This document shows positions 1-64,000 of a stretch of DNA of 64,000 nucleotides, in pieces; position 1 is the first letter of the stretch, and each line of letters starts with the position of its first letter. The stretch covers positions 4,943 to 68,942 of the forward strand of contig JAGCTY010000111.1 in NCBI GenBank assembly GCA_017963105.1, written 5' to 3'. The position numbers and the translations under genes are program-made. The DNA is from Lentisphaeria bacterium (GTDB lineage Bacteria; Verrucomicrobiota; Lentisphaeria; Victivallales; UBA1829). The notes beneath the pieces were generated by a model. It saw nothing but the letters and a program-made list of their open reading frames with translations. It was not told the origin of the DNA and did no database searches.

Positions 1-1
1 C

Positions 2-1690
2 TCCGGCGGGATGGCGTACATCGCGAACGCCGCGTCCGGCGGCTTCTTCGAAATCCTGGACGGCGGGTCCGGCGTCTTCCTCACGCTCGCGGAGACCGGA
101 CGGCTCGCCGTCTCCTCCGGCGGCAGAGTCGAAAAGGTCAACCTGAACGGGACCGCGACGGTTTTCACGGGCGGCTCCGCCTCGGATATCACCGTTTCGG
201 ACGGCGGACGGCTCCTGGTTTCCGGCGGAAACGTACAGGACGTCAGCGTCCTCGCGGGCGGGAACGCCGTCCTGTCCGGCGGCGCCGCGACCGACGTCGA
301 GGTCATGTCCGACGGCTTCCTCACGGTTTCTTCCGGCGGCACAGTCTCCGGCATTGAGGTCAACGGCTGGACGACGGTCCTGTCCGGCGGTACGCTCGAT
401 CATGCCGAGGTTCAATCCGGCGGCTGGCTCGTCGTCTCGTCCGGCGGCAGGCTGACCGGGCAGATGACGTTCGCCGAAGGCGCGTCCGTAAACGTCTACG
501 GAAGCGCCGTCCTCGACTTCGATATTTCGTCGATCGCGCCCGGTTCGGACGCCTGCGTCAACGATCTTTCCCTCGTGCACGGTTCACCGGCCTGCACGCT
601 CACGGTCAATGGTTCGCAGGAGCACGGAAGCTACGCGCTCGCCGGCGGAGCCGCCGGGTTCAACCGGACGATTTCGGTCGTGGACGAACTCGGCGAGGCC
701 CTTGGCACGCTCACGGTCGAGGCTCCGCTCGTGATCGGGGATGCGCAGTACACGCTGACGCTGAGCGGAGACGATGTCCTGTCCGTCACGGTCGGTGCAA
801 TCCCGGAACCCGTCGTGGTCCCGCCGTTCCTGACCGGGTGTTTCGCGGGCGGCGCGCGGGCCATGCTGGCGAAACAGGCCGACGGCAAAGTCACGATTTA
901 TGCGGACGGCTCGGTCTGGGGCGACGGCCTCTCGCTCGAAAGCGGCTGGAATGTCCTCGCCGCGGGCGATTTCAACGCCGACGGTCATGACGATTTCCTC
1001 CGCATGAACGCGGAAGGCTACGTGGTCGGCGAAATGACGCAGACAGACGGCACATTCGTGCCGCAGGTCCTGAACAAAAAGGAAGCCGGATGGCGGATCC
1101 TCGGCACGGGCGACTTCAACGGGAACGGGGCCGGCGACGTGCTGGTCGCGAACCCCACGGGGGCGTCCGACACCGTCGGGCTGCTCGGCTATTGGGAAAG
1201 CGGCGTGACCTGGACGCTCATCAACGGATATTCGCCCGAATGGGAGATGGTCGCGACAGGCGACTTCAACGGCGACGGCAAGTGCGACATGCTGTGGCGC
1301 AACACATTCGTCGGCGCGGGCGACCTGACCTACAACGCCTATTGTACCTGGATCGTGGAAGACCCGGTCGACTGGCGCATGGTCAGCGTTGCGAACCCCG
1401 ACGAATGGAATTTCCTCTGCGCGGGCGATTTCGACGGCGACGGCGCGAACGACATCGCCATGATCAACGACGTCGGCGTCGTGGGCATCTGGGGCGTGAA
1501 CGACGGTTACCTCAGTTCCTGGTCCATCCTCAGCGACACATCCGAATGGACGCTCGCGGGCGTCGGCGATTTCGACGGCGACGGCACGGACGACATCGCC
1601 TGGTGCAGCAACTCCACGAATCTCGCCGGATACTGGCGGATCGAAGACAAGACGCTCGCATCCTGGCAGAATATCGCGATCCTGAGCTGA
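2..1690 (+). CDS. Repeat-rich beta-helix protein (SGG/AIDA-like repeats) with C-terminal FG-GAP/VCBS-type propeller; probably 5'-truncated by the window edge
   Basis: ORF 11..1690. In-frame codons 2..10 read SGG, so the repeat pattern continues upstream. The N-half has periodic SGG-x-A/V-x-D/T-x-x-V units; the C-half has repeated GDFNGDG/GDFDGDG motifs. The C-terminal ~280 aa are paralogous to 7080..10901. Confidence 0.7.
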   Translation, partial: SGGMAYIANAASGGFFEILDGGSGVFLTLAETGRLAVSSGGRVEKVNLNGTATVFTGGSASDITVSDGGRLLVSGGNVQDVSVLAGGNAVLSGGAATDVEVMSDGFLTVSSGGTVSGIEVNGWTTVLSGGTLDHAEVQSGGWLVVSSGGRLTGQMTFAEGASVNVYGSAVLDFDISSIAPGSDACVNDLSLVHGSPACTLTVNGSQEHGSYALAGGAAGFNRTISVVDELGEALGTLTVEAPLVIGDAQYTLTLSGDDVLSVTVGAIPEPVVVPPFLTGCFAGGARAMLAKQADGKVTIYADGSVWGDGLSLESGWNVLAAGDFNADGHDDFLRMNAEGYVVGEMTQTDGTFVPQVLNKKEAGWRILGTGDFNGNGAGDVLVANPTGASDTVGLLGYWESGVTWTLINGYSPEWEMVATGDFNGDGKCDMLWRNTFVGAGDLTYNAYCTWIVEDPVDWRMVSVANPDEWNFLCAGDFDGDGANDIAMINDVGVVGIWGVNDGYLSSWSILSDTSEWTLAGVGDFDGDGTDDIAWCSNSTNLAGYWRIEDKTLASWQNIAILS

Positions 1691-1767
1691 TTCTTCCGAA
1701 AGAAAGGCCGATTCGCCCCCTTCTCCGAATAACACACTGAGGGCTGACTGTGTCTCTCTGTTTTTGC

Positions 1768-3972
1768 TCAGTGGGGGTTGATCTGCTTGTAGTCGGCGGC
1801 GAACCGTTTGACCTCGTCCTGCGAGATCAGGCCGTCGGCGCAGAGGTCCTCCATGGACCGCTGGAGCGTGCACATGCCGTCCTTCAGACTGGTCTCGATC
1901 ACGGTCTGGAGCTGATGCGTCTTGCCCTCGCGGATGAGCGCCTGCACGGGCGGCGTGCCGATCATGATCTCAAACGCGGCGAGGCGGCTTGACCCGTCGA
2001 TGCTCTGGATGAGGCGCTGCGAGATCACGGCCAGCAGCGTGCTCGCGAGCTGAAGCCGGATCTGGTTCTGCTGGTACATCGGGAACGAGTCGACGATGCG
2101 GTCCACGGTCTGCGGGGCGCTGTTCGTGTGGATGGTGGCGAAGACGAGGTGCCCGGTTTCGGCGGCGGTGAGCGCGGCGGAGATGGTCTCGGTGTCGCGC
2201 ATTTCGCCGACCATGATGACGTCCGGGGCCTCGCGGAGGGCGTATTTGAGTGCGGCGGCGAAGCTGTGCGTATCGGCGTGGAGTTCGCGCTGCTCGATGA
2301 TCGAATTGATGTTGCGGTGCACGTACTCGATCGGGTCCTCGATCGTGATGATGTGGGCGTTGCGTGTCCGGTTGATGACGTCGAGGAGCGAGGCGAGCGT
2401 GGTGGACTTTCCGCTTCCGGTCGGGCCGGTCATGAGGATAAGCCCCTGGCGCTTCGAGCAGAGCCCGGAAACGACCTCGGGGAGGCCGAGCTGGGCGGGG
2501 GTCGGGATCTTCACGTTCACGACGCGGGCGACCATGCCGAGCGTGCCGCGCTGGAAGAAAGCGTTCACGCGGAAGCGGGAGTTCGGGATGTTCAGTTCCT
2601 TGCCGAAGTCGACGGACAGCGCGAAGTCGAGCTCGCGGTTTTCCTCCAGCTCGACGCGCTGCCGCTGGTTGATCACGCTGAAGAGCAGCCGCCGCACGTC
2701 GTCGTTGTCCAGCACCGGCATGTTGAGCTCGCGCAGTTCGCCGTTGATGCGGAGCGTGGGACGCACGCCCGTGGACAGGATGAGGTCGCTGGCCTTCACC
2801 TGGAGCGAGGCCAGGAAGAGGGTCCGCATGTCGACCACGGTGTCGTCGGTCGCGCCCTCGAGCTTCGAGCCGTAGTAGCTTCGGAACGCGTCGACGCCGC
2901 TCTCCATGCCGCGCACGAGCAGATCGAATTCGTCGCGGTTGTCCGCCGCGAGCCGGGCGTCGTCCAGCGTGATCTTCCCGGTCTGGTACAGACGGAAGAC
3001 GGATCGGTTGAACGGGATCATACCCTGTTCGATGTTGCTGCGGAGCGCATCGTCCAGCGATCTGTAGTCGCGCCCGGCGACGAGCTTGCGGACCAGCGCG
3101 GTGCCGAGCAGGATCTCGACCGCGGGGATCATGGAGCCGCCCCCCATGGACGGGATCAGCCGCTGCGATATGATGCCGTTCAGCGCCGCCCCGAGGTCGG
3201 TCGCGGTCTGCTCGCGCCCCTCCTCCGGGAACATGTTCACGATGCGTTCGACCGCCTGCACCGAGCCGGACGTATGGACCGTGCTGATGACGAGGTGTCC
3301 GGTGAGCGCGGCGTTGATGGCCGTGGCGATGGTCTCCGGGTCGCGCATTTCCCCGATCACGATCACGTCCGGGTTCTCGCGGAGGGCGCTGCGGAGCGCG
3401 GAGGAGAACCCGCCCTCGCGATGGGTGTCGATCTCCCGCTGGGAAACCACGGACATGCGGTCGGAGTAGACGAATTCGATCGGGTCTTCCAGCGTGAGGA
3501 TGTGCCTGGGCATCGTGCGGTTGATGTGGTTGATCATGGCGGCGAGCGTGGTGGACTTGCCGCAGCCGGTCGTGCCGGCCACCAGGACCAGTCCGCGCGG
3601 AGCCTCGGCGAGCGTGTCGAGCAGCGCGGGCAGGTTCAGGTCCGCCGTCATGATGTCATCGCCGTTCAGGATCGGGCGCACCGCCGCCGACGGACCGCAG
3701 ATGGCCCGGAAGAAGTTCACGCGGATACGGCTGCCGTCCGGAAGCCGCCACGAGGCGTCGACCGCCCCGGATTCCGCGTATGCCGCCTCGCCGCGTTCGT
3801 CGATGACCGTCCGCCGGAACGCATCCATGGACTCCGCGGAGACCGCACCGAACGTCCCGAGGGGGGCGACCACGCCCCTGATGCGCGCGTTCGGCTTTTT
3901 CCCGGCGGAAAGGAAGAGGTCGGAGACACGGGCTCCGGCGGCGAATTGCAGGATCGGCAGAATGGTATTCAT
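1768..3972 (-). CDS. Tandem-fused type IV pilus retraction ATPase: PilU-like N-half plus PilT-like C-half in one 734-aa polypeptide
   Basis: Start ATG at 3972 (MNTILPILQF) lies in frame inside track ORF 1768..4941. There are two complete PilT-type modules: Walker A GTTGCGKST (about 3551-3580) and GPTGSGKST (about 2401-2433); two Asp boxes (PDVIVIGEMRD, PDVIMVGEMRD); two His boxes (TGHLVISTVHT, TGHLVFATIHT). The PilT-type ALIREGK motif occurs only in the C-half. Confidence 0.8.
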   Translation of the reverse strand: MNTILPILQFAAGARVSDLFLSAGKKPNARIRGVVAPLGTFGAVSAESMDAFRRTVIDERGEAAYAESGAVDASWRLPDGSRIRVNFFRAICGPSAAVRPILNGDDIMTADLNLPALLDTLAEAPRGLVLVAGTTGCGKSTTLAAMINHINRTMPRHILTLEDPIEFVYSDRMSVVSQREIDTHREGGFSSALRSALRENPDVIVIGEMRDPETIATAINAALTGHLVISTVHTSGSVQAVERIVNMFPEEGREQTATDLGAALNGIISQRLIPSMGGGSMIPAVEILLGTALVRKLVAGRDYRSLDDALRSNIEQGMIPFNRSVFRLYQTGKITLDDARLAADNRDEFDLLVRGMESGVDAFRSYYGSKLEGATDDTVVDMRTLFLASLQVKASDLILSTGVRPTLRINGELRELNMPVLDNDDVRRLLFSVINQRQRVELEENRELDFALSVDFGKELNIPNSRFRVNAFFQRGTLGMVARVVNVKIPTPAQLGLPEVVSGLCSKRQGLILMTGPTGSGKSTTLASLLDVINRTRNAHIITIEDPIEYVHRNINSIIEQRELHADTHSFAAALKYALREAPDVIMVGEMRDTETISAALTAAETGHLVFATIHTNSAPQTVDRIVDSFPMYQQNQIRLQLASTLLAVISQRLIQSIDGSSRLAAFEIMIGTPPVQALIREGKTHQLQTVIETSLKDGMCTLQRSMEDLCADGLISQDEVKRFAADYKQINPH

Positions 3973-4127
3973 TATGAAATCTTTCGGTGCGTTCGGGGTG
4001 GTTGCTGTTTCAGCATTAAAATATCCGTAAAACCGCGATTTGTCAAGTCCTAAACGAAGAAAAGGCGCACGAAACGCGCCGGAGCCATAAAAAAAGGGGA
4101 AAAACGAGGAAAAATGGGAAATGCGCT

Positions 4128-4155
4128 TTGATGAATTCGAATCTTGTGCTATATT
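4128..4155 (+). promoter_or_regulatory. Putative sigma70-type promoter upstream of argH
   Basis: TTGATG (4128-4133), 16-nt spacer, TATATT (4150-4155) preceded by TGC. It lies about 45 nt upstream of the argH ATG. Confidence 0.35.
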
Positions 4156-4200
4156 CTTAGGAACAGTATTTTTCAATCCAAAGACATTTCGAGGTACAGC

Positions 4201-5580
4201 ATGGCTCTCTGGGGCGGCAGATTCGCCGAACAAACACAACGCAGCGTACAGGACTTCACGCAGTCCATTTCCTACGATAAACGCCTCTACAAACACGATA
4301 TCGCCGGCAGCATGGCCCACGCCGCCATGCTCGGCGCCGCCGGGATCATCCCGAAGGAATCCGCCGATGCCATCTGCCGCAAGCTCGCCGTCCTGAGACG
4401 CAGGATCGCCGAAGGCAAAATGGAGTTCAAGGTCGAGCTGGAAGACATCCACATGCACATCGAGACGGCGCTGACCGAGGCGCTCGGCCCCGAAGGCGCG
4501 CGCGTTCACACCGCCCGCAGCCGCAACGACCAGATCGCGCTCGACATCCGCCTGTATCTGCGCGACGAGATCGACGACCTGACGAAGGAAATCCGCGCGC
4601 TTCAGATCGCGCTGGTGAAGAAGGCCGACGAACACAAGCGCACCGTCATGCCCGGCTTCACGCACATGCAGCACGCCCAGCCCGTCCTGCTGGCTCACCA
4701 CCTGCTCGCCTACGTCGAAATGTTCGCCCGCGACGCCGCCCGCCTCGCCGACGCCCGCAAACGCATCAACGTGATGCCGCTCGGCTCCGGCGCAATCGCC
4801 GGGACCACGCTCCCCATCGACCGCGAGTTCGTCCGCAAACGCCTGAAATTCCCGAAGATGACACGGAACAGCATGGACGCCGTGGCCGACCGCGATTTCG
4901 CCTGCGAACTCCTCGCCGCCCTTTCCATTTTCGCGATGCACGTCTCGCGCCTCTCCGAGGACCTGATCCTCTGGATGTCGCAGGAATTTTCGTTCGTCAC
5001 GTTCGGCGACGCCTTCTGCACGGGATCCAGCCTGATGCCGCAGAAGAAGAATCCCGACATCGCCGAGCTATCCCGCGGCAAGACCGGCCGCATCTACGGC
5101 GACCTGACCGCGCTCCTCACCATCTGCAAGGGCCTCCCGCTGACCTACAACCGCGACCTGCAGGAGGACAAGGAGCCGCTTTTCGACGCCATCGACACCG
5201 TCCACGCCATCCTCAGCGTCTACCCCGCCATGATCGACTCGATGAAGGTCAACAAGGATGCGATGCTGAAAGCGGCGTCCGACCCCGGGCTCATGGCCAC
5301 CGACCTGGCCGAGGCGCTCGTCCGCAAGGGCGTGCCGTTCCGCTTCGCGCACCATAAGGTCGGCGCGCTAGTCAAGTTCGCCGCCGACCGCAACAAACTT
5401 CTGAACGAGCTCACGCTGAAGGAGATGAAGAGCGTCTTCCCTGAGGCCGACGCCTCCATGCTGAAACTCTTCTCCCCGACACATGCCGTCGAGGGGCGCG
5501 ACGTCTATGGCGCCACCGGCTTCAAGCAGGTCGCCTCGCAGGTCGCATTCTGGAAAAAGGAGCTTCGGATTCCGTCATGA
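4201..5580 (+). CDS. argH: Argininosuccinate lyase
   Basis: MALWGGRFAEQT... N-terminus and full-length lyase-1 family pattern (459 aa). ATG 4201 is preferred over the upstream track start at 4144. Confidence 0.95.
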   Translation: MALWGGRFAEQTQRSVQDFTQSISYDKRLYKHDIAGSMAHAAMLGAAGIIPKESADAICRKLAVLRRRIAEGKMEFKVELEDIHMHIETALTEALGPEGARVHTARSRNDQIALDIRLYLRDEIDDLTKEIRALQIALVKKADEHKRTVMPGFTHMQHAQPVLLAHHLLAYVEMFARDAARLADARKRINVMPLGSGAIAGTTLPIDREFVRKRLKFPKMTRNSMDAVADRDFACELLAALSIFAMHVSRLSEDLILWMSQEFSFVTFGDAFCTGSSLMPQKKNPDIAELSRGKTGRIYGDLTALLTICKGLPLTYNRDLQEDKEPLFDAIDTVHAILSVYPAMIDSMKVNKDAMLKAASDPGLMATDLAEALVRKGVPFRFAHHKVGALVKFAADRNKLLNELTLKEMKSVFPEADASMLKLFSPTHAVEGRDVYGATGFKQVASQVAFWKKELRIPS

Positions 5581-6263
5581 CGCGTTTTTCCCGGATCCTT
5601 CTCTTCGGCCTGGCCGGATTATTCCTCTGCCTCCGCGGCGTTCCGCCCGCGGCGGCGCAGGACATTTTCCGCCGTCCCGCCATGGAGGCGTTCGTCGACA
5701 AGGACACCCTGCTGGTCTTCCCCGCCCAGGTCGACACCTTCCAGAAAGTGCGCGTCCGCAAGAACGAGAATCCGGTATTCGGCACGGTGGTCCGCTACGA
5801 AAACGAATCGGGCGCCTGCGCCGACGTCTACATCTACTCGCTGGACACCGGCGCGAAACCGGTCCGCCGCGACGCCTTCGACAAGCACTGCCGGGAGACC
5901 GACCAGGGAATCCTGGACCTCCCCGCCCAGAACCCGAAAATCACGGTCGAGCACCTCGACGCCCCCGAACGGAAGGCGCCAGCCGACGGATTCGAGGCAC
6001 ACTACCGGATCCGGAACGGCTCCACGCCGATGGACTCCGTGCTGTACCTCGCGCTCTACAAGGGCAAGCTCGTCAAGGTCCGCATTTCCTATTCCCCGGA
6101 AGACAAGGACGAGCCTGTACACGCCGGGCTTTTCATTGACTTCGTGGCCGCCCTGCTGAACGGAGAAACCGCCCCGGCGCGGAAACCGGAAGCAGCCCCG
6201 CAGCCGCGGACGACGCCGGAAGCAGCGGATGCCGAAACGCCGGAAACCGAAACGAAGTCCTGA
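5577..6263 (+). CDS. Hypothetical secreted protein
   Basis: N-terminal signal-peptide-like MTRFSRILLFGLAGLFLCLRGVPPAAAQ. ATGA start/stop overlap with argH. Pro/Glu/Thr-rich tail. No family recognised. Confidence 0.6.
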   Translation: MTRFSRILLFGLAGLFLCLRGVPPAAAQDIFRRPAMEAFVDKDTLLVFPAQVDTFQKVRVRKNENPVFGTVVRYENESGACADVYIYSLDTGAKPVRRDAFDKHCRETDQGILDLPAQNPKITVEHLDAPERKAPADGFEAHYRIRNGSTPMDSVLYLALYKGKLVKVRISYSPEDKDEPVHAGLFIDFVAALLNGETAPARKPEAAPQPRTTPEAADAETPETETKS

Positions 6264-6343
6264 TTTTCCGAATGAAAGAGTGTACCCCGGTTTGAGCAGG
6301 AAGCCCGAACCGGGAATTGTCCTGATCCGAGGAGCCTGGTTTT

Positions 6344-6763
6344 ATGCCCGCATTCAATCCCTTTGCCATTCCCGAAGATGAGTTCGAGGAAGAGTATGTC
6401 CGCCCCTCGAGCGGACCGGGCGGCCAGCATCAGAACAAGACCGAAAACGGCGTTCGGCTGCAGTGGAACGTCGCAGCGACCGCCCTCCTGACCGATGCCC
6501 AGAAGGAACGGCTCCGCGTCCTCGCCGCGCCGTACATGCAGGGCGACCTCCTCGTCGTCATGGAGCGCACCAGCCGGAGTCTCGCCCGAAACCGCGAACG
6601 CGCCCGCGAACGCATCCGCGAGCTCGCACTGGCCGCATTGCCGACGCCCCGCAAGCGCCGTCCCACGAAGCCAACCAAAGCTTCGAAGGAGCGCCGTCTG
6701 AAGGATAAAGCCGCACGCGGCCGCATCAAGGCGCTCCGTTCGAACCGCGATCCCGATCTCTGA
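6344..6763 (+). CDS. arfB: Alternative ribosome-rescue factor ArfB (peptidyl-tRNA hydrolase, GGQ protein)
   Basis: GPGGQHQNKT GGQ motif and a basic tail KRRPTKPTKASKERRL, closely resembling E. coli YaeJ/ArfB; 139 aa. Confidence 0.9.
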   Translation: MPAFNPFAIPEDEFEEEYVRPSSGPGGQHQNKTENGVRLQWNVAATALLTDAQKERLRVLAAPYMQGDLLVVMERTSRSLARNRERARERIRELALAALPTPRKRRPTKPTKASKERRLKDKAARGRIKALRSNRDPDL

Positions 6764-6780
6764 GGAGGGCAAGCCCTCCA

Positions 6781-6926
6781 CTGCGGCAGTGCGCTCAGCT
6801 TCGCTTGCGCACACAGCAAGCTGTGCTGCGGCAGTGCGCTCAGCTTCGCTTGCGCACACAGCAAGCTGTGCTGCGGCAGTGCGCTCAGCTTCGCTTGCGC
6901 ACACAGCAAGCTGTGCTGCGGCAGTG
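6781..6926. repeat. Intergenic tandem repeat, 45-bp unit x 3.2 (REP-like, hairpin-forming)
   Basis: Unit ctgcggcagtgcgctcagcttcgcttgcgcacacagcaagctgtg is repeated head-to-tail without spacers. Each unit contains gtgcgc-N12-gcgcac. Confidence 0.9.
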
Positions 6927-7079
6927 TCCGGAAAGGTCCGGGGACCGCGAGGTGCGAACAGCTGAGTGTTTCCTTGTGCAAAACGATGATACGTCCTGTT
7001 AAAAGAACAGCCCCCGCGATCTTTTACAATCACGGAGGCCATCGTGCGCGAGCGGAGCCGCGCACTATATCAGCACTGT

Positions 7080-10000
7080 TTACAGTGAGGCGATGTTCGC
7101 CCAGGTGGTGAGTTCCTTGTTGTTGATCTGCCAGTAGCCGGTGAGGCCGGTGTCGGTATTGCTCCAGGCGATGTCGTCCGTGCCGTCGGCGTTGAAATCC
7201 GCCACGCCCGCGAGCGTCCACTCGCTGGTGACGGCGCTGAGGATCGACCACGAGCTCAAATAGCCGTCCGTGACGCCCCATATCCCGACCACGCCGACAT
7301 TGTTGATCATCGCGATGTCGTGCGAGCCGTTGCCATCGAAGTCGCCCGAGCACAGGAAATTCCATTCATCGGGATTCGCCACGCTGACCATGCGCCAGTC
7401 GACCGGGTCTTCCACGATCCAAGTACAATAGGCGTTGTAGGTCAGGCCGCCTTCGCCGACAAACTGGTTTTTCCAGAGCATATCGCACTTGCCGTCGCCG
7501 TTGAAGTCGCCGGTCGAAACCATGGTCCACTCGGGCGAATATCCATTGATGAGCGTCCATTCGGTGCCGCCCTTCCAGTAGCCGAGCAACCCGACCGTAT
7601 CGGATGCGGCAGTCGGATTCGCGATCAGCACGTCGTCCGGGCCGACGCCGTCGAAATTGCCGGTGCCGAGGATGTCCCAGCCGGCGTTCTTCAGGTTCAG
7701 GACCTGCGGCGTGAACGTGCCGTTTCCGTTCGACATCTCCCCGACCACATAGCCTTCCGTGTTCACGCGCAGGAAGTCGTCGAGGTTGTCGCCGTTGAAA
7801 TCGCCCGTGCCGACGACGCTCCAGCCTGTATCGAGCGTGACGCCGAGGCCCCACGCCTCGCCGTTCTGGTAGATCGTGACCGTGCTGCCGGACTGCACCG
7901 CGAGCGTGTCGAAGAGGTCGCCGTTGAAATCGCCAGCGAAGAACGACTTGTCCCCGGGCGTGGGCGGCGGCGTGGGCGGCGGCGTGCCTCCCGAGACCGT
8001 GACGGTAAGATGGTGGTCGTTGCTCAGGTTCAGCGTGTAGGTCACGCCGCCGATCTCCGCGGTCTGGCCGACCGTGAGCGTGCCGAGCGTGGCGCCGGAG
8101 GCGCTCTTCACCGTGAGCGGGTTTTCGGCGGTGATGACCTGCGTGTCGAACCCGTAGGCGTATTCCATGAGGTTGTACGTGCCGTTCGCCTGGCTGCCGT
8201 CGACCGTGAGTGTGCAATTGAAATCCTCATTCGGATCGAAGTTCGCGTCGTCATCCATCAGGTATTCGCCGCCCGGGGCGGCGTTCGAGATGTCGAGGTC
8301 GAGCGTGCCGCCGTACATTCTGAAAACCGTATAGATATCGTGCAGGACGCCCGTGACGACGCCGCCCGTGCTGACCGTAAGCGCCCTCAGATAGCCGCCG
8401 GATTCCACTTTCACGATGCCGCCCGAGCTGACGATGCACCCTCCGCTTCCGCCGGATTGCACGACCATAACGCCGCCGTCCAGCAGGGACGCCCCCGCGG
8501 ACTCCACGCCGTCCTTCACCGTGACGTCGCCTGAGGTGATAAAGGCGGATCCGAGATTGCCGTCGCTTTCGACGATGATATGGCCGCCGTCGGAGACAAA
8601 CACGCCGCCACAGTGGCCGCCGCCGCTCACGATGACCGTGCCGCCGTTCTTCACGATGGTGTTGCTGGAGACAAGTTTTCCGCCGGATGTCCGGTACGCC
8701 CAGCCGTCGCTTTCGATCACGTACACGCCGCCGTCCACGATCACGCCGGCAGCCATGACGTCGTCGTAGATCGTCGCCGTGCCGCCGGAAGAAATGGTCG
8801 CACCCCTCAGATCGCCTTTGGAGTGTACGTTGAACTCGCCGCCGTCATAGACCGTGGTGTTGCTCGCGGTGCCTTTGGAAAAGACGTTGAGGATGCCGCC
8901 GGCGGAGACCTTCACGTCGATCGCGGACATGCCGCTGGTGATGTCCCTCCGTTCGTCGATCAGGGTGATGCCGGAGACGATCGGATCCGGGATCGCGCCG
9001 CCGGTCACAGTGACCACGAGGTCGCCGTCGTCCAGCTTCAGGTCGCACGTGATGTTGCCGACGTCCGTGGGGCCGCCGTTGACCGTGAGCGTGCCGAGTT
9101 CGTTGTTGCCGAACTTCACCGTGACGGTCGTATTGAAGCCAATCGCATTCGCGATGAGTTTGTATGTGCCGTTCAGCTGCTTGTTGGCGACCGTGAGCGT
9201 GCAGGAATACGTGTCGGTCTTGAACTGGGAGTACGCCCCGCCTTCGACGAGGAAGCCGTCATTCTCGGAAGACTTCGCGATATTGAGGTCGAGCGTGCCG
9301 CCGGAGAACGTAAGGTCGATGACGTTCGGATCATGCAGGACACCCGTGAGGACCGCGCCGGAGCTCACGCAGACATCCTCGACGAACGAGCCGCCGCCTG
9401 ACACGTCCAGGATGCTGCCGGAATTCAGGAACACGCCGTCGAGGCACCCGCCAGCGTAAACCGTGACTTTCGCTGCCGAGACGCCGGCGGACGCGAGTAT
9501 GCCGCCGTTTCCGACCGTGACAACAGCGCTTTCCTTGATGATCGCACCATCGACTATGCCCTCGGTCCTGACGATGAGCCTGCCGCGGCTCATCACGGTA
9601 AGCTCGAAGCCCTGGCCCATCACGCCGCCTTCTATGACCTGGAGTTCGCCGCCGTTGACGACAAACTCCTGATAGCCGACATTGCCGCTGACGATGGCGG
9701 TGCCGCCGGAATACACGGTCGTATTGTTCAGGGTCCCTCTTCCGGCATGAAGCAATCCGCCGTCATTGACCAGTGTGCCGTTCGCCGTTCCGTCGGACTT
9801 GATCCACATGATGCCGCCGTTGACCCGGGTATCCTGCGCCGTACCGCCGGCGCTGACGCAAAGGCTGCCGCCGGAACTGACCGTGGCGCCGTTTGCCACA
9901 CCGCTTTCGAAGACAGTCAGGTTTCCATCGGAGTTGACAATGACCCCCTTCGCAGTGCCGTTCCAAGCGATGGTCATGGTTCCGGCGTTGAGCGTGGCGA

Positions 10001-10901
10001 CATCCACAGTGGCATTATTGGAAACGCGCAAAGTGCCGCATTCGCAGACCGTGGTGTTGGAAGCGATGGAGTCCTTGTTGTAGAGGATAAAATAAGCACC
10101 GGAACTGACGACAGTGTTTTTCATCACACCGCCGACACCAATATCCAGCTTGCCGCCGGATACGATCGTAGTGCTGTTCGCCGTGCCCCGGACAGTCATC
10201 GATCCGCCGTCGTTGACCGTGGTGCTGTTCGCCGTGCCGCCGGAGGCGACGCTGAACCCTCCGCCATCGTTGACCGTGGTGCTGTTCGCCGTGCAGCCGG
10301 AGTCGACTTCCAGAAAGCCGTCGGAGTTGACCGAGGTTTCGGTCGCTATGCCACCGCTCATAACAAAAATTGTGGCATTGAGGGAAACGGTAGTATGGAT
10401 CGCTTTCCCTCCAAAAACAAAAAGGTGGCCATTGTATTTGCCCAGAGCGTTATACGCGGTCGTGACGGGATGCAGGGTGACGTCGATATCGGAAAACAAC
10501 AGATTCTCGATCGTGTTCGAAACGAAGGTCGCGTTCGCGCCGTCGCGATTCGCCACGTAGCCGCCGTTTTCCCGGATCTCCGTGGCCGTGCCGCCGGAAT
10601 ACACGACCATACTGCCGCCGGAATTGACCGTGGTGCTGTTCGCCATGCCACCGGAGGAGACGTCGATCCTTCCGCCGATATTGACCGTGGTGCTGTTCGC
10701 CGTGCCTTCCTCCAGGATGTCCATCGTGCCGCCGGTACTGACCGTGGTACTTTCCGCCACGCCGCCGGCGGAAACGAAGATATAGCCGGCGTATTTGACC
10801 GTGGTGTCGATCGCCGTGCCGCCGGAGGCGACAGTCATGTAATCATTGTGGTTCAATGTAATCCCGGTACTTGTCCCGTTGCGGACACTGATACTTGCCA
10901 T
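7080..10901 (-). CDS. Large leaderless beta-helix repeat protein (SGG/AIDA-like repeats) with C-terminal FG-GAP/VCBS-type propeller, 1273 aa
   Basis: Starts MASISVRNGTSTG with AAAGGA about 8 nt upstream and no hydrophobic signal peptide. Dozens of SGG-T-A-x-x-T-x-V repeats, a PPTPPPTP linker, then GDFNGD repeats. Paralogue of 2..1690. Confidence 0.8.
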   Translation of the reverse strand: MASISVRNGTSTGITLNHNDYMTVASGGTAIDTTVKYAGYIFVSAGGVAESTTVSTGGTMDILEEGTANSTTVNIGGRIDVSSGGMANSTTVNSGGSMVVYSGGTATEIRENGGYVANRDGANATFVSNTIENLLFSDIDVTLHPVTTAYNALGKYNGHLFVFGGKAIHTTVSLNATIFVMSGGIATETSVNSDGFLEVDSGCTANSTTVNDGGGFSVASGGTANSTTVNDGGSMTVRGTANSTTIVSGGKLDIGVGGVMKNTVVSSGAYFILYNKDSIASNTTVCECGTLRVSNNATVDVATLNAGTMTIAWNGTAKGVIVNSDGNLTVFESGVANGATVSSGGSLCVSAGGTAQDTRVNGGIMWIKSDGTANGTLVNDGGLLHAGRGTLNNTTVYSGGTAIVSGNVGYQEFVVNGGELQVIEGGVMGQGFELTVMSRGRLIVRTEGIVDGAIIKESAVVTVGNGGILASAGVSAAKVTVYAGGCLDGVFLNSGSILDVSGGGSFVEDVCVSSGAVLTGVLHDPNVIDLTFSGGTLDLNIAKSSENDGFLVEGGAYSQFKTDTYSCTLTVANKQLNGTYKLIANAIGFNTTVTVKFGNNELGTLTVNGGPTDVGNITCDLKLDDGDLVVTVTGGAIPDPIVSGITLIDERRDITSGMSAIDVKVSAGGILNVFSKGTASNTTVYDGGEFNVHSKGDLRGATISSGGTATIYDDVMAAGVIVDGGVYVIESDGWAYRTSGGKLVSSNTIVKNGGTVIVSGGGHCGGVFVSDGGHIIVESDGNLGSAFITSGDVTVKDGVESAGASLLDGGVMVVQSGGSGGCIVSSGGIVKVESGGYLRALTVSTGGVVTGVLHDIYTVFRMYGGTLDLDISNAAPGGEYLMDDDANFDPNEDFNCTLTVDGSQANGTYNLMEYAYGFDTQVITAENPLTVKSASGATLGTLTVGQTAEIGGVTYTLNLSNDHHLTVTVSGGTPPPTPPPTPGDKSFFAGDFNGDLFDTLAVQSGSTVTIYQNGEAWGLGVTLDTGWSVVGTGDFNGDNLDDFLRVNTEGYVVGEMSNGNGTFTPQVLNLKNAGWDILGTGNFDGVGPDDVLIANPTAASDTVGLLGYWKGGTEWTLINGYSPEWTMVSTGDFNGDGKCDMLWKNQFVGEGGLTYNAYCTWIVEDPVDWRMVSVANPDEWNFLCSGDFDGNGSHDIAMINNVGVVGIWGVTDGYLSSWSILSAVTSEWTLAGVADFNADGTDDIAWSNTDTGLTGYWQINNKELTTWANIASL

Positions 10902-11216
10902 GGTTCGGATTCCTTTCGAGTTTGTTTTTATGTTTTTGAGCTTATGTTATGGTTGTTTTGGGCTTGAAATTTCAGAAAATGGGGACGCTATTTCGGGCGC
11001 GTCCGCAATAATTCCATTCGCGTAATATATCATGCAAATCCCGAAATATCAAACACAAAAACGAAATCTTTCTTGTTTCCCCCACGCTGAACTTCATTTG
11101 ACGCAAATCCCAACGGACAAGGAAACAGAAGAAACCATTCCGCAAAAAAACGGAGCGGTGAACCGAATCGCCGCCCCGTGAACAGGTCTTTTCCGTCGAA
11201 GCCTTCGGCCGCCGCC

Positions 11217-12425
11217 TCAGATCTTCGGCAATTTCTGGACGAACCGGAACTGCACTCTCTGCGGAGTGACCGAGACCTCCGGTTTGATCGTCGACGAAAC
11301 GGGCGACGGATGCCCGAGGCGCGAGGTGGCCCGTGCCGGGGAACGCAGCACCTGCGAACTGCGCGGGGACATCTTGCGCATTTTCGACTGGGCGGTGTCC
11401 AGGTCGGACTGAAGTTTCGCGATCGTCCTCTGATCGGCATTGAAACGGTCGATCAGGTCGGAAACGAGCGAGAGCCGGCTTTCGCAGGGGTATTTGAACA
11501 TGCCGGTCTCGCTGAGGAAATCGAATATGATGCCGCTGCCCCAGGACTCCATCGCGGTGGCGAAGATCTCGCGCGTGAGGGTCGGGATGGTCAGAAGCTT
11601 GTTGACCACGTCCTGGCAGAAGGAGCTGCGGATGGCTTCGAGGACGGAACTGTTCGTCTCGTAGGCGTTGTGGTCGCGCAGGAACTTCTCCATCAGCGGA
11701 AGCGTCTTGCTGACCTCGCAAAGGTCCCTGAACTGTTCGGCGTCGGGCTTCTTCGTGGAGACGCCGCCGCCGAAATGGTACCGGTAGCACGGTTTCGTGG
11801 TGACGCTCCGGTAGGATTCCGCGAAAAAGAGGATGAAAAACGACAGGTAAAGGTCCGTGTAGTGGTGAAGCTGAATGTCCGGCATGGCGTTGACCGCCTT
11901 CCGGCAGATGTCCGCACGGTAGATCTTGTTCCAGAGATTGTGCGGGAACCTGTGGTTCACGAAGCAGTCGTACAGGATGTTCGGGGTGTGCAGCTCCATG
12001 GGGCGCGAATTGAGGTAATGGACGAAATTGTCGAGCGCAAGGTTCTTCTGCGGCTCGGCCTCGACCTCGATGCGGAACTGGAGGATGTCGCATCTGGCTT
12101 TCCCGATCAGCTCCACGGCCGTTTCGCAAGCGCCGGGAAGCAGCCGGTCGTCGGCGTCGGCGAACATGATGTACTCGCCCTGGGCGTCCAGGAGCGCCAG
12201 TTTGCGGGCCAGGACCGTGCCGAGATGGCGCTGAAAGGCCGAGGCGTGGACGCGCGGCTCGCGGTTGACGTAATCCTGCAGGATGTCGGCGGAGGCGTCG
12301 GTGGAGGCGTCGTCCACACAGATGATCTCCAGGTCCCGGAACGACTGGGACAGGATGGAATCAAGGCACTGTCTCAGGGTCGGTTCTTCGTTCTGGACGG
12401 GAATGATGACGGAAAGCTTCGGCAT
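11217..12425 (-). CDS. Family 2 glycosyltransferase with helical C-terminal extension
   Basis: MPKLSVIIPVQNEE...ICVDDASTD...FADADD (GT2 DxD-type motifs). ATG 12425 chosen inside track ORF 11217..12545. Confidence 0.8.
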   Translation of the reverse strand: MPKLSVIIPVQNEEPTLRQCLDSILSQSFRDLEIICVDDASTDASADILQDYVNREPRVHASAFQRHLGTVLARKLALLDAQGEYIMFADADDRLLPGACETAVELIGKARCDILQFRIEVEAEPQKNLALDNFVHYLNSRPMELHTPNILYDCFVNHRFPHNLWNKIYRADICRKAVNAMPDIQLHHYTDLYLSFFILFFAESYRSVTTKPCYRYHFGGGVSTKKPDAEQFRDLCEVSKTLPLMEKFLRDHNAYETNSSVLEAIRSSFCQDVVNKLLTIPTLTREIFATAMESWGSGIIFDFLSETGMFKYPCESRLSLVSDLIDRFNADQRTIAKLQSDLDTAQSKMRKMSPRSSQVLRSPARATSRLGHPSPVSSTIKPEVSVTPQRVQFRFVQKLPKI

Positions 12426-12701
12426 GGTTCGTTCTGACTTTCGGGCAGCAGGTTTGTCTTCGATGGTTCTGAAGATGCCGGAATCCCGGGAAGACATGCG
12501 CGGGAAACCGGTATGCCTGACCTGAAACGAGGCCATGCACAACAAATAACGCTCAAAACCTGTTCGATAGTGTATGAGAATAGTGTTTTTTTTAAATTTC
12601 TTTGTCTGTTGATAATTTAACTGAACAATAGTTTAAAATATTCATCATCTCTATATGTCTTTTTACAGACGGCTTTTTGTTTGAATTGAAACTGATTATC
12701 A

Positions 12702-12734
12702 GAAAAAAGCGCCCGGCCCATGGTGAGCCGGACG
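12702..12734 (-). terminator. Putative rho-independent terminator of the lipoprotein gene
   Basis: The minus-strand RNA reads GUCCGGC-UCACCAUGG-GCCGGGC followed by GCUUUUUU. Confidence 0.45.
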
Positions 12735-12761
12735 CCTGAATCGGATCGAAACCGGAGGGGA

Positions 12762-13391
12762 TCAGTCTTCCCAGAACCAGAGGAAGTGAATCTTCCCCGG
12801 ATTGTCGTCGCCGATCGGAAGTCTGTGCGTCTTGAACGGGATGAAGCAGACCACCCAGTTGTTGAAGGAGGACTCGGCACGCGCGCCGTCGACGATCTGG
12901 ACCGGTTCGTTGGTCTTGGCATCGACGATGTTGAAGAAGAAACGGCCCCAGGCGGTGCGGTGCATACGCATCAGGATCGGGATTTCGGGGATCACGATGG
13001 AGAGGTTGGCCCACGGGATCGGGATCGGGAGGGACGGAATGCCGAGGAGGAACTTGTCCATGTCGGTGGCGAGCACGCTGCTGGTGGCCTTGAAGATGTA
13101 GTCGGCTTCGCCGGCATCCTTCGCCACGACGATGCCGAAGCGTGCGAGATGCAGTTCGATGTAGGCCATCAGGAATTCCTTGTCGACCTGCGGAGCCAGG
13201 TTCGAGTAGTCCATGAAGACTTTCTTGCCGGCGTATGCCTCGAAGTCGATGGAGGAGATGCCGCGTTCCACGACGGCGCTGAGCAGCATTTCCTCCACGG
13301 AATTGCGTGCCGTGTTGGTGACAGACGGAGTGGAACAGGCCGTGCAGACGAGTGCGGCGGCCGCCGCGAAAAGAAGGAACAAGTGTTTCAT
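12762..13391 (-). CDS. Hypothetical lipoprotein
   Basis: MKHLFLLFAAAAALVCTACS signal/lipobox-like N-terminus. ATG 13391 lies inside track ORF 12762..13586. No family recognised. Confidence 0.6.
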   Translation of the reverse strand: MKHLFLLFAAAAALVCTACSTPSVTNTARNSVEEMLLSAVVERGISSIDFEAYAGKKVFMDYSNLAPQVDKEFLMAYIELHLARFGIVVAKDAGEADYIFKATSSVLATDMDKFLLGIPSLPIPIPWANLSIVIPEIPILMRMHRTAWGRFFFNIVDAKTNEPVQIVDGARAESSFNNWVVCFIPFKTHRLPIGDDNPGKIHFLWFWED

Positions 13392-13603
13392 ACTTGAACT
13401 TTCCGGAACGCCGGGAGGCATTCCTGTGAGGTTGATATGGTTGAAAATGGATGTGTGCAGGTCGTGCGCGAGGGAATCCGCCGGCATCGTGTCCGCCGGG
13501 AGTTCCGAAAACATACTATAGCATATTTTTTTTGTAAAACAACCGGGAAAGAGACAAAAAGCGGAAGAAAACGGAAAAAAAACCAAAAAAGGCGGTATCC
13601 GGG

Positions 13604-13632
13604 TTGAAATCGAGCCGCAGACGTGCTATATT
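13604..13632 (+). promoter_or_regulatory. Putative sigma70-type promoter of the rpmH operon
   Basis: TTGAAA (13604-13609), 17-nt spacer, TATATT (13627-13632) preceded by TGC. A stable hairpin (about 13696-13724) lies in the leader. Confidence 0.45.
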
Positions 13633-13737
13633 AGATGGATTACACCATATACAAAACGAACGAAAAACCCCAAGCCGTAACCCCCTGAGAGGAACAGCCG
13701 GAGCGCGTATTCGCGGCTCCGGGAACAAGGTGAAACC

Positions 13738-13875
13738 ATGAAAAGAACGTATCAGCCTTCCGTCATCAAACGCGCCCGCAAATATGGATTCCGTGCCAGA
13801 ATGGCCACCAAAGGCGGCCGCAAGGTCCTTGCCAGAAGAAGAGCGAAAGGGCGTAAACGCCTGACCGTCATCTGA
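13738..13875 (+). CDS. rpmH: 50S ribosomal protein L34
   Basis: Hand-translated 45-aa [48 protein letters not shown]. It is below the ORF-track length cut-off. Confidence 0.93.
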
Positions 13876-13889
13876 GAAAGGAACACGCC

Positions 13890-14297
13890 GTGGAAATTGG
13901 GCGCAGCAGCCTGAGGAAGCAGGAAAAACTCCGCACCCGAAAGGATTTCGATGCGCTCAAGGAACACGGGAAAGCCTGGCGGGATCCGTTTTTTACGGTC
14001 CTGGTGCAGGCGGCGGGGCCGGACAATCCGGTCCGGATCACCCGGTACGGCGTCATCTGCAGCCGCAAGCTGCACCGCTCGGCCGTCGTACGGAACCGTG
14101 CGAGACGTCTGATCACGGAATCATTCCGGCTGTGCAAGGAGATCATCCTGCCATGCGGCATCGTCGTCATCCCGCGCCGCGCCATGTTCGGCGCAAAACA
14201 GCAGGACGTGCAGGAACACCTGCTCCGAACGCTGAAAAAAGCCGGACTGGTCCGGGAAAAACAAGCAGCGGACACAGACACCCGGCGCGAGAACTAG
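13890..14297 (+). CDS. rnpA: Ribonuclease P protein component
   Basis: Begins 14 nt after rpmH. Basic protein with [14 protein letters not shown]...[13 protein letters not shown] pattern. GTG start. Confidence 0.85.
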
Positions 14298-14344
14298 CTG
14301 TTCTCCCCGCCGTTCAAACGGAAAGTTCTTCCGCCGGCGCCACC

Positions 14345-14605
14345 GTGAACAGCGGCGGACCAAAGGGAAATCCGGTCCGCGAACTGGCGATCTTTCCCAT
14401 CCGTCTGTACCGCCGCTGGATTTCCCCGCTGTTTCCCCCGTGCTGCCGCTTCAGGCCGACCTGCTCCCAGTATGCGATCGAAGCCGTCCGGATTCACGGA
14501 ATCCTGCACGGCACGGCGCTGAGCCTGTGGCGGCTCCTCAGATGCAATCCCTGGTGCCGGGGCGGATATGACCCCGTCCCGCCAAAACATTCCGGGAAGG
14601 AATAA
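14345..14605 (+). CDS. yidD: Membrane protein insertion efficiency factor YidD
   Basis: [34 protein letters not shown]...[13 protein letters not shown]. The start (GTG 14345) is uncertain within track ORF 14132..14605. Confidence 0.8.
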
Positions 14606-14608
14606 CGA

Positions 14609-16444
14609 GTGAACTTCAAATTCGACAAAGACACTGTCATCATCGTGCTGATCGGCTGCCTGCTGATGGGCGCCTGGCTGCTTTACATGCCGAGATATCA
14701 GGCGAAACGCGCCGAGGAATACCGGAAAATGCTGGAAGCCACCCGGCAGAACGCTCCGGTCCAGCAGACGAACGCGAATGCGGGCGCCTCACAGGCTTCT
14801 ACCCAGTCAGCCGTCACAGGCGCCAATGCCGGACAGACCAGCCAGCCCGCTGCGGGAACGGTCGCGGAAAGCATCCCTGCGCTGAAGGAAACGAAGACGT
14901 TTTCCCTCGAAAACAGCCTGTTCCGCGTGACGATCGACGGCCTGACCGGCTCTCTCTCCAGCGTCAAACTGCTGGATCCCCGTTACAAGCTCAAGGATTC
15001 CGGCGAAGCCATCGAGCTTTTCCGCGATGGCGCATACCGCACGTTCGAGCTGAAATCCGATTCCGCGCTCGTCCCCGTCTCCCTGGAAGTCCATGAAAAG
15101 GGCCCGCTCTCCGCGGAGGTCGTCCGCACGTTCGCAAACGGCCTGCAGCTCGTCCAGACGTTCACCCTGCCGGAAGACAACTACATGGTCGTCTGCGACT
15201 ACGCCTGGATCAATCCCACGTCCGCCGCGGTCACGGTCGACGGCCTCGGCGTCCGTCTCGCCGGCCTGCCGCAGGTCAAGGACCTGACCGGAGACAAGGT
15301 CTACAGCGAACGCCTGAATGTGGACTTCTGCAAAGTCGGCAGCGGCATGTGCGATTCCGCCGATCCGCAGGTCAAATCTCAGGAGAAATTCGACAGGAAA
15401 ACGACCTGCGACTCCCCGGTCGCCTGGGTCGGTTCCTCCAATAAGTATTTCGCCTCGCTCCTCTTCGCCGACGACGAGAAGCCCTTCGCGTCCGCATCCG
15501 GCGAGCGCATCTGGAAATTCCCGGCCGGCAGCACCAACGAAAAAGACCTCTACGCCGTTCCGTCCATGACCGGGAATTTCGGCACAGTCACGTTCGCGCC
15601 GGGCGTGCCCGTGGAATTCACTCTGAAGACCTACTGCGGCCCGAAGGAAATGGCTCGCATCCGCGCGCTCGGATCGTCCGTGATGGGCGTGATGCACATT
15701 TCGTACTATTCGTGGTTCGAGTTCATCGCGCGCCCCATGGTCATGCTGCTGAACTGGCTGAAAAGTCTCTGCGGCTCCTACGGCGTCGCGATCATCCTCC
15801 TCACGCTCATCGTCCGCATCCTCTTCTGGCCGGTCACGCAGAAGGCAAACAGCTCCATGCGCCGGATGCAGAAGCTCCAGCCGAAGATCAAGGAGCTCCA
15901 GGAGAAGTACAAGGAAACCCCGATGGACACCCCGGACGACACAGCCCGCAAGAAGGCCGAGCTCAACCAGAAGATGATGGAGCTGTACCGCGTCGAAAAG
16001 GTCAACCCCGTCGGCGGCTGCCTCCCGATCCTCCTGCAGATACCCGTCTTCATCGCGCTCTATTCCGCGCTGGACTCCGCCGTCGAACTCCGCAACGTGC
16101 CGTTCCTGTGGTGTACCGACCTGTCGCGGCCCGACCTCGTGGGTCCGACGCTCCCCTTCGCCCTGCCGTTCATCGGCCAGGTCGGACTCCATCCGCTCGT
16201 GATCGCCATGACGGTGCTCATGGTGGTGCAGCAGAAGATGACGCCCTCCGCGGCCGACTCGACGCAGCAGAAGATGATGATGCTCATGCCGATCATCATG
16301 CTGTTCATGTTCTATAATCTTCCGTCCGGCCTGACGCTTTACTGGACGGTCAGTCAGATATTCAGCATCCTTCAAATGAAATACGGGCAGTTCGCCGCAA
16401 AGCGGGACGAAGCGCGTCAGACCAGTAAACCGCAGAAGGCATAA
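14609..16444 (+). CDS. yidC: Membrane protein insertase YidC
   Basis: 611 aa. The C-terminal 60-kDa-IMP core (PLVMLLNWL..., GGCLPILLQIPVFIALY, NLPSGLTLYW) follows a large periplasmic domain. Conserved position after yidD. Confidence 0.93.
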   Translation: MNFKFDKDTVIIVLIGCLLMGAWLLYMPRYQAKRAEEYRKMLEATRQNAPVQQTNANAGASQASTQSAVTGANAGQTSQPAAGTVAESIPALKETKTFSLENSLFRVTIDGLTGSLSSVKLLDPRYKLKDSGEAIELFRDGAYRTFELKSDSALVPVSLEVHEKGPLSAEVVRTFANGLQLVQTFTLPEDNYMVVCDYAWINPTSAAVTVDGLGVRLAGLPQVKDLTGDKVYSERLNVDFCKVGSGMCDSADPQVKSQEKFDRKTTCDSPVAWVGSSNKYFASLLFADDEKPFASASGERIWKFPAGSTNEKDLYAVPSMTGNFGTVTFAPGVPVEFTLKTYCGPKEMARIRALGSSVMGVMHISYYSWFEFIARPMVMLLNWLKSLCGSYGVAIILLTLIVRILFWPVTQKANSSMRRMQKLQPKIKELQEKYKETPMDTPDDTARKKAELNQKMMELYRVEKVNPVGGCLPILLQIPVFIALYSALDSAVELRNVPFLWCTDLSRPDLVGPTLPFALPFIGQVGLHPLVIAMTVLMVVQQKMTPSAADSTQQKMMMLMPIIMLFMFYNLPSGLTLYWTVSQIFSILQMKYGQFAAKRDEARQTSKPQKA

Positions 16445-16468
16445 TCCGCCCCAACCCCGGAGAATTCA

Positions 16469-17344
16469 ATGGAACTCGAAGAAACCGCGGCCGAAACCCA
16501 GGCCATGGAAAATGCAGGTGCGGCAGCAGAAACCGCAGAAGAAACCGTAACGACCGATGAAATCAGGGTCGTCCCGATGGACAACGCCTCCGCCGAAACG
16601 GGCGACGGCGGATTCGATGAAATCGAACAGGAACCCGAAGCCGGCGCGGATGCTCCGGAACGCCCCCGCAGCGAGCGTTCCCGCAAGACGCCTCCGCCGG
16701 TCAAACCCGCCTCCCCGGAATCCATGGAGGAAGCCAGAAACGTCCTCGCGCACATGCTTGATTTCCTCGGCGTCGACGCCAATGTCCGCGTGGAAAACAA
16801 GCCCCGCTCCGTGAACCTCTACGTCTCCACCGACGAACCGGGCCGCGTGATCGGACACCACGGCAAGACGCTCGAGAACCTCCAGCTCATCGTGAACCGC
16901 ATCATGCAGAAGACCGATTCGGAATTTCCGAAGCTTTACATCGACATGGACGGGTCCCGCGATCGCCGCGCCGAACGCCGTGCCGAGCGTGCCGATCGTT
17001 CAGAACGTCCCGAACGCGGCGAGCGTCCCGAACGCGGCGAACGCCGCACGGACCGCGGCGAACGTCCTTCCCGCAGGGAATTCCGCGGGGACCGCGGGGA
17101 CCGTTTCGAAGGCGGCCGCAGACCGTCGTTCTCCCACGACGAAGTCCTCCGCCAGCAGGCGCTCGACGCCGCCAAGGAAGTCCACCAGTGGGGCTCTCCG
17201 AAAACCCTCCCCCCGATGAACTCCCATGACCGCAGAATCGTCCACATCACGCTGGAAAGCGATTCCGGGCTGACCACCAACAGCATCGGCGACGGTGAAA
17301 AGCGCTCCGTCGTCATCGCGCTGAAGGACGAAATCAACGCCTGA
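16469..17344 (+). CDS. khpB: Jag/KhpB-type RNA-binding protein (KH + R3H domains)
   Basis: KH-like GRVIGHHGKTLENLQLIV and R3H-like MNSHDRRIVHITL, joined by an RAERR/ERPERGER repeat linker. Canonical position after yidC. Confidence 0.85.
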   Translation: MELEETAAETQAMENAGAAAETAEETVTTDEIRVVPMDNASAETGDGGFDEIEQEPEAGADAPERPRSERSRKTPPPVKPASPESMEEARNVLAHMLDFLGVDANVRVENKPRSVNLYVSTDEPGRVIGHHGKTLENLQLIVNRIMQKTDSEFPKLYIDMDGSRDRRAERRAERADRSERPERGERPERGERRTDRGERPSRREFRGDRGDRFEGGRRPSFSHDEVLRQQALDAAKEVHQWGSPKTLPPMNSHDRRIVHITLESDSGLTTNSIGDGEKRSVVIALKDEINA

Positions 17345-17373
17345 TCGTTCCCGAAGCAGTCGAACGTCATTCG

Positions 17374-17404
17374 AAGCCGCCGCCTCAAAACGGCGGCTTT
17401 TTTC
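17374..17404 (+). terminator. Rho-independent terminator after jag
   Basis: AAGCCGCCG-cctcaaaa-CGGCGGCTT followed by TTTTT. Confidence 0.6.
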
Positions 17405-18212
17405 GTGACCGTCATCGGAAACCGGAGGCCGGCGACATCAGGGGCAACCTCGCCGGAGCCGACGCCGGAGACATCGCCGCCGCCCCTTGCACCCGCGTTC
17501 GTCGCGGCCGTCTTCGCGGCACAGCTCCCGCGGCGAAACTTGTACAGCAAACCTGTCCATGTCGTGAAAAAGCGGGATTCCGCCGGGAAATATGCTCTTC
17601 CGCACGGTTTTCCGCATTGAAGCGGCGCCGGAAGCGTGTTATATTTGATTTCAGGGCAGGATTCCGCGGGTGCAATCGCACCACGGGTTCCGGCCCGGGC
17701 ATAAGCACGGCGGACGGCGGTTCAAAAACGAGGGGACCCCTTCCGTCGGCGGCGGTCAAATGCCGCTGTACATTCCGATTCTTGTGCGCCGTCTGCAACC
17801 GGACCGAAGTTGAGGGGCCGGGATCCGCATCATGGGGGATGACGGGGATCCCGGAACGGTTCCGGCGCAGGGGGGGGAGACGGCCCGCAACGGAATGTAC
17901 TGCTTATGCCGTTTTTTGCAGATACGCGTCTCCCGTTTCCCGTTCAGACCCGGACAGCTTTCCCGGGAGCAGCGCCCGAGGGGGGATCCGCGTCCGATGG
18001 CAACCGGGCGGATAGTCGGGGAGGATGCAGCGGCACGGACCGGGAGAATCCGCAACGGCGAGGCGCCCGCGGGAGAAATAGACATCCACTCGCGTTTTGC
18101 CGTTGGCAGTACCGCAGTTCCCGACGGAACAGGAAAGATGCGATGGAACGGTTGCAGGACGGTTTTCCATCGTCGAATGCGGCGGAAAATCCTTTTTTTT
18201 CCGGCAAACGAT

Positions 18213-18241
18213 TTGATTTTTTATGAAATATGCTGTATATT
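18213..18241 (+). promoter_or_regulatory. Putative sigma70-type promoter of the aminotransferase gene
   Basis: TTGATT (18213-18218), 17-nt spacer, TATATT (18236-18241). Confidence 0.4.
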
Positions 18242-18293
18242 AATAGGTTTTGTCTAAAAATCAATCAATTCAGCATAGGACCCTGTCCCAGAG

Positions 18294-19571
18294 ATGGATA
18301 ACTATTCCGAACAGTCCGCGGAACGCCTGGCGGAGATTCAGGCCGACCTTGAACGCCAGTATGCCGGATATCAGGCCCGCAATCTCAAGCTCGACATGTC
18401 GCGCGGGAAACCCTCCGGCAGCCAGCTCGACCTGACGAACGGCATCCTGGACCGCCTCGACGGCTACATGGTCGAGGGGGGCATCGACGCGCGCAACTAC
18501 GGCTGCCTGGAAGGCATTCACGAGGCCCGCAAACTCTTCTCCGAGCTGCTCGGCATCCCGCGCGACCGCCTCATGATCGGCGGCAACTCCAGCCTGAACA
18601 TGATGTACGACACGATCGTGCGCCACTGGGTCTTCGGCACGCACGGACATACCCCCTGGGGACGCCTCCCCGCCGTCAAATTCCTCTGCCCGTGCCCCGG
18701 CTACGACCGCCATTTCGCCATCTGCGAGGACCTCGGCATCGAAATGATCCCGGTCCCGATGACCGCGAACGGCCCCGACATGGACATGGTCGAACAGATC
18801 GCCGGTTCCGACGACGCCGTGAAGGGCATCTGGTGCGTCCCGCTGTACTCGAATCCGCAGGGCGTGTGCTACTCCGACGAAACCGTCGACCGCCTGGCCT
18901 CCATGCGCACCGCCGCACCCGATTTCCGCATCTTCTGGGACAACGCCTACGGCGTGCATCACATTTACGAGGAATGCCGTCTGAAGGACATCTTCGCGAG
19001 CGCCGAGGCCGCGGGCAACCCGGAACGCGTCTACTATTTCTTCTCCACCTCGAAGATTACGTTCCCCGGCGCCGGCGTGGCGCTGCTCGCCACCGGTCCC
19101 GGCAATTTCACCGAGCTCCGGCACCACATGAGCATCCAGACCATCGGTCCGGACAAGCTCAACCAGCTCCGCACCGTGCGTTATCTGAAGAGCGCCGAGG
19201 GCGTCCGCGAACACATGCGCGTCCTGGCGCGCGAACTCCGCCCGAAATTCGACCTCGTGCTCGATACGCTCGAACGTGAACTCGGCGGCACCGGGCTTGC
19301 CTCCTGGATGCGTCCGAAGGGAGGCTATTTCATCGCGCTTGACACCATCCCCGGCTGTGCGAAAGCGGTCATCGAACTCGCGAAAAATGCCGGCGTCAAG
19401 CTGACCGGGGCAGGATCGACGTTCCCGCTGCACCATGACCCGCTCGACCGCAACATCCGCATCGCGCCCACCTATCCGCCGCTCGACGAACTGAAGACCG
19501 CCATCGAACTCTTCTGCGTCTGCGTGAAACTCGCCGGCGTCCGGAAGCTCCTCGCGGACAAAAAAGCCTGA
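18294..19571 (+). CDS. PLP-dependent aminotransferase (class I/II fold)
   Basis: 425 aa with LDMSRGKPS...NPQG...FSTSKITFPGAGVA (candidate PLP-lysine context). Substrate not assignable by eye. Confidence 0.8.
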   Translation: MDNYSEQSAERLAEIQADLERQYAGYQARNLKLDMSRGKPSGSQLDLTNGILDRLDGYMVEGGIDARNYGCLEGIHEARKLFSELLGIPRDRLMIGGNSSLNMMYDTIVRHWVFGTHGHTPWGRLPAVKFLCPCPGYDRHFAICEDLGIEMIPVPMTANGPDMDMVEQIAGSDDAVKGIWCVPLYSNPQGVCYSDETVDRLASMRTAAPDFRIFWDNAYGVHHIYEECRLKDIFASAEAAGNPERVYYFFSTSKITFPGAGVALLATGPGNFTELRHHMSIQTIGPDKLNQLRTVRYLKSAEGVREHMRVLARELRPKFDLVLDTLERELGGTGLASWMRPKGGYFIALDTIPGCAKAVIELAKNAGVKLTGAGSTFPLHHDPLDRNIRIAPTYPPLDELKTAIELFCVCVKLAGVRKLLADKKA

Positions 19572-19604
19572 GCGCACCAGCGTCATTCCCGACCGGAAGT
19601 AGCC

Positions 19605-20480
19605 ATGCGCCACGACGAACTCCTCACCAGCCTGAAGAACCCGAAGGTCAAATATGCCGCATCCCTGCGGGAACGCAAGGAACGCGACGCGCAGGGCGTG
19701 ACACTGCTGGAGGGGTACCGCGAGCTCTTCCGCGCGGACGCCATCGGCCTCAAGTTCCACGAGGTCTTCTACTGCCCCGAGCTCTTCCTCGGCGAAAACG
19801 AGGACGCGCTGCTGGATTCCCTCGCCTCGCACGGCGCGTCGCTCTACCGCTGCACCGAGGACATCCTCCGCAAGCTCGCCTACCGCGACCGCCCCGAGGG
19901 CCTGATCGCCGTCATCGAGGTCAAACGCAAGACGCTCGCCGACATCCCGAAGGTGAAGGACGGGCTATACCTCGTGGCGGAGACCATCGAAAAGCCCGGC
20001 AACCTCGGCTCCATGCTCCGCAGCGCGGACGCCGTCGGCGCCACCGCCATGATCGTCTGCAACAAGCAGACCGACTTCTACAACCCGAACGTGATCCGCG
20101 CCAGCACCGGCGCGATCTTCTCCGTCCCGCTCGCAGAGGCCACCTCCGAGGAGTGCCTCGCCTGGCTTCGCTCCTTCGGCATCCGCACGCTCGCCGCCAC
20201 GCCGCACACAAAACAAAACTTCACGGACGCGGACATGGCGCACGGCGTGGCGATCGTGGTCGGTGCGGAGCAGTTCGGCCTGACCCCGTACTGGATGGAT
20301 TCCGCCGACCAGAAGGTCGTGATCCCGATGCTCGGGCTGATGGATTCCCTGAACGTGGCGACCGCGGCGACTATCCTGCTGTACGAGGCGGCACGGCAGC
20401 GCGGCTGGAAGTCCTCGGCGGCCGCAGACTACGGTCTGGACCAGTTCGCGGGCGGGGAAAACTCGCTCGGACGCGGCTGA
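19605..20480 (+). CDS. TrmH/SpoU-family RNA 2'-O-methyltransferase
   Basis: SpoU motifs EKPGNLGSMLRSADAVG, NVIRASTGAIF, VVGAEQFGL, IPMLGLMDSLNVATAATILLYE. Confidence 0.85.
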   Translation: MRHDELLTSLKNPKVKYAASLRERKERDAQGVTLLEGYRELFRADAIGLKFHEVFYCPELFLGENEDALLDSLASHGASLYRCTEDILRKLAYRDRPEGLIAVIEVKRKTLADIPKVKDGLYLVAETIEKPGNLGSMLRSADAVGATAMIVCNKQTDFYNPNVIRASTGAIFSVPLAEATSEECLAWLRSFGIRTLAATPHTKQNFTDADMAHGVAIVVGAEQFGLTPYWMDSADQKVVIPMLGLMDSLNVATAATILLYEAARQRGWKSSAAADYGLDQFAGGENSLGRG

Positions 20481-20574
20481 TTTTTACGGTCCGTCCGGTT
20501 CTGCCTGCGGCATTCCGGAGCATTTATCTATATAAAGCGTTTTTTTCCGGTTTTCGGCTTGCTTTTCCGTTTTT

Positions 20575-20599
20575 ATGTTGTATAGTATAATATCAACAT
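20575..20599 (+). promoter_or_regulatory. Inverted repeat overlapping a TATAAT box; candidate MarR operator/promoter
   Basis: ATGTTG-N13-CAACAT (20575-20599) encloses TATAAT (20586-20591), about 55 nt upstream of the MarR ATG. Confidence 0.35.
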
Positions 20600-20652
20600 A
20601 TTTCTGACACTAAAACAATCACCCGCCTTAAATGGTAAGGAGAATAAACGAT

Positions 20653-21150
20653 ATGCCGGCCACCCCCGCTTCCCGCCGCACCCCGCAAATGTCCTGGGAA
20701 CTCCTCTTTCAGATCACCGACCTCCTCCGCGTGCTCGGCGCCCCCGGAAATACGCTCAACAACAAGAAGATCACGCTCGGCAAGATCCGCGTCATCAGCT
20801 ATCTTTTCGCCAACATGGACCAGCCGCCGATGCTGAAGGACATCGCCGAAGTCTTCGGGCTGACCCCCGGCGCGGTGTCCCAGACGATCGACTCCCTCGT
20901 GGAGGACGGCATCGTGCAGCGCGAGCAGTCCAGCGAAGACCGCCGCGCGATCCATATTTCCCTCACGAAACAGGGCATCGCGCTGAAACGCCGCCATGAC
21001 AACTACTTCACCGACTACATGGATCATTTCTTCCGGAACATCGACGAGAAGAAACAGCAGATCTTCCTGGAGGTGCTGGAGCAGATGGTCGAGACGCTTC
21101 AGCCCGAAGTCGAAAACCAGACCGGGGAAGAAGCCGATTCCGAAGAGTGA
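20653..21150 (+). CDS. MarR-family transcriptional regulator
   Basis: Winged-helix region LKDIAEVFGLTPGAVSQTIDSLVEDGIVQREQSSEDRRAIHISLT. ATG 20653 is preferred because AAGGAG lies about 10 nt upstream. Confidence 0.85.
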   Translation: MPATPASRRTPQMSWELLFQITDLLRVLGAPGNTLNNKKITLGKIRVISYLFANMDQPPMLKDIAEVFGLTPGAVSQTIDSLVEDGIVQREQSSEDRRAIHISLTKQGIALKRRHDNYFTDYMDHFFRNIDEKKQQIFLEVLEQMVETLQPEVENQTGEEADSEE

Positions 21151-21175
21151 TCCTCCGGAGATTCCGGAGATTCCT

Positions 21176-21835
21176 ATGATCGAACTCGAACCCTGGCTGG
21201 GGCGTTTTGCGAGGATATTGCTTGAAACGTTCGGGAAACGCGTGTGGTTTGCCGGGCTTCAGGGCAGTTATGCCCGGGGCGAGGCGACGGAATCCAGCGA
21301 CATCGACCTGGTCGTGATCCTGGATGCGCTGACGGCGGAGGATATTGCCGCCTACGACACCATGCTGGATTCACTCGACCACAGGGAGCTGGTCTGCGGG
21401 TTCCTGTCCGGGAAAGAAGAACTCCTGCACTGGGAACCGTCGGAACTGTTCCAGTTCTGCCGCGATACGAAACCCGTTATCGGCACACTGGATGAAGTCC
21501 TTTCCCTTGTCGGCCCCGAAGACATCAACCTCGCGATCCGAACCGGAGCATGCGGCGTCTACCATGCCTGTGTCCATAACATGCTCTACGAAGAGGATGA
21601 GGGTATCCTTCGCAATCTGTATAAGACGGCAACCTTTGCGATTCGTGCAGCCACGCTCCGGCGCACCGGGATGTATTGCAGCCGTCTGGACGAGCTTTTA
21701 CAGCATGCGGATGCCGCCGACAAAGAAATCGTTCAGGCTTATCTTGCCATGAAGGCCGATGCCCCCGTCGATTTCGCCCAAGCCTCGAAGATGCTGTTCG
21801 ACTGGGCGAAGGAGATCATCGTGCAGAGAAGCTGA
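21176..21835 (+). CDS. Nucleotidyltransferase-domain protein (KNTase/ANT-like) with helical C-terminal domain
   Basis: GLQGSYARGEATESSDIDLVVILD (GS...DxD Pol-beta-type NTase motif). ATG 21176 lies in frame in track ORF 20996..21835. Confidence 0.7.
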   Translation: MIELEPWLGRFARILLETFGKRVWFAGLQGSYARGEATESSDIDLVVILDALTAEDIAAYDTMLDSLDHRELVCGFLSGKEELLHWEPSELFQFCRDTKPVIGTLDEVLSLVGPEDINLAIRTGACGVYHACVHNMLYEEDEGILRNLYKTATFAIRAATLRRTGMYCSRLDELLQHADAADKEIVQAYLAMKADAPVDFAQASKMLFDWAKEIIVQRS

Positions 21836-21968
21836 CAGTTGCGGTTCGGTTGTTTTTATCCATATCTGTTTTCTAAAATGCACGGAAAAAACATATTCCG
21901 GCTTGAAATCCGTTTAATTCCTGCTATAGTAACGGTTACAATGAACAATCAAACCGGAAGACACTGAA

Positions 21969-22451
21969 ATGATTCTGTACCACGGAAGCAATATCCAGGT
22001 GAATACACCGCGTATTCTGGAGAAACTGCGCGCATTGGATTTCGGCGCCGGCTTCTATACGACATCCAGCCGTGAACAGGCAAAAAAGTGGGCTGGAGTC
22101 GTGACGAAACGACGGCAGGCCGGTGTACCTACTATTAGTAGCTATTCCTTTGATGAAACAGTCCTATGTGGACTTAGAATTCTGAAATTCGACTTGCCGG
22201 ATGGTGACTGGCTTGATTTCGTGGTCGCCAACCGTAAAGAACAGCCGGTTCCCATAGAATATGACCTGGTCATCGGTCCGGTTGCAGACGATTCGACGCT
22301 CCCCGTAATTGACGATTATGCCGACGGCAGGTATACGAAAGACGAAGCAATCCGGAGACTTCTTCCGCAGAAACTGACGGATCAGTATGCTTTTCTCTCG
22401 GACATGGCACTTTCTTTCCTGGTATTCCGGAAAAGCGAGGTGGTATCATGA
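21969..22451 (+). CDS. DUF3990-like protein (family name from memory); H-Y-E ART-like motif pattern
   Basis: MILYHGSN..., GAGFYTTSS, PIEYDLVIGPVADD. Low-GC context. Confidence 0.65.
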   Translation: MILYHGSNIQVNTPRILEKLRALDFGAGFYTTSSREQAKKWAGVVTKRRQAGVPTISSYSFDETVLCGLRILKFDLPDGDWLDFVVANRKEQPVPIEYDLVIGPVADDSTLPVIDDYADGRYTKDEAIRRLLPQKLTDQYAFLSDMALSFLVFRKSEVVS

Positions 22452-22690
22452 TGCCCGATGCCAGAATGCTTGATTATTATGACCGGCATGTCTCCCGGAT
22501 GATCTCGGAAAAATACGGGCTTGACGAGCGCGATGCAATCCGCGCTTTTCTGAAGTCGGAGACCTACCGGATGCTTATTACGCCGGAGCTTGAAATCTAT
22601 GCGTTAAGTCCGGTCATTGTATTCGACATGTGGGAGAATGAAAAGGTGTCGGGCGATCCCCGGCAGTCCATCTATATCCGCGGAGAATGA
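22448..22690 (+). CDS. Small DUF3791-like protein
   Basis: 80 aa, ATGA-coupled to the preceding gene. Helical pattern similar to the next ORF. Weak assignment. Confidence 0.55.
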   Translation: MMPDARMLDYYDRHVSRMISEKYGLDERDAIRAFLKSETYRMLITPELEIYALSPVIVFDMWENEKVSGDPRQSIYIRGE

Positions 22691-22693
22691 CGA

Positions 22694-22915
22694 ATGAGCA
22701 AGTCAAGTGAGTTTTTTATTTACCTGATCGAACGGTACGCCGCCTACAAAAAAACAAGCGCGGATAAGATATTGGCGTTCTGGGATGAGCTCGATCTGAC
22801 CGATTTTATCTACGACATGTACGAAATCTATCATTGCGAACGCCTCCAGAATGCCTTCGACGATATTGATTCGCTTATCGCGGAGCGAATCAAAGTGACC
22901 GGGCAACTTGTTTGA
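22694..22915 (+). CDS. Small DUF3791-like protein
   Basis: 73 aa; FFIYLIERYAAYKKTSADKILAFWDELDLTDFIYDMYEIYHCE pattern recalled for DUF3791. Confidence 0.6.
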   Translation: MSKSSEFFIYLIERYAAYKKTSADKILAFWDELDLTDFIYDMYEIYHCERLQNAFDDIDSLIAERIKVTGQLV

Positions 22916-22939
22916 CAAGCTAAGTCCGGCACGAAAAGA

Positions 22940-22981
22940 ATGCACCGTCCGGCCGTGAGGTCGAACGGTGCATCTTTTTTT
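22940..22981. terminator. Bidirectional hairpin terminator between convergent genes
   Basis: ATGCACCGT-16 nt-ACGGTGCAT followed by CTTTTTTT. The complement has a T-rich tail too. Confidence 0.55.
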
Positions 22982-22998
22982 GGATTTGAATGTGGCAA

Positions 22999-24528
22999 TC
23001 AGCCGCGGCTGGATTCGAGCGCGGCGTAGTCCGCCATCATGCCGTCGTAGAGGCCGCGCAGGGAGGCGTCGGGCTCGATGACGGATGCGGAGGCGCAGAA
23101 CATCGCGTAGAGGTCCTCGAACGGCGTATTCTCAATGCCGTTGGCGGCGCGGATGGCGGCGCCGAGGGACGCGGAGTTCGCGATGGAGACGGTCTCGATC
23201 TTCGCCTGGAAGACGTCGGCGAGGATCTGGCGGAACGTGGCGCTCTTGGAGGCGCCGCCGGTCACGCGGATGCGCTTGAAGCTGCCGTCGCCCTGCCACG
23301 CGGAGTGGCGGCGCATGGTGAGCGCCTGGGATTCGAGGAGGCAGCGGATCTGCTCGGCCTTGGACGCCGCAGCGGGGTCGAAGTTGCGGACGACGCCTGC
23401 GGGGACGGCGGGCGTGTTTTCGGCTTCGTAGTAGGGAAGCATCAGCTTGCCGCCGTTGCCGGGCTTCGTCTCGGCGCACGCGGTGACATCGAAGAATTTC
23501 CAGTCCACGCCGAGCTCGTCGCGGAGATGTTCGCGGGCAAAGGAGCCGTTGGTGAAGCAGATGAGGCTCATGAAGCCGCCCGCCGGGTTGCCGAACACGT
23601 GGCCGCATCCGTCGGGATCGGTCACGAAGTTCTGCATGGTGGCGAAGAAGGTGTCGCTGGTGCCGAGGCTGATGACCGCGGTGCCGAAGGAGCCGCCGCC
23701 GACGCCGATCAGGCTGCACGGATTGTCGCCGGACCAGACCACGACCGGAATGCCCGCGGTCAGGCCGTACTTCGTGAAGTAGGCGGAGAGCTTGCCCGCG
23801 ACGGTGTTCGAGGGCTTCACGGGCGGGAGCTTGCTCATGAGGTCGGGGGCGGTGGCCGCCGTGATTTCGGGATCCCAGACGAGCTTGTGGAGGTTCAGCA
23901 GGTTCATGCCCGCGCCGTCGCCGTAGTCGATCGGGCAGTCATGGCCGCAGAGCACGGAGCAGAGGAACGAGCTCACGAGGTGCACGGTCTTCGTCTTCGC
24001 CCAGGCTTCCGGCTCCTTCGTGGCGAACTTGCGGATCTGCGGACCGGTGAAACGGACGATCGCCGGGCTGCCGGTGTCGCTGCGCATCCTGTTGCCGAAC
24101 TGTTCGGTCAGCCAGGCGCATTCCGCCTCGGTGGACTTGTCCATCCAGATCGGGGCGACAGCGCGGGAGAGGATCGGGGTGAGCTGGTCGGCGAGGGTCT
24201 GCGCGGGATCCCAGTCGGTGATCGGGGCGCTCAGATAGACGGAGCCGTGCTGCTGGCCGGAACCGGAGATGCCGGCGATCTGCGCCATCGGGAAATCGGC
24301 CTTTTTCATGCGGTCGAACAGCATGTCCATGGCGGCGACCCACATGCGCGGATCAGCGCAGCGGACGCTTTCGTCGTCGTTCGGGAGATATCCGCTCGGA
24401 GATTTGTATTCCGGCAGATCGTTCTTGAAGTTGACCGCGAAAGAGCCGACGACTTTGCCGGCGACGGTGTCGATGACCTCGGCTTTGAGGCCCTGCGTGC
24501 TGGAGTCAAGACCCAGATAGTAGCTCAT
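22999..24528 (-). CDS. xylB: FGGY-family carbohydrate kinase, xylulokinase-like
   Basis: MSYYLGLDSSTQGLK...GISGSGQQHGSVY...GGASKS pattern. ATG 24528 lies in frame in track ORF 22999..24585. Confidence 0.8.
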   Translation of the reverse strand: MSYYLGLDSSTQGLKAEVIDTVAGKVVGSFAVNFKNDLPEYKSPSGYLPNDDESVRCADPRMWVAAMDMLFDRMKKADFPMAQIAGISGSGQQHGSVYLSAPITDWDPAQTLADQLTPILSRAVAPIWMDKSTEAECAWLTEQFGNRMRSDTGSPAIVRFTGPQIRKFATKEPEAWAKTKTVHLVSSFLCSVLCGHDCPIDYGDGAGMNLLNLHKLVWDPEITAATAPDLMSKLPPVKPSNTVAGKLSAYFTKYGLTAGIPVVVWSGDNPCSLIGVGGGSFGTAVISLGTSDTFFATMQNFVTDPDGCGHVFGNPAGGFMSLICFTNGSFAREHLRDELGVDWKFFDVTACAETKPGNGGKLMLPYYEAENTPAVPAGVVRNFDPAAASKAEQIRCLLESQALTMRRHSAWQGDGSFKRIRVTGGASKSATFRQILADVFQAKIETVSIANSASLGAAIRAANGIENTPFEDLYAMFCASASVIEPDASLRGLYDGMMADYAALESSRG

Positions 24529-24783
24529 TGTTGCATCCTGTTCTGATGTTGGTTTTTGGTGAAATGAGGATATACTACATAACAATAGCCTTGAAAGGCG
24601 TTTTTTTCAAGAGAACGCCCCGATTTTCTCCTTTTTTTCTTGCAAAAAACCGCATCATGGCCGCGTCCGCCCCATGCGGAATCAAAAAGCCCGGCCCCTC
24701 GAATGGAGCCGGGCGGGCGTTGAACCGTCCCTTAACCTGCCGGGAATGCCGTCGGACGCGGACGATCCCGCAGACGATTCCGT

Positions 24784-25509
24784 TCAGCGGCCTTTGCGCG
24801 GGACGCCGTGCTGGCCGGGCGCGACCGGAATGCCGCCGCTCTTCTTTTCCGTCGGACGGACGACGATCGTGCGGGCAGGTTCGCGGCGGGTTTCCACGCG
24901 GTGCGCAACAGGCGCGGGGGGACGCGCATCCGGACGGACCACGACCGTACGCGGCGGGGGATCGATGCGGCGCGGCGGAGGCGTCCATCTCGGCGGTGCG
25001 GGGGGACGCACCCCGATCCCGCCCCAGACCCAGGTGTCGGCGTAGAAGAACCAGCCGTCGTAGTACGGGACGTATTCGCCGTAGTAGTAGCCGTAGTCGA
25101 AGTCCGGAATCGTGGTCACGGTTTCCGTCACGACCGTAGTCGTCGGCGTGGTCGTGACGACGGTCGGCGTGGTCGTGACGACGGTCGGCGTGGTCGTGAC
25201 AACCGGCGTGGTCGTGACGACGGTCGGCGTGGTCGTTACAACCGGCGTGGTCGTGACGACGGTCGGCGTGGTCGTTACAACCGGCGTGGTCGTGACGATG
25301 CGTTCGCGGGGCTGCGTCACGATAACCGGGGCCGGACGCGGCTCAATGACCGCGCGGACCAGATTCACGATGTCGGCCGCGAGCTGGATGCCGTTGCTCG
25401 GACGCGGAGGCGGACCGTGGTGAGGGCCCTGAGCGAAAGCCGCCGGAGCAAGGATTGCCGCCGCGAAGAGTGCGGCGCCGATAGCGAGCGTCTTGTTGAA
25501 AGTCTTCAT
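24784..25509 (-). CDS. Secreted Thr/Val/Pro-repeat protein with aromatic-rich segment and Arg/Pro-rich tail
   Basis: Signal peptide MKTFNKTLAIGAALFAAAILAPAAFAQ, then TTTPVVTTTPTVV repeats, then DFDYGYYYGEYVPYYDGWFFYADTWVWGG. Confidence 0.65.
   Translation of the reverse strand: MKTFNKTLAIGAALFAAAILAPAAFAQGPHHGPPPRPSNGIQLAADIVNLVRAVIEPRPAPVIVTQPRERIVTTTPVVTTTPTVVTTTPVVTTTPTVVTTTPVVTTTPTVVTTTPTVVTTTPTTTVVTETVTTIPDFDYGYYYGEYVPYYDGWFFYADTWVWGGIGVRPPAPPRWTPPPRRIDPPPRTVVVRPDARPPAPVAHRVETRREPARTIVVRPTEKKSGGIPVAPGQHGVPRKGR
25141..25298. repeat. Coding tandem repeat (21/39-bp units) encoding TTTP(T/V)VV
   Basis: cgtggtcgtgacgacggtcggcgtggtcgt(g/t)aca(a)ccgg reiterated. Confidence 0.8.
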
Positions 25510-25577
25510 AGTCGTATCTCCTATGTTGAGGGTTTAAGAATCAATTCAACGAACGAATCTTCTTGTTTGTCGAATAA

Positions 25578-25606
25578 AATATAATACGAATTGTTCGTTT
25601 TGTCAA
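25578..25606 (-). promoter_or_regulatory. Putative sigma70-type promoter of the Thr/Val-repeat protein gene
   Basis: Minus strand reads TTGACA (25606-25601), 17-nt spacer, TATATT (25583-25578). Confidence 0.45.
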
Positions 25607-25829
25607 ATCGATTTTAAAACTTTTTTCGATTTTTTTTGGAAAACCGAATCATTTGAGGGAGAATCTATTGATTACGCGCGGATGGTTTATCTGCGGAAGG
25701 CAAAGAGCCACTGCGGGAAGATTCGCGTGCGGCTGCCTGAAAAGCAGCCGCCGAAAACCTTCCCGAGGGGACCTTTTTTCGGATGCGGAAAGACGCCGGG
25801 CAGAATGAATCAAGGCTCTCCGAGCTCAA

Positions 25830-28256
25830 CTATCTGTCGGAGCCCTCACCCGTTTCGTCCTTGTCAAGACGGTGAACGTCCGTCAGAACGCCGTCGAACG
25901 TGTCCAGGATGGATTCGATGAACGGCTTCCGTTCCGTTTCGAGCCGCAGGGCTTCTGCATCCTCTTTCTGTTTGCGCTGCGCGGGCGTGACAAGCCCGGG
26001 ACGGCGTTCCACGTTCAGATACGCGCCCGGACGTTCCGCGATGGCGGAAAGCCTCATGTCGAGCAGAGGCTTTTCGCGCGAAACGAGGAAAAACTCTCCG
26101 GCGGAATACACGGAGTCGAACGCGACCTGAAGGCACGGGCCGTTGAACGAAATCACCTTGCCTGCGAGCATGGCCTCCGCGAGCATCTTCTTACAGAGCG
26201 TTTCGCGGACTTCGAGGATCAGCTTTTCCCAGATGACCGGGCCGGAAATCTCCTCGGATTCGGCATCGGCGTCTCTTTGGGCAGGCGCTGCTTCAGTGCG
26301 GCGGGCGCGGGGGACTTTGACCCGGACCGCATTTTCCTCCTCGGGCGGACGTTCTATGACCGGCTCGGAAACAATCTCGATCTGAGGTTCCGGCACAATC
26401 TCCGGAGCGGGCGGTTCGGAAACAACCTCGACTTGAGGTTCCGGCACGGGCTCCCGGACAGGTTCCGGCTTCACCTCATCCCGAGGCGTGGAAACAGGTT
26501 CCTGAACCGTCGGCGAGGAAACAACCTCGACTTGAGGTTCCGGCACGGGCGCCCGGACAGGTTCCGGCTTCACCTCATCCCGAGGCGCGGAAACAGGTTC
26601 CTGAACCGTCGGCGAGGAAACAACCTCGATCTGAGGCTCCGGCACGGGCTCCCGGACAGGTTCCGGCTTCACCTCATCCCGAGGCGCGGAAACAGGTTCC
26701 TGAACCGGCGGCGCGGAAACAACCTCGATCTGAGGTTCCGGCACGGGCTCCCGGACAGGTTCCGGCTTCGCCTCATCCCGAGGCGCGGAAACAACCTCGA
26801 CTTGAGGTTCCGGCACGGGCTCCCGGACAGGTTCCGGCTTCGCCTCATTCAGAGGTTCCTGCGCAGGAGCTACGGCAGAGGCTGCGGGGACGCCGTCAAC
26901 CGGCGTTTTTTTTTCCGGTTCGGGCGCAGACGGTTGAGCTTGCGGTGCAGACTGAAGCGGCGCCGGGGCCGACGGTTTCCCGATTTCGCTCACGGGAACG
27001 GACGGAATGGACGGCACGGCGAATTTCGAGCCGGGCGAAGTGAACGCCTGTCCCGCGGGGAGTTCGTAGAGGGGGACGACGGATTCGAGGGGCGCGAGTT
27101 CGCCGGCGGACCGGATCTGGTTGAGACGCGCGATGAGGTCGGCGATCTGGGGCGCGTGCGCAATGCGCATGGCCTTCAGGAGGATGGATTCGAGGAAGAC
27201 CTGCTTGTTGATGGCGTCGCGGAGAAGATAGCCCGCGCCGGAGATGCTTTCGAGGAGGCGCTGAACCGAGGCCGGGGCGACTGTGGCGGCAATGCGGCGG
27301 AAGGCGTCGATCTTCTCGGGGGTTTCGTCGAGCACGGAGACGGTATTGTCGCCGAGGATGCGACTGAGGAGGATTCCGCGGAGCCAGGAAATGATCTCCT
27401 CGAAAAGGGTTTCGAGGTTTTTGCCCTGTTCGGCGAAGTCGTGGATGTCGCGGATGACGGCGGCGCGGTCGTTGTGCGTGATGGAGTTCAGAAGCGACTC
27501 CATTTCGGCGGGTGCGGTGAGGCCGAAGAGATCGAGCGCCTGGTCCTCGGTGATGCCGGACTCGTCGCCGCCGAAGAAGGAAATGAGCTGGTCGAGCAGG
27601 GACTGCGCGTCACGCATTCCGCCGTCGGCCGCCTGGGCGATCACGTTGATCGCGGCATCGGAGATTCTGACGTTTTCGGCGTCGGCGATCATGCGGAGGC
27701 GCGCGGCGATGGCGGACTGCTGGATGCGGCGGAGATCGAACCTCTGGCAGCGGGAAATGACCGTGGGGAGGACCTTGTTGACCTCGGTGGTGGCGAAGAT
27801 GAACTTGGCGTGGGCGGGCGGCTCCTCAATGGTCTTGAGGAGGGCGTTCCATGCGCTCTTGGAGAGCATGTGGACTTCGTCGATGATGTAGATTTTGTAC
27901 TTGGACCGGATGGGGAGGTGCTGGACGTCCTCGCAGAGTTCGCGCGCCTTTTCGACCTGGGTGTGCGTGGCGGCGTCGATCTCGATCACGTCCACGTTGG
28001 TCTCGTCGGCGATGGACCGGCAGGATTCGCACTGGCAGCACGGTTCGCCGTCCTGCGGGTTTTCGCAGTTCAGGGCCTTGGCGAAGATGCGGGCCGTGGT
28101 GGTCTTCCCGATGCCGCGCGGGCCGACGAAAAGGTACGCGTGGGCGATGCGGCCGGAGCGCACGGCGTTTTTGAGCGTGCGCGCGATATGTTCCTGTCCG
28201 ACCATGTCGGAGAAGCGCTGCGGACGCCATTTTCTGGCGATTACCTGATAAGACAT
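25830..28256 (-). CDS. dnaX: DNA polymerase III subunits gamma/tau
   Basis: MSYQVIARKWRPQRFSDMVGQEH...GPRGIGKTT...IIDEVHMLS...SRCQRFDL clamp-loader motifs; 808 aa with a Pro-rich repeat insert. Confidence 0.93.
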   Translation of the reverse strand: MSYQVIARKWRPQRFSDMVGQEHIARTLKNAVRSGRIAHAYLFVGPRGIGKTTTARIFAKALNCENPQDGEPCCQCESCRSIADETNVDVIEIDAATHTQVEKARELCEDVQHLPIRSKYKIYIIDEVHMLSKSAWNALLKTIEEPPAHAKFIFATTEVNKVLPTVISRCQRFDLRRIQQSAIAARLRMIADAENVRISDAAINVIAQAADGGMRDAQSLLDQLISFFGGDESGITEDQALDLFGLTAPAEMESLLNSITHNDRAAVIRDIHDFAEQGKNLETLFEEIISWLRGILLSRILGDNTVSVLDETPEKIDAFRRIAATVAPASVQRLLESISGAGYLLRDAINKQVFLESILLKAMRIAHAPQIADLIARLNQIRSAGELAPLESVVPLYELPAGQAFTSPGSKFAVPSIPSVPVSEIGKPSAPAPLQSAPQAQPSAPEPEKKTPVDGVPAASAVAPAQEPLNEAKPEPVREPVPEPQVEVVSAPRDEAKPEPVREPVPEPQIEVVSAPPVQEPVSAPRDEVKPEPVREPVPEPQIEVVSSPTVQEPVSAPRDEVKPEPVRAPVPEPQVEVVSSPTVQEPVSTPRDEVKPEPVREPVPEPQVEVVSEPPAPEIVPEPQIEIVSEPVIERPPEEENAVRVKVPRARRTEAAPAQRDADAESEEISGPVIWEKLILEVRETLCKKMLAEAMLAGKVISFNGPCLQVAFDSVYSAGEFFLVSREKPLLDMRLSAIAERPGAYLNVERRPGLVTPAQRKQKEDAEALRLETERKPFIESILDTFDGVLTDVHRLDKDETGEGSDR
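26380..26860. repeat. 99-bp coding tandem repeat (about 5 units) in dnaX
   Basis: aaacaacctcga recurs at about 26421, 26520, 26619 and 26718. It encodes PRDE(V/A)KPEPVREPVPEPQ(I/V)EVVS(S/A)P(T/P)VQEPVS units. Confidence 0.8.
26906..26914 (-). other. A9 homopolymer in the dnaX coding strand: candidate -1 frameshift / transcriptional slippage site
   Basis: Coding strand reads ccg gaa aaa aaa acg ccg gtt gac. The -1 frame reads aac gcc ggt TGA (stop at 26898-26896). The +1 frame stops after 11 codons. Confidence 0.45.
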
Positions 28257-28292
28257 TGGTGCTGGTTCCTTCGGTTACGGGCGTCGCGCGGG

Positions 28293-29597
28293 TCACATGT
28301 GCCAGGTATTGAGGCGGACGGCCTGCCACAGGGAGCCGATCGGGTCGATTTTCTTGCGTTCCTTCACGGCCATGGGGATCGGCACGTGCGTGAAGGATTC
28401 GCTCCAGTGGCCGATGACGACGTCGGTGCGGCCGGTCATGGCGGCGTGGACTGCGTTCTGGGCGAGCATGAGACAGAAGACGGCATCGGTGCCGTTGGCC
28501 GCGCCCGCGCGAATCTGGTAGGTGGGGTCGAAATACTTCACGTTGACCTCGATCCCGGCATTCTTCGCCTGGCGTTTGATCTCGTCCTTGAGGAAGGTCC
28601 CGATATTCTTGTTGAGCAGGTTGCCGGACTTGTCGTATTCGCGTTCGCCGGGAATAAGCTCCTGTCCGGCGCCCTCGGCCACAATGATGACGGCGTGGTG
28701 GCGGCGGCGGATGCGTTCGAAGAGGAGCGGGATGAACGCGTTTTCGCCCTCGTTGAGGCTGAACTTGACCTCAGGGACGAGGCAGAAGTTGATGTGCGTG
28801 TTGGCGAGCGTGGCGTAGGCGGCGATGAATCCGCTGTCGCGGCCCATCACGTGGATCAGGCCGATGCCGTTGTATGCGCCCTTCGCCTCGTTGTGGGCGG
28901 CCGTGATGATCGGGTTCGTGGCGTACACGGCCGTCTCGAAACCGAACGTGCGGTCCATGAAGCAGATGTCGTTGTCGATCGTCTTCGGGATGCCGACCAC
29001 GCTGATCTTCAGGTTGCGTTTCTTCGCGGCCTCGGCGATGGCGTGGGCGCTGCGGAGCGTGCCGTCGCCGCCGATGCAGAACAGCATGTTGATGTCCATG
29101 CGGACGAGCGTTTCCAGCATCTTCTCGGGGTCCTGCGCGCCGCGCGAGGAGCCAAGGATGGTGCCCCCGGTCTCGTGGATGTTGTCGACCGTGTCCTCGT
29201 TCAAAATGACGGGCTGGTAGCCCAGGTCGGAATTGAGGCCGGCATAGCCGTAGGGAATGCCGTAGACCAGCGGCACGCCGTAGGTCTGGCGCAGAGTCAG
29301 GGTGAGGCCTTTGATCACGTCGTTCAGACCGGGGCAGAGACCGCCCGCGGTGAGGATGGCGGCCTTGCTCCAGCGCGGGTCATGGAAGATCATTTTGCGG
29401 ATGCCGGCGCGTTCGAACACCGGCACGCAGCCGTTCATGGCCTTTGTATGTTCGAGCAGGGCGGTATAGTCGCGGTCAAGCACGATTGCTTCGTCGTCGG
29501 TATGGAAATGGACCGGGCTGTCGATGAGCGGGGATTTGATCTGGCATTCGCCGAGTTTGCTTACTTCAAAGAATTTGGGGCTGACGGTCGCTGGCAT
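28293..29597 (-). CDS. pfkA: 6-phosphofructokinase (long, plant/group-III-like type)
   Basis: AILTAGGLCPGLNDVI, CIGGDGTLRSA, GIPKTIDNDI, MGRDSGFIA; 434 aa. Confidence 0.88.
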   Translation of the reverse strand: MPATVSPKFFEVSKLGECQIKSPLIDSPVHFHTDDEAIVLDRDYTALLEHTKAMNGCVPVFERAGIRKMIFHDPRWSKAAILTAGGLCPGLNDVIKGLTLTLRQTYGVPLVYGIPYGYAGLNSDLGYQPVILNEDTVDNIHETGGTILGSSRGAQDPEKMLETLVRMDINMLFCIGGDGTLRSAHAIAEAAKKRNLKISVVGIPKTIDNDICFMDRTFGFETAVYATNPIITAAHNEAKGAYNGIGLIHVMGRDSGFIAAYATLANTHINFCLVPEVKFSLNEGENAFIPLLFERIRRRHHAVIIVAEGAGQELIPGEREYDKSGNLLNKNIGTFLKDEIKRQAKNAGIEVNVKYFDPTYQIRAGAANGTDAVFCLMLAQNAVHAAMTGRTDVVIGHWSESFTHVPIPMAVKERKKIDPIGSLWQAVRLNTWHM

Positions 29598-29759
29598 GGG
29601 GAATGATCCTTCCGTAATGCGGGTACAGGGTTGTCTTTAAATTAAGATTCAAAAGAGAATATATATCCGGTTCGGACGGTTTTCAAGGCGGTTTCCCGAA
29701 AAAAACGCGTTTTCACACCGTCCCTCCGCTCTCCTTTTCAAAATAATCCCGGACACGGT

Positions 29760-29787
29760 TTGATTTTTTTCCTCCGTATGCTACATT
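29760..29787 (+). promoter_or_regulatory. Putative sigma70-type promoter of the lipoprotein gene
   Basis: TTGATT (29760-29765), 16-nt spacer, TACATT (29782-29787) preceded by TGC. Confidence 0.35.
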
Positions 29788-29837
29788 ATTATGATAACAA
29801 CAAAAACACCCTCAGCTCCATCGGAAAGGTGAAAACC

Positions 29838-30359
29838 ATGTCACAGTTATTCTCCACGCGGATCGCCGCCCTCCTCATCCTGTCCGCCGTCCTCCTGTCC
29901 GCAATCCCCGGATGCACCAAACGCATCGACACCTCGACCGAGGACAAATACTACAAGACGCTGACCGAGGTCATGGATTCCCTGCCCGCCTCAAAGCACC
30001 GCGAGTTCGACGAGGGCATGTCCACGATCTGGTTCTACTCCGAGTCCGACGACGCCACGAACGCCATGCTCAACGGCAAGTCGGGGAAAGAGATCCTCGC
30101 GCTCGTCGAGGAGATGAAAGCCTCTCTCCCGAAGCTCGATACATCCTCCAAGGAAGCATACGACGACTCCCTTGCAAAAATGAAGGCCGGCCTCCCGAAG
30201 ACCAAAGTCTCCACTTTCAACGACTGGCTGAAGGGAATGCCCGCGTACCGCAAGGGCAACCCGAAAATCGAATCCCTGAACGGCATGACCTTCCAGAAAA
30301 TCGTCGAAAACCTCGATTTCGTCAACAGCCAGAATCCCGGAGTCCAGGTCCAGCAGTAA
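29838..30359 (+). CDS. Hypothetical lipoprotein
   Basis: MSQLFSTRIAALLILSAVLLSAIPGC lipobox. ATG 29838 lies in frame in track ORF 29760..30359. Confidence 0.6.
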   Translation: MSQLFSTRIAALLILSAVLLSAIPGCTKRIDTSTEDKYYKTLTEVMDSLPASKHREFDEGMSTIWFYSESDDATNAMLNGKSGKEILALVEEMKASLPKLDTSSKEAYDDSLAKMKAGLPKTKVSTFNDWLKGMPAYRKGNPKIESLNGMTFQKIVENLDFVNSQNPGVQVQQ

Positions 30360-30472
30360 GCTGCGCTGAAAACGTTCCGGATGCCCCGTATGACGGGGGT
30401 GTTTCTGCGAACGCGAAGATCGGTTGCCGGCTCGCCGGCCCTTCCCCACAGCCGTGGGGGCTCTTTCCCCCG

Positions 30473-30632
30473 TGTGCCCGAGCGGAGCCGGACACTGCAT
30501 CAGCACCCCTTGGGGTGTGCCCGAGCAAAGCTGGACACTGCATCAGCACCCCTTGGGGTATGCCCGAGCAAAGCTGGACAATGCATCAGCTCCCCTTGGG
30601 GTGTGCCCGAGCGGAGCCGGGCACTGCATCAG
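30473..30632. repeat. Intergenic tandem repeat, 43-bp unit x about 3.7 (REP-like), related to the 6781 repeat in opposite orientation
   Basis: t(g/a)tgc starts at 30473, 30516, 30559 and 30602. Unit tgtgcccgagc(gg/aa)agc(c/t)ggacactgcatcagcaccccttgggg. Confidence 0.85.
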
Positions 30633-30740
30633 TGGAGGCCCCGCCTCCCCGTTCTTTTCTCATTTTTATGAAAAAAACGTCGCTTCGCTTGCTTTTTCCC
30701 TGTTTGCGGGGTATATTATTCAGCACTTTTTTTGAAAACC

Positions 30741-30831
30741 GGAGAGATGGCTGAGCGGTCGAAGGCGGCGGTCTCGAAAACCGTTAACGGGATATTCCCG
30801 TTCGGGGGTTCGAATCCCCCTCTCTCCGCCA
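30741..30831 (+). tRNA. tRNA-Ser (anticodon CGA), CCA encoded
   Basis: Hand-folded: acceptor GGAGAGA/TCTCTCC, anticodon arm GCGGT-CTCGAAA-ACCGT, long variable arm, T-arm GGGGG-TTCGAAT-CCCCC, then discriminator G and CCA. Confidence 0.9.
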
Positions 30832-31207
30832 TTTTTATGCTCAGATTTTGAGATTTCCCCATTTCTTCCCCGTTTTCGTGTTTCTTTCCGACGGAACAGT
30901 CGAAGGCAGAAAACCTTCAACCGTATCGTCGAACGCAACTCCGAGGCGAAGTTTTCAAGCCCGACAAACCGCGATGCGCTTTCCGGAGCACGACCATTTT
31001 GCATGGCCTGGACAGCGGCAACGCATTTCCTTCCGGGCGGTGCTGTCCGGCGACCTCATTCCGGGCTCGATTTTCCGGAGAGAGTCTTTCCCCCGCAAGC
31101 TGTGCGCGGAGAACCGTTTTGAGCGGGCGCAAGGAGGCAAAACTCTTGCAGCAACAACCACCGAAATACTGCGACTCTTTTTTTCAAAACGATATCGCGG
31201 AACAAAC

Positions 31208-31235
31208 TTGAAAAGCTGTTGAAAGATGCTATAGT
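31208..31235 (+). promoter_or_regulatory. Putative sigma70-type promoter about 200 nt upstream of the sugar-modification cluster
   Basis: TTGAAA (31208-31213), 16-nt spacer, TATAGT (31230-31235) preceded by TGC. Confidence 0.4.
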
Positions 31236-31433
31236 AATACATTGTCGGCCCTCCTGTGCTTGTAATGAGGCTGTTAGCGCGCTTTACCACAACGCAGGAG
31301 CCGTTTTGTCAATCATAATCCGCAAACATTTTTGGACAACGGTGTGGATAACAACAGAAAGACCAGGTGTCACACGGAAAAAGGTACTTAGTCCAACTCA
31401 TATCAACATCGGCACCATCGTGACAGTAACATT

Positions 31434-32576
31434 ATGAAAATGCAAAACAAAAAACTGGCTATTATTGGTGCAAGCTATTTGCAGCTTCCACTGGTCCTGA
31501 AGGCGAAGGAACTCGGAGTTGAAACGATCTGTTTCGCGTGGGAACAAGGAGCGGTCTGTCGTGATCACGTTGATCGTTTTTATCCTATTTCCAGCATAGA
31601 GAAGGAAAAAATCCTCGATGTCTGCCGGGAAGAAAGAATTGACGGGATTACCACAATCGCAACAGATATCGCGGTTCCGACGGTCAACTATGTCGCGCAC
31701 GAACTCGGCTTGATCGGGAACAGCATTGAAACCGGGTATATTGCCACAAACAAATATGCCATGCGTGAGGCATTGAAAAAAGGCGGTTGCAGTTGCCCAT
31801 TCTTTCAAAAGATTACAAGTGTTTCCGATGCGCTTGAAGCAATCAAATATACAACATTCCCTGTAATCATCAAGCCGTGCGACCGTTCCGGCAGCATGGG
31901 CGTCACCAAGGTCGACAAAATGGAAGATCTGTCCGAGGCTGCGGAATGGGCGCTTGAATGTTCGCTGTGCAAGGAAGCGGTCTTGGAGAAATTCGTTGAC
32001 ATCGCGCACGAAATAAGCGTGGAAGGTATTTCCTGGCACGGGGAACACCATGTATTGGCGATTACGGATAAAGTGACAAACGGTCCGCCGCATTTTGTGG
32101 AAATCGGGCAGCATCAGCCGTCTCGGTTGCCGCAATCTATTTTGGATGAAGCGGTCCGCCAGGTCAAACTCGGAGTCAAGGCTCTCGGCATCGAATATGG
32201 GGCTTCGCACCCGGAATTGATGATTTCAAAGGACGGGAAAGTCTATATTACGGAAATCGGAGCTCGTATGGGGGGAGGTTTTATCGGTTCGGACCTGGTA
32301 TATCTCTCGACCGGCTATGATTTTCTGAAAGGCGTTATTGAGATTGCGTTCGGAGAGTTTTCCGGTGTTCGATTTGGAGAAAAGCATCATGCGGGCATCT
32401 GGTTTTATACTCCTGATACTCTTCGAGTAAAAGATATCATCCGGCACCGGCCTCAATATCCGTGGATCGTTCGTTTTGAACTGCATGAAGACGAGCTCAA
32501 ACCGCTGACGCGCAGCGCCGACCGGGCAGGGTATTTCATTTATCAGAGCGACAGAAAAATCACTTTGGAGGAATAA
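31434..32576 (+). CDS. ATP-grasp domain enzyme
   Basis: 380 aa with KLAIIGASYLQLPLV..., NKYAMREAL, FPVIIKPCDRSGSMGV, ISVEG...HFVEIGQHQP, ITEIGARMGG. ATP-grasp ligase layout. Confidence 0.8.
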   Translation: MKMQNKKLAIIGASYLQLPLVLKAKELGVETICFAWEQGAVCRDHVDRFYPISSIEKEKILDVCREERIDGITTIATDIAVPTVNYVAHELGLIGNSIETGYIATNKYAMREALKKGGCSCPFFQKITSVSDALEAIKYTTFPVIIKPCDRSGSMGVTKVDKMEDLSEAAEWALECSLCKEAVLEKFVDIAHEISVEGISWHGEHHVLAITDKVTNGPPHFVEIGQHQPSRLPQSILDEAVRQVKLGVKALGIEYGASHPELMISKDGKVYITEIGARMGGGFIGSDLVYLSTGYDFLKGVIEIAFGEFSGVRFGEKHHAGIWFYTPDTLRVKDIIRHRPQYPWIVRFELHEDELKPLTRSADRAGYFIYQSDRKITLEE

Positions 32577-32578
32577 CC

Positions 32579-33571
32579 ATGAAAAAAATACTTGTCTTTG
32601 GAGCATACGGAAGCATTGGCCTGTATTTGGTCGAGTACCTGAGAGACCATCTGAATCCACAGGAATATCAGATCGTTGCGGCGGGAAGAAGAGACACGAC
32701 GTTCTTCAGCAAATACAACATCGATTACTTTCAGGTTGACGTTCAAAACCGGATTGATTTCAATAAGCTTCCATCCAATGATGTTTACGCCGTGATTCAT
32801 CTGGCTAATATGCTCCCTTCCAAAATGGACACATACGATCCCTATCTGTACTTGAACGTCAATACGATTGGAACTTTGAATGTTTTGGAATATATGCGAA
32901 GAGTCAAGGCAAAGCGTATTTTGTTTACACAAACATATGCCGACCTCGGAGGACATTGGGGGAAAGAACTTGTCTTGAGGAATTCTCTCCCCAGGAAAAT
33001 GAATTATCGCGGGGACCATGCGGTATATGCCATCTCGAAGTGTGCGGCAGTAGACCTGATGGAGCATTATCATCAGGAATTCGGAATTGAGAATTATGTT
33101 TTCCGGCTGCCGAACATCTATATGTATTCCCCCAAAAAATACTACTATGTCGATGGACGCAAGACTCTTATTTCGTATAGATATATGATAGAACAAGCCA
33201 TAAAGGGGGAACCGATCGAATTGTGGGGGAATCCTGATTTGGGGAGGGATATCGTTTACATAAAGGACCTGTGCCAGATGATGTATCTCGCCCTGCTTTG
33301 CAAGCGCGATACGGGCACATATAATGTTGGAACGGGAAAGATGACGACCATGCGAGAGCAAATCGAAGGGATCATCGAAGTTTTTTCTCCGGACGGCAAG
33401 AAGTCCCGGATCATTCCCCGGCCGGAAAAAAGGAATTCCATGTCGTATGTCATGGATATCAGTGAGGCGCGGGAAGAACTGGGCTATATTCCGAAATACG
33501 ACTACATTTCGTATCTTAACGATTACAAAAAAGAAATGCTATCCAAACGTTGGGAAGGAATTGTGATATGA
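32579..33571 (+). CDS. NAD-dependent epimerase/dehydratase (extended SDR)
   Basis: KILVFGAYGSIGLYL (GxxGxxG) and YAISKCAA (YxxxK). Confidence 0.85.
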   Translation: MKKILVFGAYGSIGLYLVEYLRDHLNPQEYQIVAAGRRDTTFFSKYNIDYFQVDVQNRIDFNKLPSNDVYAVIHLANMLPSKMDTYDPYLYLNVNTIGTLNVLEYMRRVKAKRILFTQTYADLGGHWGKELVLRNSLPRKMNYRGDHAVYAISKCAAVDLMEHYHQEFGIENYVFRLPNIYMYSPKKYYYVDGRKTLISYRYMIEQAIKGEPIELWGNPDLGRDIVYIKDLCQMMYLALLCKRDTGTYNVGTGKMTTMREQIEGIIEVFSPDGKKSRIIPRPEKRNSMSYVMDISEAREELGYIPKYDYISYLNDYKKEMLSKRWEGIVI

Positions 33572-34515
33572 TTTTGCTTTCTTTTGTCATTCCGTGTTAC
33601 GGCAGTGAAAAAACGATCGAGTCCGTTTACAAGGAGATATCTTCGAAGGTTGCGGAAAAGCCCGAGTACGACTACGAAATCATTGCCGTAAACGACTGCT
33701 CCCCGGATGGCGTTTTGAGCGTTCTGTATCACTTGAATGCACAAAATAACAAATTCAAGGTGATCAATCTTGCCCGCAACATGAATCGGCTCGGAGCAGT
33801 TATGGCTGGCCTGAACAGCACATCCGGAGATATTGTCATCGTGATGGATGATGACGGACAATGCCCAGTGGAAAGATTATGGGATTTGCTGGAACCTCTG
33901 GATCATGGATTTGATGTTTCCATAGCAAAGTATCCACAGCACAAACAGACTTTGTTCAAGCATTTTGGCACCTGGGTCAACAAGAAAATGACAGAAATCG
34001 TCCTGAAACGGCCTCCCGATCTGGAATTCACAAATTTTACCGCAATGAAGAAATACATAGCCCGGGAAATCATTCAGTATCCGAATCCATACCCATACAT
34101 GACGGGCCTGTTATTGCGGACGACAAAGTACATTACGAATGTCGTCATGGAAGAGCGCGAACGTTTTTCCGGCAAAACGACTTTTACATTCCGCAAAATG
34201 TTTTCCATGTGGATCAACGGATTAACCGCTTTTTCCGTTTTGCCTTTGCGGATCGCCACATTTCTTGGATTCGTCGTTTCCACAACAGGTTTTCTATTGG
34301 GACTCATTTTTATCATCAGAAAGCTTATTCGGCCGGACATTGCGGCAGGCTACAGTTCGATCATCGTCAGTATCTTCATCCTGGACGGCATTGTTCTGCT
34401 GATATTAGGGATGGTCGGCGAATATATCGGGAGAATCTACATTTGCCTGAACAAATCGCCGCAATATGTCATTAAGGACAAAGTCGGCTTTGAGGACCGG
34501 GAAAAAGAAAAATGA
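33568..34515 (+). CDS. Polyprenyl-phosphate glycosyltransferase, GT2 (ArnC/GtrB/DPM1-like)
   Basis: LSFVIPCYGSEKTI...AVNDCSPDG...VIVMDDDGQ, plus two C-terminal TM helices. ATGA-coupled start at 33568. Confidence 0.85.
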   Translation: MILLSFVIPCYGSEKTIESVYKEISSKVAEKPEYDYEIIAVNDCSPDGVLSVLYHLNAQNNKFKVINLARNMNRLGAVMAGLNSTSGDIVIVMDDDGQCPVERLWDLLEPLDHGFDVSIAKYPQHKQTLFKHFGTWVNKKMTEIVLKRPPDLEFTNFTAMKKYIAREIIQYPNPYPYMTGLLLRTTKYITNVVMEERERFSGKTTFTFRKMFSMWINGLTAFSVLPLRIATFLGFVVSTTGFLLGLIFIIRKLIRPDIAAGYSSIIVSIFILDGIVLLILGMVGEYIGRIYICLNKSPQYVIKDKVGFEDREKEK

Positions 34516-34904
34516 TCAGGAATGCCATAAAAGCGACCTTGAAGCTGCAGCCGGTAGTCCTTCTTTTCAGTTGCGTTTCGATAATCGGGAAGTTTGCTTC
34601 CAGGCAGATTCCGACAGATGCAACCTCCTTTTCAGATTTTGTTATCCGTTGTTTCGGCAATTGGAGATTGATCCTTCTGTTCGGAACCATGATTCTTCTG
34701 CTGGGAATCTATGCTGTCATCTGGCAAATCATCATCAGGAAATCGAAGATTGCAATCGTATATGCCAATAAAGCCACATACCTGTTCTGGACACAACTTG
34801 CGGCTGTTGCAGTCTTTGGAGAACATTTATCCTTTTATAATGTGATCGGGATCGCCATTATTTTCACAGGCGTGATCCTCGGCAATTCGGAGGTCGCAAA
34901 ATGA
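34512..34904 (+). CDS. Small 4-TM DMT/EamA-half membrane protein (ArnE/ArnF-like flippase subunit candidate)
   Basis: 130 aa, four hydrophobic segments, ATGA-coupled on both sides. Confidence 0.65.
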   Translation: MIRNAIKATLKLQPVVLLFSCVSIIGKFASRQIPTDATSFSDFVIRCFGNWRLILLFGTMILLLGIYAVIWQIIIRKSKIAIVYANKATYLFWTQLAAVAVFGEHLSFYNVIGIAIIFTGVILGNSEVAK

Positions 34905-35257
34905 AGATGTCGATTTGTGTCGGGATCATGGTTTTGAGCGCATTCCTTGCGGCCTTTGCCCAAATGCTTCTCAAGAAGAGCGCGGATGAGCCGCACGCCA
35001 GCCTTTTAGGCAATTATCTGAACGTGAAAGTCATATCCGGTTATTCGATCTTTTTTCTGACACTGGTCATGAACATTTATGCATATACTTCCGTGCCGTA
35101 TAAATATGGCGCCGTCATCAATGCGTTTTCCTATACCTTTGCATTGATTTTATCCGTTTTCTTTCTCAAGGACAAGATTACCTGGCGGGCCGTATGCGGA
35201 AACCTGCTGATCGTCCTTGGGATCGCCGTTTACTCTTTCGATCATTTCATTCCATGA
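34901..35257 (+). CDS. Small 4-TM DMT/EamA-half membrane protein (ArnE/ArnF-like flippase subunit candidate)
   Basis: 118 aa, four hydrophobic segments, paired with the preceding gene. Confidence 0.65.
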   Translation: MKMSICVGIMVLSAFLAAFAQMLLKKSADEPHASLLGNYLNVKVISGYSIFFLTLVMNIYAYTSVPYKYGAVINAFSYTFALILSVFFLKDKITWRAVCGNLLIVLGIAVYSFDHFIP

Positions 35258-35270
35258 TTAGGAGTTTCTC

Positions 35271-36404
35271 ATGTCACACATTCCTTTCAACAAGCCTTAT
35301 ATCATAGGGAAAGAGCTCTGGAACATTGCACGTGCCGTTCAGCTTGGCAAGCTCGCCGGCGACGGGTATTTCACGAAACAGTGCAACCACTGGCTGGAAG
35401 AGCATTTTCACGCGCAGAAAGTCCTGCTGACGCATTCCTGCACGGCGGCGCTGGAAATGGCGGCCATCCTCTGCGACATCAAGCCCGGCGACGAGTTCAT
35501 CGTGCCGAGCTACACGTTCGTTTCCACGGTCAATGCGTTCGTCCTGCGCGGCGGCATCCCCGTCTTCATCGACATCCGCCCCGACACCATGAACATCGAC
35601 GAAAAGCTGATCGAACAGGCAATCACCCCGAAAACGAAGGTGATCGTGCCGGTCCATTATGCCGGCATCGGCTGCGACATGGACGCGATCATGGACATTG
35701 CGAAACGCCATAATCTGCTGGTCGTGGAGGACGCCGCCCAGGGCGTATGCGCCACCTACAAAGACAAGTACCTCGGGACAATCGGGCACCTCGGATGCTA
35801 CAGTTTCCATGAGACCAAGAACTTCATTTCCGGAGAAGGGGGCGCGCTCGTCATCAACGATGAACGCTTCTTCGAGCGCTCCGAGATCATCCGCGAAAAA
35901 GGCACCAACCGCAGTCAGTTCTTCCGCGGCATGGTTGACAAATACACCTGGGTCGACATCGGCTCCAGCTACCTCCCCAGCGAGATGATCGCCGCCTTCC
36001 TGTATGCTCAGCTTGAGGAGTCGGACAAGATCACGGAAAAACGCCTCGCGATCTGGAACGAATACCATCGCCGGCTCGCCCCGCTCGAAAAGGCGGGATT
36101 GGTCCGGCGCCCCGTCATTCCGGCGAATTGCGGACACAACGCCCACATGTATTATATTCTCCTGAAAGATCTGGCAACCCGCACGAAACTGATTCAGTAT
36201 CTGAAGGAACGGGATATCAATCCGGTGTTCCACTATGTCCCGCTTCACTCCGCGCCGAAGGGGATCGAGCTCTGCGGAAAGAAATATGACCTGCCGATCA
36301 CGGAGGAATATGCGGACCGGCTTCTGAGGCTGCCGTGCTATTACGAATTATCCATCGAACAGATCGACATGATTGTCAATTTCATTCAATCTTTTTTCGA
36401 ATAA
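35271..36404 (+). CDS. DegT/DnrJ/EryC1/StrS-family sugar aminotransferase, WecE-like (NDP-4-keto-6-deoxyhexose 4-aminotransferase)
   Basis: IPFNKPYIIGKEL...SCTAALEMA...VPSYTFVSTVNAF...SFHETKN (WecE-type PLP-lysine motif). Confidence 0.9.
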   Translation: MSHIPFNKPYIIGKELWNIARAVQLGKLAGDGYFTKQCNHWLEEHFHAQKVLLTHSCTAALEMAAILCDIKPGDEFIVPSYTFVSTVNAFVLRGGIPVFIDIRPDTMNIDEKLIEQAITPKTKVIVPVHYAGIGCDMDAIMDIAKRHNLLVVEDAAQGVCATYKDKYLGTIGHLGCYSFHETKNFISGEGGALVINDERFFERSEIIREKGTNRSQFFRGMVDKYTWVDIGSSYLPSEMIAAFLYAQLEESDKITEKRLAIWNEYHRRLAPLEKAGLVRRPVIPANCGHNAHMYYILLKDLATRTKLIQYLKERDINPVFHYVPLHSAPKGIELCGKKYDLPITEEYADRLLRLPCYYELSIEQIDMIVNFIQSFFE

Positions 36405-36468
36405 AACCCCACACGGAATAGACATTTTTCCCTGATTGTTTTTTCAGGTCTCTCCAGGCGGGAGCACT

Positions 36469-38211
36469 ATGAATATGCCGCGAGATTTCAATGCCGCGAA
36501 ACAAACCGGGGATTCCCGGAACGACATGCCGTCCGAACCCGTCCGGCAGGAACCGGACATCCCCCGGCTCGGGGAATTCGTGCGCTTTTTCCGGCGAGCG
36601 GTCCACCCGTGGCGCTGGGTCTACGCGGGCGTGTTCGCGGGGGTCCTGGTCATCACGGCGGCCGGGTATGTGCTTCCGATCATCCAGAAACGGCTCATCA
36701 ACAACCTGACGGGACGGGAATCGGAAGGCATCTGGCGTCTATTCGTCGTTTCCGGGCTGCTGATGCTCCTGATCCGCTGCGAATCCCTCCTGCGCCAGCG
36801 CATCGTGAACTCGACCGTCCACAAGGTCATGTTCACCCTGAAATCGAGCATCACGGACCGTCTGCTCGACTTGCCGCGCGGGCTGCTCGACCAGCTGGGC
36901 GGCGGCTATCTTTCCGGCCGCCTCGCGGAGGATGTCACCCAGCTTCAGATCTTCTTTTCCAACACGCTCTTCACCGTGCTCGCGAACCTGCTGAAGGTCG
37001 CGGGCGGGCTCGTCCTTCTTTTCTTCCTCAGTCCGTATACCGGGCTCGCCGTCCTCCTCGTATTTCCGTGCTATGCGTTCCTGCTCTACTCCTTCCGCGG
37101 ACGTCACTACGCCGTCTCCCGCGAGATCAGCGAGCTCCACGCCCGCAACCAGCGGCTGCTGGCGTCCTCGCTGGGGAACATCGACCTGGTGAAGACCAGC
37201 GCCGCCGAAGAGCGCGTGGGCGGCGCGATCCGCACGGGGTTCGCCCGCGAGACGCTGTTCCGGCTGCGCGCGGTGAAGCTGTCCAATTCCTTCCTCTTCC
37301 TCACCGGGCTGATCCCGCTCGTCTGCCGGGGGATTCTCGCCGCGGTCGGCATCCACCTCATCCTGAAGGGGCAGTGGACACTCGGTTCTCTCTGGGCGCT
37401 GAACTGCTACATCCAGAACGTCTTCAATCCCGTCGGCCAGCTCTGCGGCGCGTATCCCCTCGCCCAGACAGCCCTCGCCTCATCCGCGCGTCTCATCGAG
37501 CTCCAGCAGGCCACGCGCGAACCCAGGCTCGACTCCGGCACGGACGACTTCGAGCTGAAGGGCGCGCTCGAGCTCCGCGGACTCACGTTCGCGTACCACC
37601 CGGGGCGCACCGTGCTGGACGGCGTCGACCTCGCGCTCGAGCCCGGCGCGAAGCTCCTCGTCTCCGGCCCCTCAGGCTCCGGCAAAAGCACCCTCTTCGC
37701 GCTCATCCTCGGATTCTACAAGCCCGTTTCCGGGGCCATCCTTTTCGACGGACGTCCCCTGGACGACTACAACGTCCGCGCACTCCGCCGCCAGATCGGA
37801 TACCTCGGCCCCTTCCCCGAGTTCATCCCCGCCTCGCTTCGCGCAAACCTTACGCTCGGCTGCCCCGAGCCGCCCTCCGACGACGCCCTCTACGACGCGC
37901 TCGACGCCGCCGGGGCCGGGGACATCGTCCGCGCGCTCCCGCACAGGCTCGACACCGTGCTCACCGAATCCGTCCGCAATTTCTCCGCCGGCGAACGCCT
38001 CCGCTTCGCCCTCGCTCGCGAACTCCTCCGCGGCACACGCGTCCTTCTCCTCGACGAGGCAACCGCCCACCTCGACGCCGACAACGAAACGCGCTTCCTC
38101 GAGACCGTTCTCCGCGTCTTCCGCGACCGTACCGTCCTCATGATCCGCCACACCCCGCACCCGCTCACGGATCCCTTCCCCGTCCTGAAGATCGGCACGC
38201 CGTTCGCCTGA
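36469..38211 (+). CDS. ABC exporter, fused TMD-NBD half-transporter (580 aa)
   Basis: Six-helix TMD then GPSGSGKSTL (Walker A), FSAGERLR (variant signature), VLLLDEATAHLD (Walker B). ATG 36469 has GGGAG upstream. Confidence 0.88.
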   Translation: MNMPRDFNAAKQTGDSRNDMPSEPVRQEPDIPRLGEFVRFFRRAVHPWRWVYAGVFAGVLVITAAGYVLPIIQKRLINNLTGRESEGIWRLFVVSGLLMLLIRCESLLRQRIVNSTVHKVMFTLKSSITDRLLDLPRGLLDQLGGGYLSGRLAEDVTQLQIFFSNTLFTVLANLLKVAGGLVLLFFLSPYTGLAVLLVFPCYAFLLYSFRGRHYAVSREISELHARNQRLLASSLGNIDLVKTSAAEERVGGAIRTGFARETLFRLRAVKLSNSFLFLTGLIPLVCRGILAAVGIHLILKGQWTLGSLWALNCYIQNVFNPVGQLCGAYPLAQTALASSARLIELQQATREPRLDSGTDDFELKGALELRGLTFAYHPGRTVLDGVDLALEPGAKLLVSGPSGSGKSTLFALILGFYKPVSGAILFDGRPLDDYNVRALRRQIGYLGPFPEFIPASLRANLTLGCPEPPSDDALYDALDAAGAGDIVRALPHRLDTVLTESVRNFSAGERLRFALARELLRGTRVLLLDEATAHLDADNETRFLETVLRVFRDRTVLMIRHTPHPLTDPFPVLKIGTPFA

Positions 38212-38349
38212 GATCGTTTCCGCTTTTTTCCTTCAAATAAGCACCTTTTGTTTCCCAAAAACACTCTTTTGTTATCATATTCTCCGGATTCCTCTCTCTT
38301 CCGACCCGCAATCGGCCGGCATTTCCGTCTTTACCCTTTGTCAATTGGC

Positions 38350-38384
38350 TTTTTTCGACAAAAGTTTCAATTTTTTCGACAAAA
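38350..38384 (+). promoter_or_regulatory. Two perfect 14-bp direct repeats spaced 21 bp, upstream of the giant-gene promoter
   Basis: TTTTTTCGACAAAA at 38350-38363 and 38371-38384. Confidence 0.3.
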
Positions 38385-38434
38385 ATCGCCGTTTTTTGAA
38401 ACATCGCATTCGATTCAATATGAACGCATTATGT

Positions 38435-38448
38435 AAATTGATCAATTT
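38435..38448 (+). promoter_or_regulatory. Perfect 14-bp palindrome (candidate operator) containing GATC
   Basis: AAATTGATCAATTT, 40 bp upstream of the -35 box. Confidence 0.3.
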
Positions 38449-38487
38449 TAGTGCGCAATTATAGTCTATTATTTTTGTCATTTTTTC

Positions 38488-38516
38488 TTGACTTTTATAT
38501 TAGATTGTGTTATATT
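38488..38516 (+). promoter_or_regulatory. Strong sigma70-like promoter of the giant-gene operon
   Basis: TTGACT (38488-38493), 17-nt spacer, TATATT (38511-38516), within an AT-rich block about 100 nt upstream of the start codon. Confidence 0.55.
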
Positions 38517-38618
38517 TATGTGCGGAATTATTGAAAATAGACATCACGCGCGACCGCCAAAACCAGGAAGAAGATACGGGTGGAACGCACAAAATCCCGG
38601 AAGGGAAAGGAGCTCGTT

Positions 38619-41600
38619 ATGGCCGACATTTTCGTGAATCCCAGCTGGAACAGCGGCGCTGACCCCATTACCGTTTATGTCTCCGGAAACAATGTATCCA
38701 AGACAAACCCGGGCGACGGGACTTCCGCATCGTGCTACAAAACTCTCGAAGCTGCTTTTTCCGCGGCCTCGGACGGCGACACCATCTATGTCTACAATAA
38801 GTCGTCGAGTTCCTTTGCACTCATTCCCGCAAACACAAGCCAGGCAGATACGGGAGTCTATAAGCTTTCATCCGGCGAGACGTATTCGTATACCGGGGAT
38901 TCGCGGAAGAATCTGGTGGTGCGGATGAACCGGTATGAGGTGGAAGCCGACAAGAATTATGCCATCCTCGTTTCCGGCAACATTACGATGGATTTCCGGG
39001 TTTACAACTCCATCAAACTCGGCAGAGGAAAAGACGGCCAGCACACATCGCTCACGGTCGAAAACGGCGCGGTTTTCCTGCTCCGCAAGATCAGCCCGTA
39101 CACGGCCCAGTGGAATTCCATCACCACGATCGATCAATTTGTCGTCAACGGAGCTACGGCATGCTTTGTCGGTTCCCAAGTCAAGAACGAGGGCGACAAT
39201 AAAAACACATGCGATGCAACCTTTACCGTTACGAACTCGCTCTTCTTTGCCTCCGGCTTCTTTAACAATTACAGCCACAACAGCGGCGATAAAGCCGACG
39301 CCCTCACGGTATCCGGCTCGAATATGACCGTCGGCTACCTCGCGAATGCCGCAAACGGCACATCCATCACCATCGGCTCCGCATCTACCGTTTACTCCGG
39401 GCAGGTTATCAACACAGGCGAGAAGTCCCTGATTTCGGTGTCGGGCAATTCCAAAATGTTCGCCGGAAAGGTCGAAAACCAGGGGACCACGGCAGGAAAA
39501 GGAATCTCGGTAACCAGCGGCTCGGAGTTCACTGTCGCAGCAGAGACCTGGGATAATACTGGCGAGGGTTCCGGTTCCGGCTATGTCCTGGACATGGTCG
39601 GCCTTCAGGCGGGAGCGGCACGCACGATACAGGTTTATGTCCTGAAAAACGGCGACAGCGAATCGAATAAAAAAACATATGAGCTCACCCTCGCAGCGGA
39701 CCAGACGACCGCCAAACTGCGGGCGTCCTATCTGGTAACGGGAGCGACCTATTCCGTCTGGACGAGCGAAGATTCCGACAGGGTCTCGTATCTTTCCCGG
39801 GTATTCGGCGACGGCAGCGTTTCGAATGCCGGCAGGATCACGGTTGACAGCTCGACGTTCAACGCGGGCTCGCTCACCAACAGCTCGTCCGTTTCCGTCG
39901 CATCCTTCACCGATTCCACCGTTCAGGTCAGCGGGACCGTCTCGAACTCCGGCAAAACTGCGAATAGCGGCGGCATGACCATTGAGGATTCCATGTTCGA
40001 GGCCGGGACCTGGGCGGACGTTGTTTTCACCGGAAGCTCCGTCTCGAACTCCGGCACGATCACGGTCACGGCAACAGCCGCTGACAAGCTCGCGTCGTTC
40101 CGCGCGGGCGCGGTGACGAACTCCGGCACGCTCACGGTTTCTTCCACGGAGGATTCCACCTCCGTTTCGACGTTCAACGCGACCTCGCTCACCAACAGCT
40201 CGACCGTTTCCGTCGCATCCTTCACCAATTCCACGGTTCAGGTCAGCGGGACCGTCTCGAACTCCGGCAAAACCGCGAATAGCGGCGGCATGACCATCGA
40301 GGATTCCATGTTCGAGGTCGGAACCTGGGCGGACGACGTTTTCACCGGAAGCGCCGTCTCGAACTCCGGCACACTCTCGGTTTCCGGCTCCGAACTTCGC
40401 GCGGGCGCGATGACGAACTCCGGCTCCATGACCGTCGACAACTCGACGTTCAACGAGGTCTCGCTCAACAACAGTTCGTCCGTTTCTTACGCGGCCTTTA
40501 CCGATTCCGTTGTCTCGTTCAGCGGCTCCGTCTCGAACTCCGGCAAAGCCGCAAATAACGGCGGCATGACCATTGAGGATACCTTGTTCGAGGCCGGGAC
40601 CTGGTCGGACGTTGTTTTCACCGGAAGCTCCGTCTCGAACTCCGGCACGCTCACGGTTTCCGACTCCGTTCTTCGCGCGGGCGCGGTCACGAACTCCGGC
40701 TCCATGACCGTCGACGGCTCGATGTTCAACGCGGCCTCGTTCAACAACAGCGTGGCGGCCTCCTCCGCCGCCCTTACCGATTCCACGGTTCAGATCAGCG
40801 GAACCCTTTCGAACTCCGGCGCGCTCAACCTCACGGACGTCTCCGCCGTGGTCGGGGAACCCGGCAACAACGCGCAATGCTTCACCAATGCGGCTTCCTC
40901 CACGTTCAGGCTGACTTCGACGTCCGCTCATGACTCCACCCTCGCCGTGAACGGCGCCCTGAAGAATAACGGGACGCTCACGATTTCTTCGTCCCCCCTG
41001 ACGATAGCCGTGGCTTCCGGCGCGGCCCGCACGGTCTCGATCCTGATCAAGGACAGCTCCAACAACACCGTTTACAGCAACAATGCGTTCTCCGTCGCCG
41101 CGAACGTCGACAGCATCTCCATTTCCAGTTCGTATTTCACTCCCGGCGCGACCTACTCCGTATCGATCGACGGCGGCGATCCCGTTCTTTATACCATGGC
41201 CTCCACCACCGCCTCGCTCTCGGTCACGGGCAAGGTCACGAACTCCAACACATCCTCCACCCGCGCCGTCATCACGGTGGACGCGTGGTCCACGTTCTCC
41301 GCGGATTCGTTCACGAACAGCAACGGCCGGTTCAACATCGTCTACAATCCCGACAACGCCGGAGCTCTCAGCATCAACAGCTTCGACAACGCAAGCGGCA
41401 TCATCTCGATCGACGTCACGAAGTATCTCGCCAATCGCGAAACGGATCCGGTCGTCACGGTCGACGGGATCAGGATCTCCGCGTCGAACAAGCTGGGCAC
41501 CGTCAGACTGGTCGATTCCAGCGGAAGCACCGTCAACGGCCTCACCTACTACCTCAACAGCGACAACCAGATCGTCATTGCCCCGACCACCCTGTTCGTG

Positions 41601-44600
41601 AACGCGAAATGGACGGACGACGACTCCACCCTTTCCAAGCCCTATACGATTACGTTGACGACCCCGGATCCCGATGATTCGAGCAAGACCGTCTCCGTGA
41701 AATATGAACGCTATAAGGCAGGGGATATAACCGCAGGAGACCCCCCGTACTATGCCTGGAAGTATGGCTCCGATATCGTCTATACCACAGAGGAACCCGA
41801 GAACGGCACCTACGACACCACGGGAACGATTCCCGCCGTCTATGAAAAGGTCGATTCCAGTTTCGTCGTCATAGACAACGTCTCCAAAATGGTGGTCGTG
41901 TTAGACACGTCCGCTTCATTCAACGGCCGGAGCTACAAGCTGGAAAGAGGCGTCAACGCGTTCGCCAACGTGCAGGAAGCGATCGAACATGCCATGCCCG
42001 GGGCCACGATCGTCTTCTACAACATCGGCGACACGAAGGACGTCGAGGACTTCAAGTTCTACAAGCAGGGGCTCGTCACCGTTGACAAGAACCTGATCTT
42101 CGAATCGAACGTGAAGGACAAGGCGGTCAAGCTCGATACGCTCAAGATCGACGAAGCCTGCGAAGCCACGTTCAAAACGGGGCTCTACTCGATGGAAGAC
42201 GCCCTGGACAACGCCGGCACCCTGGACATCGTCTCCGGCACCCGTTTCAACGCCGACCTGGTCAAGAACTCCGGCAAGGGCGTTATTCTCGTCGGGACCG
42301 CCGCCCGCCTCGTGGCCGCCTCCATCGACTCCGGCACCGTCGAGATCCGGACCGGATACGAGGACGTCGACCTCAATTGGCTGGAATGGCCCATGTCCGC
42401 GAAGATCGGCGACAACACAACCCTGAAATTCGTCTATCCCGTTACGGAATACTCCCCCGCGGAACAGGAGGGCGTCGCGTATGAGTACAGGCTCATCGAC
42501 GGCATCCGGAAGCTCGCCGTGGTGGAGACCGTCCGCCCCGGAGGCCGCATCTACATGCAGAAACTCGGCGACGACCAGTATGTCTGCCGCGGCTCCATGG
42601 AGCACGCGTCGGTCGCGGCCGGCGATTGCGATTCCTTCCTCCTCAACACGGAATACGGCGGACTCCTCCTCGTCCGCGACGTGTTCAACCTGTCCGACGC
42701 GGATCTGAACGGCACCTACAGCACCGCGGCAATCTACGTCAACAACACCTGGGCGGGCAACCTCCCCTCCGACACGTTCACGGCGAAAAGCCAGGACATC
42801 ACCTCGAAGCTGACGTTCAGTTTCACCTCCGCGAACCATTCCGCGCGCATGGTGAAAGCTCTTATTTATGATAATAATAACAACATCGTAGAAGAGCATT
42901 TCGTCTCCGTCGGGGACAGCGACACCGGCGAATATGCCGGGGTCGTCGCCCTCTGCACCAATCTCTCCGCAGACAAAACGTATACCGTGAAGGTCATCGA
43001 CGGGGACGCGGCTCCCATCAGCGCGACCGGCGTCGGCGTCACCGCCATCGCGAATCACGAGGTTTCCATTTCCACGGACTATGACGGGAACCAGATCGTC
43101 TACGGGTCCTTCCTCGACGCGATGTCCAGCGCATACATCTTCGGCCATACGATCGGAACGGCCGACGAAGGCATGGTCATCCGCCTGCAGGACAGCTCCG
43201 CCGACCAGTCGGGCACCACCTACATCGAAGGTGTTTTCAAGGGCGGCTCGTATACCGGCCCGGAGAGCAACGTCAGCACATCCGCGATCCCCAAGATCCC
43301 CAACGGCAAATCCTTCTACAACCTGGTCGTCGAACCGGACCGGTACTGGGACGAGACCGCCGGTCAGTGGCGCTACGACAACGTGAGCCTGATCCTGGGC
43401 GGCTCGTTCGGCCAGCAGTACACGTCGAACCTCATCACGTTCCAAAGGCTGAAATACCTGGAAATCAACCAGTTCGTCATCGGCTCGACCGCGAGCAGGA
43501 TGAGCGCCATCGACTTCGTCGACATCGAGGATCTCCGGATCACCACCAAGCTGAAACCGCAGGGCGGCGCCACGATTCGCATCCTGAACTGCAACGTCAC
43601 CAGCGACCAGCATTTCTCCGTGACGGGCGGCACGCTCATCATCGAAAACTCCAACGTCAAGCTCGTCGGGGCGACCGGAAACGGCGCGCTTTCCACGGAG
43701 AACAACTGGGTGGGGTCCGGCACGGTCGTCATCCGCAACTCCGTGTTCACCCTGATCAGCAGCAGCACCGGCGCAAACCCCGTCGTCGTCAACCTGAAGA
43801 TCAATTCCGAATTCGCCATCTCCGGCACATGCACCGTCAACGGCATCTTCACGAACGTCGATGAAGCAGACGGGTCCGACACGTTCATCACATTCCGCGA
43901 CGCGATCCTGGACGAGAATTCGAGCATCCGGGGAGATGAAAACCATGACAACGTCGGCGCATCGCTGCGTTTCGAGGGGTACAACATCCTGGACGGCACC
44001 ACCGTGGAGCAGTACGGCAACAAGTCCATGACCGTGGAGGCCGGCTCGACGGTCGACATGTCCGACGGCGCATTGATCACCGTCGGCGGCGAGGTCGAAG
44101 TCTCGAACTGCGGCAACATCACCCTGGACAACGCCTCCATCTCCGCCGGATCGTTCACGAACGAGGGCAACCTGACCCTGTCGAACGGTTCGGAAGTCCA
44201 GCTCACCGGCGAGTTCACGAACGCCAAGAACGGCACGCTGACCGCCGGGCTCCATTCCGACGGCACGCTCGGGATCACCGGCTCGATCAACAATGAAGGC
44301 ACGGTCTACATCGACCTGAGCCATACCGACCTGCCCGACGGCGAAGACCTGTACATCAATCTTGCGGGCCTCTCCGGCTCGGGCGAAGTGGTCGTCATCG
44401 GCGGCGGCGGAAGCTATGAACCGGAGGAGACGGGAGGCTCAGCACACCCGCCCCGCATCCGCCTGTCCGTCCCGCCGACCAAGACCCTTTATGTAAGCAG
44501 GGAATGGCAGGATGCCGGCGTCTACAGAAAAGGCACGAACGTCGGTTCCTTCACCTATTTCGGATACAACGCCTACGCGGACAACCCGGGCAGCGCGCGC

Positions 44601-47600
44601 GGCCTGGTGTTCAGCAGGGAAACCGCGAAGATCGTCTACTACGGCGGCAACGGCGAAGACGCATTCTGCGACCTGGATCTGTCTGCCGCCGAGAACGCCG
44701 CGAACCAGCTCACGATCACCACGGTCGGCAGCATGGCGTCCACGAAGATGGCGATCGAGTTCGCTTCCGCTCTCGTGGTTGCCCGCGACGCCGATAATGA
44801 CCGTAACATTTCGGTCGTGGTGAAAGAAGGGACCAAGGTCGTCGAAACCAAGAGCCTGTTCATCGCGAAACAGAACGGAAATAACGGGACCACGGCGACG
44901 TTCACCGACATCGATTTCTACTCCGCCAACCTGTCCGCGGATGGCGAATATACCGTCACCGTCGTCGACGGAAACACCACGCTCTACGAACTTGAGTCGT
45001 CGGAATGGTCGGTGACCGGACTTGCCGCCGACCGCGACACGGCGTCCATGGGCGCCCTGACCGTCGGCGAATCGCAGACCGTGACGCTCTTCGGCGCGAC
45101 CATGAGCCTGCATGACAGAACGGCCGCCCCCGCGACGGCTTCCATCACGAACAACGGCACGCTGAAGGTCGGCACCGGGGAAGACGCGGTCCTGGAAATC
45201 CCCGTGGCGCCGTCCGACGCCATGCGCAACGTGAGCGTGAAGATTCAGATCGGAGCGAACGAGGAATACCACACGGTCCAGGCGGCGAAGGGCGCCACCT
45301 CGATCACCGTGGAATCCAACTCGATCTCGCCCGGCCAGCAGTACACGGTTTCGGTCACGGACACCAAACAGATCTCCGCGTCGCACGACGCCGGCACGGG
45401 CCATACCGTGCTGAAGGTGGGCATCCTGAAAGGCAACGGCAACCACGAAAGCACGCGCAGCATCAATGTGACGGCCCAGAACGCGGCGGGCGCAAAATAC
45501 ACCTTCACGAACGTCCAGGTGGCGGGCGACGCCACCGAAGTCGAACTGGATCCCCTCGTGGCCCTCGACAATACGAGCGGCACGGTAACCGGCACGGTCG
45601 CGGAACAGTTCTCGGTCTCGGTCGACGGGAACGGCAACTTCATCCTGACCGCAAAAGGAGAGCATGCTGAACAGAGAGTCAGCGCCTATGTCCAGAAGAC
45701 CGTCGGCGACACGGTGTACCGCTTCGACTACACCTTCGACGTGGCGGCGGGCAGTGCTGCCGGCGAGGTCGGCAGAGTTTCCACGCGCCTCACCACCGAG
45801 GGATATTACTACGTCAAGTCCGAAGAGCCGGCCGTGACCGTGACCGCCACGGTCACCGACAGCTGCATTTCCGGCTCCGTCGTCAAGGCTGAAAGCGTCA
45901 CGAACGACGGAAAACTCATCGTCGCATCGCAGGAGGATTTCGGCAGCCTTTCCCTCACCGGAATCCAGTCGGCGGAGGCCCGCACGGTCCAGGTCACGGT
46001 CAAGGACGGCACATACACCGTCGGGACCTACGACGTCAAGGTCGGCGGCAACTCCACGACCGCCTCCGTCATCTCCACCGATTTCTTCGCCGGAAAGAAC
46101 TACACCGCGAAGGTCACGGACACGTATTACACAGCCGGGTCCGTGTCGGGCAGCGACACGGCGCCGCAGCTGAAGTTCGCATTGGGCGATGTTACCGCCC
46201 CCAGCGTCTTGGTCCAGGTCGCGGACAGCGCCTCCGGCGACCTCGTTGGGACCTACACCGCCACGAGAATCACCGAAGCGGGCGATGATTACGGCAAATA
46301 CACCATCGTCTCCGGCGAATTCGCCGCCGAGACGAGATATACCATATCTTATTACAATACCGTCAAATCGCAGGAAACCCTGGTCGCCAGAACCGAATGC
46401 GTATCGTCGGCCAGTGGTGTTTCGGCTCCGCGTCTGGCGTTTGCGGTCGAAGCGGGCGCCGAACGCACGATCACGGCCGTGGTCAAGGACGGCTCCGGCA
46501 ACATCGTCGGCACGTTCGACGTCATCGTCCACGATTCCGCTGAAACCTGCTACCTCGTATCCAGCGAATTCACCGATACGGCGGCGGATGCCTACACCGT
46601 TTCCATCGCGGGCGAGAACACCTATGACCTGACCGGTTCGTTTACTGCGGCAGCCGAGGATTCGAGAAAGGCCGCGAAACTGGTCCTCGACGTGGACGTG
46701 AACACGGAGGCTTCCCGCTGGATCGAGGTCACGACGAAACCGACGCTGGCCCTGATGACCGGCCTGAACCCCGGACAGTACGGTTATACCATTACCACCG
46801 ACTCCGGCACGGTCGCCGGGACCTGCATCGTCGATTCCGAAGGCAAGACCATCATCAAATCCGATGCGCTGACCGCCGGGACGGAGTATACCGCGACATT
46901 CGATGATGCGGGCTCCACGACCAAAACCGCCGCCGCGGTCGACAAGTATTCGATCTTCGTCGAAAAGGGCGCGCCGACAGCCGAGCTCACGTCCGAGGAT
47001 TTCATGGTCGGAATGGACTATTCCGACGTGACGATCAAGGACGCCTACACCGCCACGGGGGAAGCGGCGGCCGGCACCCTCACGCTGAAGGGACTGACCT
47101 CCTCCGACAAAGTCATCCGTCCCGACGGCGTCCTGCAGCGCACCGTGACCGTCACGGTCATGGACGGCGCATTCAAGGTCGGAACCTATACCATCGAGGA
47201 TTCCGCCATCATCGGCGGCAAGGCGGTCATTTCGGACAGCAAGTTCACGGCGGACACGGATTATACCCTGCTGGTCGAGGACACAAGGACGGTCGTAGTC
47301 ACCGCGGAAACGCTCACCGAGTTCGACGCCGGGGCCGTCACGAACAATGACACCATCACCGTCATCGACGCGACGTTCCATGCGGCGTCGCTCACGAACA
47401 ACGGCACGATCTCGCTCACGAACGCCCTGCTCACGGTCGGAACGACCGACGGAAGCGGCAACTTCATCGGCGGCACGATCACGAACAGCGCCGGCAAGAC
47501 GATCACGCTCGACATGAACTCGCTGATCACCGCCGGGAGCATTGCGAACTCCGGCACGATCACGATCGACGCGAGATTGTTCGATCCCTCGACGACCGAC

Positions 47601-50600
47601 ATGAAGAAGGTCATCGACCTGGATACCGGCGCGGCAGCCGTCTCCGGGCTTGTCCTCGATGTGACGGGGAACTCCCATGCAAGCGATATCGGCATCCTGT
47701 ACGACTCCGTCGAGTACGACTACTGGGTCCTCGCGGCCAGCCAGACCACGGTGTACGTGAACAGCGCCTGGGCGACGGACGCGGAGACCGGCCTCGCGCA
47801 CAAGACCGGCGACAGCGTCGGCGACAAACTGTACTACGGGTTCAACGCGTTCGCCAGCTTCTCCGAGGCATACGCGGAGACCCTGAAAGCCAATCCGTAC
47901 TCCATCAAGAAAGCCGGAGCCTCTTCCGCGGACCAGCAGAAGATCGCGACGATCGTGGTCTGCGACACGCCCGAAACGGCCCAACCGGTCGAGATGACGC
48001 CTGAGAATTTCCGAAACAAAATCACCCTGGACGACCTTCAGATCGCCAAGTCGGATACCAGCGCCACCGCCATCATCCCGTTCACGAACGCCGAAGGCAG
48101 CGTCCTCACTCTCATCCCCGCGGACGATGCGGCCAAGACCATTACGGTCCAGAGCGGCGTGACCCTGCAGATGAACGGCACGGGTTCCCTGCACCTGGGC
48201 GGCGATGAAACCACGGACCCGGCTGCGACTACGACAACGGCCGGCAAAATCGTGATCAACGGCGGGATCGAATCCGAAGAGGGCTCCGTCGTGGTCTACG
48301 GACTGACCGAGGTCGTCGGCGGAACCCTGAAGGCGGCTTCTCTCACGGTCAATGCCGCCGACAAGCTCACGGTCACCGGCTTCAGCACGCTCGACATCGG
48401 CGGCACGGGCGACGGCAGTTATGCCATCCGTCTGCTGGACGGCACGACGCTGAACAACTCCAGCGTGGCGGGCGGTGCGATCAATTCCGACTATAACTTC
48501 ACGATCTCCGGCGAAAGCGCGCTGACCGGCGGCGTGGCCGTCACGGCGACGAACAATACCATTACGAACACAGGTTCGCTCACGGTGGACTGGCGTTCCC
48601 GGATCACGTCCGCGAGATTCGACAACAATACGACCGAGGCCGCCACTATCACCGTGGACGCCAGAGAATTCGACAGTTCCGCCGACAACGTCGTCAACGG
48701 CCTTGCGACCGTGATCGACGTGAACAGCAAGGACGGCAGTCTGACTCTGGGCAACAACAAGATCGCCCTTCTCAAGGAAGAAGATTCCGATGTGAGACTG
48801 GTCCAGAAGCTGAACGGCGACATCTGCGTCGGCATCATCGACCAGAGCACGCTGTATGTGAACAATGACTGGACGACCTACGCGGACGGCGAAGAGATCG
48901 TTGGCAATGAGGGCAAGTTCTACGGCATCAACGCGTTCGCGAACATCGCGGATTCCAGGCTGACCTGGTCCGGGGATTCCACCGAACAGGATGTCAAGCC
49001 CGACTGCGTCACGACCAATACGATCGTCTTCGACGGCGACACCTACACGATCGGTTCCAAGACGTATTTCTACTCCGACAACAAGGCGGAAGGCGTCCTC
49101 ATCCGCGGCGCGAACGAGGACGGCACGGCGACGAACGTCGTGCTCTCGGGCGATCGTCTCTACCTGACCCACGCGGTGACCGACTACACCGATGAAGGAC
49201 TCGCGGCGGAAGTCGGCAGCGAGGGGAACACCCCGCTCTACACGATCCATAAGGACCTTACGCTGAACGTTTCGCGCCTGAACGTCGGCAACGCGAAGGA
49301 CACGAGCGAGACGAACCGCACGGGCGGCGTTGCGAACCTGGCGATCAGCGGCACGCTGAAAGGCACCCTCTACGTCGCGCCGTATTCGACGGTGACGGTG
49401 AACAAGAGCGGCAACGTGGACGTGCTCGACGGCAAAGAAGCCTGGCTCCAGCTCCGGCCGAACGCCGTTCTGACGGTCAACGGCTCGGACGGCGAAGGCG
49501 CCAGAGGGTTCGATGATGACGAATACCAGTTCCGCCAGGATGCGCTGAACTTCATCGACGGCGGCACGGTGAACCTGAACAACACCAAAGCCCATCTCGA
49601 ATACATCCGCCTAGATTCCGTCGGAAGCGATCAGCCGCTCACCGTCCAGAACGATGTCTTCAATGTGACGGATTCGGAACTCGTCTTCGGCAATGTGAAT
49701 CTCACTGCCGCCACGCCCGGCGTCGTGTTCGGTTCGCTTGACCACTCCAACACCATGACCGTCACCCTGACGCGTTCCACGGTGACGGCCGCATCGAAGG
49801 ACTTCAATCCGCTGGCCGGCGTAACCGTGAATGTCAGGAACTCCACGATCAGCGCGGCCTCCGTGACGAACTCCGGCACGATCACGGTCGATGTCACGTC
49901 CCGCATCACGGCGGACAGCGTTTCCGGCGGCGTGATCGACATCATATCGACCGGACTCGGGACTACCCTGACGGCCGACTTCTACATCCTGGTCAAGGGT
50001 ACGCTTGACAGCACGAGTCTCCCGACCCTGATCGTCGACGGCGATATCGATGACCCGGTTACCGACGGGTCTGCAATCGGCTCGACCGGCTATCAGGTCC
50101 GTACGCTCGGCAACACGGGCGTGTTCCTGACCAAGGTGAAAGATCCCGTGGAAATGTTCGTGGACAGCTCGTATACCGGCAGCCTCGGAGACGAGACCGA
50201 AGACCATCATCTGATCGGGTTCGACGCGTTCACGGACAACCCCGACACCACGGACGACACGACCCTGTCCTTCACGAGCGACGCGGCGACGGCGATCACC
50301 TACGCCGCGGGCGATTATTCCGCGCTGGACCTCGGCGGCCTGAGCGTCGCCCCGACCGATCTCACGATCTCGACGTCCGGCGACGTCACCATGGGTCCGC
50401 TGACCGTCGGAAACGGCAGCACGGTCGATCAGGCCGTCACGTTCTCCGGCGCGAATGTGGCGCTGGAGGATGCGGGGACCGAGCCTGACACAACCGCCTC
50501 CATCACGGTGTCCGACGGCAGCACGCTGAACATCGGCGGGCCGGATCCCGCCGCCGCCGGCAACGCTGCCGCGGTCACGGCCGAAACGGTCAACAATGCC

Positions 50601-53600
50601 GGCACGATCGTGGTCGCATCCGATTCCTCGTTCGAAACCGACGATGTGACGAACACCGGTTCGATCACAGTGAACAATACGATGACGAGCGGCACGATCA
50701 CGAATACCGACGGCACGATCACGGTCGACGGCACGCTCGAAGCCGCCAGTATTTCGGGCGGCGCGGTTTCGGTCTCGAACAGCCTGGACGTCAGCGGAGA
50801 AATCTCCGGCGTTTCGCTCACGGTGACCGCACCCGGCGCGACGGATCCCGACGATGTCGCGGTGAAGGCCGGAACCATCAACGGCGGTTCGATCAAACTG
50901 ACGGTCACCACTTCCACCCTTACCGAGACTTCGTACCAGTTCGTCGATGCCACGCTTGGAACCGGGACGGACGCGGTTTCGTTCACGGTGAACGGCACAC
51001 CCATCACGCAGGAATTCCAGGACGTCGGGAACGGCTATCTGTTCACGACAAAAGGCAACACCGGCGCATGGCTGGTGCAGGCGCAGTCCCGGGCGGCCCT
51101 GTATGTGAACTCGACGTATACCGCGGATGGCTACAATGAAGGCCACATCTACGGCTACAACGCGTTCTCTTCGTTCGTGGATGCGCTGACCGTGGCATCC
51201 GACCTGACGATCAACAATGCGAGTTTCGCCGACGGCATCACGATCGAAGTCGAAAACAATATCACGCATGATGTGATCCCCGCCGGGGAAGGATCCCTGA
51301 ATCTCGTGTTCCAGGGTGTTATCACGGTCAATGGCTCGGGCAAGACCGTGACCGTTTACGGCGACCGCTATCTCAGGCTGGGCGCGGCAACGGATACGAC
51401 ATCCTTTGTCTTCAATCCCGATTTCGTATTCAATTACGAACAGATCGGGGACGTGAACACGGGCAAATACGGTCTTCTTCTCGGGACGAGCCCGGCGAAC
51501 TCCCTCGGCTCCGTCACGATGAACGGCACGTTCACGAGCGGAAACCGCTTCCAGGCCATTACCGACTCCCTCGAGCTGAATAAGGCCGTAACGGCTGACA
51601 CGTACGTCTATCTGGGCTCCACGGATATGGTGATTGCTGCTCCCGTCGAATCCCAGACCATTACGTTCGTCGGCTACGCCATTGTGAACAGCGACGCGAC
51701 GCTGACGACCCCGGATGACGGCAATATCCTTATCTACGATCCCGCTGCAGATGTGTTGATCCGAGGCACCGGCAACAGCCTGTATGAGACCATCCCCCAG
51801 GTAAAGACCGGATCACTGGTCCTCACGGATGGGGCGCTTGTGACAGAGGATACGCGGATCAAACTGAAGTCCAATCTTACGTTCTGCGACGACTACGACC
51901 GGTTCACGGAAGATGGAGTCGATTACACCGGACAGGTCACTCTGACCGCTGATAACACCTTCTGGGACATTGGAGGAGACATCAATGTCAGATTCTTCAC
52001 GGATCCGAGCCACATTGATGACGATGTATCCGCCACGCTGAGCTTTGCGCAAAGCATCGTGGAAGTCGGCGGAAACGTGATCAACGCTGCGTACAGCACG
52101 ACGACGGGACAGGATTCGGCTGCGTATCTCGGCACCGCCCCTGCGATGACGATCGAGCTGGTCGACTCCTCTATGTTTGTCGACGGCGACCTGATGAACG
52201 ACGGCGAGATCACGCTGACAAAAGACAGTTCGTCTTTCAACGCCATCAGCGTCGCCGGAAATGTACTGAACCGTGAAGGTGCGACCATTTCCGTTGCTGC
52301 TTCGTCTTTCGATGTCAACGGCGAGACCAGTGTTCTCACGAACAACGGCACGTTCAACGTTTCCGGCAGGTCCACGCTGACCATCAACGAGCTCGGCGGC
52401 AGCAACCCCATAGAGCTTCTGAACGACGCGGCAATCGTGGATTCCGCCATCGCCAGCGGCGGCAAGCTGAACGTGGCATCAGGAAGCGTTGATTTCGCCA
52501 ATTCGACCATGTCGTCCACCGCGCTCGACAACGCCGGTTCGATCAAGTTCTACAATACGGTGACTGTCGGCGCGATCGACAACAAGACCGCGGCCGCATC
52601 CATCACGGTTAACGGTACGCTGAACTCTGGCGCAATCACCAATTCCGGCGTGACCGACAGCGACGGCGGCATCACGGTGAATGGCAAGCTGTCTGCCACC
52701 GGGGACATCGACAACGCCGGCACGATCACGGTCTACGGCACACTGACCGGCGGCTCGATCAACAATGGCGGCACGATCGAACTCGGTACGGTCGGCGACA
52801 GGAAAGCTGCTCTTACCGTGACCGGCGCGATCGACAACACGTCCGGCACGATCAACATCAACAATGTGGCGCTGCTCGGCGAGGCGACGTCCGTCATCAG
52901 GGCGGCCAGCATCAACAACGCGTCCGGCACGATCACGATCGATGCGACGGGCTTTGGCGGCGGCACACGGAAAGTGATCGACGTCAACAGCAGCACGGAA
53001 CTTGACGTGAACGACATCACGTTGAATCACGCGGGCACGGGCGTCCGCCTGGTCCAGGCGGATGACGGGGATGTCTTCATCACGGATGAAACCCAGTCGA
53101 CCCTGTTCGTGAACAGCACCTATTCCGGCCAGGTGACGGACGACGGCCATCTGATGGGATGGAACGCGTTCAGCAGCTTCATCGAGGCTCTCACGGTCGC
53201 AAAAGGCAGATCCGACGATACGACGATTACTGTTCTCTCCGACATTACGGACAGTTCCGATGTCCAGTATCTGTTCGGATCAGGTCGCTTCCCCGGCAAT
53301 GTCACGATCGATGGCGTACTGGTCGTCGATGAGGATAATCCGAGCGGAAGGAAGCCCATCGTCACGCTTGGCGGGTCTTTGCTGGAATTCGATCCGACCC
53401 CGGCTGACAACAAAACATTTACCTTCTCCGCCGGCAGCTCCGACACGGTTGGCGTAGATTTCCGGATGACGAACGGCTCGTTCTGGCCGAATGAACATCC
53501 TGAAACCGATGATCTGGCCGAATATGTGATCTCCAGCGACATCTCCGCTCCTGACATCGTGTTCAAAAAAGGCTCAACGAGCGTGACTGCGACCGGGACG

Positions 53601-55781
53601 CTGACGGCGACCGGAGTGCCGGAGACTTCGGACCTCGGCAATATCACTTTCTACAAGACAGGTCTGGACTTCTCCATCGATGGCGAGGACGGCGGTTTCT
53701 CTGTTTCCGATCCGCAGGTCAATGCCGGAGGAAGCATCATCTTCCGTCAGGGAGACGTCGATTTCAACAACACCTTCGTTTCTGCAAAGTATCTTGCCGT
53801 TACCGATGACAATGCCGGTGATTCTTTTGCCGGCAGCGTGAATCTGACTTCCGACAAAACCACCTGGACGATTTCCGATGATGTGTTCGTCAGATTCTAC
53901 ACTCCCTTTACTGCGGCCAAGTTCGGTGAAGGCGGCTATGCCGCAAACTTCACTTTCACCAACCACAGCAGCCTGAACGTCGGCGGAAATCTGATCAACA
54001 TCGCATACACGACCAATGATGGAACAACCAGCATCGATGTATTTGCCGGGGCTCCGGCTATGACGATCGACCTGGTCAACTCCACCATGACCGTCGGGAC
54101 GTACAGCGAAGGGAATCTTGTCCGCGGCGGCGCGATCGAAAACGCCGGCACGATCAAGATGGACAAGGATTCGCTGATCACGGCAGGCAGCATCACGAAC
54201 AGCGGCGCGGGCACGATCACGATCGACGCGACGGGATTCTCCGGCATGAAGAAAGTCATCGACCTGGAAAGCGGAACGGTCGCGGCCTCGCTCATCAACG
54301 CCCCGTCCGGCGTGACGCTGTACTACAATAAGGCGGAACACGATTACTGGCTCACGGACGCCGTGAACAGCATCATCTACCTGAACGGCACAAGCGCCTG
54401 GAACAACAAGCAATACGGCGATGCGCTCGGCACCTATGGGACCACGAACGAATACTTCGGCTACAATGCGACCAACTCGTCCGAAGCCGCAAGAAACATC
54501 GCGGCCGCCGCGGGCACCACGATCGAGGTGACCGGCGGGGAATTCACCGCTGCAAATTCGCCGGCGTTCAACGGCGTCACGACGACCATCAAAGACGGAA
54601 CCTTCAAGACCAACGTCTGCGGCGGGAAGAATTACTCCACCGGAGACGGCGTGGTCCGTCTTGAAGTCGAAGAAGGCGAAGAAAAGCCCACGCTTTCGCT
54701 GACCATCGACGGCGGGAAGTTCGAAAAGATCGTCTTCGGCGGAGACCGCGTGAACACCGCAAAGGATGTGACCAGGGTCGCCGACATCGAGATGACCATC
54801 TCCGGCGGAAAGTTCTATCATTCCGTGGCCGGCGCCATGGCGCTCACCAATGCATCGGGATTCGCCAAACTGGAAGGCAATGTCACCCTGAATATCTACG
54901 GCGGGGAGTTCAACGACAATGCCGCGGGCCAGAACGTAGACTGGCTCTACGGCGGATGCATCGCGAGCACCAAATCCGTCGGACAGAGCACCAGCATCAC
55001 GGGAAATGTCACGGTCAGGATCAACACCTCGGAAAAGAACGATCACATCGAGATCGCGAATCTGGTCGTCGGGTCGTACGGATACGGAGAAGTCGGAGGC
55101 GACACCAAACTTCTCCTGACCGGAACGGAAAAGAATGTTACCGCAACCGGCGAGATCTGGGGCGGATGCAGCAGCGACAAATACGAAGGATATATCTCCG
55201 ACAGCCACAACCGCAACCTGACCACGACCGTCAGGCACAAAGTGTCCGAGCCGGGAGAAGAGCCTGTGTATGAATACGGAAAACGCATCCTCTCCTTCAC
55301 CGGGTTCACGGGGACGCTCACATCCCAGGAGAACAAGATTCTGGCGTTCAGCGACGTCGTGGTCGAGCAGAACAGCCAGGCGACGGTGGCAAACTTCGAG
55401 GGCGGCAAAGTCAGCCTTTCCGACGTGGTGACCTGGACCTTCGAAAACGGCAGCACGCTGACCGGAAATTTCAGCAACGACTTCTGGGGCGACACGCTGA
55501 ACCTGAAGGGATTCACCTCGGCGGTAACGGACCTCGAGCTGATGTTCGATGCCAACAGCACCGATTCGATCGATGTCTTCAGATACTTCGACAAGCTGGC
55601 GGACGTCCAGATGAACGGCAATTCCGTGTCAGCCACGTTCAGCCAGGACGTCGAGGCACAGACGATGACATGGGCATGGAATGCCGGCTCGACCACCGGC
55701 GACACGCCGGAATCCTGGCTCGGCGGTTCGCTTACGGTCAACAAGGGGACCGGAATCATGTCGGTCACGACGATCGCGTAA
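38619..55781 (+). CDS. Giant leaderless beta-helix repeat protein (5720 aa), a concatemer of about 9 homologous super-modules
   Basis: ATG 38619 with AAGGAG 7 nt upstream, in frame in track ORF 38580..55781 and uninterrupted. Ser/Thr/Gly/Asn-rich beta-helix-like repeats. Recurring module headers and tails (see findings). No N-terminal hydrophobic signal. Confidence 0.85.
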   Translation: MADIFVNPSWNSGADPITVYVSGNNVSKTNPGDGTSASCYKTLEAAFSAASDGDTIYVYNKSSSSFALIPANTSQADTGVYKLSSGETYSYTGDSRKNLVVRMNRYEVEADKNYAILVSGNITMDFRVYNSIKLGRGKDGQHTSLTVENGAVFLLRKISPYTAQWNSITTIDQFVVNGATACFVGSQVKNEGDNKNTCDATFTVTNSLFFASGFFNNYSHNSGDKADALTVSGSNMTVGYLANAANGTSITIGSASTVYSGQVINTGEKSLISVSGNSKMFAGKVENQGTTAGKGISVTSGSEFTVAAETWDNTGEGSGSGYVLDMVGLQAGAARTIQVYVLKNGDSESNKKTYELTLAADQTTAKLRASYLVTGATYSVWTSEDSDRVSYLSRVFGDGSVSNAGRITVDSSTFNAGSLTNSSSVSVASFTDSTVQVSGTVSNSGKTANSGGMTIEDSMFEAGTWADVVFTGSSVSNSGTITVTATAADKLASFRAGAVTNSGTLTVSSTEDSTSVSTFNATSLTNSSTVSVASFTNSTVQVSGTVSNSGKTANSGGMTIEDSMFEVGTWADDVFTGSAVSNSGTLSVSGSELRAGAMTNSGSMTVDNSTFNEVSLNNSSSVSYAAFTDSVVSFSGSVSNSGKAANNGGMTIEDTLFEAGTWSDVVFTGSSVSNSGTLTVSDSVLRAGAVTNSGSMTVDGSMFNAASFNNSVAASSAALTDSTVQISGTLSNSGALNLTDVSAVVGEPGNNAQCFTNAASSTFRLTSTSAHDSTLAVNGALKNNGTLTISSSPLTIAVASGAARTVSILIKDSSNNTVYSNNAFSVAANVDSISISSSYFTPGATYSVSIDGGDPVLYTMASTTASLSVTGKVTNSNTSSTRAVITVDAWSTFSADSFTNSNGRFNIVYNPDNAGALSINSFDNASGIISIDVTKYLANRETDPVVTVDGIRISASNKLGTVRLVDSSGSTVNGLTYYLNSDNQIVIAPTTLFVNAKWTDDDSTLSKPYTITLTTPDPDDSSKTVSVKYERYKAGDITAGDPPYYAWKYGSDIVYTTEEPENGTYDTTGTIPAVYEKVDSSFVVIDNVSKMVVVLDTSASFNGRSYKLERGVNAFANVQEAIEHAMPGATIVFYNIGDTKDVEDFKFYKQGLVTVDKNLIFESNVKDKAVKLDTLKIDEACEATFKTGLYSMEDALDNAGTLDIVSGTRFNADLVKNSGKGVILVGTAARLVAASIDSGTVEIRTGYEDVDLNWLEWPMSAKIGDNTTLKFVYPVTEYSPAEQEGVAYEYRLIDGIRKLAVVETVRPGGRIYMQKLGDDQYVCRGSMEHASVAAGDCDSFLLNTEYGGLLLVRDVFNLSDADLNGTYSTAAIYVNNTWAGNLPSDTFTAKSQDITSKLTFSFTSANHSARMVKALIYDNNNNIVEEHFVSVGDSDTGEYAGVVALCTNLSADKTYTVKVIDGDAAPISATGVGVTAIANHEVSISTDYDGNQIVYGSFLDAMSSAYIFGHTIGTADEGMVIRLQDSSADQSGTTYIEGVFKGGSYTGPESNVSTSAIPKIPNGKSFYNLVVEPDRYWDETAGQWRYDNVSLILGGSFGQQYTSNLITFQRLKYLEINQFVIGSTASRMSAIDFVDIEDLRITTKLKPQGGATIRILNCNVTSDQHFSVTGGTLIIENSNVKLVGATGNGALSTENNWVGSGTVVIRNSVFTLISSSTGANPVVVNLKINSEFAISGTCTVNGIFTNVDEADGSDTFITFRDAILDENSSIRGDENHDNVGASLRFEGYNILDGTTVEQYGNKSMTVEAGSTVDMSDGALITVGGEVEVSNCGNITLDNASISAGSFTNEGNLTLSNGSEVQLTGEFTNAKNGTLTAGLHSDGTLGITGSINNEGTVYIDLSHTDLPDGEDLYINLAGLSGSGEVVVIGGGGSYEPEETGGSAHPPRIRLSVPPTKTLYVSREWQDAGVYRKGTNVGSFTYFGYNAYADNPGSARGLVFSRETAKIVYYGGNGEDAFCDLDLSAAENAANQLTITTVGSMASTKMAIEFASALVVARDADNDRNISVVVKEGTKVVETKSLFIAKQNGNNGTTATFTDIDFYSANLSADGEYTVTVVDGNTTLYELESSEWSVTGLAADRDTASMGALTVGESQTVTLFGATMSLHDRTAAPATASITNNGTLKVGTGEDAVLEIPVAPSDAMRNVSVKIQIGANEEYHTVQAAKGATSITVESNSISPGQQYTVSVTDTKQISASHDAGTGHTVLKVGILKGNGNHESTRSINVTAQNAAGAKYTFTNVQVAGDATEVELDPLVALDNTSGTVTGTVAEQFSVSVDGNGNFILTAKGEHAEQRVSAYVQKTVGDTVYRFDYTFDVAAGSAAGEVGRVSTRLTTEGYYYVKSEEPAVTVTATVTDSCISGSVVKAESVTNDGKLIVASQEDFGSLSLTGIQSAEARTVQVTVKDGTYTVGTYDVKVGGNSTTASVISTDFFAGKNYTAKVTDTYYTAGSVSGSDTAPQLKFALGDVTAPSVLVQVADSASGDLVGTYTATRITEAGDDYGKYTIVSGEFAAETRYTISYYNTVKSQETLVARTECVSSASGVSAPRLAFAVEAGAERTITAVVKDGSGNIVGTFDVIVHDSAETCYLVSSEFTDTAADAYTVSIAGENTYDLTGSFTAAAEDSRKAAKLVLDVDVNTEASRWIEVTTKPTLALMTGLNPGQYGYTITTDSGTVAGTCIVDSEGKTIIKSDALTAGTEYTATFDDAGSTTKTAAAVDKYSIFVEKGAPTAELTSEDFMVGMDYSDVTIKDAYTATGEAAAGTLTLKGLTSSDKVIRPDGVLQRTVTVTVMDGAFKVGTYTIEDSAIIGGKAVISDSKFTADTDYTLLVEDTRTVVVTAETLTEFDAGAVTNNDTITVIDATFHAASLTNNGTISLTNALLTVGTTDGSGNFIGGTITNSAGKTITLDMNSLITAGSIANSGTITIDARLFDPSTTDMKKVIDLDTGAAAVSGLVLDVTGNSHASDIGILYDSVEYDYWVLAASQTTVYVNSAWATDAETGLAHKTGDSVGDKLYYGFNAFASFSEAYAETLKANPYSIKKAGASSADQQKIATIVVCDTPETAQPVEMTPENFRNKITLDDLQIAKSDTSATAIIPFTNAEGSVLTLIPADDAAKTITVQSGVTLQMNGTGSLHLGGDETTDPAATTTTAGKIVINGGIESEEGSVVVYGLTEVVGGTLKAASLTVNAADKLTVTGFSTLDIGGTGDGSYAIRLLDGTTLNNSSVAGGAINSDYNFTISGESALTGGVAVTATNNTITNTGSLTVDWRSRITSARFDNNTTEAATITVDAREFDSSADNVVNGLATVIDVNSKDGSLTLGNNKIALLKEEDSDVRLVQKLNGDICVGIIDQSTLYVNNDWTTYADGEEIVGNEGKFYGINAFANIADSRLTWSGDSTEQDVKPDCVTTNTIVFDGDTYTIGSKTYFYSDNKAEGVLIRGANEDGTATNVVLSGDRLYLTHAVTDYTDEGLAAEVGSEGNTPLYTIHKDLTLNVSRLNVGNAKDTSETNRTGGVANLAISGTLKGTLYVAPYSTVTVNKSGNVDVLDGKEAWLQLRPNAVLTVNGSDGEGARGFDDDEYQFRQDALNFIDGGTVNLNNTKAHLEYIRLDSVGSDQPLTVQNDVFNVTDSELVFGNVNLTAATPGVVFGSLDHSNTMTVTLTRSTVTAASKDFNPLAGVTVNVRNSTISAASVTNSGTITVDVTSRITADSVSGGVIDIISTGLGTTLTADFYILVKGTLDSTSLPTLIVDGDIDDPVTDGSAIGSTGYQVRTLGNTGVFLTKVKDPVEMFVDSSYTGSLGDETEDHHLIGFDAFTDNPDTTDDTTLSFTSDAATAITYAAGDYSALDLGGLSVAPTDLTISTSGDVTMGPLTVGNGSTVDQAVTFSGANVALEDAGTEPDTTASITVSDGSTLNIGGPDPAAAGNAAAVTAETVNNAGTIVVASDSSFETDDVTNTGSITVNNTMTSGTITNTDGTITVDGTLEAASISGGAVSVSNSLDVSGEISGVSLTVTAPGATDPDDVAVKAGTINGGSIKLTVTTSTLTETSYQFVDATLGTGTDAVSFTVNGTPITQEFQDVGNGYLFTTKGNTGAWLVQAQSRAALYVNSTYTADGYNEGHIYGYNAFSSFVDALTVASDLTINNASFADGITIEVENNITHDVIPAGEGSLNLVFQGVITVNGSGKTVTVYGDRYLRLGAATDTTSFVFNPDFVFNYEQIGDVNTGKYGLLLGTSPANSLGSVTMNGTFTSGNRFQAITDSLELNKAVTADTYVYLGSTDMVIAAPVESQTITFVGYAIVNSDATLTTPDDGNILIYDPAADVLIRGTGNSLYETIPQVKTGSLVLTDGALVTEDTRIKLKSNLTFCDDYDRFTEDGVDYTGQVTLTADNTFWDIGGDINVRFFTDPSHIDDDVSATLSFAQSIVEVGGNVINAAYSTTTGQDSAAYLGTAPAMTIELVDSSMFVDGDLMNDGEITLTKDSSSFNAISVAGNVLNREGATISVAASSFDVNGETSVLTNNGTFNVSGRSTLTINELGGSNPIELLNDAAIVDSAIASGGKLNVASGSVDFANSTMSSTALDNAGSIKFYNTVTVGAIDNKTAAASITVNGTLNSGAITNSGVTDSDGGITVNGKLSATGDIDNAGTITVYGTLTGGSINNGGTIELGTVGDRKAALTVTGAIDNTSGTININNVALLGEATSVIRAASINNASGTITIDATGFGGGTRKVIDVNSSTELDVNDITLNHAGTGVRLVQADDGDVFITDETQSTLFVNSTYSGQVTDDGHLMGWNAFSSFIEALTVAKGRSDDTTITVLSDITDSSDVQYLFGSGRFPGNVTIDGVLVVDEDNPSGRKPIVTLGGSLLEFDPTPADNKTFTFSAGSSDTVGVDFRMTNGSFWPNEHPETDDLAEYVISSDISAPDIVFKKGSTSVTATGTLTATGVPETSDLGNITFYKTGLDFSIDGEDGGFSVSDPQVNAGGSIIFRQGDVDFNNTFVSAKYLAVTDDNAGDSFAGSVNLTSDKTTWTISDDVFVRFYTPFTAAKFGEGGYAANFTFTNHSSLNVGGNLINIAYTTNDGTTSIDVFAGAPAMTIDLVNSTMTVGTYSEGNLVRGGAIENAGTIKMDKDSLITAGSITNSGAGTITIDATGFSGMKKVIDLESGTVAASLINAPSGVTLYYNKAEHDYWLTDAVNSIIYLNGTSAWNNKQYGDALGTYGTTNEYFGYNATNSSEAARNIAAAAGTTIEVTGGEFTAANSPAFNGVTTTIKDGTFKTNVCGGKNYSTGDGVVRLEVEEGEEKPTLSLTIDGGKFEKIVFGGDRVNTAKDVTRVADIEMTISGGKFYHSVAGAMALTNASGFAKLEGNVTLNIYGGEFNDNAAGQNVDWLYGGCIASTKSVGQSTSITGNVTVRINTSEKNDHIEIANLVVGSYGYGEVGGDTKLLLTGTEKNVTATGEIWGGCSSDKYEGYISDSHNRNLTTTVRHKVSEPGEEPVYEYGKRILSFTGFTGTLTSQENKILAFSDVVVEQNSQATVANFEGGKVSLSDVVTWTFENGSTLTGNFSNDFWGDTLNLKGFTSAVTDLELMFDANSTDSIDVFRYFDKLADVQMNGNSVSATFSQDVEAQTMTWAWNAGSTTGDTPESWLGGSLTVNKGTGIMSVTTIA
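39838..40860. repeat. Intragenic near-identical tandem repeats (315/276/276-bp units, about 3.5 copies)
   Basis: (a/c)(c/t)gttcaacg at about 39855, 40170, 40446 and 40722. Encodes STFNA(G/T)SLTNSS.VSVASFT.STVQVSGTVSNSGKTANSGGMTIEDSMFE.GTWAD units. Confidence 0.8.
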
Positions 55782-55813
55782 TCAAACACCTAACATTTCA
55801 AGGATAACGGAAT

Positions 55814-55960
55814 ATGACTCTGAAGAAAACGAAAGACCGCGAGGCCTATGAAGCACCTGTCATAACGGACATCGCCCCCGTTGCCGTAACGACGGGAGCG
55901 GGGGATTCCCAAACTCCCAGTGATGGAGGAGATATCAGCGAAACCGGAGGTTTCGACTGA
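55814..55960 (+). CDS. Unannotated 48-codon ORF; candidate RiPP (lasso-type) precursor peptide
   Basis: Hand-translated: MTLKKTKDREAYEAPVITDIAPVAVTTGAGDSQTPSDGGDISETGGFD. AAGGA lies 9 nt upstream of the ATG. The ORF is 33 nt after the giant-gene stop, on the same strand as a downstream PqqD-type gene. Confidence 0.45.
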   Translation: MTLKKTKDREAYEAPVITDIAPVAVTTGAGDSQTPSDGGDISETGGFD

Positions 55961-56058
55961 TGTGACGATTCCCGGCGCGGGACCTTCGCACCACAGGGCC
56001 GCGCCAGCCGTCTCATCGATCGAAAAAACATCCTGCTCTCTGCGATAGGAGAAAAAAA

Positions 56059-58476
56059 ATGGCGACCTCAACCTGCACTGTTTCATCCGGCGTTACGTCC
56101 AGCAACCTTGCCATGGGCGAGAATGAGCTCATGTATATGTATATCCTGGGCGAGGGCGTCGCGCTTTCATGCACGGCAATAAACGGCGGTCAAATCCATG
56201 CGTCGGCCGGAGGTGTGGCCAAGGAAACGATCGTTTTCAACTCCGGCTGGCTGATGCTGTCCGGCGGCAACGGGCTTTCCACGACGCTGAGCAGCGGCGG
56301 CAGCGAAACGATCGCGAACGACGGCAGGGAAACGAGCGCTTCCGTCCTGGACGGCGGCGTCATGTACGTCAACCGCGGCGTTTGCGACGGGGCGAAGGTC
56401 TATCTCGGCGGCCTGGTTCAGGCGACCGGCATCGTCAACGCCGCTACGGTATCCAGCGGCGGACGCGTCGAAATAAAGTCCGGCGGGAAAGCCCAGGAAT
56501 GCGTGGTGGCGGACGGCGGGACGCTCCTGATCCTGAGCAGCGGAATCGCCCAGAGCAACACCGTTCGCGGGGGCGGCCTGATGAGGGCGATGGAGAATAC
56601 AAGGCTCCTCTTCACGACTGTCGGCAAGACCGGGGCCGGGACCGCCCGTCTGCAGATCAGCGGCGGCTCCTCGTTCTACACCTCGGTCTATGCCGGGGGC
56701 GCCGTATCGTTCGAAAACAACGAAGCGCTCAGAAGCACGACGGTCATCAGCGGAGGCATCATCCAGGGAGGCGACCTGCTCCTGTCGAGCAATTCCGCCG
56801 ACGAAGACGCGGGCCGGTGCACGGTCAGGTTCGAGAACGGCGGCACGGCCACGCTCTCGAACCTCACGATCAGGACCGGCGGCCTGATGCAGGTGGATTC
56901 CCGGACCACGGTGCATTTCCGGAACATTACCCTCGACGGCAATCAGAGCGGGTTCAAGATGACCGGAATGGCGACCTACGATCCGGCGTCCGGGACCTGC
57001 CGGAAGCTGCTGGACTGCACCGCGGAGACGACGGAGCTCTGGACGGACGCCCAGTACCGGACGCTTCTGAACACGACGGATGCAATCTACGACCATGCGT
57101 TTCTCTATAAGGACGGGGACCTGTATCTGCGCGGGATCGCGCATGTCTCCTCCGAAGGAACCGGTGAGGAGGCGTTTGCCACGGTTCAGGCCGCATTGGA
57201 GATGGACCCGACCGGGCTTGTCATCGAGGCCGGAACCTACGATCTGACGGACAACATCCCCGTGTTCGAGGGCGTCACGACGACCATCAACGACGGATTG
57301 TTTACGACCAGTGTCTGCGGCGGCAGCTACTACCGCGCGCCCGCGGCGCCTCCGGAATCCATGGAGTTCGACAACATCGGCGGGTCCGGAAACGAACAGA
57401 ACATTTCCCTCACGATCAACGGCGGAACCTTCAACAAGATCGTGTTCGCCGGGGATCGCGTGAACCGGGACCTTCTGACTCTGACCCGGACCGGCAACAT
57501 CAGCACGACGATCAACGGCGGCGTCTTCAGCCATTCCGTGTCCGGCGCGATGGCCGTCACGGTCGACGCGCTCACCGTCCTGAACAAGCTCGTCGGCAAT
57601 GTCACCCTGACGATCAGGGGCGGGACCTTCAACGATTCGTGGGATTCGACGAAAGAGAAATGGAAAAATGTCGACTGGATCTACGGCGGAAGCATCGCGC
57701 TGACCAAAACGATCGGGGGGACGACCACCATCGACGGCAGCGTGACCGTGACGCTTGACGCGACGAACAACGCCATAACGGTCGCGAACCTGGTCGCAGG
57801 TTCGTACGGATACGGCACGATCACGGGAAACACGAACCTGGTGCTGACCGGAACAAACGGCATTACCGCCACAGGCGAAATCTGGGGCGGCTGCAGCGGC
57901 GACGTCCTGCAATTCACAAAGATCAAGAAAAGCGACAACACCGACAGCGGCAACCGCGCATTGACGACGAAGGTCTCCGGAAAGCGCAAACTCACGTTCT
58001 CCGGATTCAACGGCACGCTCATGTCCGGAGAGAACAAGATCCGGGCGTTCAGCGACCTTGAGTTCAAGGGGAACAGCGATGCGACGGTGGCCAACAGCGG
58101 GACCGGCAGCGTCATTTTCTCCGACATCGTGAACTGGACCTTCGAGAAAGGCAGCAAGCTGACCGGCAATTTCGTCAACGACTTCAACGGCGACACGCTG
58201 AACCTCCTGAAATTCGATACGGCCGGGACTTTCGAGCTGCTGACCGACTCCAGCCTGTCCTCGAACGACATCTTCAACGCCTTCGATCAGCTGTCGGCCA
58301 TCAAGATGGATGGGAATGCCGTGTCGGCCACGTTCACCCAGAACGTCGAGGCGCAGACGATGACGTGGGCCTGGGAGGCCGGTTCGACCCCCGGCGACAC
58401 GCCGGAATCCTGGCTCGGCGGTTCGCTCGAAGTCAACCGGACGACAGGAAAAATGACCCTCACGACGATCGCATGA
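56059..58476 (+). CDS. Leaderless beta-helix protein (805 aa): SGG/AIDA-like N-half plus a C-terminal ~430-aa module shared with the giant protein
   Basis: AGGAG lies 8 nt upstream. Starts MATSTCTVSSG. The C-terminus ...VEAQTMTWAWEAGSTPGDTPESWLGGSLEVNRTTGKMTLTTIA parallels the giant protein C-terminus. Confidence 0.8.
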   Translation: MATSTCTVSSGVTSSNLAMGENELMYMYILGEGVALSCTAINGGQIHASAGGVAKETIVFNSGWLMLSGGNGLSTTLSSGGSETIANDGRETSASVLDGGVMYVNRGVCDGAKVYLGGLVQATGIVNAATVSSGGRVEIKSGGKAQECVVADGGTLLILSSGIAQSNTVRGGGLMRAMENTRLLFTTVGKTGAGTARLQISGGSSFYTSVYAGGAVSFENNEALRSTTVISGGIIQGGDLLLSSNSADEDAGRCTVRFENGGTATLSNLTIRTGGLMQVDSRTTVHFRNITLDGNQSGFKMTGMATYDPASGTCRKLLDCTAETTELWTDAQYRTLLNTTDAIYDHAFLYKDGDLYLRGIAHVSSEGTGEEAFATVQAALEMDPTGLVIEAGTYDLTDNIPVFEGVTTTINDGLFTTSVCGGSYYRAPAAPPESMEFDNIGGSGNEQNISLTINGGTFNKIVFAGDRVNRDLLTLTRTGNISTTINGGVFSHSVSGAMAVTVDALTVLNKLVGNVTLTIRGGTFNDSWDSTKEKWKNVDWIYGGSIALTKTIGGTTTIDGSVTVTLDATNNAITVANLVAGSYGYGTITGNTNLVLTGTNGITATGEIWGGCSGDVLQFTKIKKSDNTDSGNRALTTKVSGKRKLTFSGFNGTLMSGENKIRAFSDLEFKGNSDATVANSGTGSVIFSDIVNWTFEKGSKLTGNFVNDFNGDTLNLLKFDTAGTFELLTDSSLSSNDIFNAFDQLSAIKMDGNAVSATFTQNVEAQTMTWAWEAGSTPGDTPESWLGGSLEVNRTTGKMTLTTIA

Positions 58477-58514
58477 GCCAGGATGCTTCTGTTTTCGGGT
58501 GCTTCTGATTTGTT

Positions 58515-59408
58515 ATGAACGGGAAAGAACGGCACACGGCCAGACGGCTGGCAATCGACCTGCACGACGGTGGAAACATCGTGATCCGGGCGGACGGCCC
58601 GGAGGAGGTGATCCCCTTCGACAGCTTCGGCGCGCTGCTGCGTCTGCCACCGGAAGAGACGGACGAAGGGTTCGCCGACGCGGAACTGCTGGCGCCGGAC
58701 CGGATGCCGGAAGACCGGCACACTCTGGATACGACGGCGCGCACGGAGATCGCATATGCGGCAGACTGGAGCCGGGTGCTGATCGCGGGATGGAAGGAAC
58801 CGCCTCGCCGCCCGCATCATTACTGCTGCTATGTGTGGCAGACGGCCCTGGTCTACGCGGGGATGAACGCCATCCTGCGCGGGGAAAACGCCGTGCTGGC
58901 GCATTGCGCTGCGCTGGAAACGCCCTGCGGCGTGCTTCTGATCTTCGGCGAAAGCGGAATGGGGAAAAGCACGGCCTCGGCACGGTGGCGCGCACACGGC
59001 GGGAAATGCGTCTCGGACGACATGGCGCTGCTGGATTTCAGCGGCTCCGACGGCGTGATCCGCGTCCGCCGGATGCCGACCTGGAGCGCCTGCCGCGAAG
59101 GGAAAAACGAATGGAACTATCCCGCGGGCAAAGAACTCCCGCTGGCCGGGGTCTTGGCGCTGGGACGCAGCGAAAACGGTCGCGACGAGATCGTCGATCT
59201 GAGCCAGGCGCAGTTTTTCGCCCAGTGCTACCGGTCGATGTTCTACTGGAACCTGTTCTATGCCAAGGGTCTGCCGGAAGGAAAAAAGCGGATTCTGACG
59301 GACCGCATCCGGACGCAGGCGGAGACCATAGCGGAACGGTTCGCGCCGCGGGCGCTTCTGACCGTGCTCGAAGGCGATCTTGTAACCTTTCTTGAGGACA
59401 AACTATGA
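58515..59408 (+). CDS. HPr-kinase/phosphorylase C-terminal-domain-like P-loop protein
   Basis: LAHCAALETPCGVLLIFGESGMGKSTASARWRAHGGKCVSDDMALL matches the HprK pattern (G.SG.GKS ... DD). Confidence 0.72.
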   Translation: MNGKERHTARRLAIDLHDGGNIVIRADGPEEVIPFDSFGALLRLPPEETDEGFADAELLAPDRMPEDRHTLDTTARTEIAYAADWSRVLIAGWKEPPRRPHHYCCYVWQTALVYAGMNAILRGENAVLAHCAALETPCGVLLIFGESGMGKSTASARWRAHGGKCVSDDMALLDFSGSDGVIRVRRMPTWSACREGKNEWNYPAGKELPLAGVLALGRSENGRDEIVDLSQAQFFAQCYRSMFYWNLFYAKGLPEGKKRILTDRIRTQAETIAERFAPRALLTVLEGDLVTFLEDKL

Positions 59409-59665
59409 AACTGAATCCATTTGCCGTAATGGCGGAACAATTCGACGGGACGGGCCTGGTGTTCAACCCGGAATCGAACGCGGCGGTCTCACTGAACAAG
59501 ACCGGGGTGTATCTGTGGAACCGGCTGAAAGACGGCGCGACCGAGGCGGAAATGGCGGCGGGCCTGCTGAAAACGTACGACGGAGTGACGGAAGAAAAGG
59601 CCGCCGCGGACGTGAAGGCGTTCATCGAAGAACTGCGAAGCCGTTCCCTGCTGTCGGAGGACTGA
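59405..59665 (+). CDS. PqqD-family protein (RiPP recognition element-type)
   Basis: 86 aa; VFNPESNAAVSLNKTGVYLWNRLKDGATEAEMAAGLLKTYDGVTEEKAAADVKAFIEELRSRSLL. ATGA overlap with the preceding gene. Confidence 0.8.
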   Translation: MKLNPFAVMAEQFDGTGLVFNPESNAAVSLNKTGVYLWNRLKDGATEAEMAAGLLKTYDGVTEEKAAADVKAFIEELRSRSLLSED

Positions 59666-59671
59666 TCCGCC

Positions 59672-60253
59672 ATGGCCGGGCCGGAATTACCGCGCGAGGC
59701 CCGTTACAAGGGCGACAGCATGCGGGGGGTATTCGTCCCCGGGGAAACGCTTTTCCTCGCCGAAACGGCCTTTGAAACGCTTCGGAAAGGCGATGTGGTC
59801 GTGAACTTCGACAGCGATCCGTATTATGTCCACCGGATCGTCGAAAGAAACTCCGACTGCGCCGTCACGATGGGCGACAACAATGACCGACCGGACTCCA
59901 TGAAACTGACGCCGTCCGTCCGGTTCCGGCTCGTGGTCCGTGCTCAGGCCCTGGACGGAACCGTGCGGCAGGTGGCCGCCGGCGAGGCCGGAATGGAGCA
60001 GTTCCGCCGCCATCAGCGCAAACGCCGTCTGCGGAGGTTCGCCGCCCTGCTGATCCGCCCGTTCCGGCCGCTGAAAATCCTGCGGATCCCGGCAAAGACC
60101 GAAACAAGATTCCGCGACGGCACGGTCCAGTGGAGCTGTGCGGGGATCCCCGTGGCCGCCCGCAATCCGTCAGGCAGGACCATGTATCTGCACTGGTCGA
60201 AGCGCCTCTTTTTCCGGATCCCGGCACAAAAAGACAATCCGGGCTCCGAATAG
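59672..60253 (+). CDS. S26B (SipW/Sec11-type) signal-peptidase-I homologue lacking a membrane anchor
   Basis: GDSMRGVF (Ser box, residue 16), YYVHRIV (His box), MGDNNDRPDS (GDNN box). No hydrophobic TM segment anywhere in the 193 aa. Confidence 0.72.
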   Translation: MAGPELPREARYKGDSMRGVFVPGETLFLAETAFETLRKGDVVVNFDSDPYYVHRIVERNSDCAVTMGDNNDRPDSMKLTPSVRFRLVVRAQALDGTVRQVAAGEAGMEQFRRHQRKRRLRRFAALLIRPFRPLKILRIPAKTETRFRDGTVQWSCAGIPVAARNPSGRTMYLHWSKRLFFRIPAQKDNPGSE

Positions 60254-60286
60254 GGAACCCGTCCTTTCAGCAGTTCGGAAGCCTCA

Positions 60287-60673
60287 TCAGAAGAAAAGGG
60301 AAACCGTATCCGCAACGGAATTGGCTCCTGACCGGAGGTCGGACGGCGAGGTGGACAGCGCCGTGAAATAGCCGGAATCGCGCCAGCGGAGCTTGTAGTG
60401 CTTTTTTCCCTTGATCACGGTGAACCCGAGGCGTTCCAGCGCGGCGATCTGTTCGGCCTGTGCCTTCCAGTTTCTGACCTCGTCGCAGACCTCCCGTCGC
60501 AGTTTGGCGCGTTCCCCGGTCTCCTTGTTGCAGGCGAGGATCGCCTCGCACAAATCCTTTCTGCGGCACCGGGCGTCGGCTGGCAGATTGGCGTATTCGC
60601 GCCGGACCAGCTCCAGCAGGAAGTCCCTGATCTCGTCGCGGCAGATTTCATCGACAACAGGCTTTTTCAGCAT
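60287..60673 (-). CDS. Hypothetical protein
   Basis: 128-aa ORF convergent with the peptidase gene. Charged helical N-half; the C-half GFTVIKGKKHYKLRW...STSPSDLRSG faintly resembles HicA. No confident family. Confidence 0.45.
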   Translation of the reverse strand: MLKKPVVDEICRDEIRDFLLELVRREYANLPADARCRRKDLCEAILACNKETGERAKLRREVCDEVRNWKAQAEQIAALERLGFTVIKGKKHYKLRWRDSGYFTALSTSPSDLRSGANSVADTVSLFF

Positions 60674-60759
60674 GGTTCTATGCCTTTTTTCAGTTCAAAA
60701 ACGTTTTATGCCGCAGGAGGCGGACCCGCCCGCGGCCATGCGTCCGGTCGAGAAATGCC

Positions 60760-61689
60760 TTATTCGCCGGAACAGGAATCCTCGACGGCGTGGACGAGCT
60801 GGACGAGCAGGGCGTTCACGGGCACATGGATCCCATGCTTGCGCGCGAGCGAAACGACCGAGCCGTTGATGAAGTCGATCTCGGTTCGGCGCTTGTGGAT
60901 GCGGTCCTGATACATGGAGGAACACCCGGTGCGCGTGAGGACGCAGATCTTGTGAACGAGCTCCAGGATCTCCTCGCGGTCGAAGTCGATGCCGTCTGCC
61001 TTCGCCACGGTCAGCCCCTCGTCGACGATCTGGCGCACGATGTCCCAGCTCGGGCGGTTGGACTGGATGAACCCGTTCTTGACCTCGAGCAGCATGGTCA
61101 GCGGGTTGATCGACATGTTCACGAGCAGTTTTCGCCAGATGAGCACGCGGACGTCGTTCGAGACGGAGATGTCGAGGCCGCATTCGTCGAAGATCGAGCG
61201 GATGAGCTCCACGTGCGGCGAATCCTTGGCGAACGCGCCGATGATGGTCTTGCCGTCCGCCGCGTGCAGGAAATGCCCGCTGCCGAGCAGCGTGCTGTTG
61301 TGGTTCGAGGTGCCGATCACGATGCGGTCGAGCGGCACGAACTTCACGATCTCAAGGTAGTTCCCCATGCCGTTCTGAAGCGAAACCACGACCGTCTTCG
61401 GGCCGATGAGCGACCGGTTCGCCTTCAGCGCGGCGTACGTCTGGTGTGCCTTCACGAAGATCAGCAGGATGTCGACCGGTTCGTGGCGGCCATGTCCGCT
61501 GACTTTCGCCGGGACGTTGAACCGGATCTCCTCGTCGTTTTCGACCATCAGGAGTCCGTTTTTGTTGATCTCGTCGACTTTCGCGGCTCGGTGGTCAAGC
61601 AGCGTGAGGCTGATGTTCGGGTTTTTGCAGAGGTAGGAGGCATAGAGACAGCCCATGGCTCCTGCTCCGAGGATGACGGCGTTCAGCAT
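60760..61689 (-). CDS. panE: 2-dehydropantoate 2-reductase
   Basis: NAVILGAGAMGCLYASYL Rossmann motif and ApbA/PanE layout; 309 aa. Confidence 0.85.
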   Translation of the reverse strand: MLNAVILGAGAMGCLYASYLCKNPNISLTLLDHRAAKVDEINKNGLLMVENDEEIRFNVPAKVSGHGRHEPVDILLIFVKAHQTYAALKANRSLIGPKTVVVSLQNGMGNYLEIVKFVPLDRIVIGTSNHNSTLLGSGHFLHAADGKTIIGAFAKDSPHVELIRSIFDECGLDISVSNDVRVLIWRKLLVNMSINPLTMLLEVKNGFIQSNRPSWDIVRQIVDEGLTVAKADGIDFDREEILELVHKICVLTRTGCSSMYQDRIHKRRTEIDFINGSVVSLARKHGIHVPVNALLVQLVHAVEDSCSGE

Positions 61690-61798
61690 GGCGGTCGGCC
61701 TTTCGCGGAGTGAGTTTGGAAAACAATATCAGAATAATGTAGCACGGAAACGCCTCTTCGTCAAGTTTTTGAGCGGAAAAGAAAGATGTTCGGGCTTT

Positions 61799-62458
61799 TC
61801 AGCGGGGCTTCCGAGCCAGCACGATCCCCTGCGTCAGCAGGATCGCGCGGTTCAAACGCTTTTCGATTATCTCGCCGTGTTCGGCGCAGAGGCGGACGGC
61901 GTCTTCCAGCTGGATGGGGCGCTCGTCGGGGAACCGCCAGATGCCGAGCATTTCGGCGGCGCGGCGGATCATGCGGTAGCTGAACGTGGGAACGGGGAAC
62001 GTGATGAGGACAAGTCCGCCGGGCTTCGCAAGCTCGAAATGACGCCGGATGGCGATCTTCGTCTGTTCCTCGGGAAAATGCTCCACGAGTCCGACGCTGA
62101 ACACGAGGTCGGCGGGCTCGAACGAGGCGGTATCCAGTGTTATGATGTCGGCGCAGACCGCCCTGTACCAATCCGACCAGGGGTGTTTCATCCAGAACAG
62201 CAGCGTGCCGCGCGGATTGCTGTCCACAACGGTATAAAACCCGTCCCACGGAGGGTGTCTTGGATTTGGATCGGGAAATCGGTCGCAGAACGAGCTGTTT
62301 CCGCCGCCGAGTTCGATGATGTGGCGGCTGTCCGGGAATCCGCCCGCGGCGAGGACCATTTTCACGATCCGGTGCGCCGTAATTCGCCGCGTGACGTGCG
62401 CCGTGATGAACGGCTTTTCGTAGTAGCGGGTCCAGTCTGTTGCGGTCATGTCCGGCAT
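61799..62458 (-). CDS. Class I SAM-dependent methyltransferase
   Basis: ATG 62458 (MPDMTATDW...) lies in frame in track ORF 61799..63142. Motif I IIELGGGNSSF. The upstream part of that ORF overlaps tgt and looks non-coding. Confidence 0.72.
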   Translation of the reverse strand: MPDMTATDWTRYYEKPFITAHVTRRITAHRIVKMVLAAGGFPDSRHIIELGGGNSSFCDRFPDPNPRHPPWDGFYTVVDSNPRGTLLFWMKHPWSDWYRAVCADIITLDTASFEPADLVFSVGLVEHFPEEQTKIAIRRHFELAKPGGLVLITFPVPTFSYRMIRRAAEMLGIWRFPDERPIQLEDAVRLCAEHGEIIEKRLNRAILLTQGIVLARKPR

Positions 62459-62487
62459 GTGTTCGACCGATGAATGATTCCGTCCGG

Positions 62488-64000
<1,513 letters not shown>

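Follow-up and report, generated by a model that had tools for sequence, protein, structure and literature searches.

The question raised by this locus is what is encoded by a single 17-kb gene in a Lentisphaeria bacterium, a member of a group with almost no experimental biology, and how such a gene came to be built. It lies in a 64,000-nucleotide stretch of DNA, hereafter the window, and an earlier note had described it as a concatemer of about nine complete homologous modules. We conclude that the gene is genuine and that its product is a fibre-like protein; the bacterium is an uncultured member of the Lentisphaeria from the rumen/gut. Our preferred reading, which we hold at a probability of roughly 60%, is that the product is a very long, non-enzymatic fibre in which a chain of helices is connected by junctions, ends in a C-terminal domain and is displayed by a Sec-independent route.

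The reading frame is uninterrupted, with 5,720 codons and one terminal stop in an open frame spanning 38580..55781, and its ATG at 38619 is located 7 nucleotides downstream of AAGGAG. This frame check and three independent metagenome assemblies bear out the earlier description of one continuous gene. Module headers are found at all nine nucleotide positions reported previously, which correspond to amino acids 1, 991, 1956, 3043, 3411, 3845, 4161, 4828 and 5252, and the measured modules range from 316 to 1,087 amino acids, in agreement with the earlier estimate. The gene and its modules are as follows.

38619..55781, + strand: giant gene (5,720 aa; acidic and T/S/G/N-rich, with neither signal peptide nor TM segment)
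38619..41588, + strand: M1 (aa 1-990), N-terminal header MADIFVNPSW..CYKTLEAAFSAASDGDTIYVYN, solenoid, two Ig-like units (aa 297-386 and 780-865), 98-aa tandem repeats, tail
39804..41018, + strand: about four tandem repeats of about 98 aa in M1 (aa 396-800), 62-68% identity
41589..44483, + strand: M2 (aa 991-1955), header strand TLFVN, insertion of about 110 aa before GVNAFANVQEAI (which begins at nt 41949), Ig-like unit (aa 1386-1475), beta-helix (aa ~1517-1955)
44484..47744, + strand: M3 (aa 1956-3042), header, Ig-like repeat array, solenoid tail
47745..48848, + strand: M4 (aa 3043-3410), one beta-helix-type module
48849..50150, + strand: M5 (aa 3411-3844), single module
50151..51098, + strand: M6 (aa 3845-4160), shortest module
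51099..53099, + strand: M7 (aa 4161-4827), beta-helix module related to M8
53100..54371, + strand: M8 (aa 4828-5251), predicted right-handed parallel beta-helix (structure model)
54372..55778, + strand: M9 (aa 5252-5720), header and conserved family C-terminal domain, ending ..MSVTTIA

M3 consists largely of about nine Ig-like repeats of about 85 aa (aa 2026-2898, nt 44694..47312), and each of M4 to M8 is one beta-helix unit, with several sequence types among them. The protein is a chain of large self-contained units, and the earlier judgement that it is not a short-repeat adhesin was sound. A search for tandem arrays at the DNA level revealed only one, with a period of 276 nt (TRF, 40167..40820), within the repeat region of M1.

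The element that truly recurs along the chain is a junction of about 110 aa, in which a tail (GTITIDAxGF..KKVIDL..VRLVQ..DGDVxITD) is followed by a header (STLYVNSxW..YGxNAF..AL). A strict regular expression for the header matched seven times, compared with a mean of 0.017 and a maximum of 1 in 1,000 shuffles, and one for the tail matched three times, with 0 expected in shuffles. A tail had been reported before each header; it is clear (TITIDA..KKVIDL..VRLVQ type) for five to six of the eight internal headers, but divergent for the rest. All eight junctions listed below were delimited with a junction HMM, joined for junction 7 by a structure model.

41367..41699, + strand: junction 1 (tail and header, aa 917-1027)
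44262..44606, + strand: junction 2 (tail and header, aa 1882-1996)
47520..47879, + strand: junction 3 (tail and header, aa 2968-3087)
48627..48971, + strand: junction 4 (tail and header, aa 3337-3451)
49983..50267, + strand: junction 5 (tail and header, aa 3789-3883)
50898..51212, + strand: junction 6 (tail and header, aa 4094-4198)
52890..53210, + strand: junction 7 (tail and header, aa 4758-4864)
54171..54509, + strand: junction 8 (tail and header, aa 5185-5297)

The HMM scores these eight copies at 72-115 bits, the same eight being its training set, and it scores untrained relatives at 28-84 bits. It recovers four junctions in the orthologue at locus L006 and one in a 761-aa relative at locus L005 (E 1e-10 to 3e-27), both of which were left out of training.

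Self-similarity on the scale of modules is present (for example, aa 2906-3077 resemble aa 5129-5284 at 39%, and aa 4433-4564 resemble aa 5067-5207), as revealed by 200-aa chunks; BLAST of the intact protein against itself gave the identity match alone. Nevertheless, the proposal of nine complete homologous modules was not sustained, with phmmer and hhalign both indicating that most cores lack detectable homology to each other. All-versus-all phmmer yielded strong links only for M7 with M8, M3 with M8, and M9 with the neighbouring 805-aa protein. When header and tail were removed, hhalign gave a probability of at least 90% only for cores C7-C8, C6-C7 and C3-C6, about 90% for C1-C3 and C4-C7, and below 30% for most remaining pairs. 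The cores of M5 and M9 match no other core of the giant protein by hhalign, and that of M5 does match the relatives P0110 and P0112.

The neighbour just mentioned is encoded downstream.

56059..58476, + strand: 805-aa neighbour, N-terminal half an AIDA/TibA/Ag43-like solenoid, C-terminal half M9-type

Its C-terminal 460 aa share homology with M9 (55% identity, E 1e-116) that extends to the header DLYLRG..AFATVQAAL, and the M9-type domain (nt 57094..58473) ends in ..MTLTTIA. The neighbour had been credited with the same header and tail logic as the giant protein; the header is indeed there, but a family-type tail is lacking, since the junction profile is not significant (E 0.15). Its N-terminal half matches TibA, AIDA-I and Ag43 with E-values of 1e-28 to 1e-13.

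These results make it doubtful that the gene is the product of the fusion of tandem paralogues supposed in the earlier note, for instance through read-through across some nine neighbouring genes that were all full homologues of one another. Such a history would fit with the internal header S-T-L-Y-V-N-S-x-W, which matches, preceding Thr included, the N-terminus M-A-T-I-Y-V-N-S-x-W of 16 family proteins, and with the sharing of the last module with the stand-alone neighbour. It would also fit with the outcome of the proposed comparison of orthologues, wherein both number and type of modules vary between orthologous loci. However, in addition to the lack of detectable homology among most cores, the internal modules cannot be regarded as complete proteins because they are missing the C-terminal domain that is present in every complete family protein, and tandem single-module genes occur at none of the 10 related loci inspected. 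Recombination and duplication inside genes of this kind would be an alternative origin of the chain. Modules are exchanged, acquired and lost among relatives, and the gene therefore behaves as a modular cassette array.

The relatives were found with the junction profile, which produced 58 hits (clusters) among 1.84 billion (1.84e9) representative proteins. Most are 2,000-4,300 aa in length and carry one to six copies at i-E <= 1e-3 on re-scanning, while the search itself lists up to eight matched stretches per protein. Every named member is a hypothetical protein from a Lentisphaeria MAG, and many begin with MATIYVNSxW. Proteins with an M9-type C-domain in which the junction goes undetected are also present in rumen Victivallales/Lentisphaeria MAGs. 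A word-indexed search with the M8 or junction alignment returned nothing, because its E-values are scaled to 5.8e9 sequences and it depends on a word index; a search for related loci with a closer family alignment gave four. The junction thus defines a rare, unannotated, lineage-restricted family of giant proteins in rumen/gut Lentisphaeria.

The 5,720-aa protein shares the features of this family, with the header MADIFVNPSW at its start and an M9-type C-terminal domain ending in (I/L)A. M1 to M4 are collinear with P0107, P0108, P0111 and the L006 orthologue, M5 to M8 are found in other proteins in other orders, and M9 matches the C-termini of 14 family proteins, being always C-terminal in relatives. 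An orthologous locus (L016) with the same ApbA/TGT flank encodes a 2,760-aa version. Relatives contain domains of types usually located outside the cell (FG-GAP, PKD or Ig). As a recognisable linker, the junction lets proteins of two to six thousand residues be parsed into modules, and so aids the annotation of 'dark' giant genes. The family is new but of a familiar kind, and no concept is overturned, as giant modular beta-helix surface proteins, adhesins among them, are already well known.

A scan of all 5,720 aa against Pfam and NCBIfam gave no family above threshold, Beta_helix included. An AlphaFold (AF2) model of aa 4750-5260 (nt 52866..54398), which covers M8 and the preceding tail, is all-beta with short regular strands (pLDDT 84, pTM 0.84). 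Its 50 best-ranked Foldseek matches in the PDB are without exception right-handed beta-helix proteins, including Hap, IgA1 protease, polygalacturonases, tailspikes, pertactin and Ag43, with EtpA among the weak ones. The best E-value is only 0.011, and the predicted assignment of M8 as a right-handed parallel beta-helix is based on the uniformity of these non-significant matches and on the strand pattern. The alignment behind the model comprises family segments picked by jackhmmer, which can drift on solenoids. The M9 model is beta-rich (pLDDT 70-95) and has no Foldseek match below E 0.4, and PDB sequence searches with the module profile and the C-terminal domain profile found no relative for either.

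At junction 7 (pLDDT 83-91), the model has five short strands leading through a loop to a capping helix (SSFIEALTVA) and then to a next helix. By extension, the eight family-specific junctions would connect right-handed beta-helix segments into a chain; the segments would be rigid and fall into several sequence types, and some bear Ig-like domains. Each junction would carry the final rungs of one helix into a few short strands (KKVIDL / VRLVQ / DVFIT), after which the next helix opens with its first strand (TLYVN) and its capping alpha-helix (..NAFxSFxEAL..). The chain ends in the conserved C-terminal domain, which terminates in a hydrophobic strand and (I/L)A-COOH. The protein may be viewed as a natural example of chained beta-helix rods.

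The same fold class includes pectin-lyase-fold enzymes and phage tailspikes, and the N-terminal strand and helix cap (xIYVs..F.TIQ.AL..A..GDTI.v..GtY), most evident in M1, M2 and the 805-aa neighbour, we take to be that of the pectin-lyase fold. Beta-helix enzymes that degrade polysaccharides (GH28- or PL-like), arrayed in one chain for the digestion of rumen fibre, could be imagined for an organism of the rumen or gut, particularly as the top Foldseek probabilities belong to polygalacturonases (0.93, TM 0.45 on target) and tailspike depolymerases are also among the matches. We judge this quite unlikely, however, given that the 5,720 aa contain no GH, PL or Beta_helix hit in Pfam or NCBIfam, the module profile has no sequence relative in the PDB, the Foldseek E-values exceed 0.01, and beta-helices of adhesins match equally well. 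Unlike these enzymes and tailspikes, the giant protein has no sequence-family hit and shows no sign of forming trimers.

A candidate for the export of the fibre is encoded directly 5′ of the giant gene.

36475..38211, + strand: ABC exporter, 578 aa (6-TM domain and ATPase)

No signal peptide or TM segment was found in the 5,720 aa (maximum 19-residue Kyte-Doolittle-type KD19 of 1.39), the N-terminus MADIFVNPSWNSGADP is non-hydrophobic, and D+E residues number 666 versus 318 K+R. This absence of a Sec signal and TM segment, together with the acidic, T/S/G/N-rich composition, makes Sec-independent export most likely. The route would depend on the C-terminal domain, after which the protein would act as a surface fibre or adhesin, either displayed or released; one candidate is a type I-like route that uses the adjacent ABC exporter. 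MsbA-like and type I secretion-like assignments score equally for that exporter, which adjoins an Arn-like sugar cluster. We infer export, surface location and adhesive function, with a Sec-independent extracellular fibre or adhesin as the most likely role; the choice of an adhesive ligand would be pure conjecture.

Several known systems resemble this arrangement in part. RTX adhesins (LapA, MpIBP, SiiE, BapA) are likewise acidic proteins of several thousand residues without a signal peptide, with tandem Ig-like repeats, a functionally important C-terminal region and an adjoining ABC exporter gene. They are built mainly of Ig repeats, whereas the body of the giant protein is made of beta-helix modules, and no MFP (HlyD) or TolC gene was found near the giant gene among the scanned ORFs of the window, several of which have no Pfam hit. 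We reject a type I-secreted RTX adhesin, as there is no GGxGxDxUx block beyond one isolated chance-level match (aa 2009) and no PF00353 hit. Type Va autotransporter passengers (AIDA-I, TibA, Ag43, pertactin, Hap) are also right-handed parallel beta-helix rods that act as adhesins, and they are linked to this locus by the sequence matches of the 805-aa neighbour and the fold matches of M8. They have one passenger domain, in contrast to several helices joined by a specific junction, and the giant protein has neither a Sec signal peptide nor a C-terminal beta-barrel translocator (PF03797). Two-partner-secretion exoproteins (FHA, EtpA, CdiA) share the property of being very long beta-helical fibres, but here there is no TPS domain (PF05860), no Sec signal and no TpsB partner in the window, Pfam having given no hit of either kind in the protein or in its neighbours. 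On this Pfam and motif evidence we reject both autotransporter and two-partner-secretion membership. Membership of the chlamydial/PVC Pmp family was rejected, with only three GGA[ILV] and 17 FxxN motifs in 5,720 aa and no PF02415 hit.

A conserved cassette lies 3′ of these giant genes.

55814..55960, + strand: conserved 48-aa ORF MTLKKTKDREAYEAPVITDIAPVAVTTGAGDSQTPSDGGDISETGGFD, RBS upstream
58515..59408, + strand: ScmC-like / HPr-kinase-related P-loop protein
59405..59665, + strand: PqqD / ScmD-like peptide chaperone
59672..60253, + strand: S24/S26-like peptidase (GDSM..VHRIV)

As in cassettes of the SynChlorMet and HprK-related/PqqD types (TIGR04248/04249, TIGR04352/04353), an HPr-kinase-like protein, a PqqD chaperone and a candidate small precursor peptide are encoded here, downstream of the giant gene. 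A SynChlorMet cassette has two radical-SAM/SPASM proteins beside ScmC and its PqqD homologue, whereas here no radical-SAM gene was found in the downstream cassette and the scores fall below the curated cut-offs (48.8 bits versus 125 for the ScmC-like and 49.6 versus 100 for the ScmD-like protein), and we do not assign it to SynChlorMet. The described cassettes are without giant beta-helix genes, to which the present one is tied, and a literature search on ScmC/SynChlorMet retrieved only unrelated acronyms. The locus suggests a route of display independent of Sec and brings into view a cassette of peptide, kinase-like, PqqD and peptidase genes in tight linkage.

We regard it as unlikely that the giant beta-helix proteins, the acidic peptide of about 48 aa, the HprK-like ScmC, PqqD and the S24/S26-like peptidase constitute a dedicated, previously undescribed Lentisphaeria system for maturation or export. 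The ScmC/PqqD/peptidase trio could process or license the giant protein; alternatively, it makes only an unrelated small RiPP. The extreme case would be a polyprotein from which cleavage within each junction, immediately ahead of T-L-Y-V-N and perhaps carried out by the peptidase encoded alongside, frees single beta-helix proteins that all begin as family N-termini do. The parallel between internal headers and family N-termini, the small residues that are common at positions -1 and -2, and the retention of the peptidase gene downstream in four loci (50-79% identity) are compatible with such cleavage, for which we know of no precedent. We nonetheless consider it very improbable, as the M8 model packs the header strand confidently with the preceding tail as one continuous unit, the peptidase has no TM segment, and the conserved small peptide beside the PqqD gene is a more conventional substrate.

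An assembly artefact, in which a short-read assembler had merged or linked paralogous genes, or a pseudogene, can scarcely account for the frame: although all supporting contigs are short-read metagenome assemblies and one 276-nt tandem repeat exists, the 5,720-aa call is identical in length on three contigs from different samples (ERZ28653958, ERZ27256979 and ERZ28653423; 99.94-100% identity to the window across the overlap, with few SNPs), the DNA of the modules is too divergent for mis-joining, and relatives of 2,700-4,300 aa occur on many contigs. Upstream of the gene, an AT-rich gap of 400 nt holds a promoter candidate that is a consensus match only.

38488..38516, + strand: sigma-70-like promoter candidate, TTGACT-17-TATATT with TG

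The giant gene lies at 38619..55781 on the forward strand, within a frame that is open from 38580 to 55781, and begins at an ATG (38619) located 7 nt after AAGGAG to encode 5,720 amino acids before its one terminal stop. An exact-protein look-up using the upstream DegT gene recovered this locus from contigs of several metagenome samples. The giant gene is reached by three of the contigs and is called at 5,720 aa on each, and so the single gene proposed in an earlier note made from the sequence alone is confirmed. Given identities to the window of 99.94%, 99.96% and 100% over the overlap, at least two of the three contigs represent independent populations. The assemblies supporting the ORF are all based on short reads, and mis-assembly is unlikely because tandem DNA repeats within the gene are limited to one 276-nt unit (2.4 copies, 82%).

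Comparisons by phmmer, by a junction profile and by hhalign, together with the distribution of Ig-like repeats, reveal that the giant protein is composed of nine segments (M1 to M9) with a conserved junction (a tail of ~110 aa in total with the following header) at their boundaries, and not of nine homologous copies. All nine header positions noticed earlier are correct, the expected segment lengths of ~315 to ~1090 aa agree with the computed values (316-1,087 aa), and a strict header expression yields 7 matches versus 0.017 expected from 1,000 shuffles. The module-scale self-similarity that had been predicted is evident when 200-aa chunks are compared with the whole protein by BLASTP, and these self-matches centre on the points where a tail passes into a header (aa 2906-3077 pair with aa 5129-5284 at 39%, for instance, and aa 1828-1987 with aa 2907-3079). 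About four 98-aa tandem repeats also form a block at aa 396-800. A profile built on the eight ~110-aa junctions recognizes sequences outside its training set: it identifies four junctions of the orthologue at the related locus L006 (E values of 1e-16, 3e-27, 3e-11 and 5e-10), and a 761-aa protein on L005 contains one more (6e-20).

Among the nine segments, an all-versus-all phmmer search links M7 with M8 (1e-29) and M3 with M8 (1e-14). M9 is linked (1e-116) to the C-terminal half of the neighbour, an 805-aa protein encoded at 56059..58476 (+), and no further strong links were found. When core profiles (C1 to C9), trimmed by 60 aa at the header and 80 aa at the tail, are compared by hhalign, a probability of at least 90% is reached only for C7-C8 (98%), C6-C7 (96%) and C3-C6 (94%, 49 columns), with C1-C3 and C4-C7 at about 90%. 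The majority of core pairs fall below 30%. The cores of M5 and M9 match no other core. Thus, the proposal of nine complete homologous modules is not upheld. A second repeat type, which is Ig-like and ~85 aa long (..ARTVxVxVKDG..VGTY..), has two copies in M1, one in M2 and about nine in M3. Within the family, an iterated tail-M8-header profile aligns to the second half of M2, the end of M3 and partly to M4 to M7, which points to a loose solenoid theme common to the segments.

Among 1.84 billion representatives, the junction profile matches 58 clusters and no more, and all named members of this junction family are from Lentisphaeria. Most are 2,000-4,300 aa in length with 1-6 junctions (re-scan, i-E <= 1e-3). 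The neighbour is annotated as a hypothetical protein of a Lentisphaeria MAG, and four proteins carrying the M9-type C-domain, in which no junction was detected, are present in rumen Victivallales/Lentisphaeria MAGs. Sixteen family members start with the header straight after Met (MATIYVNSxW), and the consensus over 110 internal junctions is ..DGDVyLtD...ST-LYVNSxW, and therefore the internal header copies a protein N-terminus including the preceding Thr. Many members end in ..LTIA, ..LTLA or ..KLA. Three family proteins (P0107, P0108 and P0111) and L006 are collinear with M1-M4, the best relatives of M5, M6, M7 and M8 each reside in other proteins at other positions, and the M9-type domain is terminal in every case. 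Module number varies among orthologues, a comparison suggested in the earlier note: L016 has the ApbA/TGT flank seen in the window, but its gene encodes 2,760 aa, differs in module set and is not accompanied by a separate 805-aa gene, and the L006 orthologue has 4 junctions versus 7 in the window. The concatemer reading therefore survives with respect to a modular gene, protein-like module starts and a variable module number, but not with respect to nine complete homologues. Sixteen further members occasionally carry FG-GAP, PKD or Ig domains, and no other Pfam domains were found in them. The giant protein, which has no Pfam or NCBIfam domains, belongs to a family that is new and unannotated, but the kind of system is a known one.

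An AlphaFold2 model of aa 4750-5260 (the M7 tail and M8), generated from an alignment of 23 family segments, has a mean pLDDT of 84 and a pTM of 0.84. Its junction is modelled confidently (pLDDT 83-91) as five short strands, the header strand, a loop, an alpha-helix on SSFIEALTVA, and then unbroken short strands. The 50 top-ranking Foldseek matches in the PDB are without exception right-handed parallel beta-helix proteins, including Hap, IgA1 protease, polygalacturonases, the HK620 and CBA120 tailspikes, pertactin, Ag43, IcsA and EtpA, with every match below significance (best E 0.011; top probability 0.93, for a polygalacturonase). The header is similar to the N-terminal cap typical of this fold, most clearly in M1 (CYKTLEAAFSAASDGDTIYVYN), M2 and the neighbour (EEAFATVQAALEMDPTGLVIEAGTY). 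The M9 model is all-beta and good from residue 120 on (pTM 0.78), and Foldseek returned no PDB match for it below E 0.4. Sequence searches of the PDB yielded no relative of the module profile or the C-domain, and matched the N-terminal half of the neighbour to TibA, AIDA-I and Ag43.

A signal peptide and a TM segment were sought in the giant protein and neither is present; the protein is strongly acidic and T/S/G-rich, with one stray RTX-like motif and no Pmp-type repeats. On the basis of the analogy with beta-helix adhesins, the extracellular-type accessory domains of its relatives and the AIDA-like neighbour, we infer that export would be Sec-independent and dependent on the C-terminal domain, and that the protein would serve as a surface fibre or adhesin. 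A polysaccharide-degrading role is a less likely alternative, without sequence support. The ABC exporter adjoining the giant gene would fit type I secretion, but its score as an MsbA is just as high, and neither an MFP nor a TolC gene was found among the window ORFs scanned. On L005, a 79-aa fragment (3091..3390) upstream of the related locus shares 84% identity with the C-terminus of this exporter and looks like a gene remnant, and thus the exporter is not conserved there. The exporter sits by an Arn-like amino-sugar cluster at 31434..36404 (+), which encodes ATP-grasp, epimerase/dehydratase and GT2 proteins, two small ArnE/F-like membrane proteins and a DegT aminotransferase. The G+C content of this stretch is markedly lower (0.46-0.53 versus about 0.61 elsewhere), and the cluster could represent an acquired glycosylation island.

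A downstream cassette and a conserved small ORF accompany the family at the following positions:
58515..60253, forward strand: ScmC-like/HprK-related P-loop protein, then PqqD/ScmD-like peptide chaperone, then S24/S26-like peptidase, after the 805-aa gene
55814..55960, forward strand: window copy of the 41-59-aa ORF, immediately 3' of the gene with the M9-type domain
L006 9766..9894: copy of the same ORF
L005 9688..9831: copy of the same ORF
L016 8349..8474: copy of the same ORF
L014 18908..19054: copy of the same ORF
L017 13222..13386: copy of the same ORF
L009 11572..11703: copy of the same ORF
L011 11080..11259: copy of the same ORF

In each of the seven loci for which downstream DNA is available (the window, L006, L009, L014, L016, L017 and L005), ScmC follows a junction-family gene, either directly or behind a short C-domain gene. 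This holds whatever the surrounding genes, and PqqD accompanies ScmC in six of the loci. ScmC is absent beside five junction-less C-domain proteins of ~720 aa. The peptidase exhibits a GDSM..VHRIV motif and no TM segment, and the cassette includes no radical-SAM partner; at L017, three GT2 genes are located within it. The small ORF, found right behind the M9-type-domain gene in eight loci, encodes (K/R)E.YE.P.(V/I).DI.P(V)..G(D/E)S (also given as ..YEAPxIxDIxPV..GDS..) followed by an acidic/Gly-rich tail. Its product is a candidate RiPP-like precursor, and this small peptide is also the conventional candidate for a substrate of the ScmC/PqqD/peptidase trio.

Several other features of the window are worth recording. 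In the AT-rich gap that precedes the giant gene, a 21-nt direct repeat (TTTTTTCGACAAAAATCGCAA; 38350..38397, 2.3 copies) lies ~100 nt ahead of a sigma-70-like promoter match (38488..38516) and may be a regulator binding site. Two more large surface-type proteins, encoded at 7080..10901 (-) and 11..1690 (+), carry AIDA repeats and C-terminal FG-GAP repeats, and two junction-family relatives have a C-terminal FG-GAP in place of the M9-type domain. Finally, a 1,057-aa protein encoded at 1768..4941 (-) includes two T2SS-E/type IV-type ATPase P-loop regions and is unusually long for its family.

Follow-up and report, generated by a model that had tools for sequence, protein, structure and literature searches.

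Linear polyphosphorylated peptides (LPPs) are the products of the closest described system, the lppA-K-B-S-D-N pathway of Paenibacillus alginolyticus (Popov et al., Nat Commun 2026;17:6633, PMC13381572). In this pathway, which was tested experimentally as the construct lppA-K-B-S-D-N, the place of the lasso protease is taken by a signal-peptidase-like enzyme, and the product stays free of a ring; LppS cuts the leader only in the presence of the RiPP recognition element (RRE) LppB, and the kinase LppK polyphosphorylates Ser3, with Thr not being accepted (PMC13381572). Mutation of LppS S29/H68/D93 abolishes cleavage, LppB residues N33, D70, and F74 hold the leader Tyr and Pro, and LppS docks on LppB/LppA through its N-terminal helix (PMC13381572). 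The leader consensus is YxxPxVLxHQxIxFETxxS, the cut falls after T(-1), Ser3 is the acceptor, and the defining domains are TIGR02228, PqqD, NTP_transf_5, an HprK-like protein, and MsbA (PMC13381572). LPPs are said to be restricted to Bacillota, and the supplements list no Lentisphaeria (PMC13381572).

Phosphorylated lasso peptides (paeninodin, BsfA, and pseudomycoidin) resemble the genes described below in several respects: a YxxPxL-type leader bound by a discrete B1/RRE protein; an HprK-like kinase that acts on the linear precursor, accelerated by the RRE, at Ser3 in the case of BsfA; and an optional NTP_transf_5 transferase and ABC exporter. HprK-fold kinases phosphorylate precursors in the paeninodin, Bsf, and LPP systems, and the acceptor Ser3 lies at Y+18 in LppA and at Y+19 in BsfA.

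The cassette and its genes

We analyzed a 64-kb stretch of a Lentisphaeria bacterium genome (hereafter the window). A preliminary description, made from the sequence alone, had reported a small ORF, an HprK-like gene, a PqqD gene, and an S26-like gene, and the ORF coordinates confirm all four. The features considered here are:

36436..38208, plus strand: D, MsbA-like ABC exporter of 591 aa, a putative export pump (ABC_membrane and ABC_tran in Pfam; NCBIfam MsbA_rel/MsbA, ~1e-64)
38580..55781, plus strand: giant beta-helix protein of 5733 aa without a signal peptide; context, possibly functionally linked
55814..55960, plus strand: A, precursor peptide of 48 aa, with a leader of roughly residues 1-27/29 and an acidic core
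56059..58476, plus strand: beta-helix protein of 805 aa, between A and K
58515..59408, plus strand: K, HprK-like P-loop kinase (ScmC family), predicted to phosphorylate a Ser of the precursor
59405..59665, plus strand: B, discrete PqqD-type RRE (PF05402, 8.7e-17)
59672..60253, plus strand: S, soluble SipW/Sec11-type (S26B) serine peptidase, the predicted RRE-dependent leader peptidase

K and B overlap by ATGA and B and S are 6 nt apart, which indicates translational coupling; no plus-strand terminator was found between A and S. In Lentisphaeria the gene order is A-K-(GT2)-B-S-(N)-(D), where N is an NTP_transf_5 (PF14907) transferase that follows S in many related loci. Among the longer loci, nearly all carry B and S as a pair.

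These genes probably form the Lentisphaeria counterpart of the LPP pathway, a cassette that makes a linear, (poly)phosphorylated ribosomal peptide. This reading draws on gene content and order, the alignment of the catalytic triad, the leader-binding residues known from LppB, the leader and its Ser spacing, natural fusions, gene coupling, and the lack of a cyclase or B2 protease. What the Lentisphaeria loci themselves show is which genes are present, how these are ordered and conserved, which catalytic and leader-binding residues they keep, and that no cyclase or B2 is detectable; every chemical step and the cleavage site are carried over by analogy from the Bacillota system. By that analogy, the Y-x-x-P-x-h motif in the leader of the 48-aa precursor would be bound by the discrete PqqD protein, and the HprK-like kinase would phosphorylate a Ser at a fixed distance from that motif, namely S32 of G30-D31-S32, ~20 residues past the Tyr. 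S, through its predicted Ser-His-Asp triad (S16/H54/D75), would then remove the leader between T27 and G30 in an RRE-dependent manner, and the MsbA-like ABC pump (36436-38208) would export a short acidic phosphopeptide with no macrolactam ring formed.

The exporter had been overlooked in the preliminary description. It is 70-84% identical to ABC exporters that adjoin K-B-S in L011, L016, L017, L050, L053, L056, L070, and L078, and on this sequence relationship we assign it to the precursor/K/B/S system. Relatives have one to three GT2 glycosyltransferases in addition to the NTP_transf_5 transferase, so that their products are probably phosphoglycosylated.

The precursor peptide

The 48-codon ORF is a real gene, far beyond chance. 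This is based on homologues in at least 20 Lentisphaeria loci, including the syntenic L118, on aligned leader codons whose pairwise differences at codon positions 1/2/3 are 0.375/0.256/0.62, on a GAAAGGA-type ribosome binding site in about half of the precursor loci (window included), and on its NCBI annotation as hypothetical protein MBP5586249.1. The AAGGA reported ahead of the ORF is indeed present, 10-14 nt 5' of the ATG.

In the window the leader motif reads Y12-E-A-P15-V-I17-T-D-I20-A-P-V. Across 20 homologues the conserved pattern is Y-E-x-P-x-h-x-D/E-I-x-P-V, also written YExPxhxDIxPV[TS]h..., and the invariant residues are Y, P, and I only. The C-termini are hypervariable and acidic with a G-x-S motif, and the cores span 15-30 aa and are strongly acidic. 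A near-invariant Gly and usually a Ser occupy Y+19 to Y+22, with the Ser at ~Y+20, though in a small number of homologues this place is taken by Thr or holds no Ser. The acidic core of the window precursor carries G30-D-S32, of which S32 is the predicted phospho-acceptor.

A precursor is not always found: several K-B-S loci have none within 10 kb. In L117, a contig of the same species, the precursor and most of the giant gene are missing, reflecting either assembly collapse or a real deletion.

The recognition element and the predicted leader peptidase

B is 22% identical to LppB (E=2e-8). The leader-binding residues N33/D70/F74 of LppB correspond to N31/D69/F73 in B and are kept in 70-73 of 73 Lentisphaeria PqqD homologues.

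S matches TIGR02228, the archaeal-type signal peptidase I (2e-8), and its profile matches human SEC11A/C (E=2e-4). Its motifs, GxSM...VHR...GDNNxxxD, are those of SipW/Sec11/archaeal type I signal peptidases (MEROPS S26B), with which it shares the catalytic core fold. The initial assignments of PqqD, HprK-like, and S26-type families were thus borne out by the PF05402, ScmC/HprK_rel_A, and TIGR02228 matches. Residues S16, H54, D69, and D75 are invariant in 24 S homologues, and S16/H54/D75 align with LppS S29/H68/D93. Overall similarity to LppS is remote (28% over 76 aa, E=0.003; hhalign E=3.9e-4 with a probability of only 36%).

As had been proposed, S has no membrane anchor: no hydrophobic segment was found in it (maximum KD(19) 0.92), and the AF2 model (pLDDT 89) is a soluble two-domain protein with an extra C-terminal domain of ~90 residues (helix + beta). 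S differs from S26B signal peptidases in these two features, in its constant pairing, and occasional fusion, with a PqqD protein, and in its predicted substrate, a cytoplasmic RiPP leader rather than a Sec signal peptide. Natural fusions include PqqD-S26 (P0155, P0166, P0170, and P0232) and S26-NTP_transf_5 (P0139). An S26-type serine peptidase with PqqD, paired or fused, looks like a general modular leader-removal device. The suggestion that a cytoplasmic S26-type peptidase stands in the place of B2 agrees with the role of LppS (Popov et al. 2026, PMC13381572).

Comparison with the Bacillota LPP pathway

The Lentisphaeria cassettes and the LPP pathway share the same functional set in nearly the same order: a small YxxP precursor with a variable C-terminus and a Ser close to the predicted cleavage site, an HprK-like kinase, a discrete PqqD RRE, a non-membrane SipW/archaeal-type signal peptidase I homologue with a Ser/His/Asp triad beside that RRE, an MsbA-like exporter, no cyclase, and glycosyltransferase-rich cell-surface loci. 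Among the LPP-defining domains, TIGR02228, PqqD, HprK-like, and MsbA are all matched in Lentisphaeria; NTP_transf_5 is encoded in many of the relatives, whereas none was found in the window using tblastn with two homologues and Pfam scans. The preliminary description had offered either a split lasso pathway or a distinct leader-dependent maturation cassette; the second is supported by the experiments on the homologous Paenibacillus set (Popov et al. 2026), and the first is not supported.

There are also differences. The phylum is Lentisphaerota, not Bacillota, and sequence similarity is remote (22-28%). Of the LPP leader consensus, only YxxPxh and P-V at +10/+11 recur, HQ and FET being absent, and the Ser lies at Y+20 rather than at Y+18 as in LppA. 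Lentisphaeria cores are short and acidic, whereas the two Bacillota cores compared are Gly/Asn/Pro/Lys-rich, and in Lentisphaeria a giant beta-helix adhesin gene always precedes that of the precursor. LppS docks by an N-terminal helix that the Lentisphaeria peptidase does not have; the latter carries the C-terminal helix + beta domain, and Lentisphaeria PqqD proteins do not keep E11/K31, contact residues of LppB; judging from these sequences, its docking on the RRE must differ from that of LppS.

Giant beta-helix proteins beside the precursor

The precursor gene starts 32 nt past the stop codon of the 5733-aa giant gene. A large beta-helix-type ORF ends just 5' of the precursor in all 17 loci with upstream sequence, mostly at a distance of 23-43 nt, and most giant proteins that precede precursors share a C-terminal tail like ...M.L.(L/I)A. 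The 805-aa protein, which over its last ~400 aa is 55% identical to the C-terminal end of the giant one, also occurs in syntenic L118, but most other loci have no such gene between A and K.

An alternative is that the small peptide serves the giant adhesins and is no free natural product: it could be a phosphorylated, acidic partner or chaperone that is made and exported along with them, or K, B, and S could have the giant proteins as further substrates. All precursor genes found lie directly 3' of a giant beta-helix gene, in L050 and L053 the precursor comes after the giant gene and not after the kinase, K-B-S loci with no giant gene next to them also have no precursor, and RTX/AIDA-type giant genes flank most cassettes. 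Even so, we regard this as quite unlikely. No YxxP leader was found at the N-termini of the giant proteins, the Bacillota system works on the small peptide alone (PMC13381572), and PqqD-S26 pairs are also found where no giant gene is present (L006-L009, and L109 with a Cys-rich precursor). Co-location may only mean a shared cell-surface theme, for which the capsule loci in Bacilli offer a parallel (PMC13381572).

Within the LPP-type reading, the same linkage invites a more specific suggestion, which we make tentatively and consider unlikely: the Lentisphaeria peptide could be a dedicated partner of the giant adhesins, with the exported acidic phospho(glyco)peptide acting on or with them, for example in Ca2+ handling, folding control, or anchoring. 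It stems from the precursor always being the last small cistron of the giant gene and sometimes being kept with that gene and not with the kinase. If true, this would be the first functional clue for LPPs, and the strict linkage suggests where to seek the function of LPP-type peptides.

Is K a peptide kinase?

K carries GESGMGKST...SDD, and its homologues are labeled PF27840 ScmC. Its best family match is ScmC (TIGR04249, 5.9e-13) and not the lasso-associated HprK_rel_A (1.7e-4), all below the family cut-offs, and ScmC has no established role in SynChlorMet-type cassettes. Moreover, the match of the K family profile to the HPr kinase structure 1jb1 (E=1.9e-4) spans only ~50 residues around the P-loop. 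One could thus suppose that K is not a peptide kinase and that the peptide is otherwise modified, or left unmodified, before cleavage and export. We judge this very unlikely, since the HPr-kinase signature H...GxSGxGKS...DD (H130, G145xSGxGKS/T, and D168-D169) is invariant in 14 homologues, the Ser at a fixed spacing from the RRE-binding motif is conserved, and kinases of the same fold act on precursors in the paeninodin, Bsf, and LPP systems; radical SAM partners were also absent from the scanned window ORFs.

Lasso, SynChlorMet, and signal peptidase readings

The preliminary description called the ORF a lasso-type precursor, and the residues that it named (Y12, P15, I17, T27, G28, and, for a core from A29, the Asp at position 9) are as given there. 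The split-lasso explanation would have a true lasso precursor cut after G28 to form an Ala1-Asp9 ring, with the cyclase and B2 elsewhere in the genome and K, B, and S as accessories. The window peptide does fit Y(-17)xxP(-14)xI(-12)...T(-2) with A1...D9, and it matches lasso_leader_L3 below threshold (E=0.031, 14.3 bits against a cut-off of 19). In Bacillota, ~1/3 of SpI genes have lasso genes as neighbors, and lasso clusters are found in more than half of the LPP hosts.

Conservation tells against it, however. The proposed YxxPxI...T motif survives only in part: Y, P, and I are kept, but Thr at Y+15, the would-be -2, occurs only in the window peptide among the 20 homologues. Likewise, most of them do not have a small residue at core position 1 and an acidic one at 7-9 in any fixed register, and the lasso-leader model NF033521 is matched by one of the 20 peptides, below its cut-off. 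The claim that no cyclase or B2 is visible was upheld, with no match to Asn_synthase (PF00733), Transglut_core3 (PF13471), or radical SAM models in ~45 plausible genes and selected leftover ORFs of the window. Across 978 kb of 117 related loci, the SGGxDS motif appears only in two small non-cyclase proteins (253 and 372 aa) and in no large cyclase-like protein. Phosphorylated lasso systems differ further in that the leader peptidase here is a serine S26-type enzyme and the cores conserve no ring-forming Asp/Glu. A dedicated peptidase also lies next to the RRE in every locus. The unconserved register, the single leader match, and the missing cyclase-like protein in the loci scanned speak against a lasso-type precursor, and we consider a split lasso pathway very unlikely.

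SynChlorMet cassettes, by their TIGRFAM description, contain two radical SAM/SPASM enzymes. ScmC and ScmD (TIGR04249/TIGR04248) are the best NCBIfam matches of K and B, but membership is rejected because the scores lie far under the family cut-offs (K 49 vs 125 bits; B 50 vs 100 bits) and the scanned window ORFs, unlike SynChlorMet, include no radical SAM protein. A membrane-anchored Sec signal peptidase is likewise dismissed, as S has no hydrophobic segment, a soluble AF2 model, and PqqD as an obligate genomic partner.

Distribution and implications

The cassette occurs in rumen and gut Lentisphaeria/Victivallales of the phylum Lentisphaerota (27 species-level genomes and 80 metagenome loci). 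On the LPP-type reading, a RiPP class that was reported from Bacillota in May 2026 also occurs in a Gram-negative lineage of the PVC group that is common in the rumen and gut, and the Lentisphaeria cassettes contradict the stated Bacillota restriction of LPPs. Docking between their peptidase and RRE would offer a second, independent solution to compare with LppS. As a side observation, a Cys-rich precursor accompanies the S26-PqqD pair in a soil contig.

Gene Content and Order of the Cassette

All the ORFs of the preliminary description were found, together with the AAGGA, the ATGA overlap, and the 6-nt gap that it had noted, and its reading of three of them as an HprK-like P-loop protein, a PqqD recognition protein (RRE), and a soluble S26-type peptidase is borne out by the profile and residue comparisons given for each below. 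The features, in order along the window, are:

36436-38208, + strand: D, MsbA-like ABC exporter, with 70-84% identity to D genes next to K-B-S in related loci
38580-55781, + strand: giant beta-helix gene, 17 kb, no signal peptide
55814-55960, + strand: A, 48-codon precursor ORF, MTLKKTKDREAYEAPVITDIAPVAVTTGAGDSQTPSDGGDISETGGFD, AAGGA 5' of the start
56059-58476, + strand: 805-aa beta-helix ORF, between A and K
58515-59408, + strand: K, HprK-like P-loop ORF with ScmC/HprK-related matches
59405-59665, + strand: B, PqqD ORF, ATGA overlap with K, Pfam match at 8.7e-17
59672-60253, + strand: S, S26-like ORF, starting 6 nt after B, TIGR02228 match at 2e-8

NCBI annotates the four cassette proteins as MBP5586249/51/52/53, the small one as a "hypothetical protein," and the host is a rumen or gut Lentisphaeria MAG. 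These gene-level features are read directly. In related loci the full order is A-K-(0-3 GT2 glycosyltransferases)-B-S-N-D, where N is an NTP_transf_5 transferase (PF14907). The window has D-[giant]-A-[805]-K-B-S, with the giant gene and the 805-aa gene set among the cassette genes and with N missing. Promoter and terminator scans and folding of the spacer between A and the 805-aa gene gave nothing over background (z=-0.9). As had been proposed, neither a cyclase nor a B2 protease is visible: Pfam scans of about 33 codon-bias-supported window genes and selected leftover ORFs returned no match to an Asn-synthetase-like cyclase, a transglutaminase-like B2, or a radical SAM protein.

The Precursor Family

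The S peptidase family served as a probe and brought in 27 species-level genome loci (almost all of them from Lentisphaeria/Victivallales), 80 metagenome loci, and several long contigs, which were then searched in all six frames with a motif scan and a leader hidden Markov model (HMM). Homologues of A were found in at least 20 loci, including a syntenic relative that encodes MDQTKQKEREAYEPPVVMDIAPVAVATVAGESETPGDDSPDF, and the YxxPxI leader, whose conservation had been put forward as a check on the small ORF, is kept in the form K/E-x-Y-E-x-P-x-h-x-D/E-I-x-P-V-[T/S]-h. The remainder of the peptide is hypervariable and rich in Asp, Glu, Gly, Ser, and Pro, with a near-invariant Gly that is usually followed two residues on by Ser, at Y+19 to Y+22 (the G-x-S motif). 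A GGD motif is also frequent. Pairwise differences among the aligned leader codons are 0.375, 0.256, and 0.62 at codon positions 1, 2, and 3, respectively, and a GAAAGGA-type ribosome binding site precedes about half of these ORFs, the window A among them. The 48-codon ORF is a gene.

Comparison with Linear Polyphosphorylated Peptides

The preliminary description had left a choice between a split lasso pathway and a distinct leader-dependent cassette in which an S26 peptidase stands in for B2. The latter was right, and such a system has been shown experimentally in another phylum (PMC13381572). The linear polyphosphorylated peptides (LPPs) were defined in Bacillota from SipW-like "SpI" peptidases beside discrete RREs (Popov et al., Nat Commun 2026, PMC13381572), with a conserved set of SpI (TIGR02228), PqqD, HprK-like kinase, NTP_transf_5, and MsbA-like pump. 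In the lppA-K-B-S-D-N cluster of P. alginolyticus, LppK places several phosphates on core Ser3, and LppS (catalytic S29/H68/D93) cuts the leader only if the RRE LppB presents it; the pathway is without a cyclase and the product therefore remains linear (PMC13381572). LPPs were called Bacillota-restricted, and the supplements of that paper contain no Lentisphaeria (PMC13381572). Our literature search on ScmC/SynChlorMet, PF14907, and Lentisphaerae RiPPs found nothing relevant.

Window A and LppA share Tyr, Pro at +3, a hydrophobic residue at +5, and Pro-Val at +10/+11, and the window exporter is MsbA-like, as in the Bacillota set. B is a solid PqqD match that shares 22% identity with LppB (E=2e-8). 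The residues that hold the leader Tyr and Pro in the LppB crystal structure, N33, D70, and F74 (PMC13381572), are kept in 70-73 of the 73 distinct Lentisphaeria PqqD sequences. LppB E11 and K31, the partners of the LppS alpha1 helix, are replaced by Ala/Ser.

S matches TIGR02228, which models archaeal-type signal peptidase I, and the profile of S also matches human SEC11A/C; S16, H54, D69, and D75 are invariant among 24 homologues, and no hydrophobic segment is present in S. The catalytic cores of S and LppS align, with S16/H54/D75 on S29/H68/D93, at 28% identity over 76 aa (hhalign E=3.9e-4, probability 36%). Since S begins only about 12 residues ahead of the catalytic Ser, it is without the alpha1 helix by which LppS contacts LppB and LppA, and carries a conserved C-terminal extension of about 90 residues instead. 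In a confident AlphaFold model (pLDDT 89), a long helix, basic in character, leads from an S24/S26-fold N-terminal domain to a small beta domain; in a fold search of this model the N-terminal domain alone found matches (LexA, Sec11, SipA), and the C-terminal domain had none in the PDB. Independent support for the coupling comes from natural fusions among the 216 clusters (E<=1e-10) of an exhaustive profile search: four PqqD-S26 proteins (P0155, P0166, P0170, and P0232; 277-350 aa) and one S26-NTP_transf_5 protein (P0139; 576 aa). A further natural fusion, P0251 (635 aa), joins an S26-like domain to a Wzy_C O-antigen-ligase membrane domain, and in P0178 (2540 aa) the small C-terminal beta domain occurs 25 times.

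By analogy with the Bacillota work and with the Bsf and paeninodin kinases, from which we infer the chemistry, the cassette probably follows an LPP-type mechanism. The leader of A would bind B, K would phosphorylate S32, S would cut between T27 and G30, and D would export the product. Cleavage would fall after A29, leaving G-D-S..., if "Ser3" is the guide, or after T27 if A is aligned directly with LppA. The cassette differs from the Bacillota systems in its Lentisphaeria host, in the architecture of S, in a leader without the HQxIxFET part of the LPP consensus and with the Ser two residues farther from Tyr, in short, strongly acidic cores, in the missing N of the window, and in the position of each A gene directly 3' of a giant beta-helix gene. 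What remains of interest is the occurrence in another phylum, the different build of the peptidase, and the link to adhesins.

Alternative Interpretations

Each A gene follows immediately on a giant beta-helix gene (loci including L001, L004, L012-L015, L038, and L071-L081), in most cases starting 23-43 nt past its stop, and in two loci (L050 and L053) with the order N-D-K-B-S-[giant]-A the precursor remains beside the giant gene. A-like precursors were sought at L011, L016, and L017, three K-B-S loci that have no giant gene, and none was found. One might thus see A as an adhesin-linked accessory and not a free RiPP; we consider this unlikely, and it concerns biological role more than chemistry.

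K has sub-threshold matches to ScmC (5.9e-13) and HprK-related kinases. When 14 homologues are combined into a profile, it matches HPr kinase/phosphorylase structures (E=1.9e-4) over the H...GxSGxGKS...DD signature. This signature is kept in all of the homologues, and a non-kinase role is highly improbable. The SynChlorMet cassette was also considered and rejected: it gives the best NCBIfam matches, but these are far under the cut-off, and no radical SAM protein was found among the scanned ORFs of the window.

The lasso-type register of the preliminary description, Y(-17)xxP(-14)xI(-12)...T(-2) with Ala1...Asp9, fits window A alone and fails for the family. Twenty peptides were anchored on Tyr with core starts from Y+14 to Y+18, and the register was rejected because no start conserves a small residue 1 and Asp/Glu at 7-9; at the would-be -2 position the homologues carry T, K, A, C, R, C, Y, C, E, G.... 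The lasso-leader model NF033521 matches one of the 20, window A itself, below the cut-off. A six-frame SGGxDS search of 978 kb (117 loci) returned only two small non-cyclase proteins (253 and 372 aa). Judged from sequence, the window cassette is not a lasso system, and a split lasso pathway is scarcely credible.

Giant Proteins and Other Loci

The signal-peptide-less giant beta-helix proteins (window 38580-55781, 56059-58476, and related loci) have in common a C-terminal domain of about 400 aa, and most end in ...[T/K]M.[L/V].[L/I/T][L/I]A-COOH, a tail with a possible role as a tag for secretion or sorting. The 805-aa protein has repeats that match TIGR04415, a strand-loop-strand repeat model; the short name of this model hints at targets of O-heptosylation. 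Further giant proteins of AIDA/FG-GAP type are found at 2-1687 and 7083-10946, and a GT2 at 11427-12440 (- strand) is 44-48% identical to cassette-linked GT2s.

Directly 5' of the exporter lies a low-GC island (31392-36401; 46-49% vs about 60%) encoding an ATP-grasp enzyme, NAD epimerase, GT2, EamA transporter, and DegT aminotransferase; it is a possible source of a sugar or amino-sugar modification. The island is also present in L117, a contig of the same species (99.4% identity). In L117 (7478-8673 vs window 38764-58506) a 635-nt repeat piece connects the start of the giant gene to a point just 5' of K, without the rest of the giant gene, A, or the 805-aa gene; this join reflects either a deletion in the strain or repeats that collapsed during assembly.

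In a soil metagenome locus outside Lentisphaeria (Ga0187785; L109, 61-1664), a 73-aa Cys-rich precursor, MKYIKPEVVDIDVDAAGGAACNYGW..., is flanked by a PqqD gene and by the gene of an S26-like peptidase with 43% identity and the C-terminal architecture of S, so that the PqqD/S26 leader-removal module seems to act there on a core of another, non-acidic type. A distant Lentisphaeria locus (L024, 7168-16217), with no recognisable precursor, has K-B-D-S followed by an 866-aa ABC transporter, an HlyD-like protein, and a 496-aa protein, all three judged by eye; the transporter has an N-terminal extension and, with the HlyD-like protein, resembles a type I secretion pair. Locus L078 carries two PqqD-S26 pairs (4167-5201 and 7519-8630) with an RTX/AIDA adhesin gene between them.
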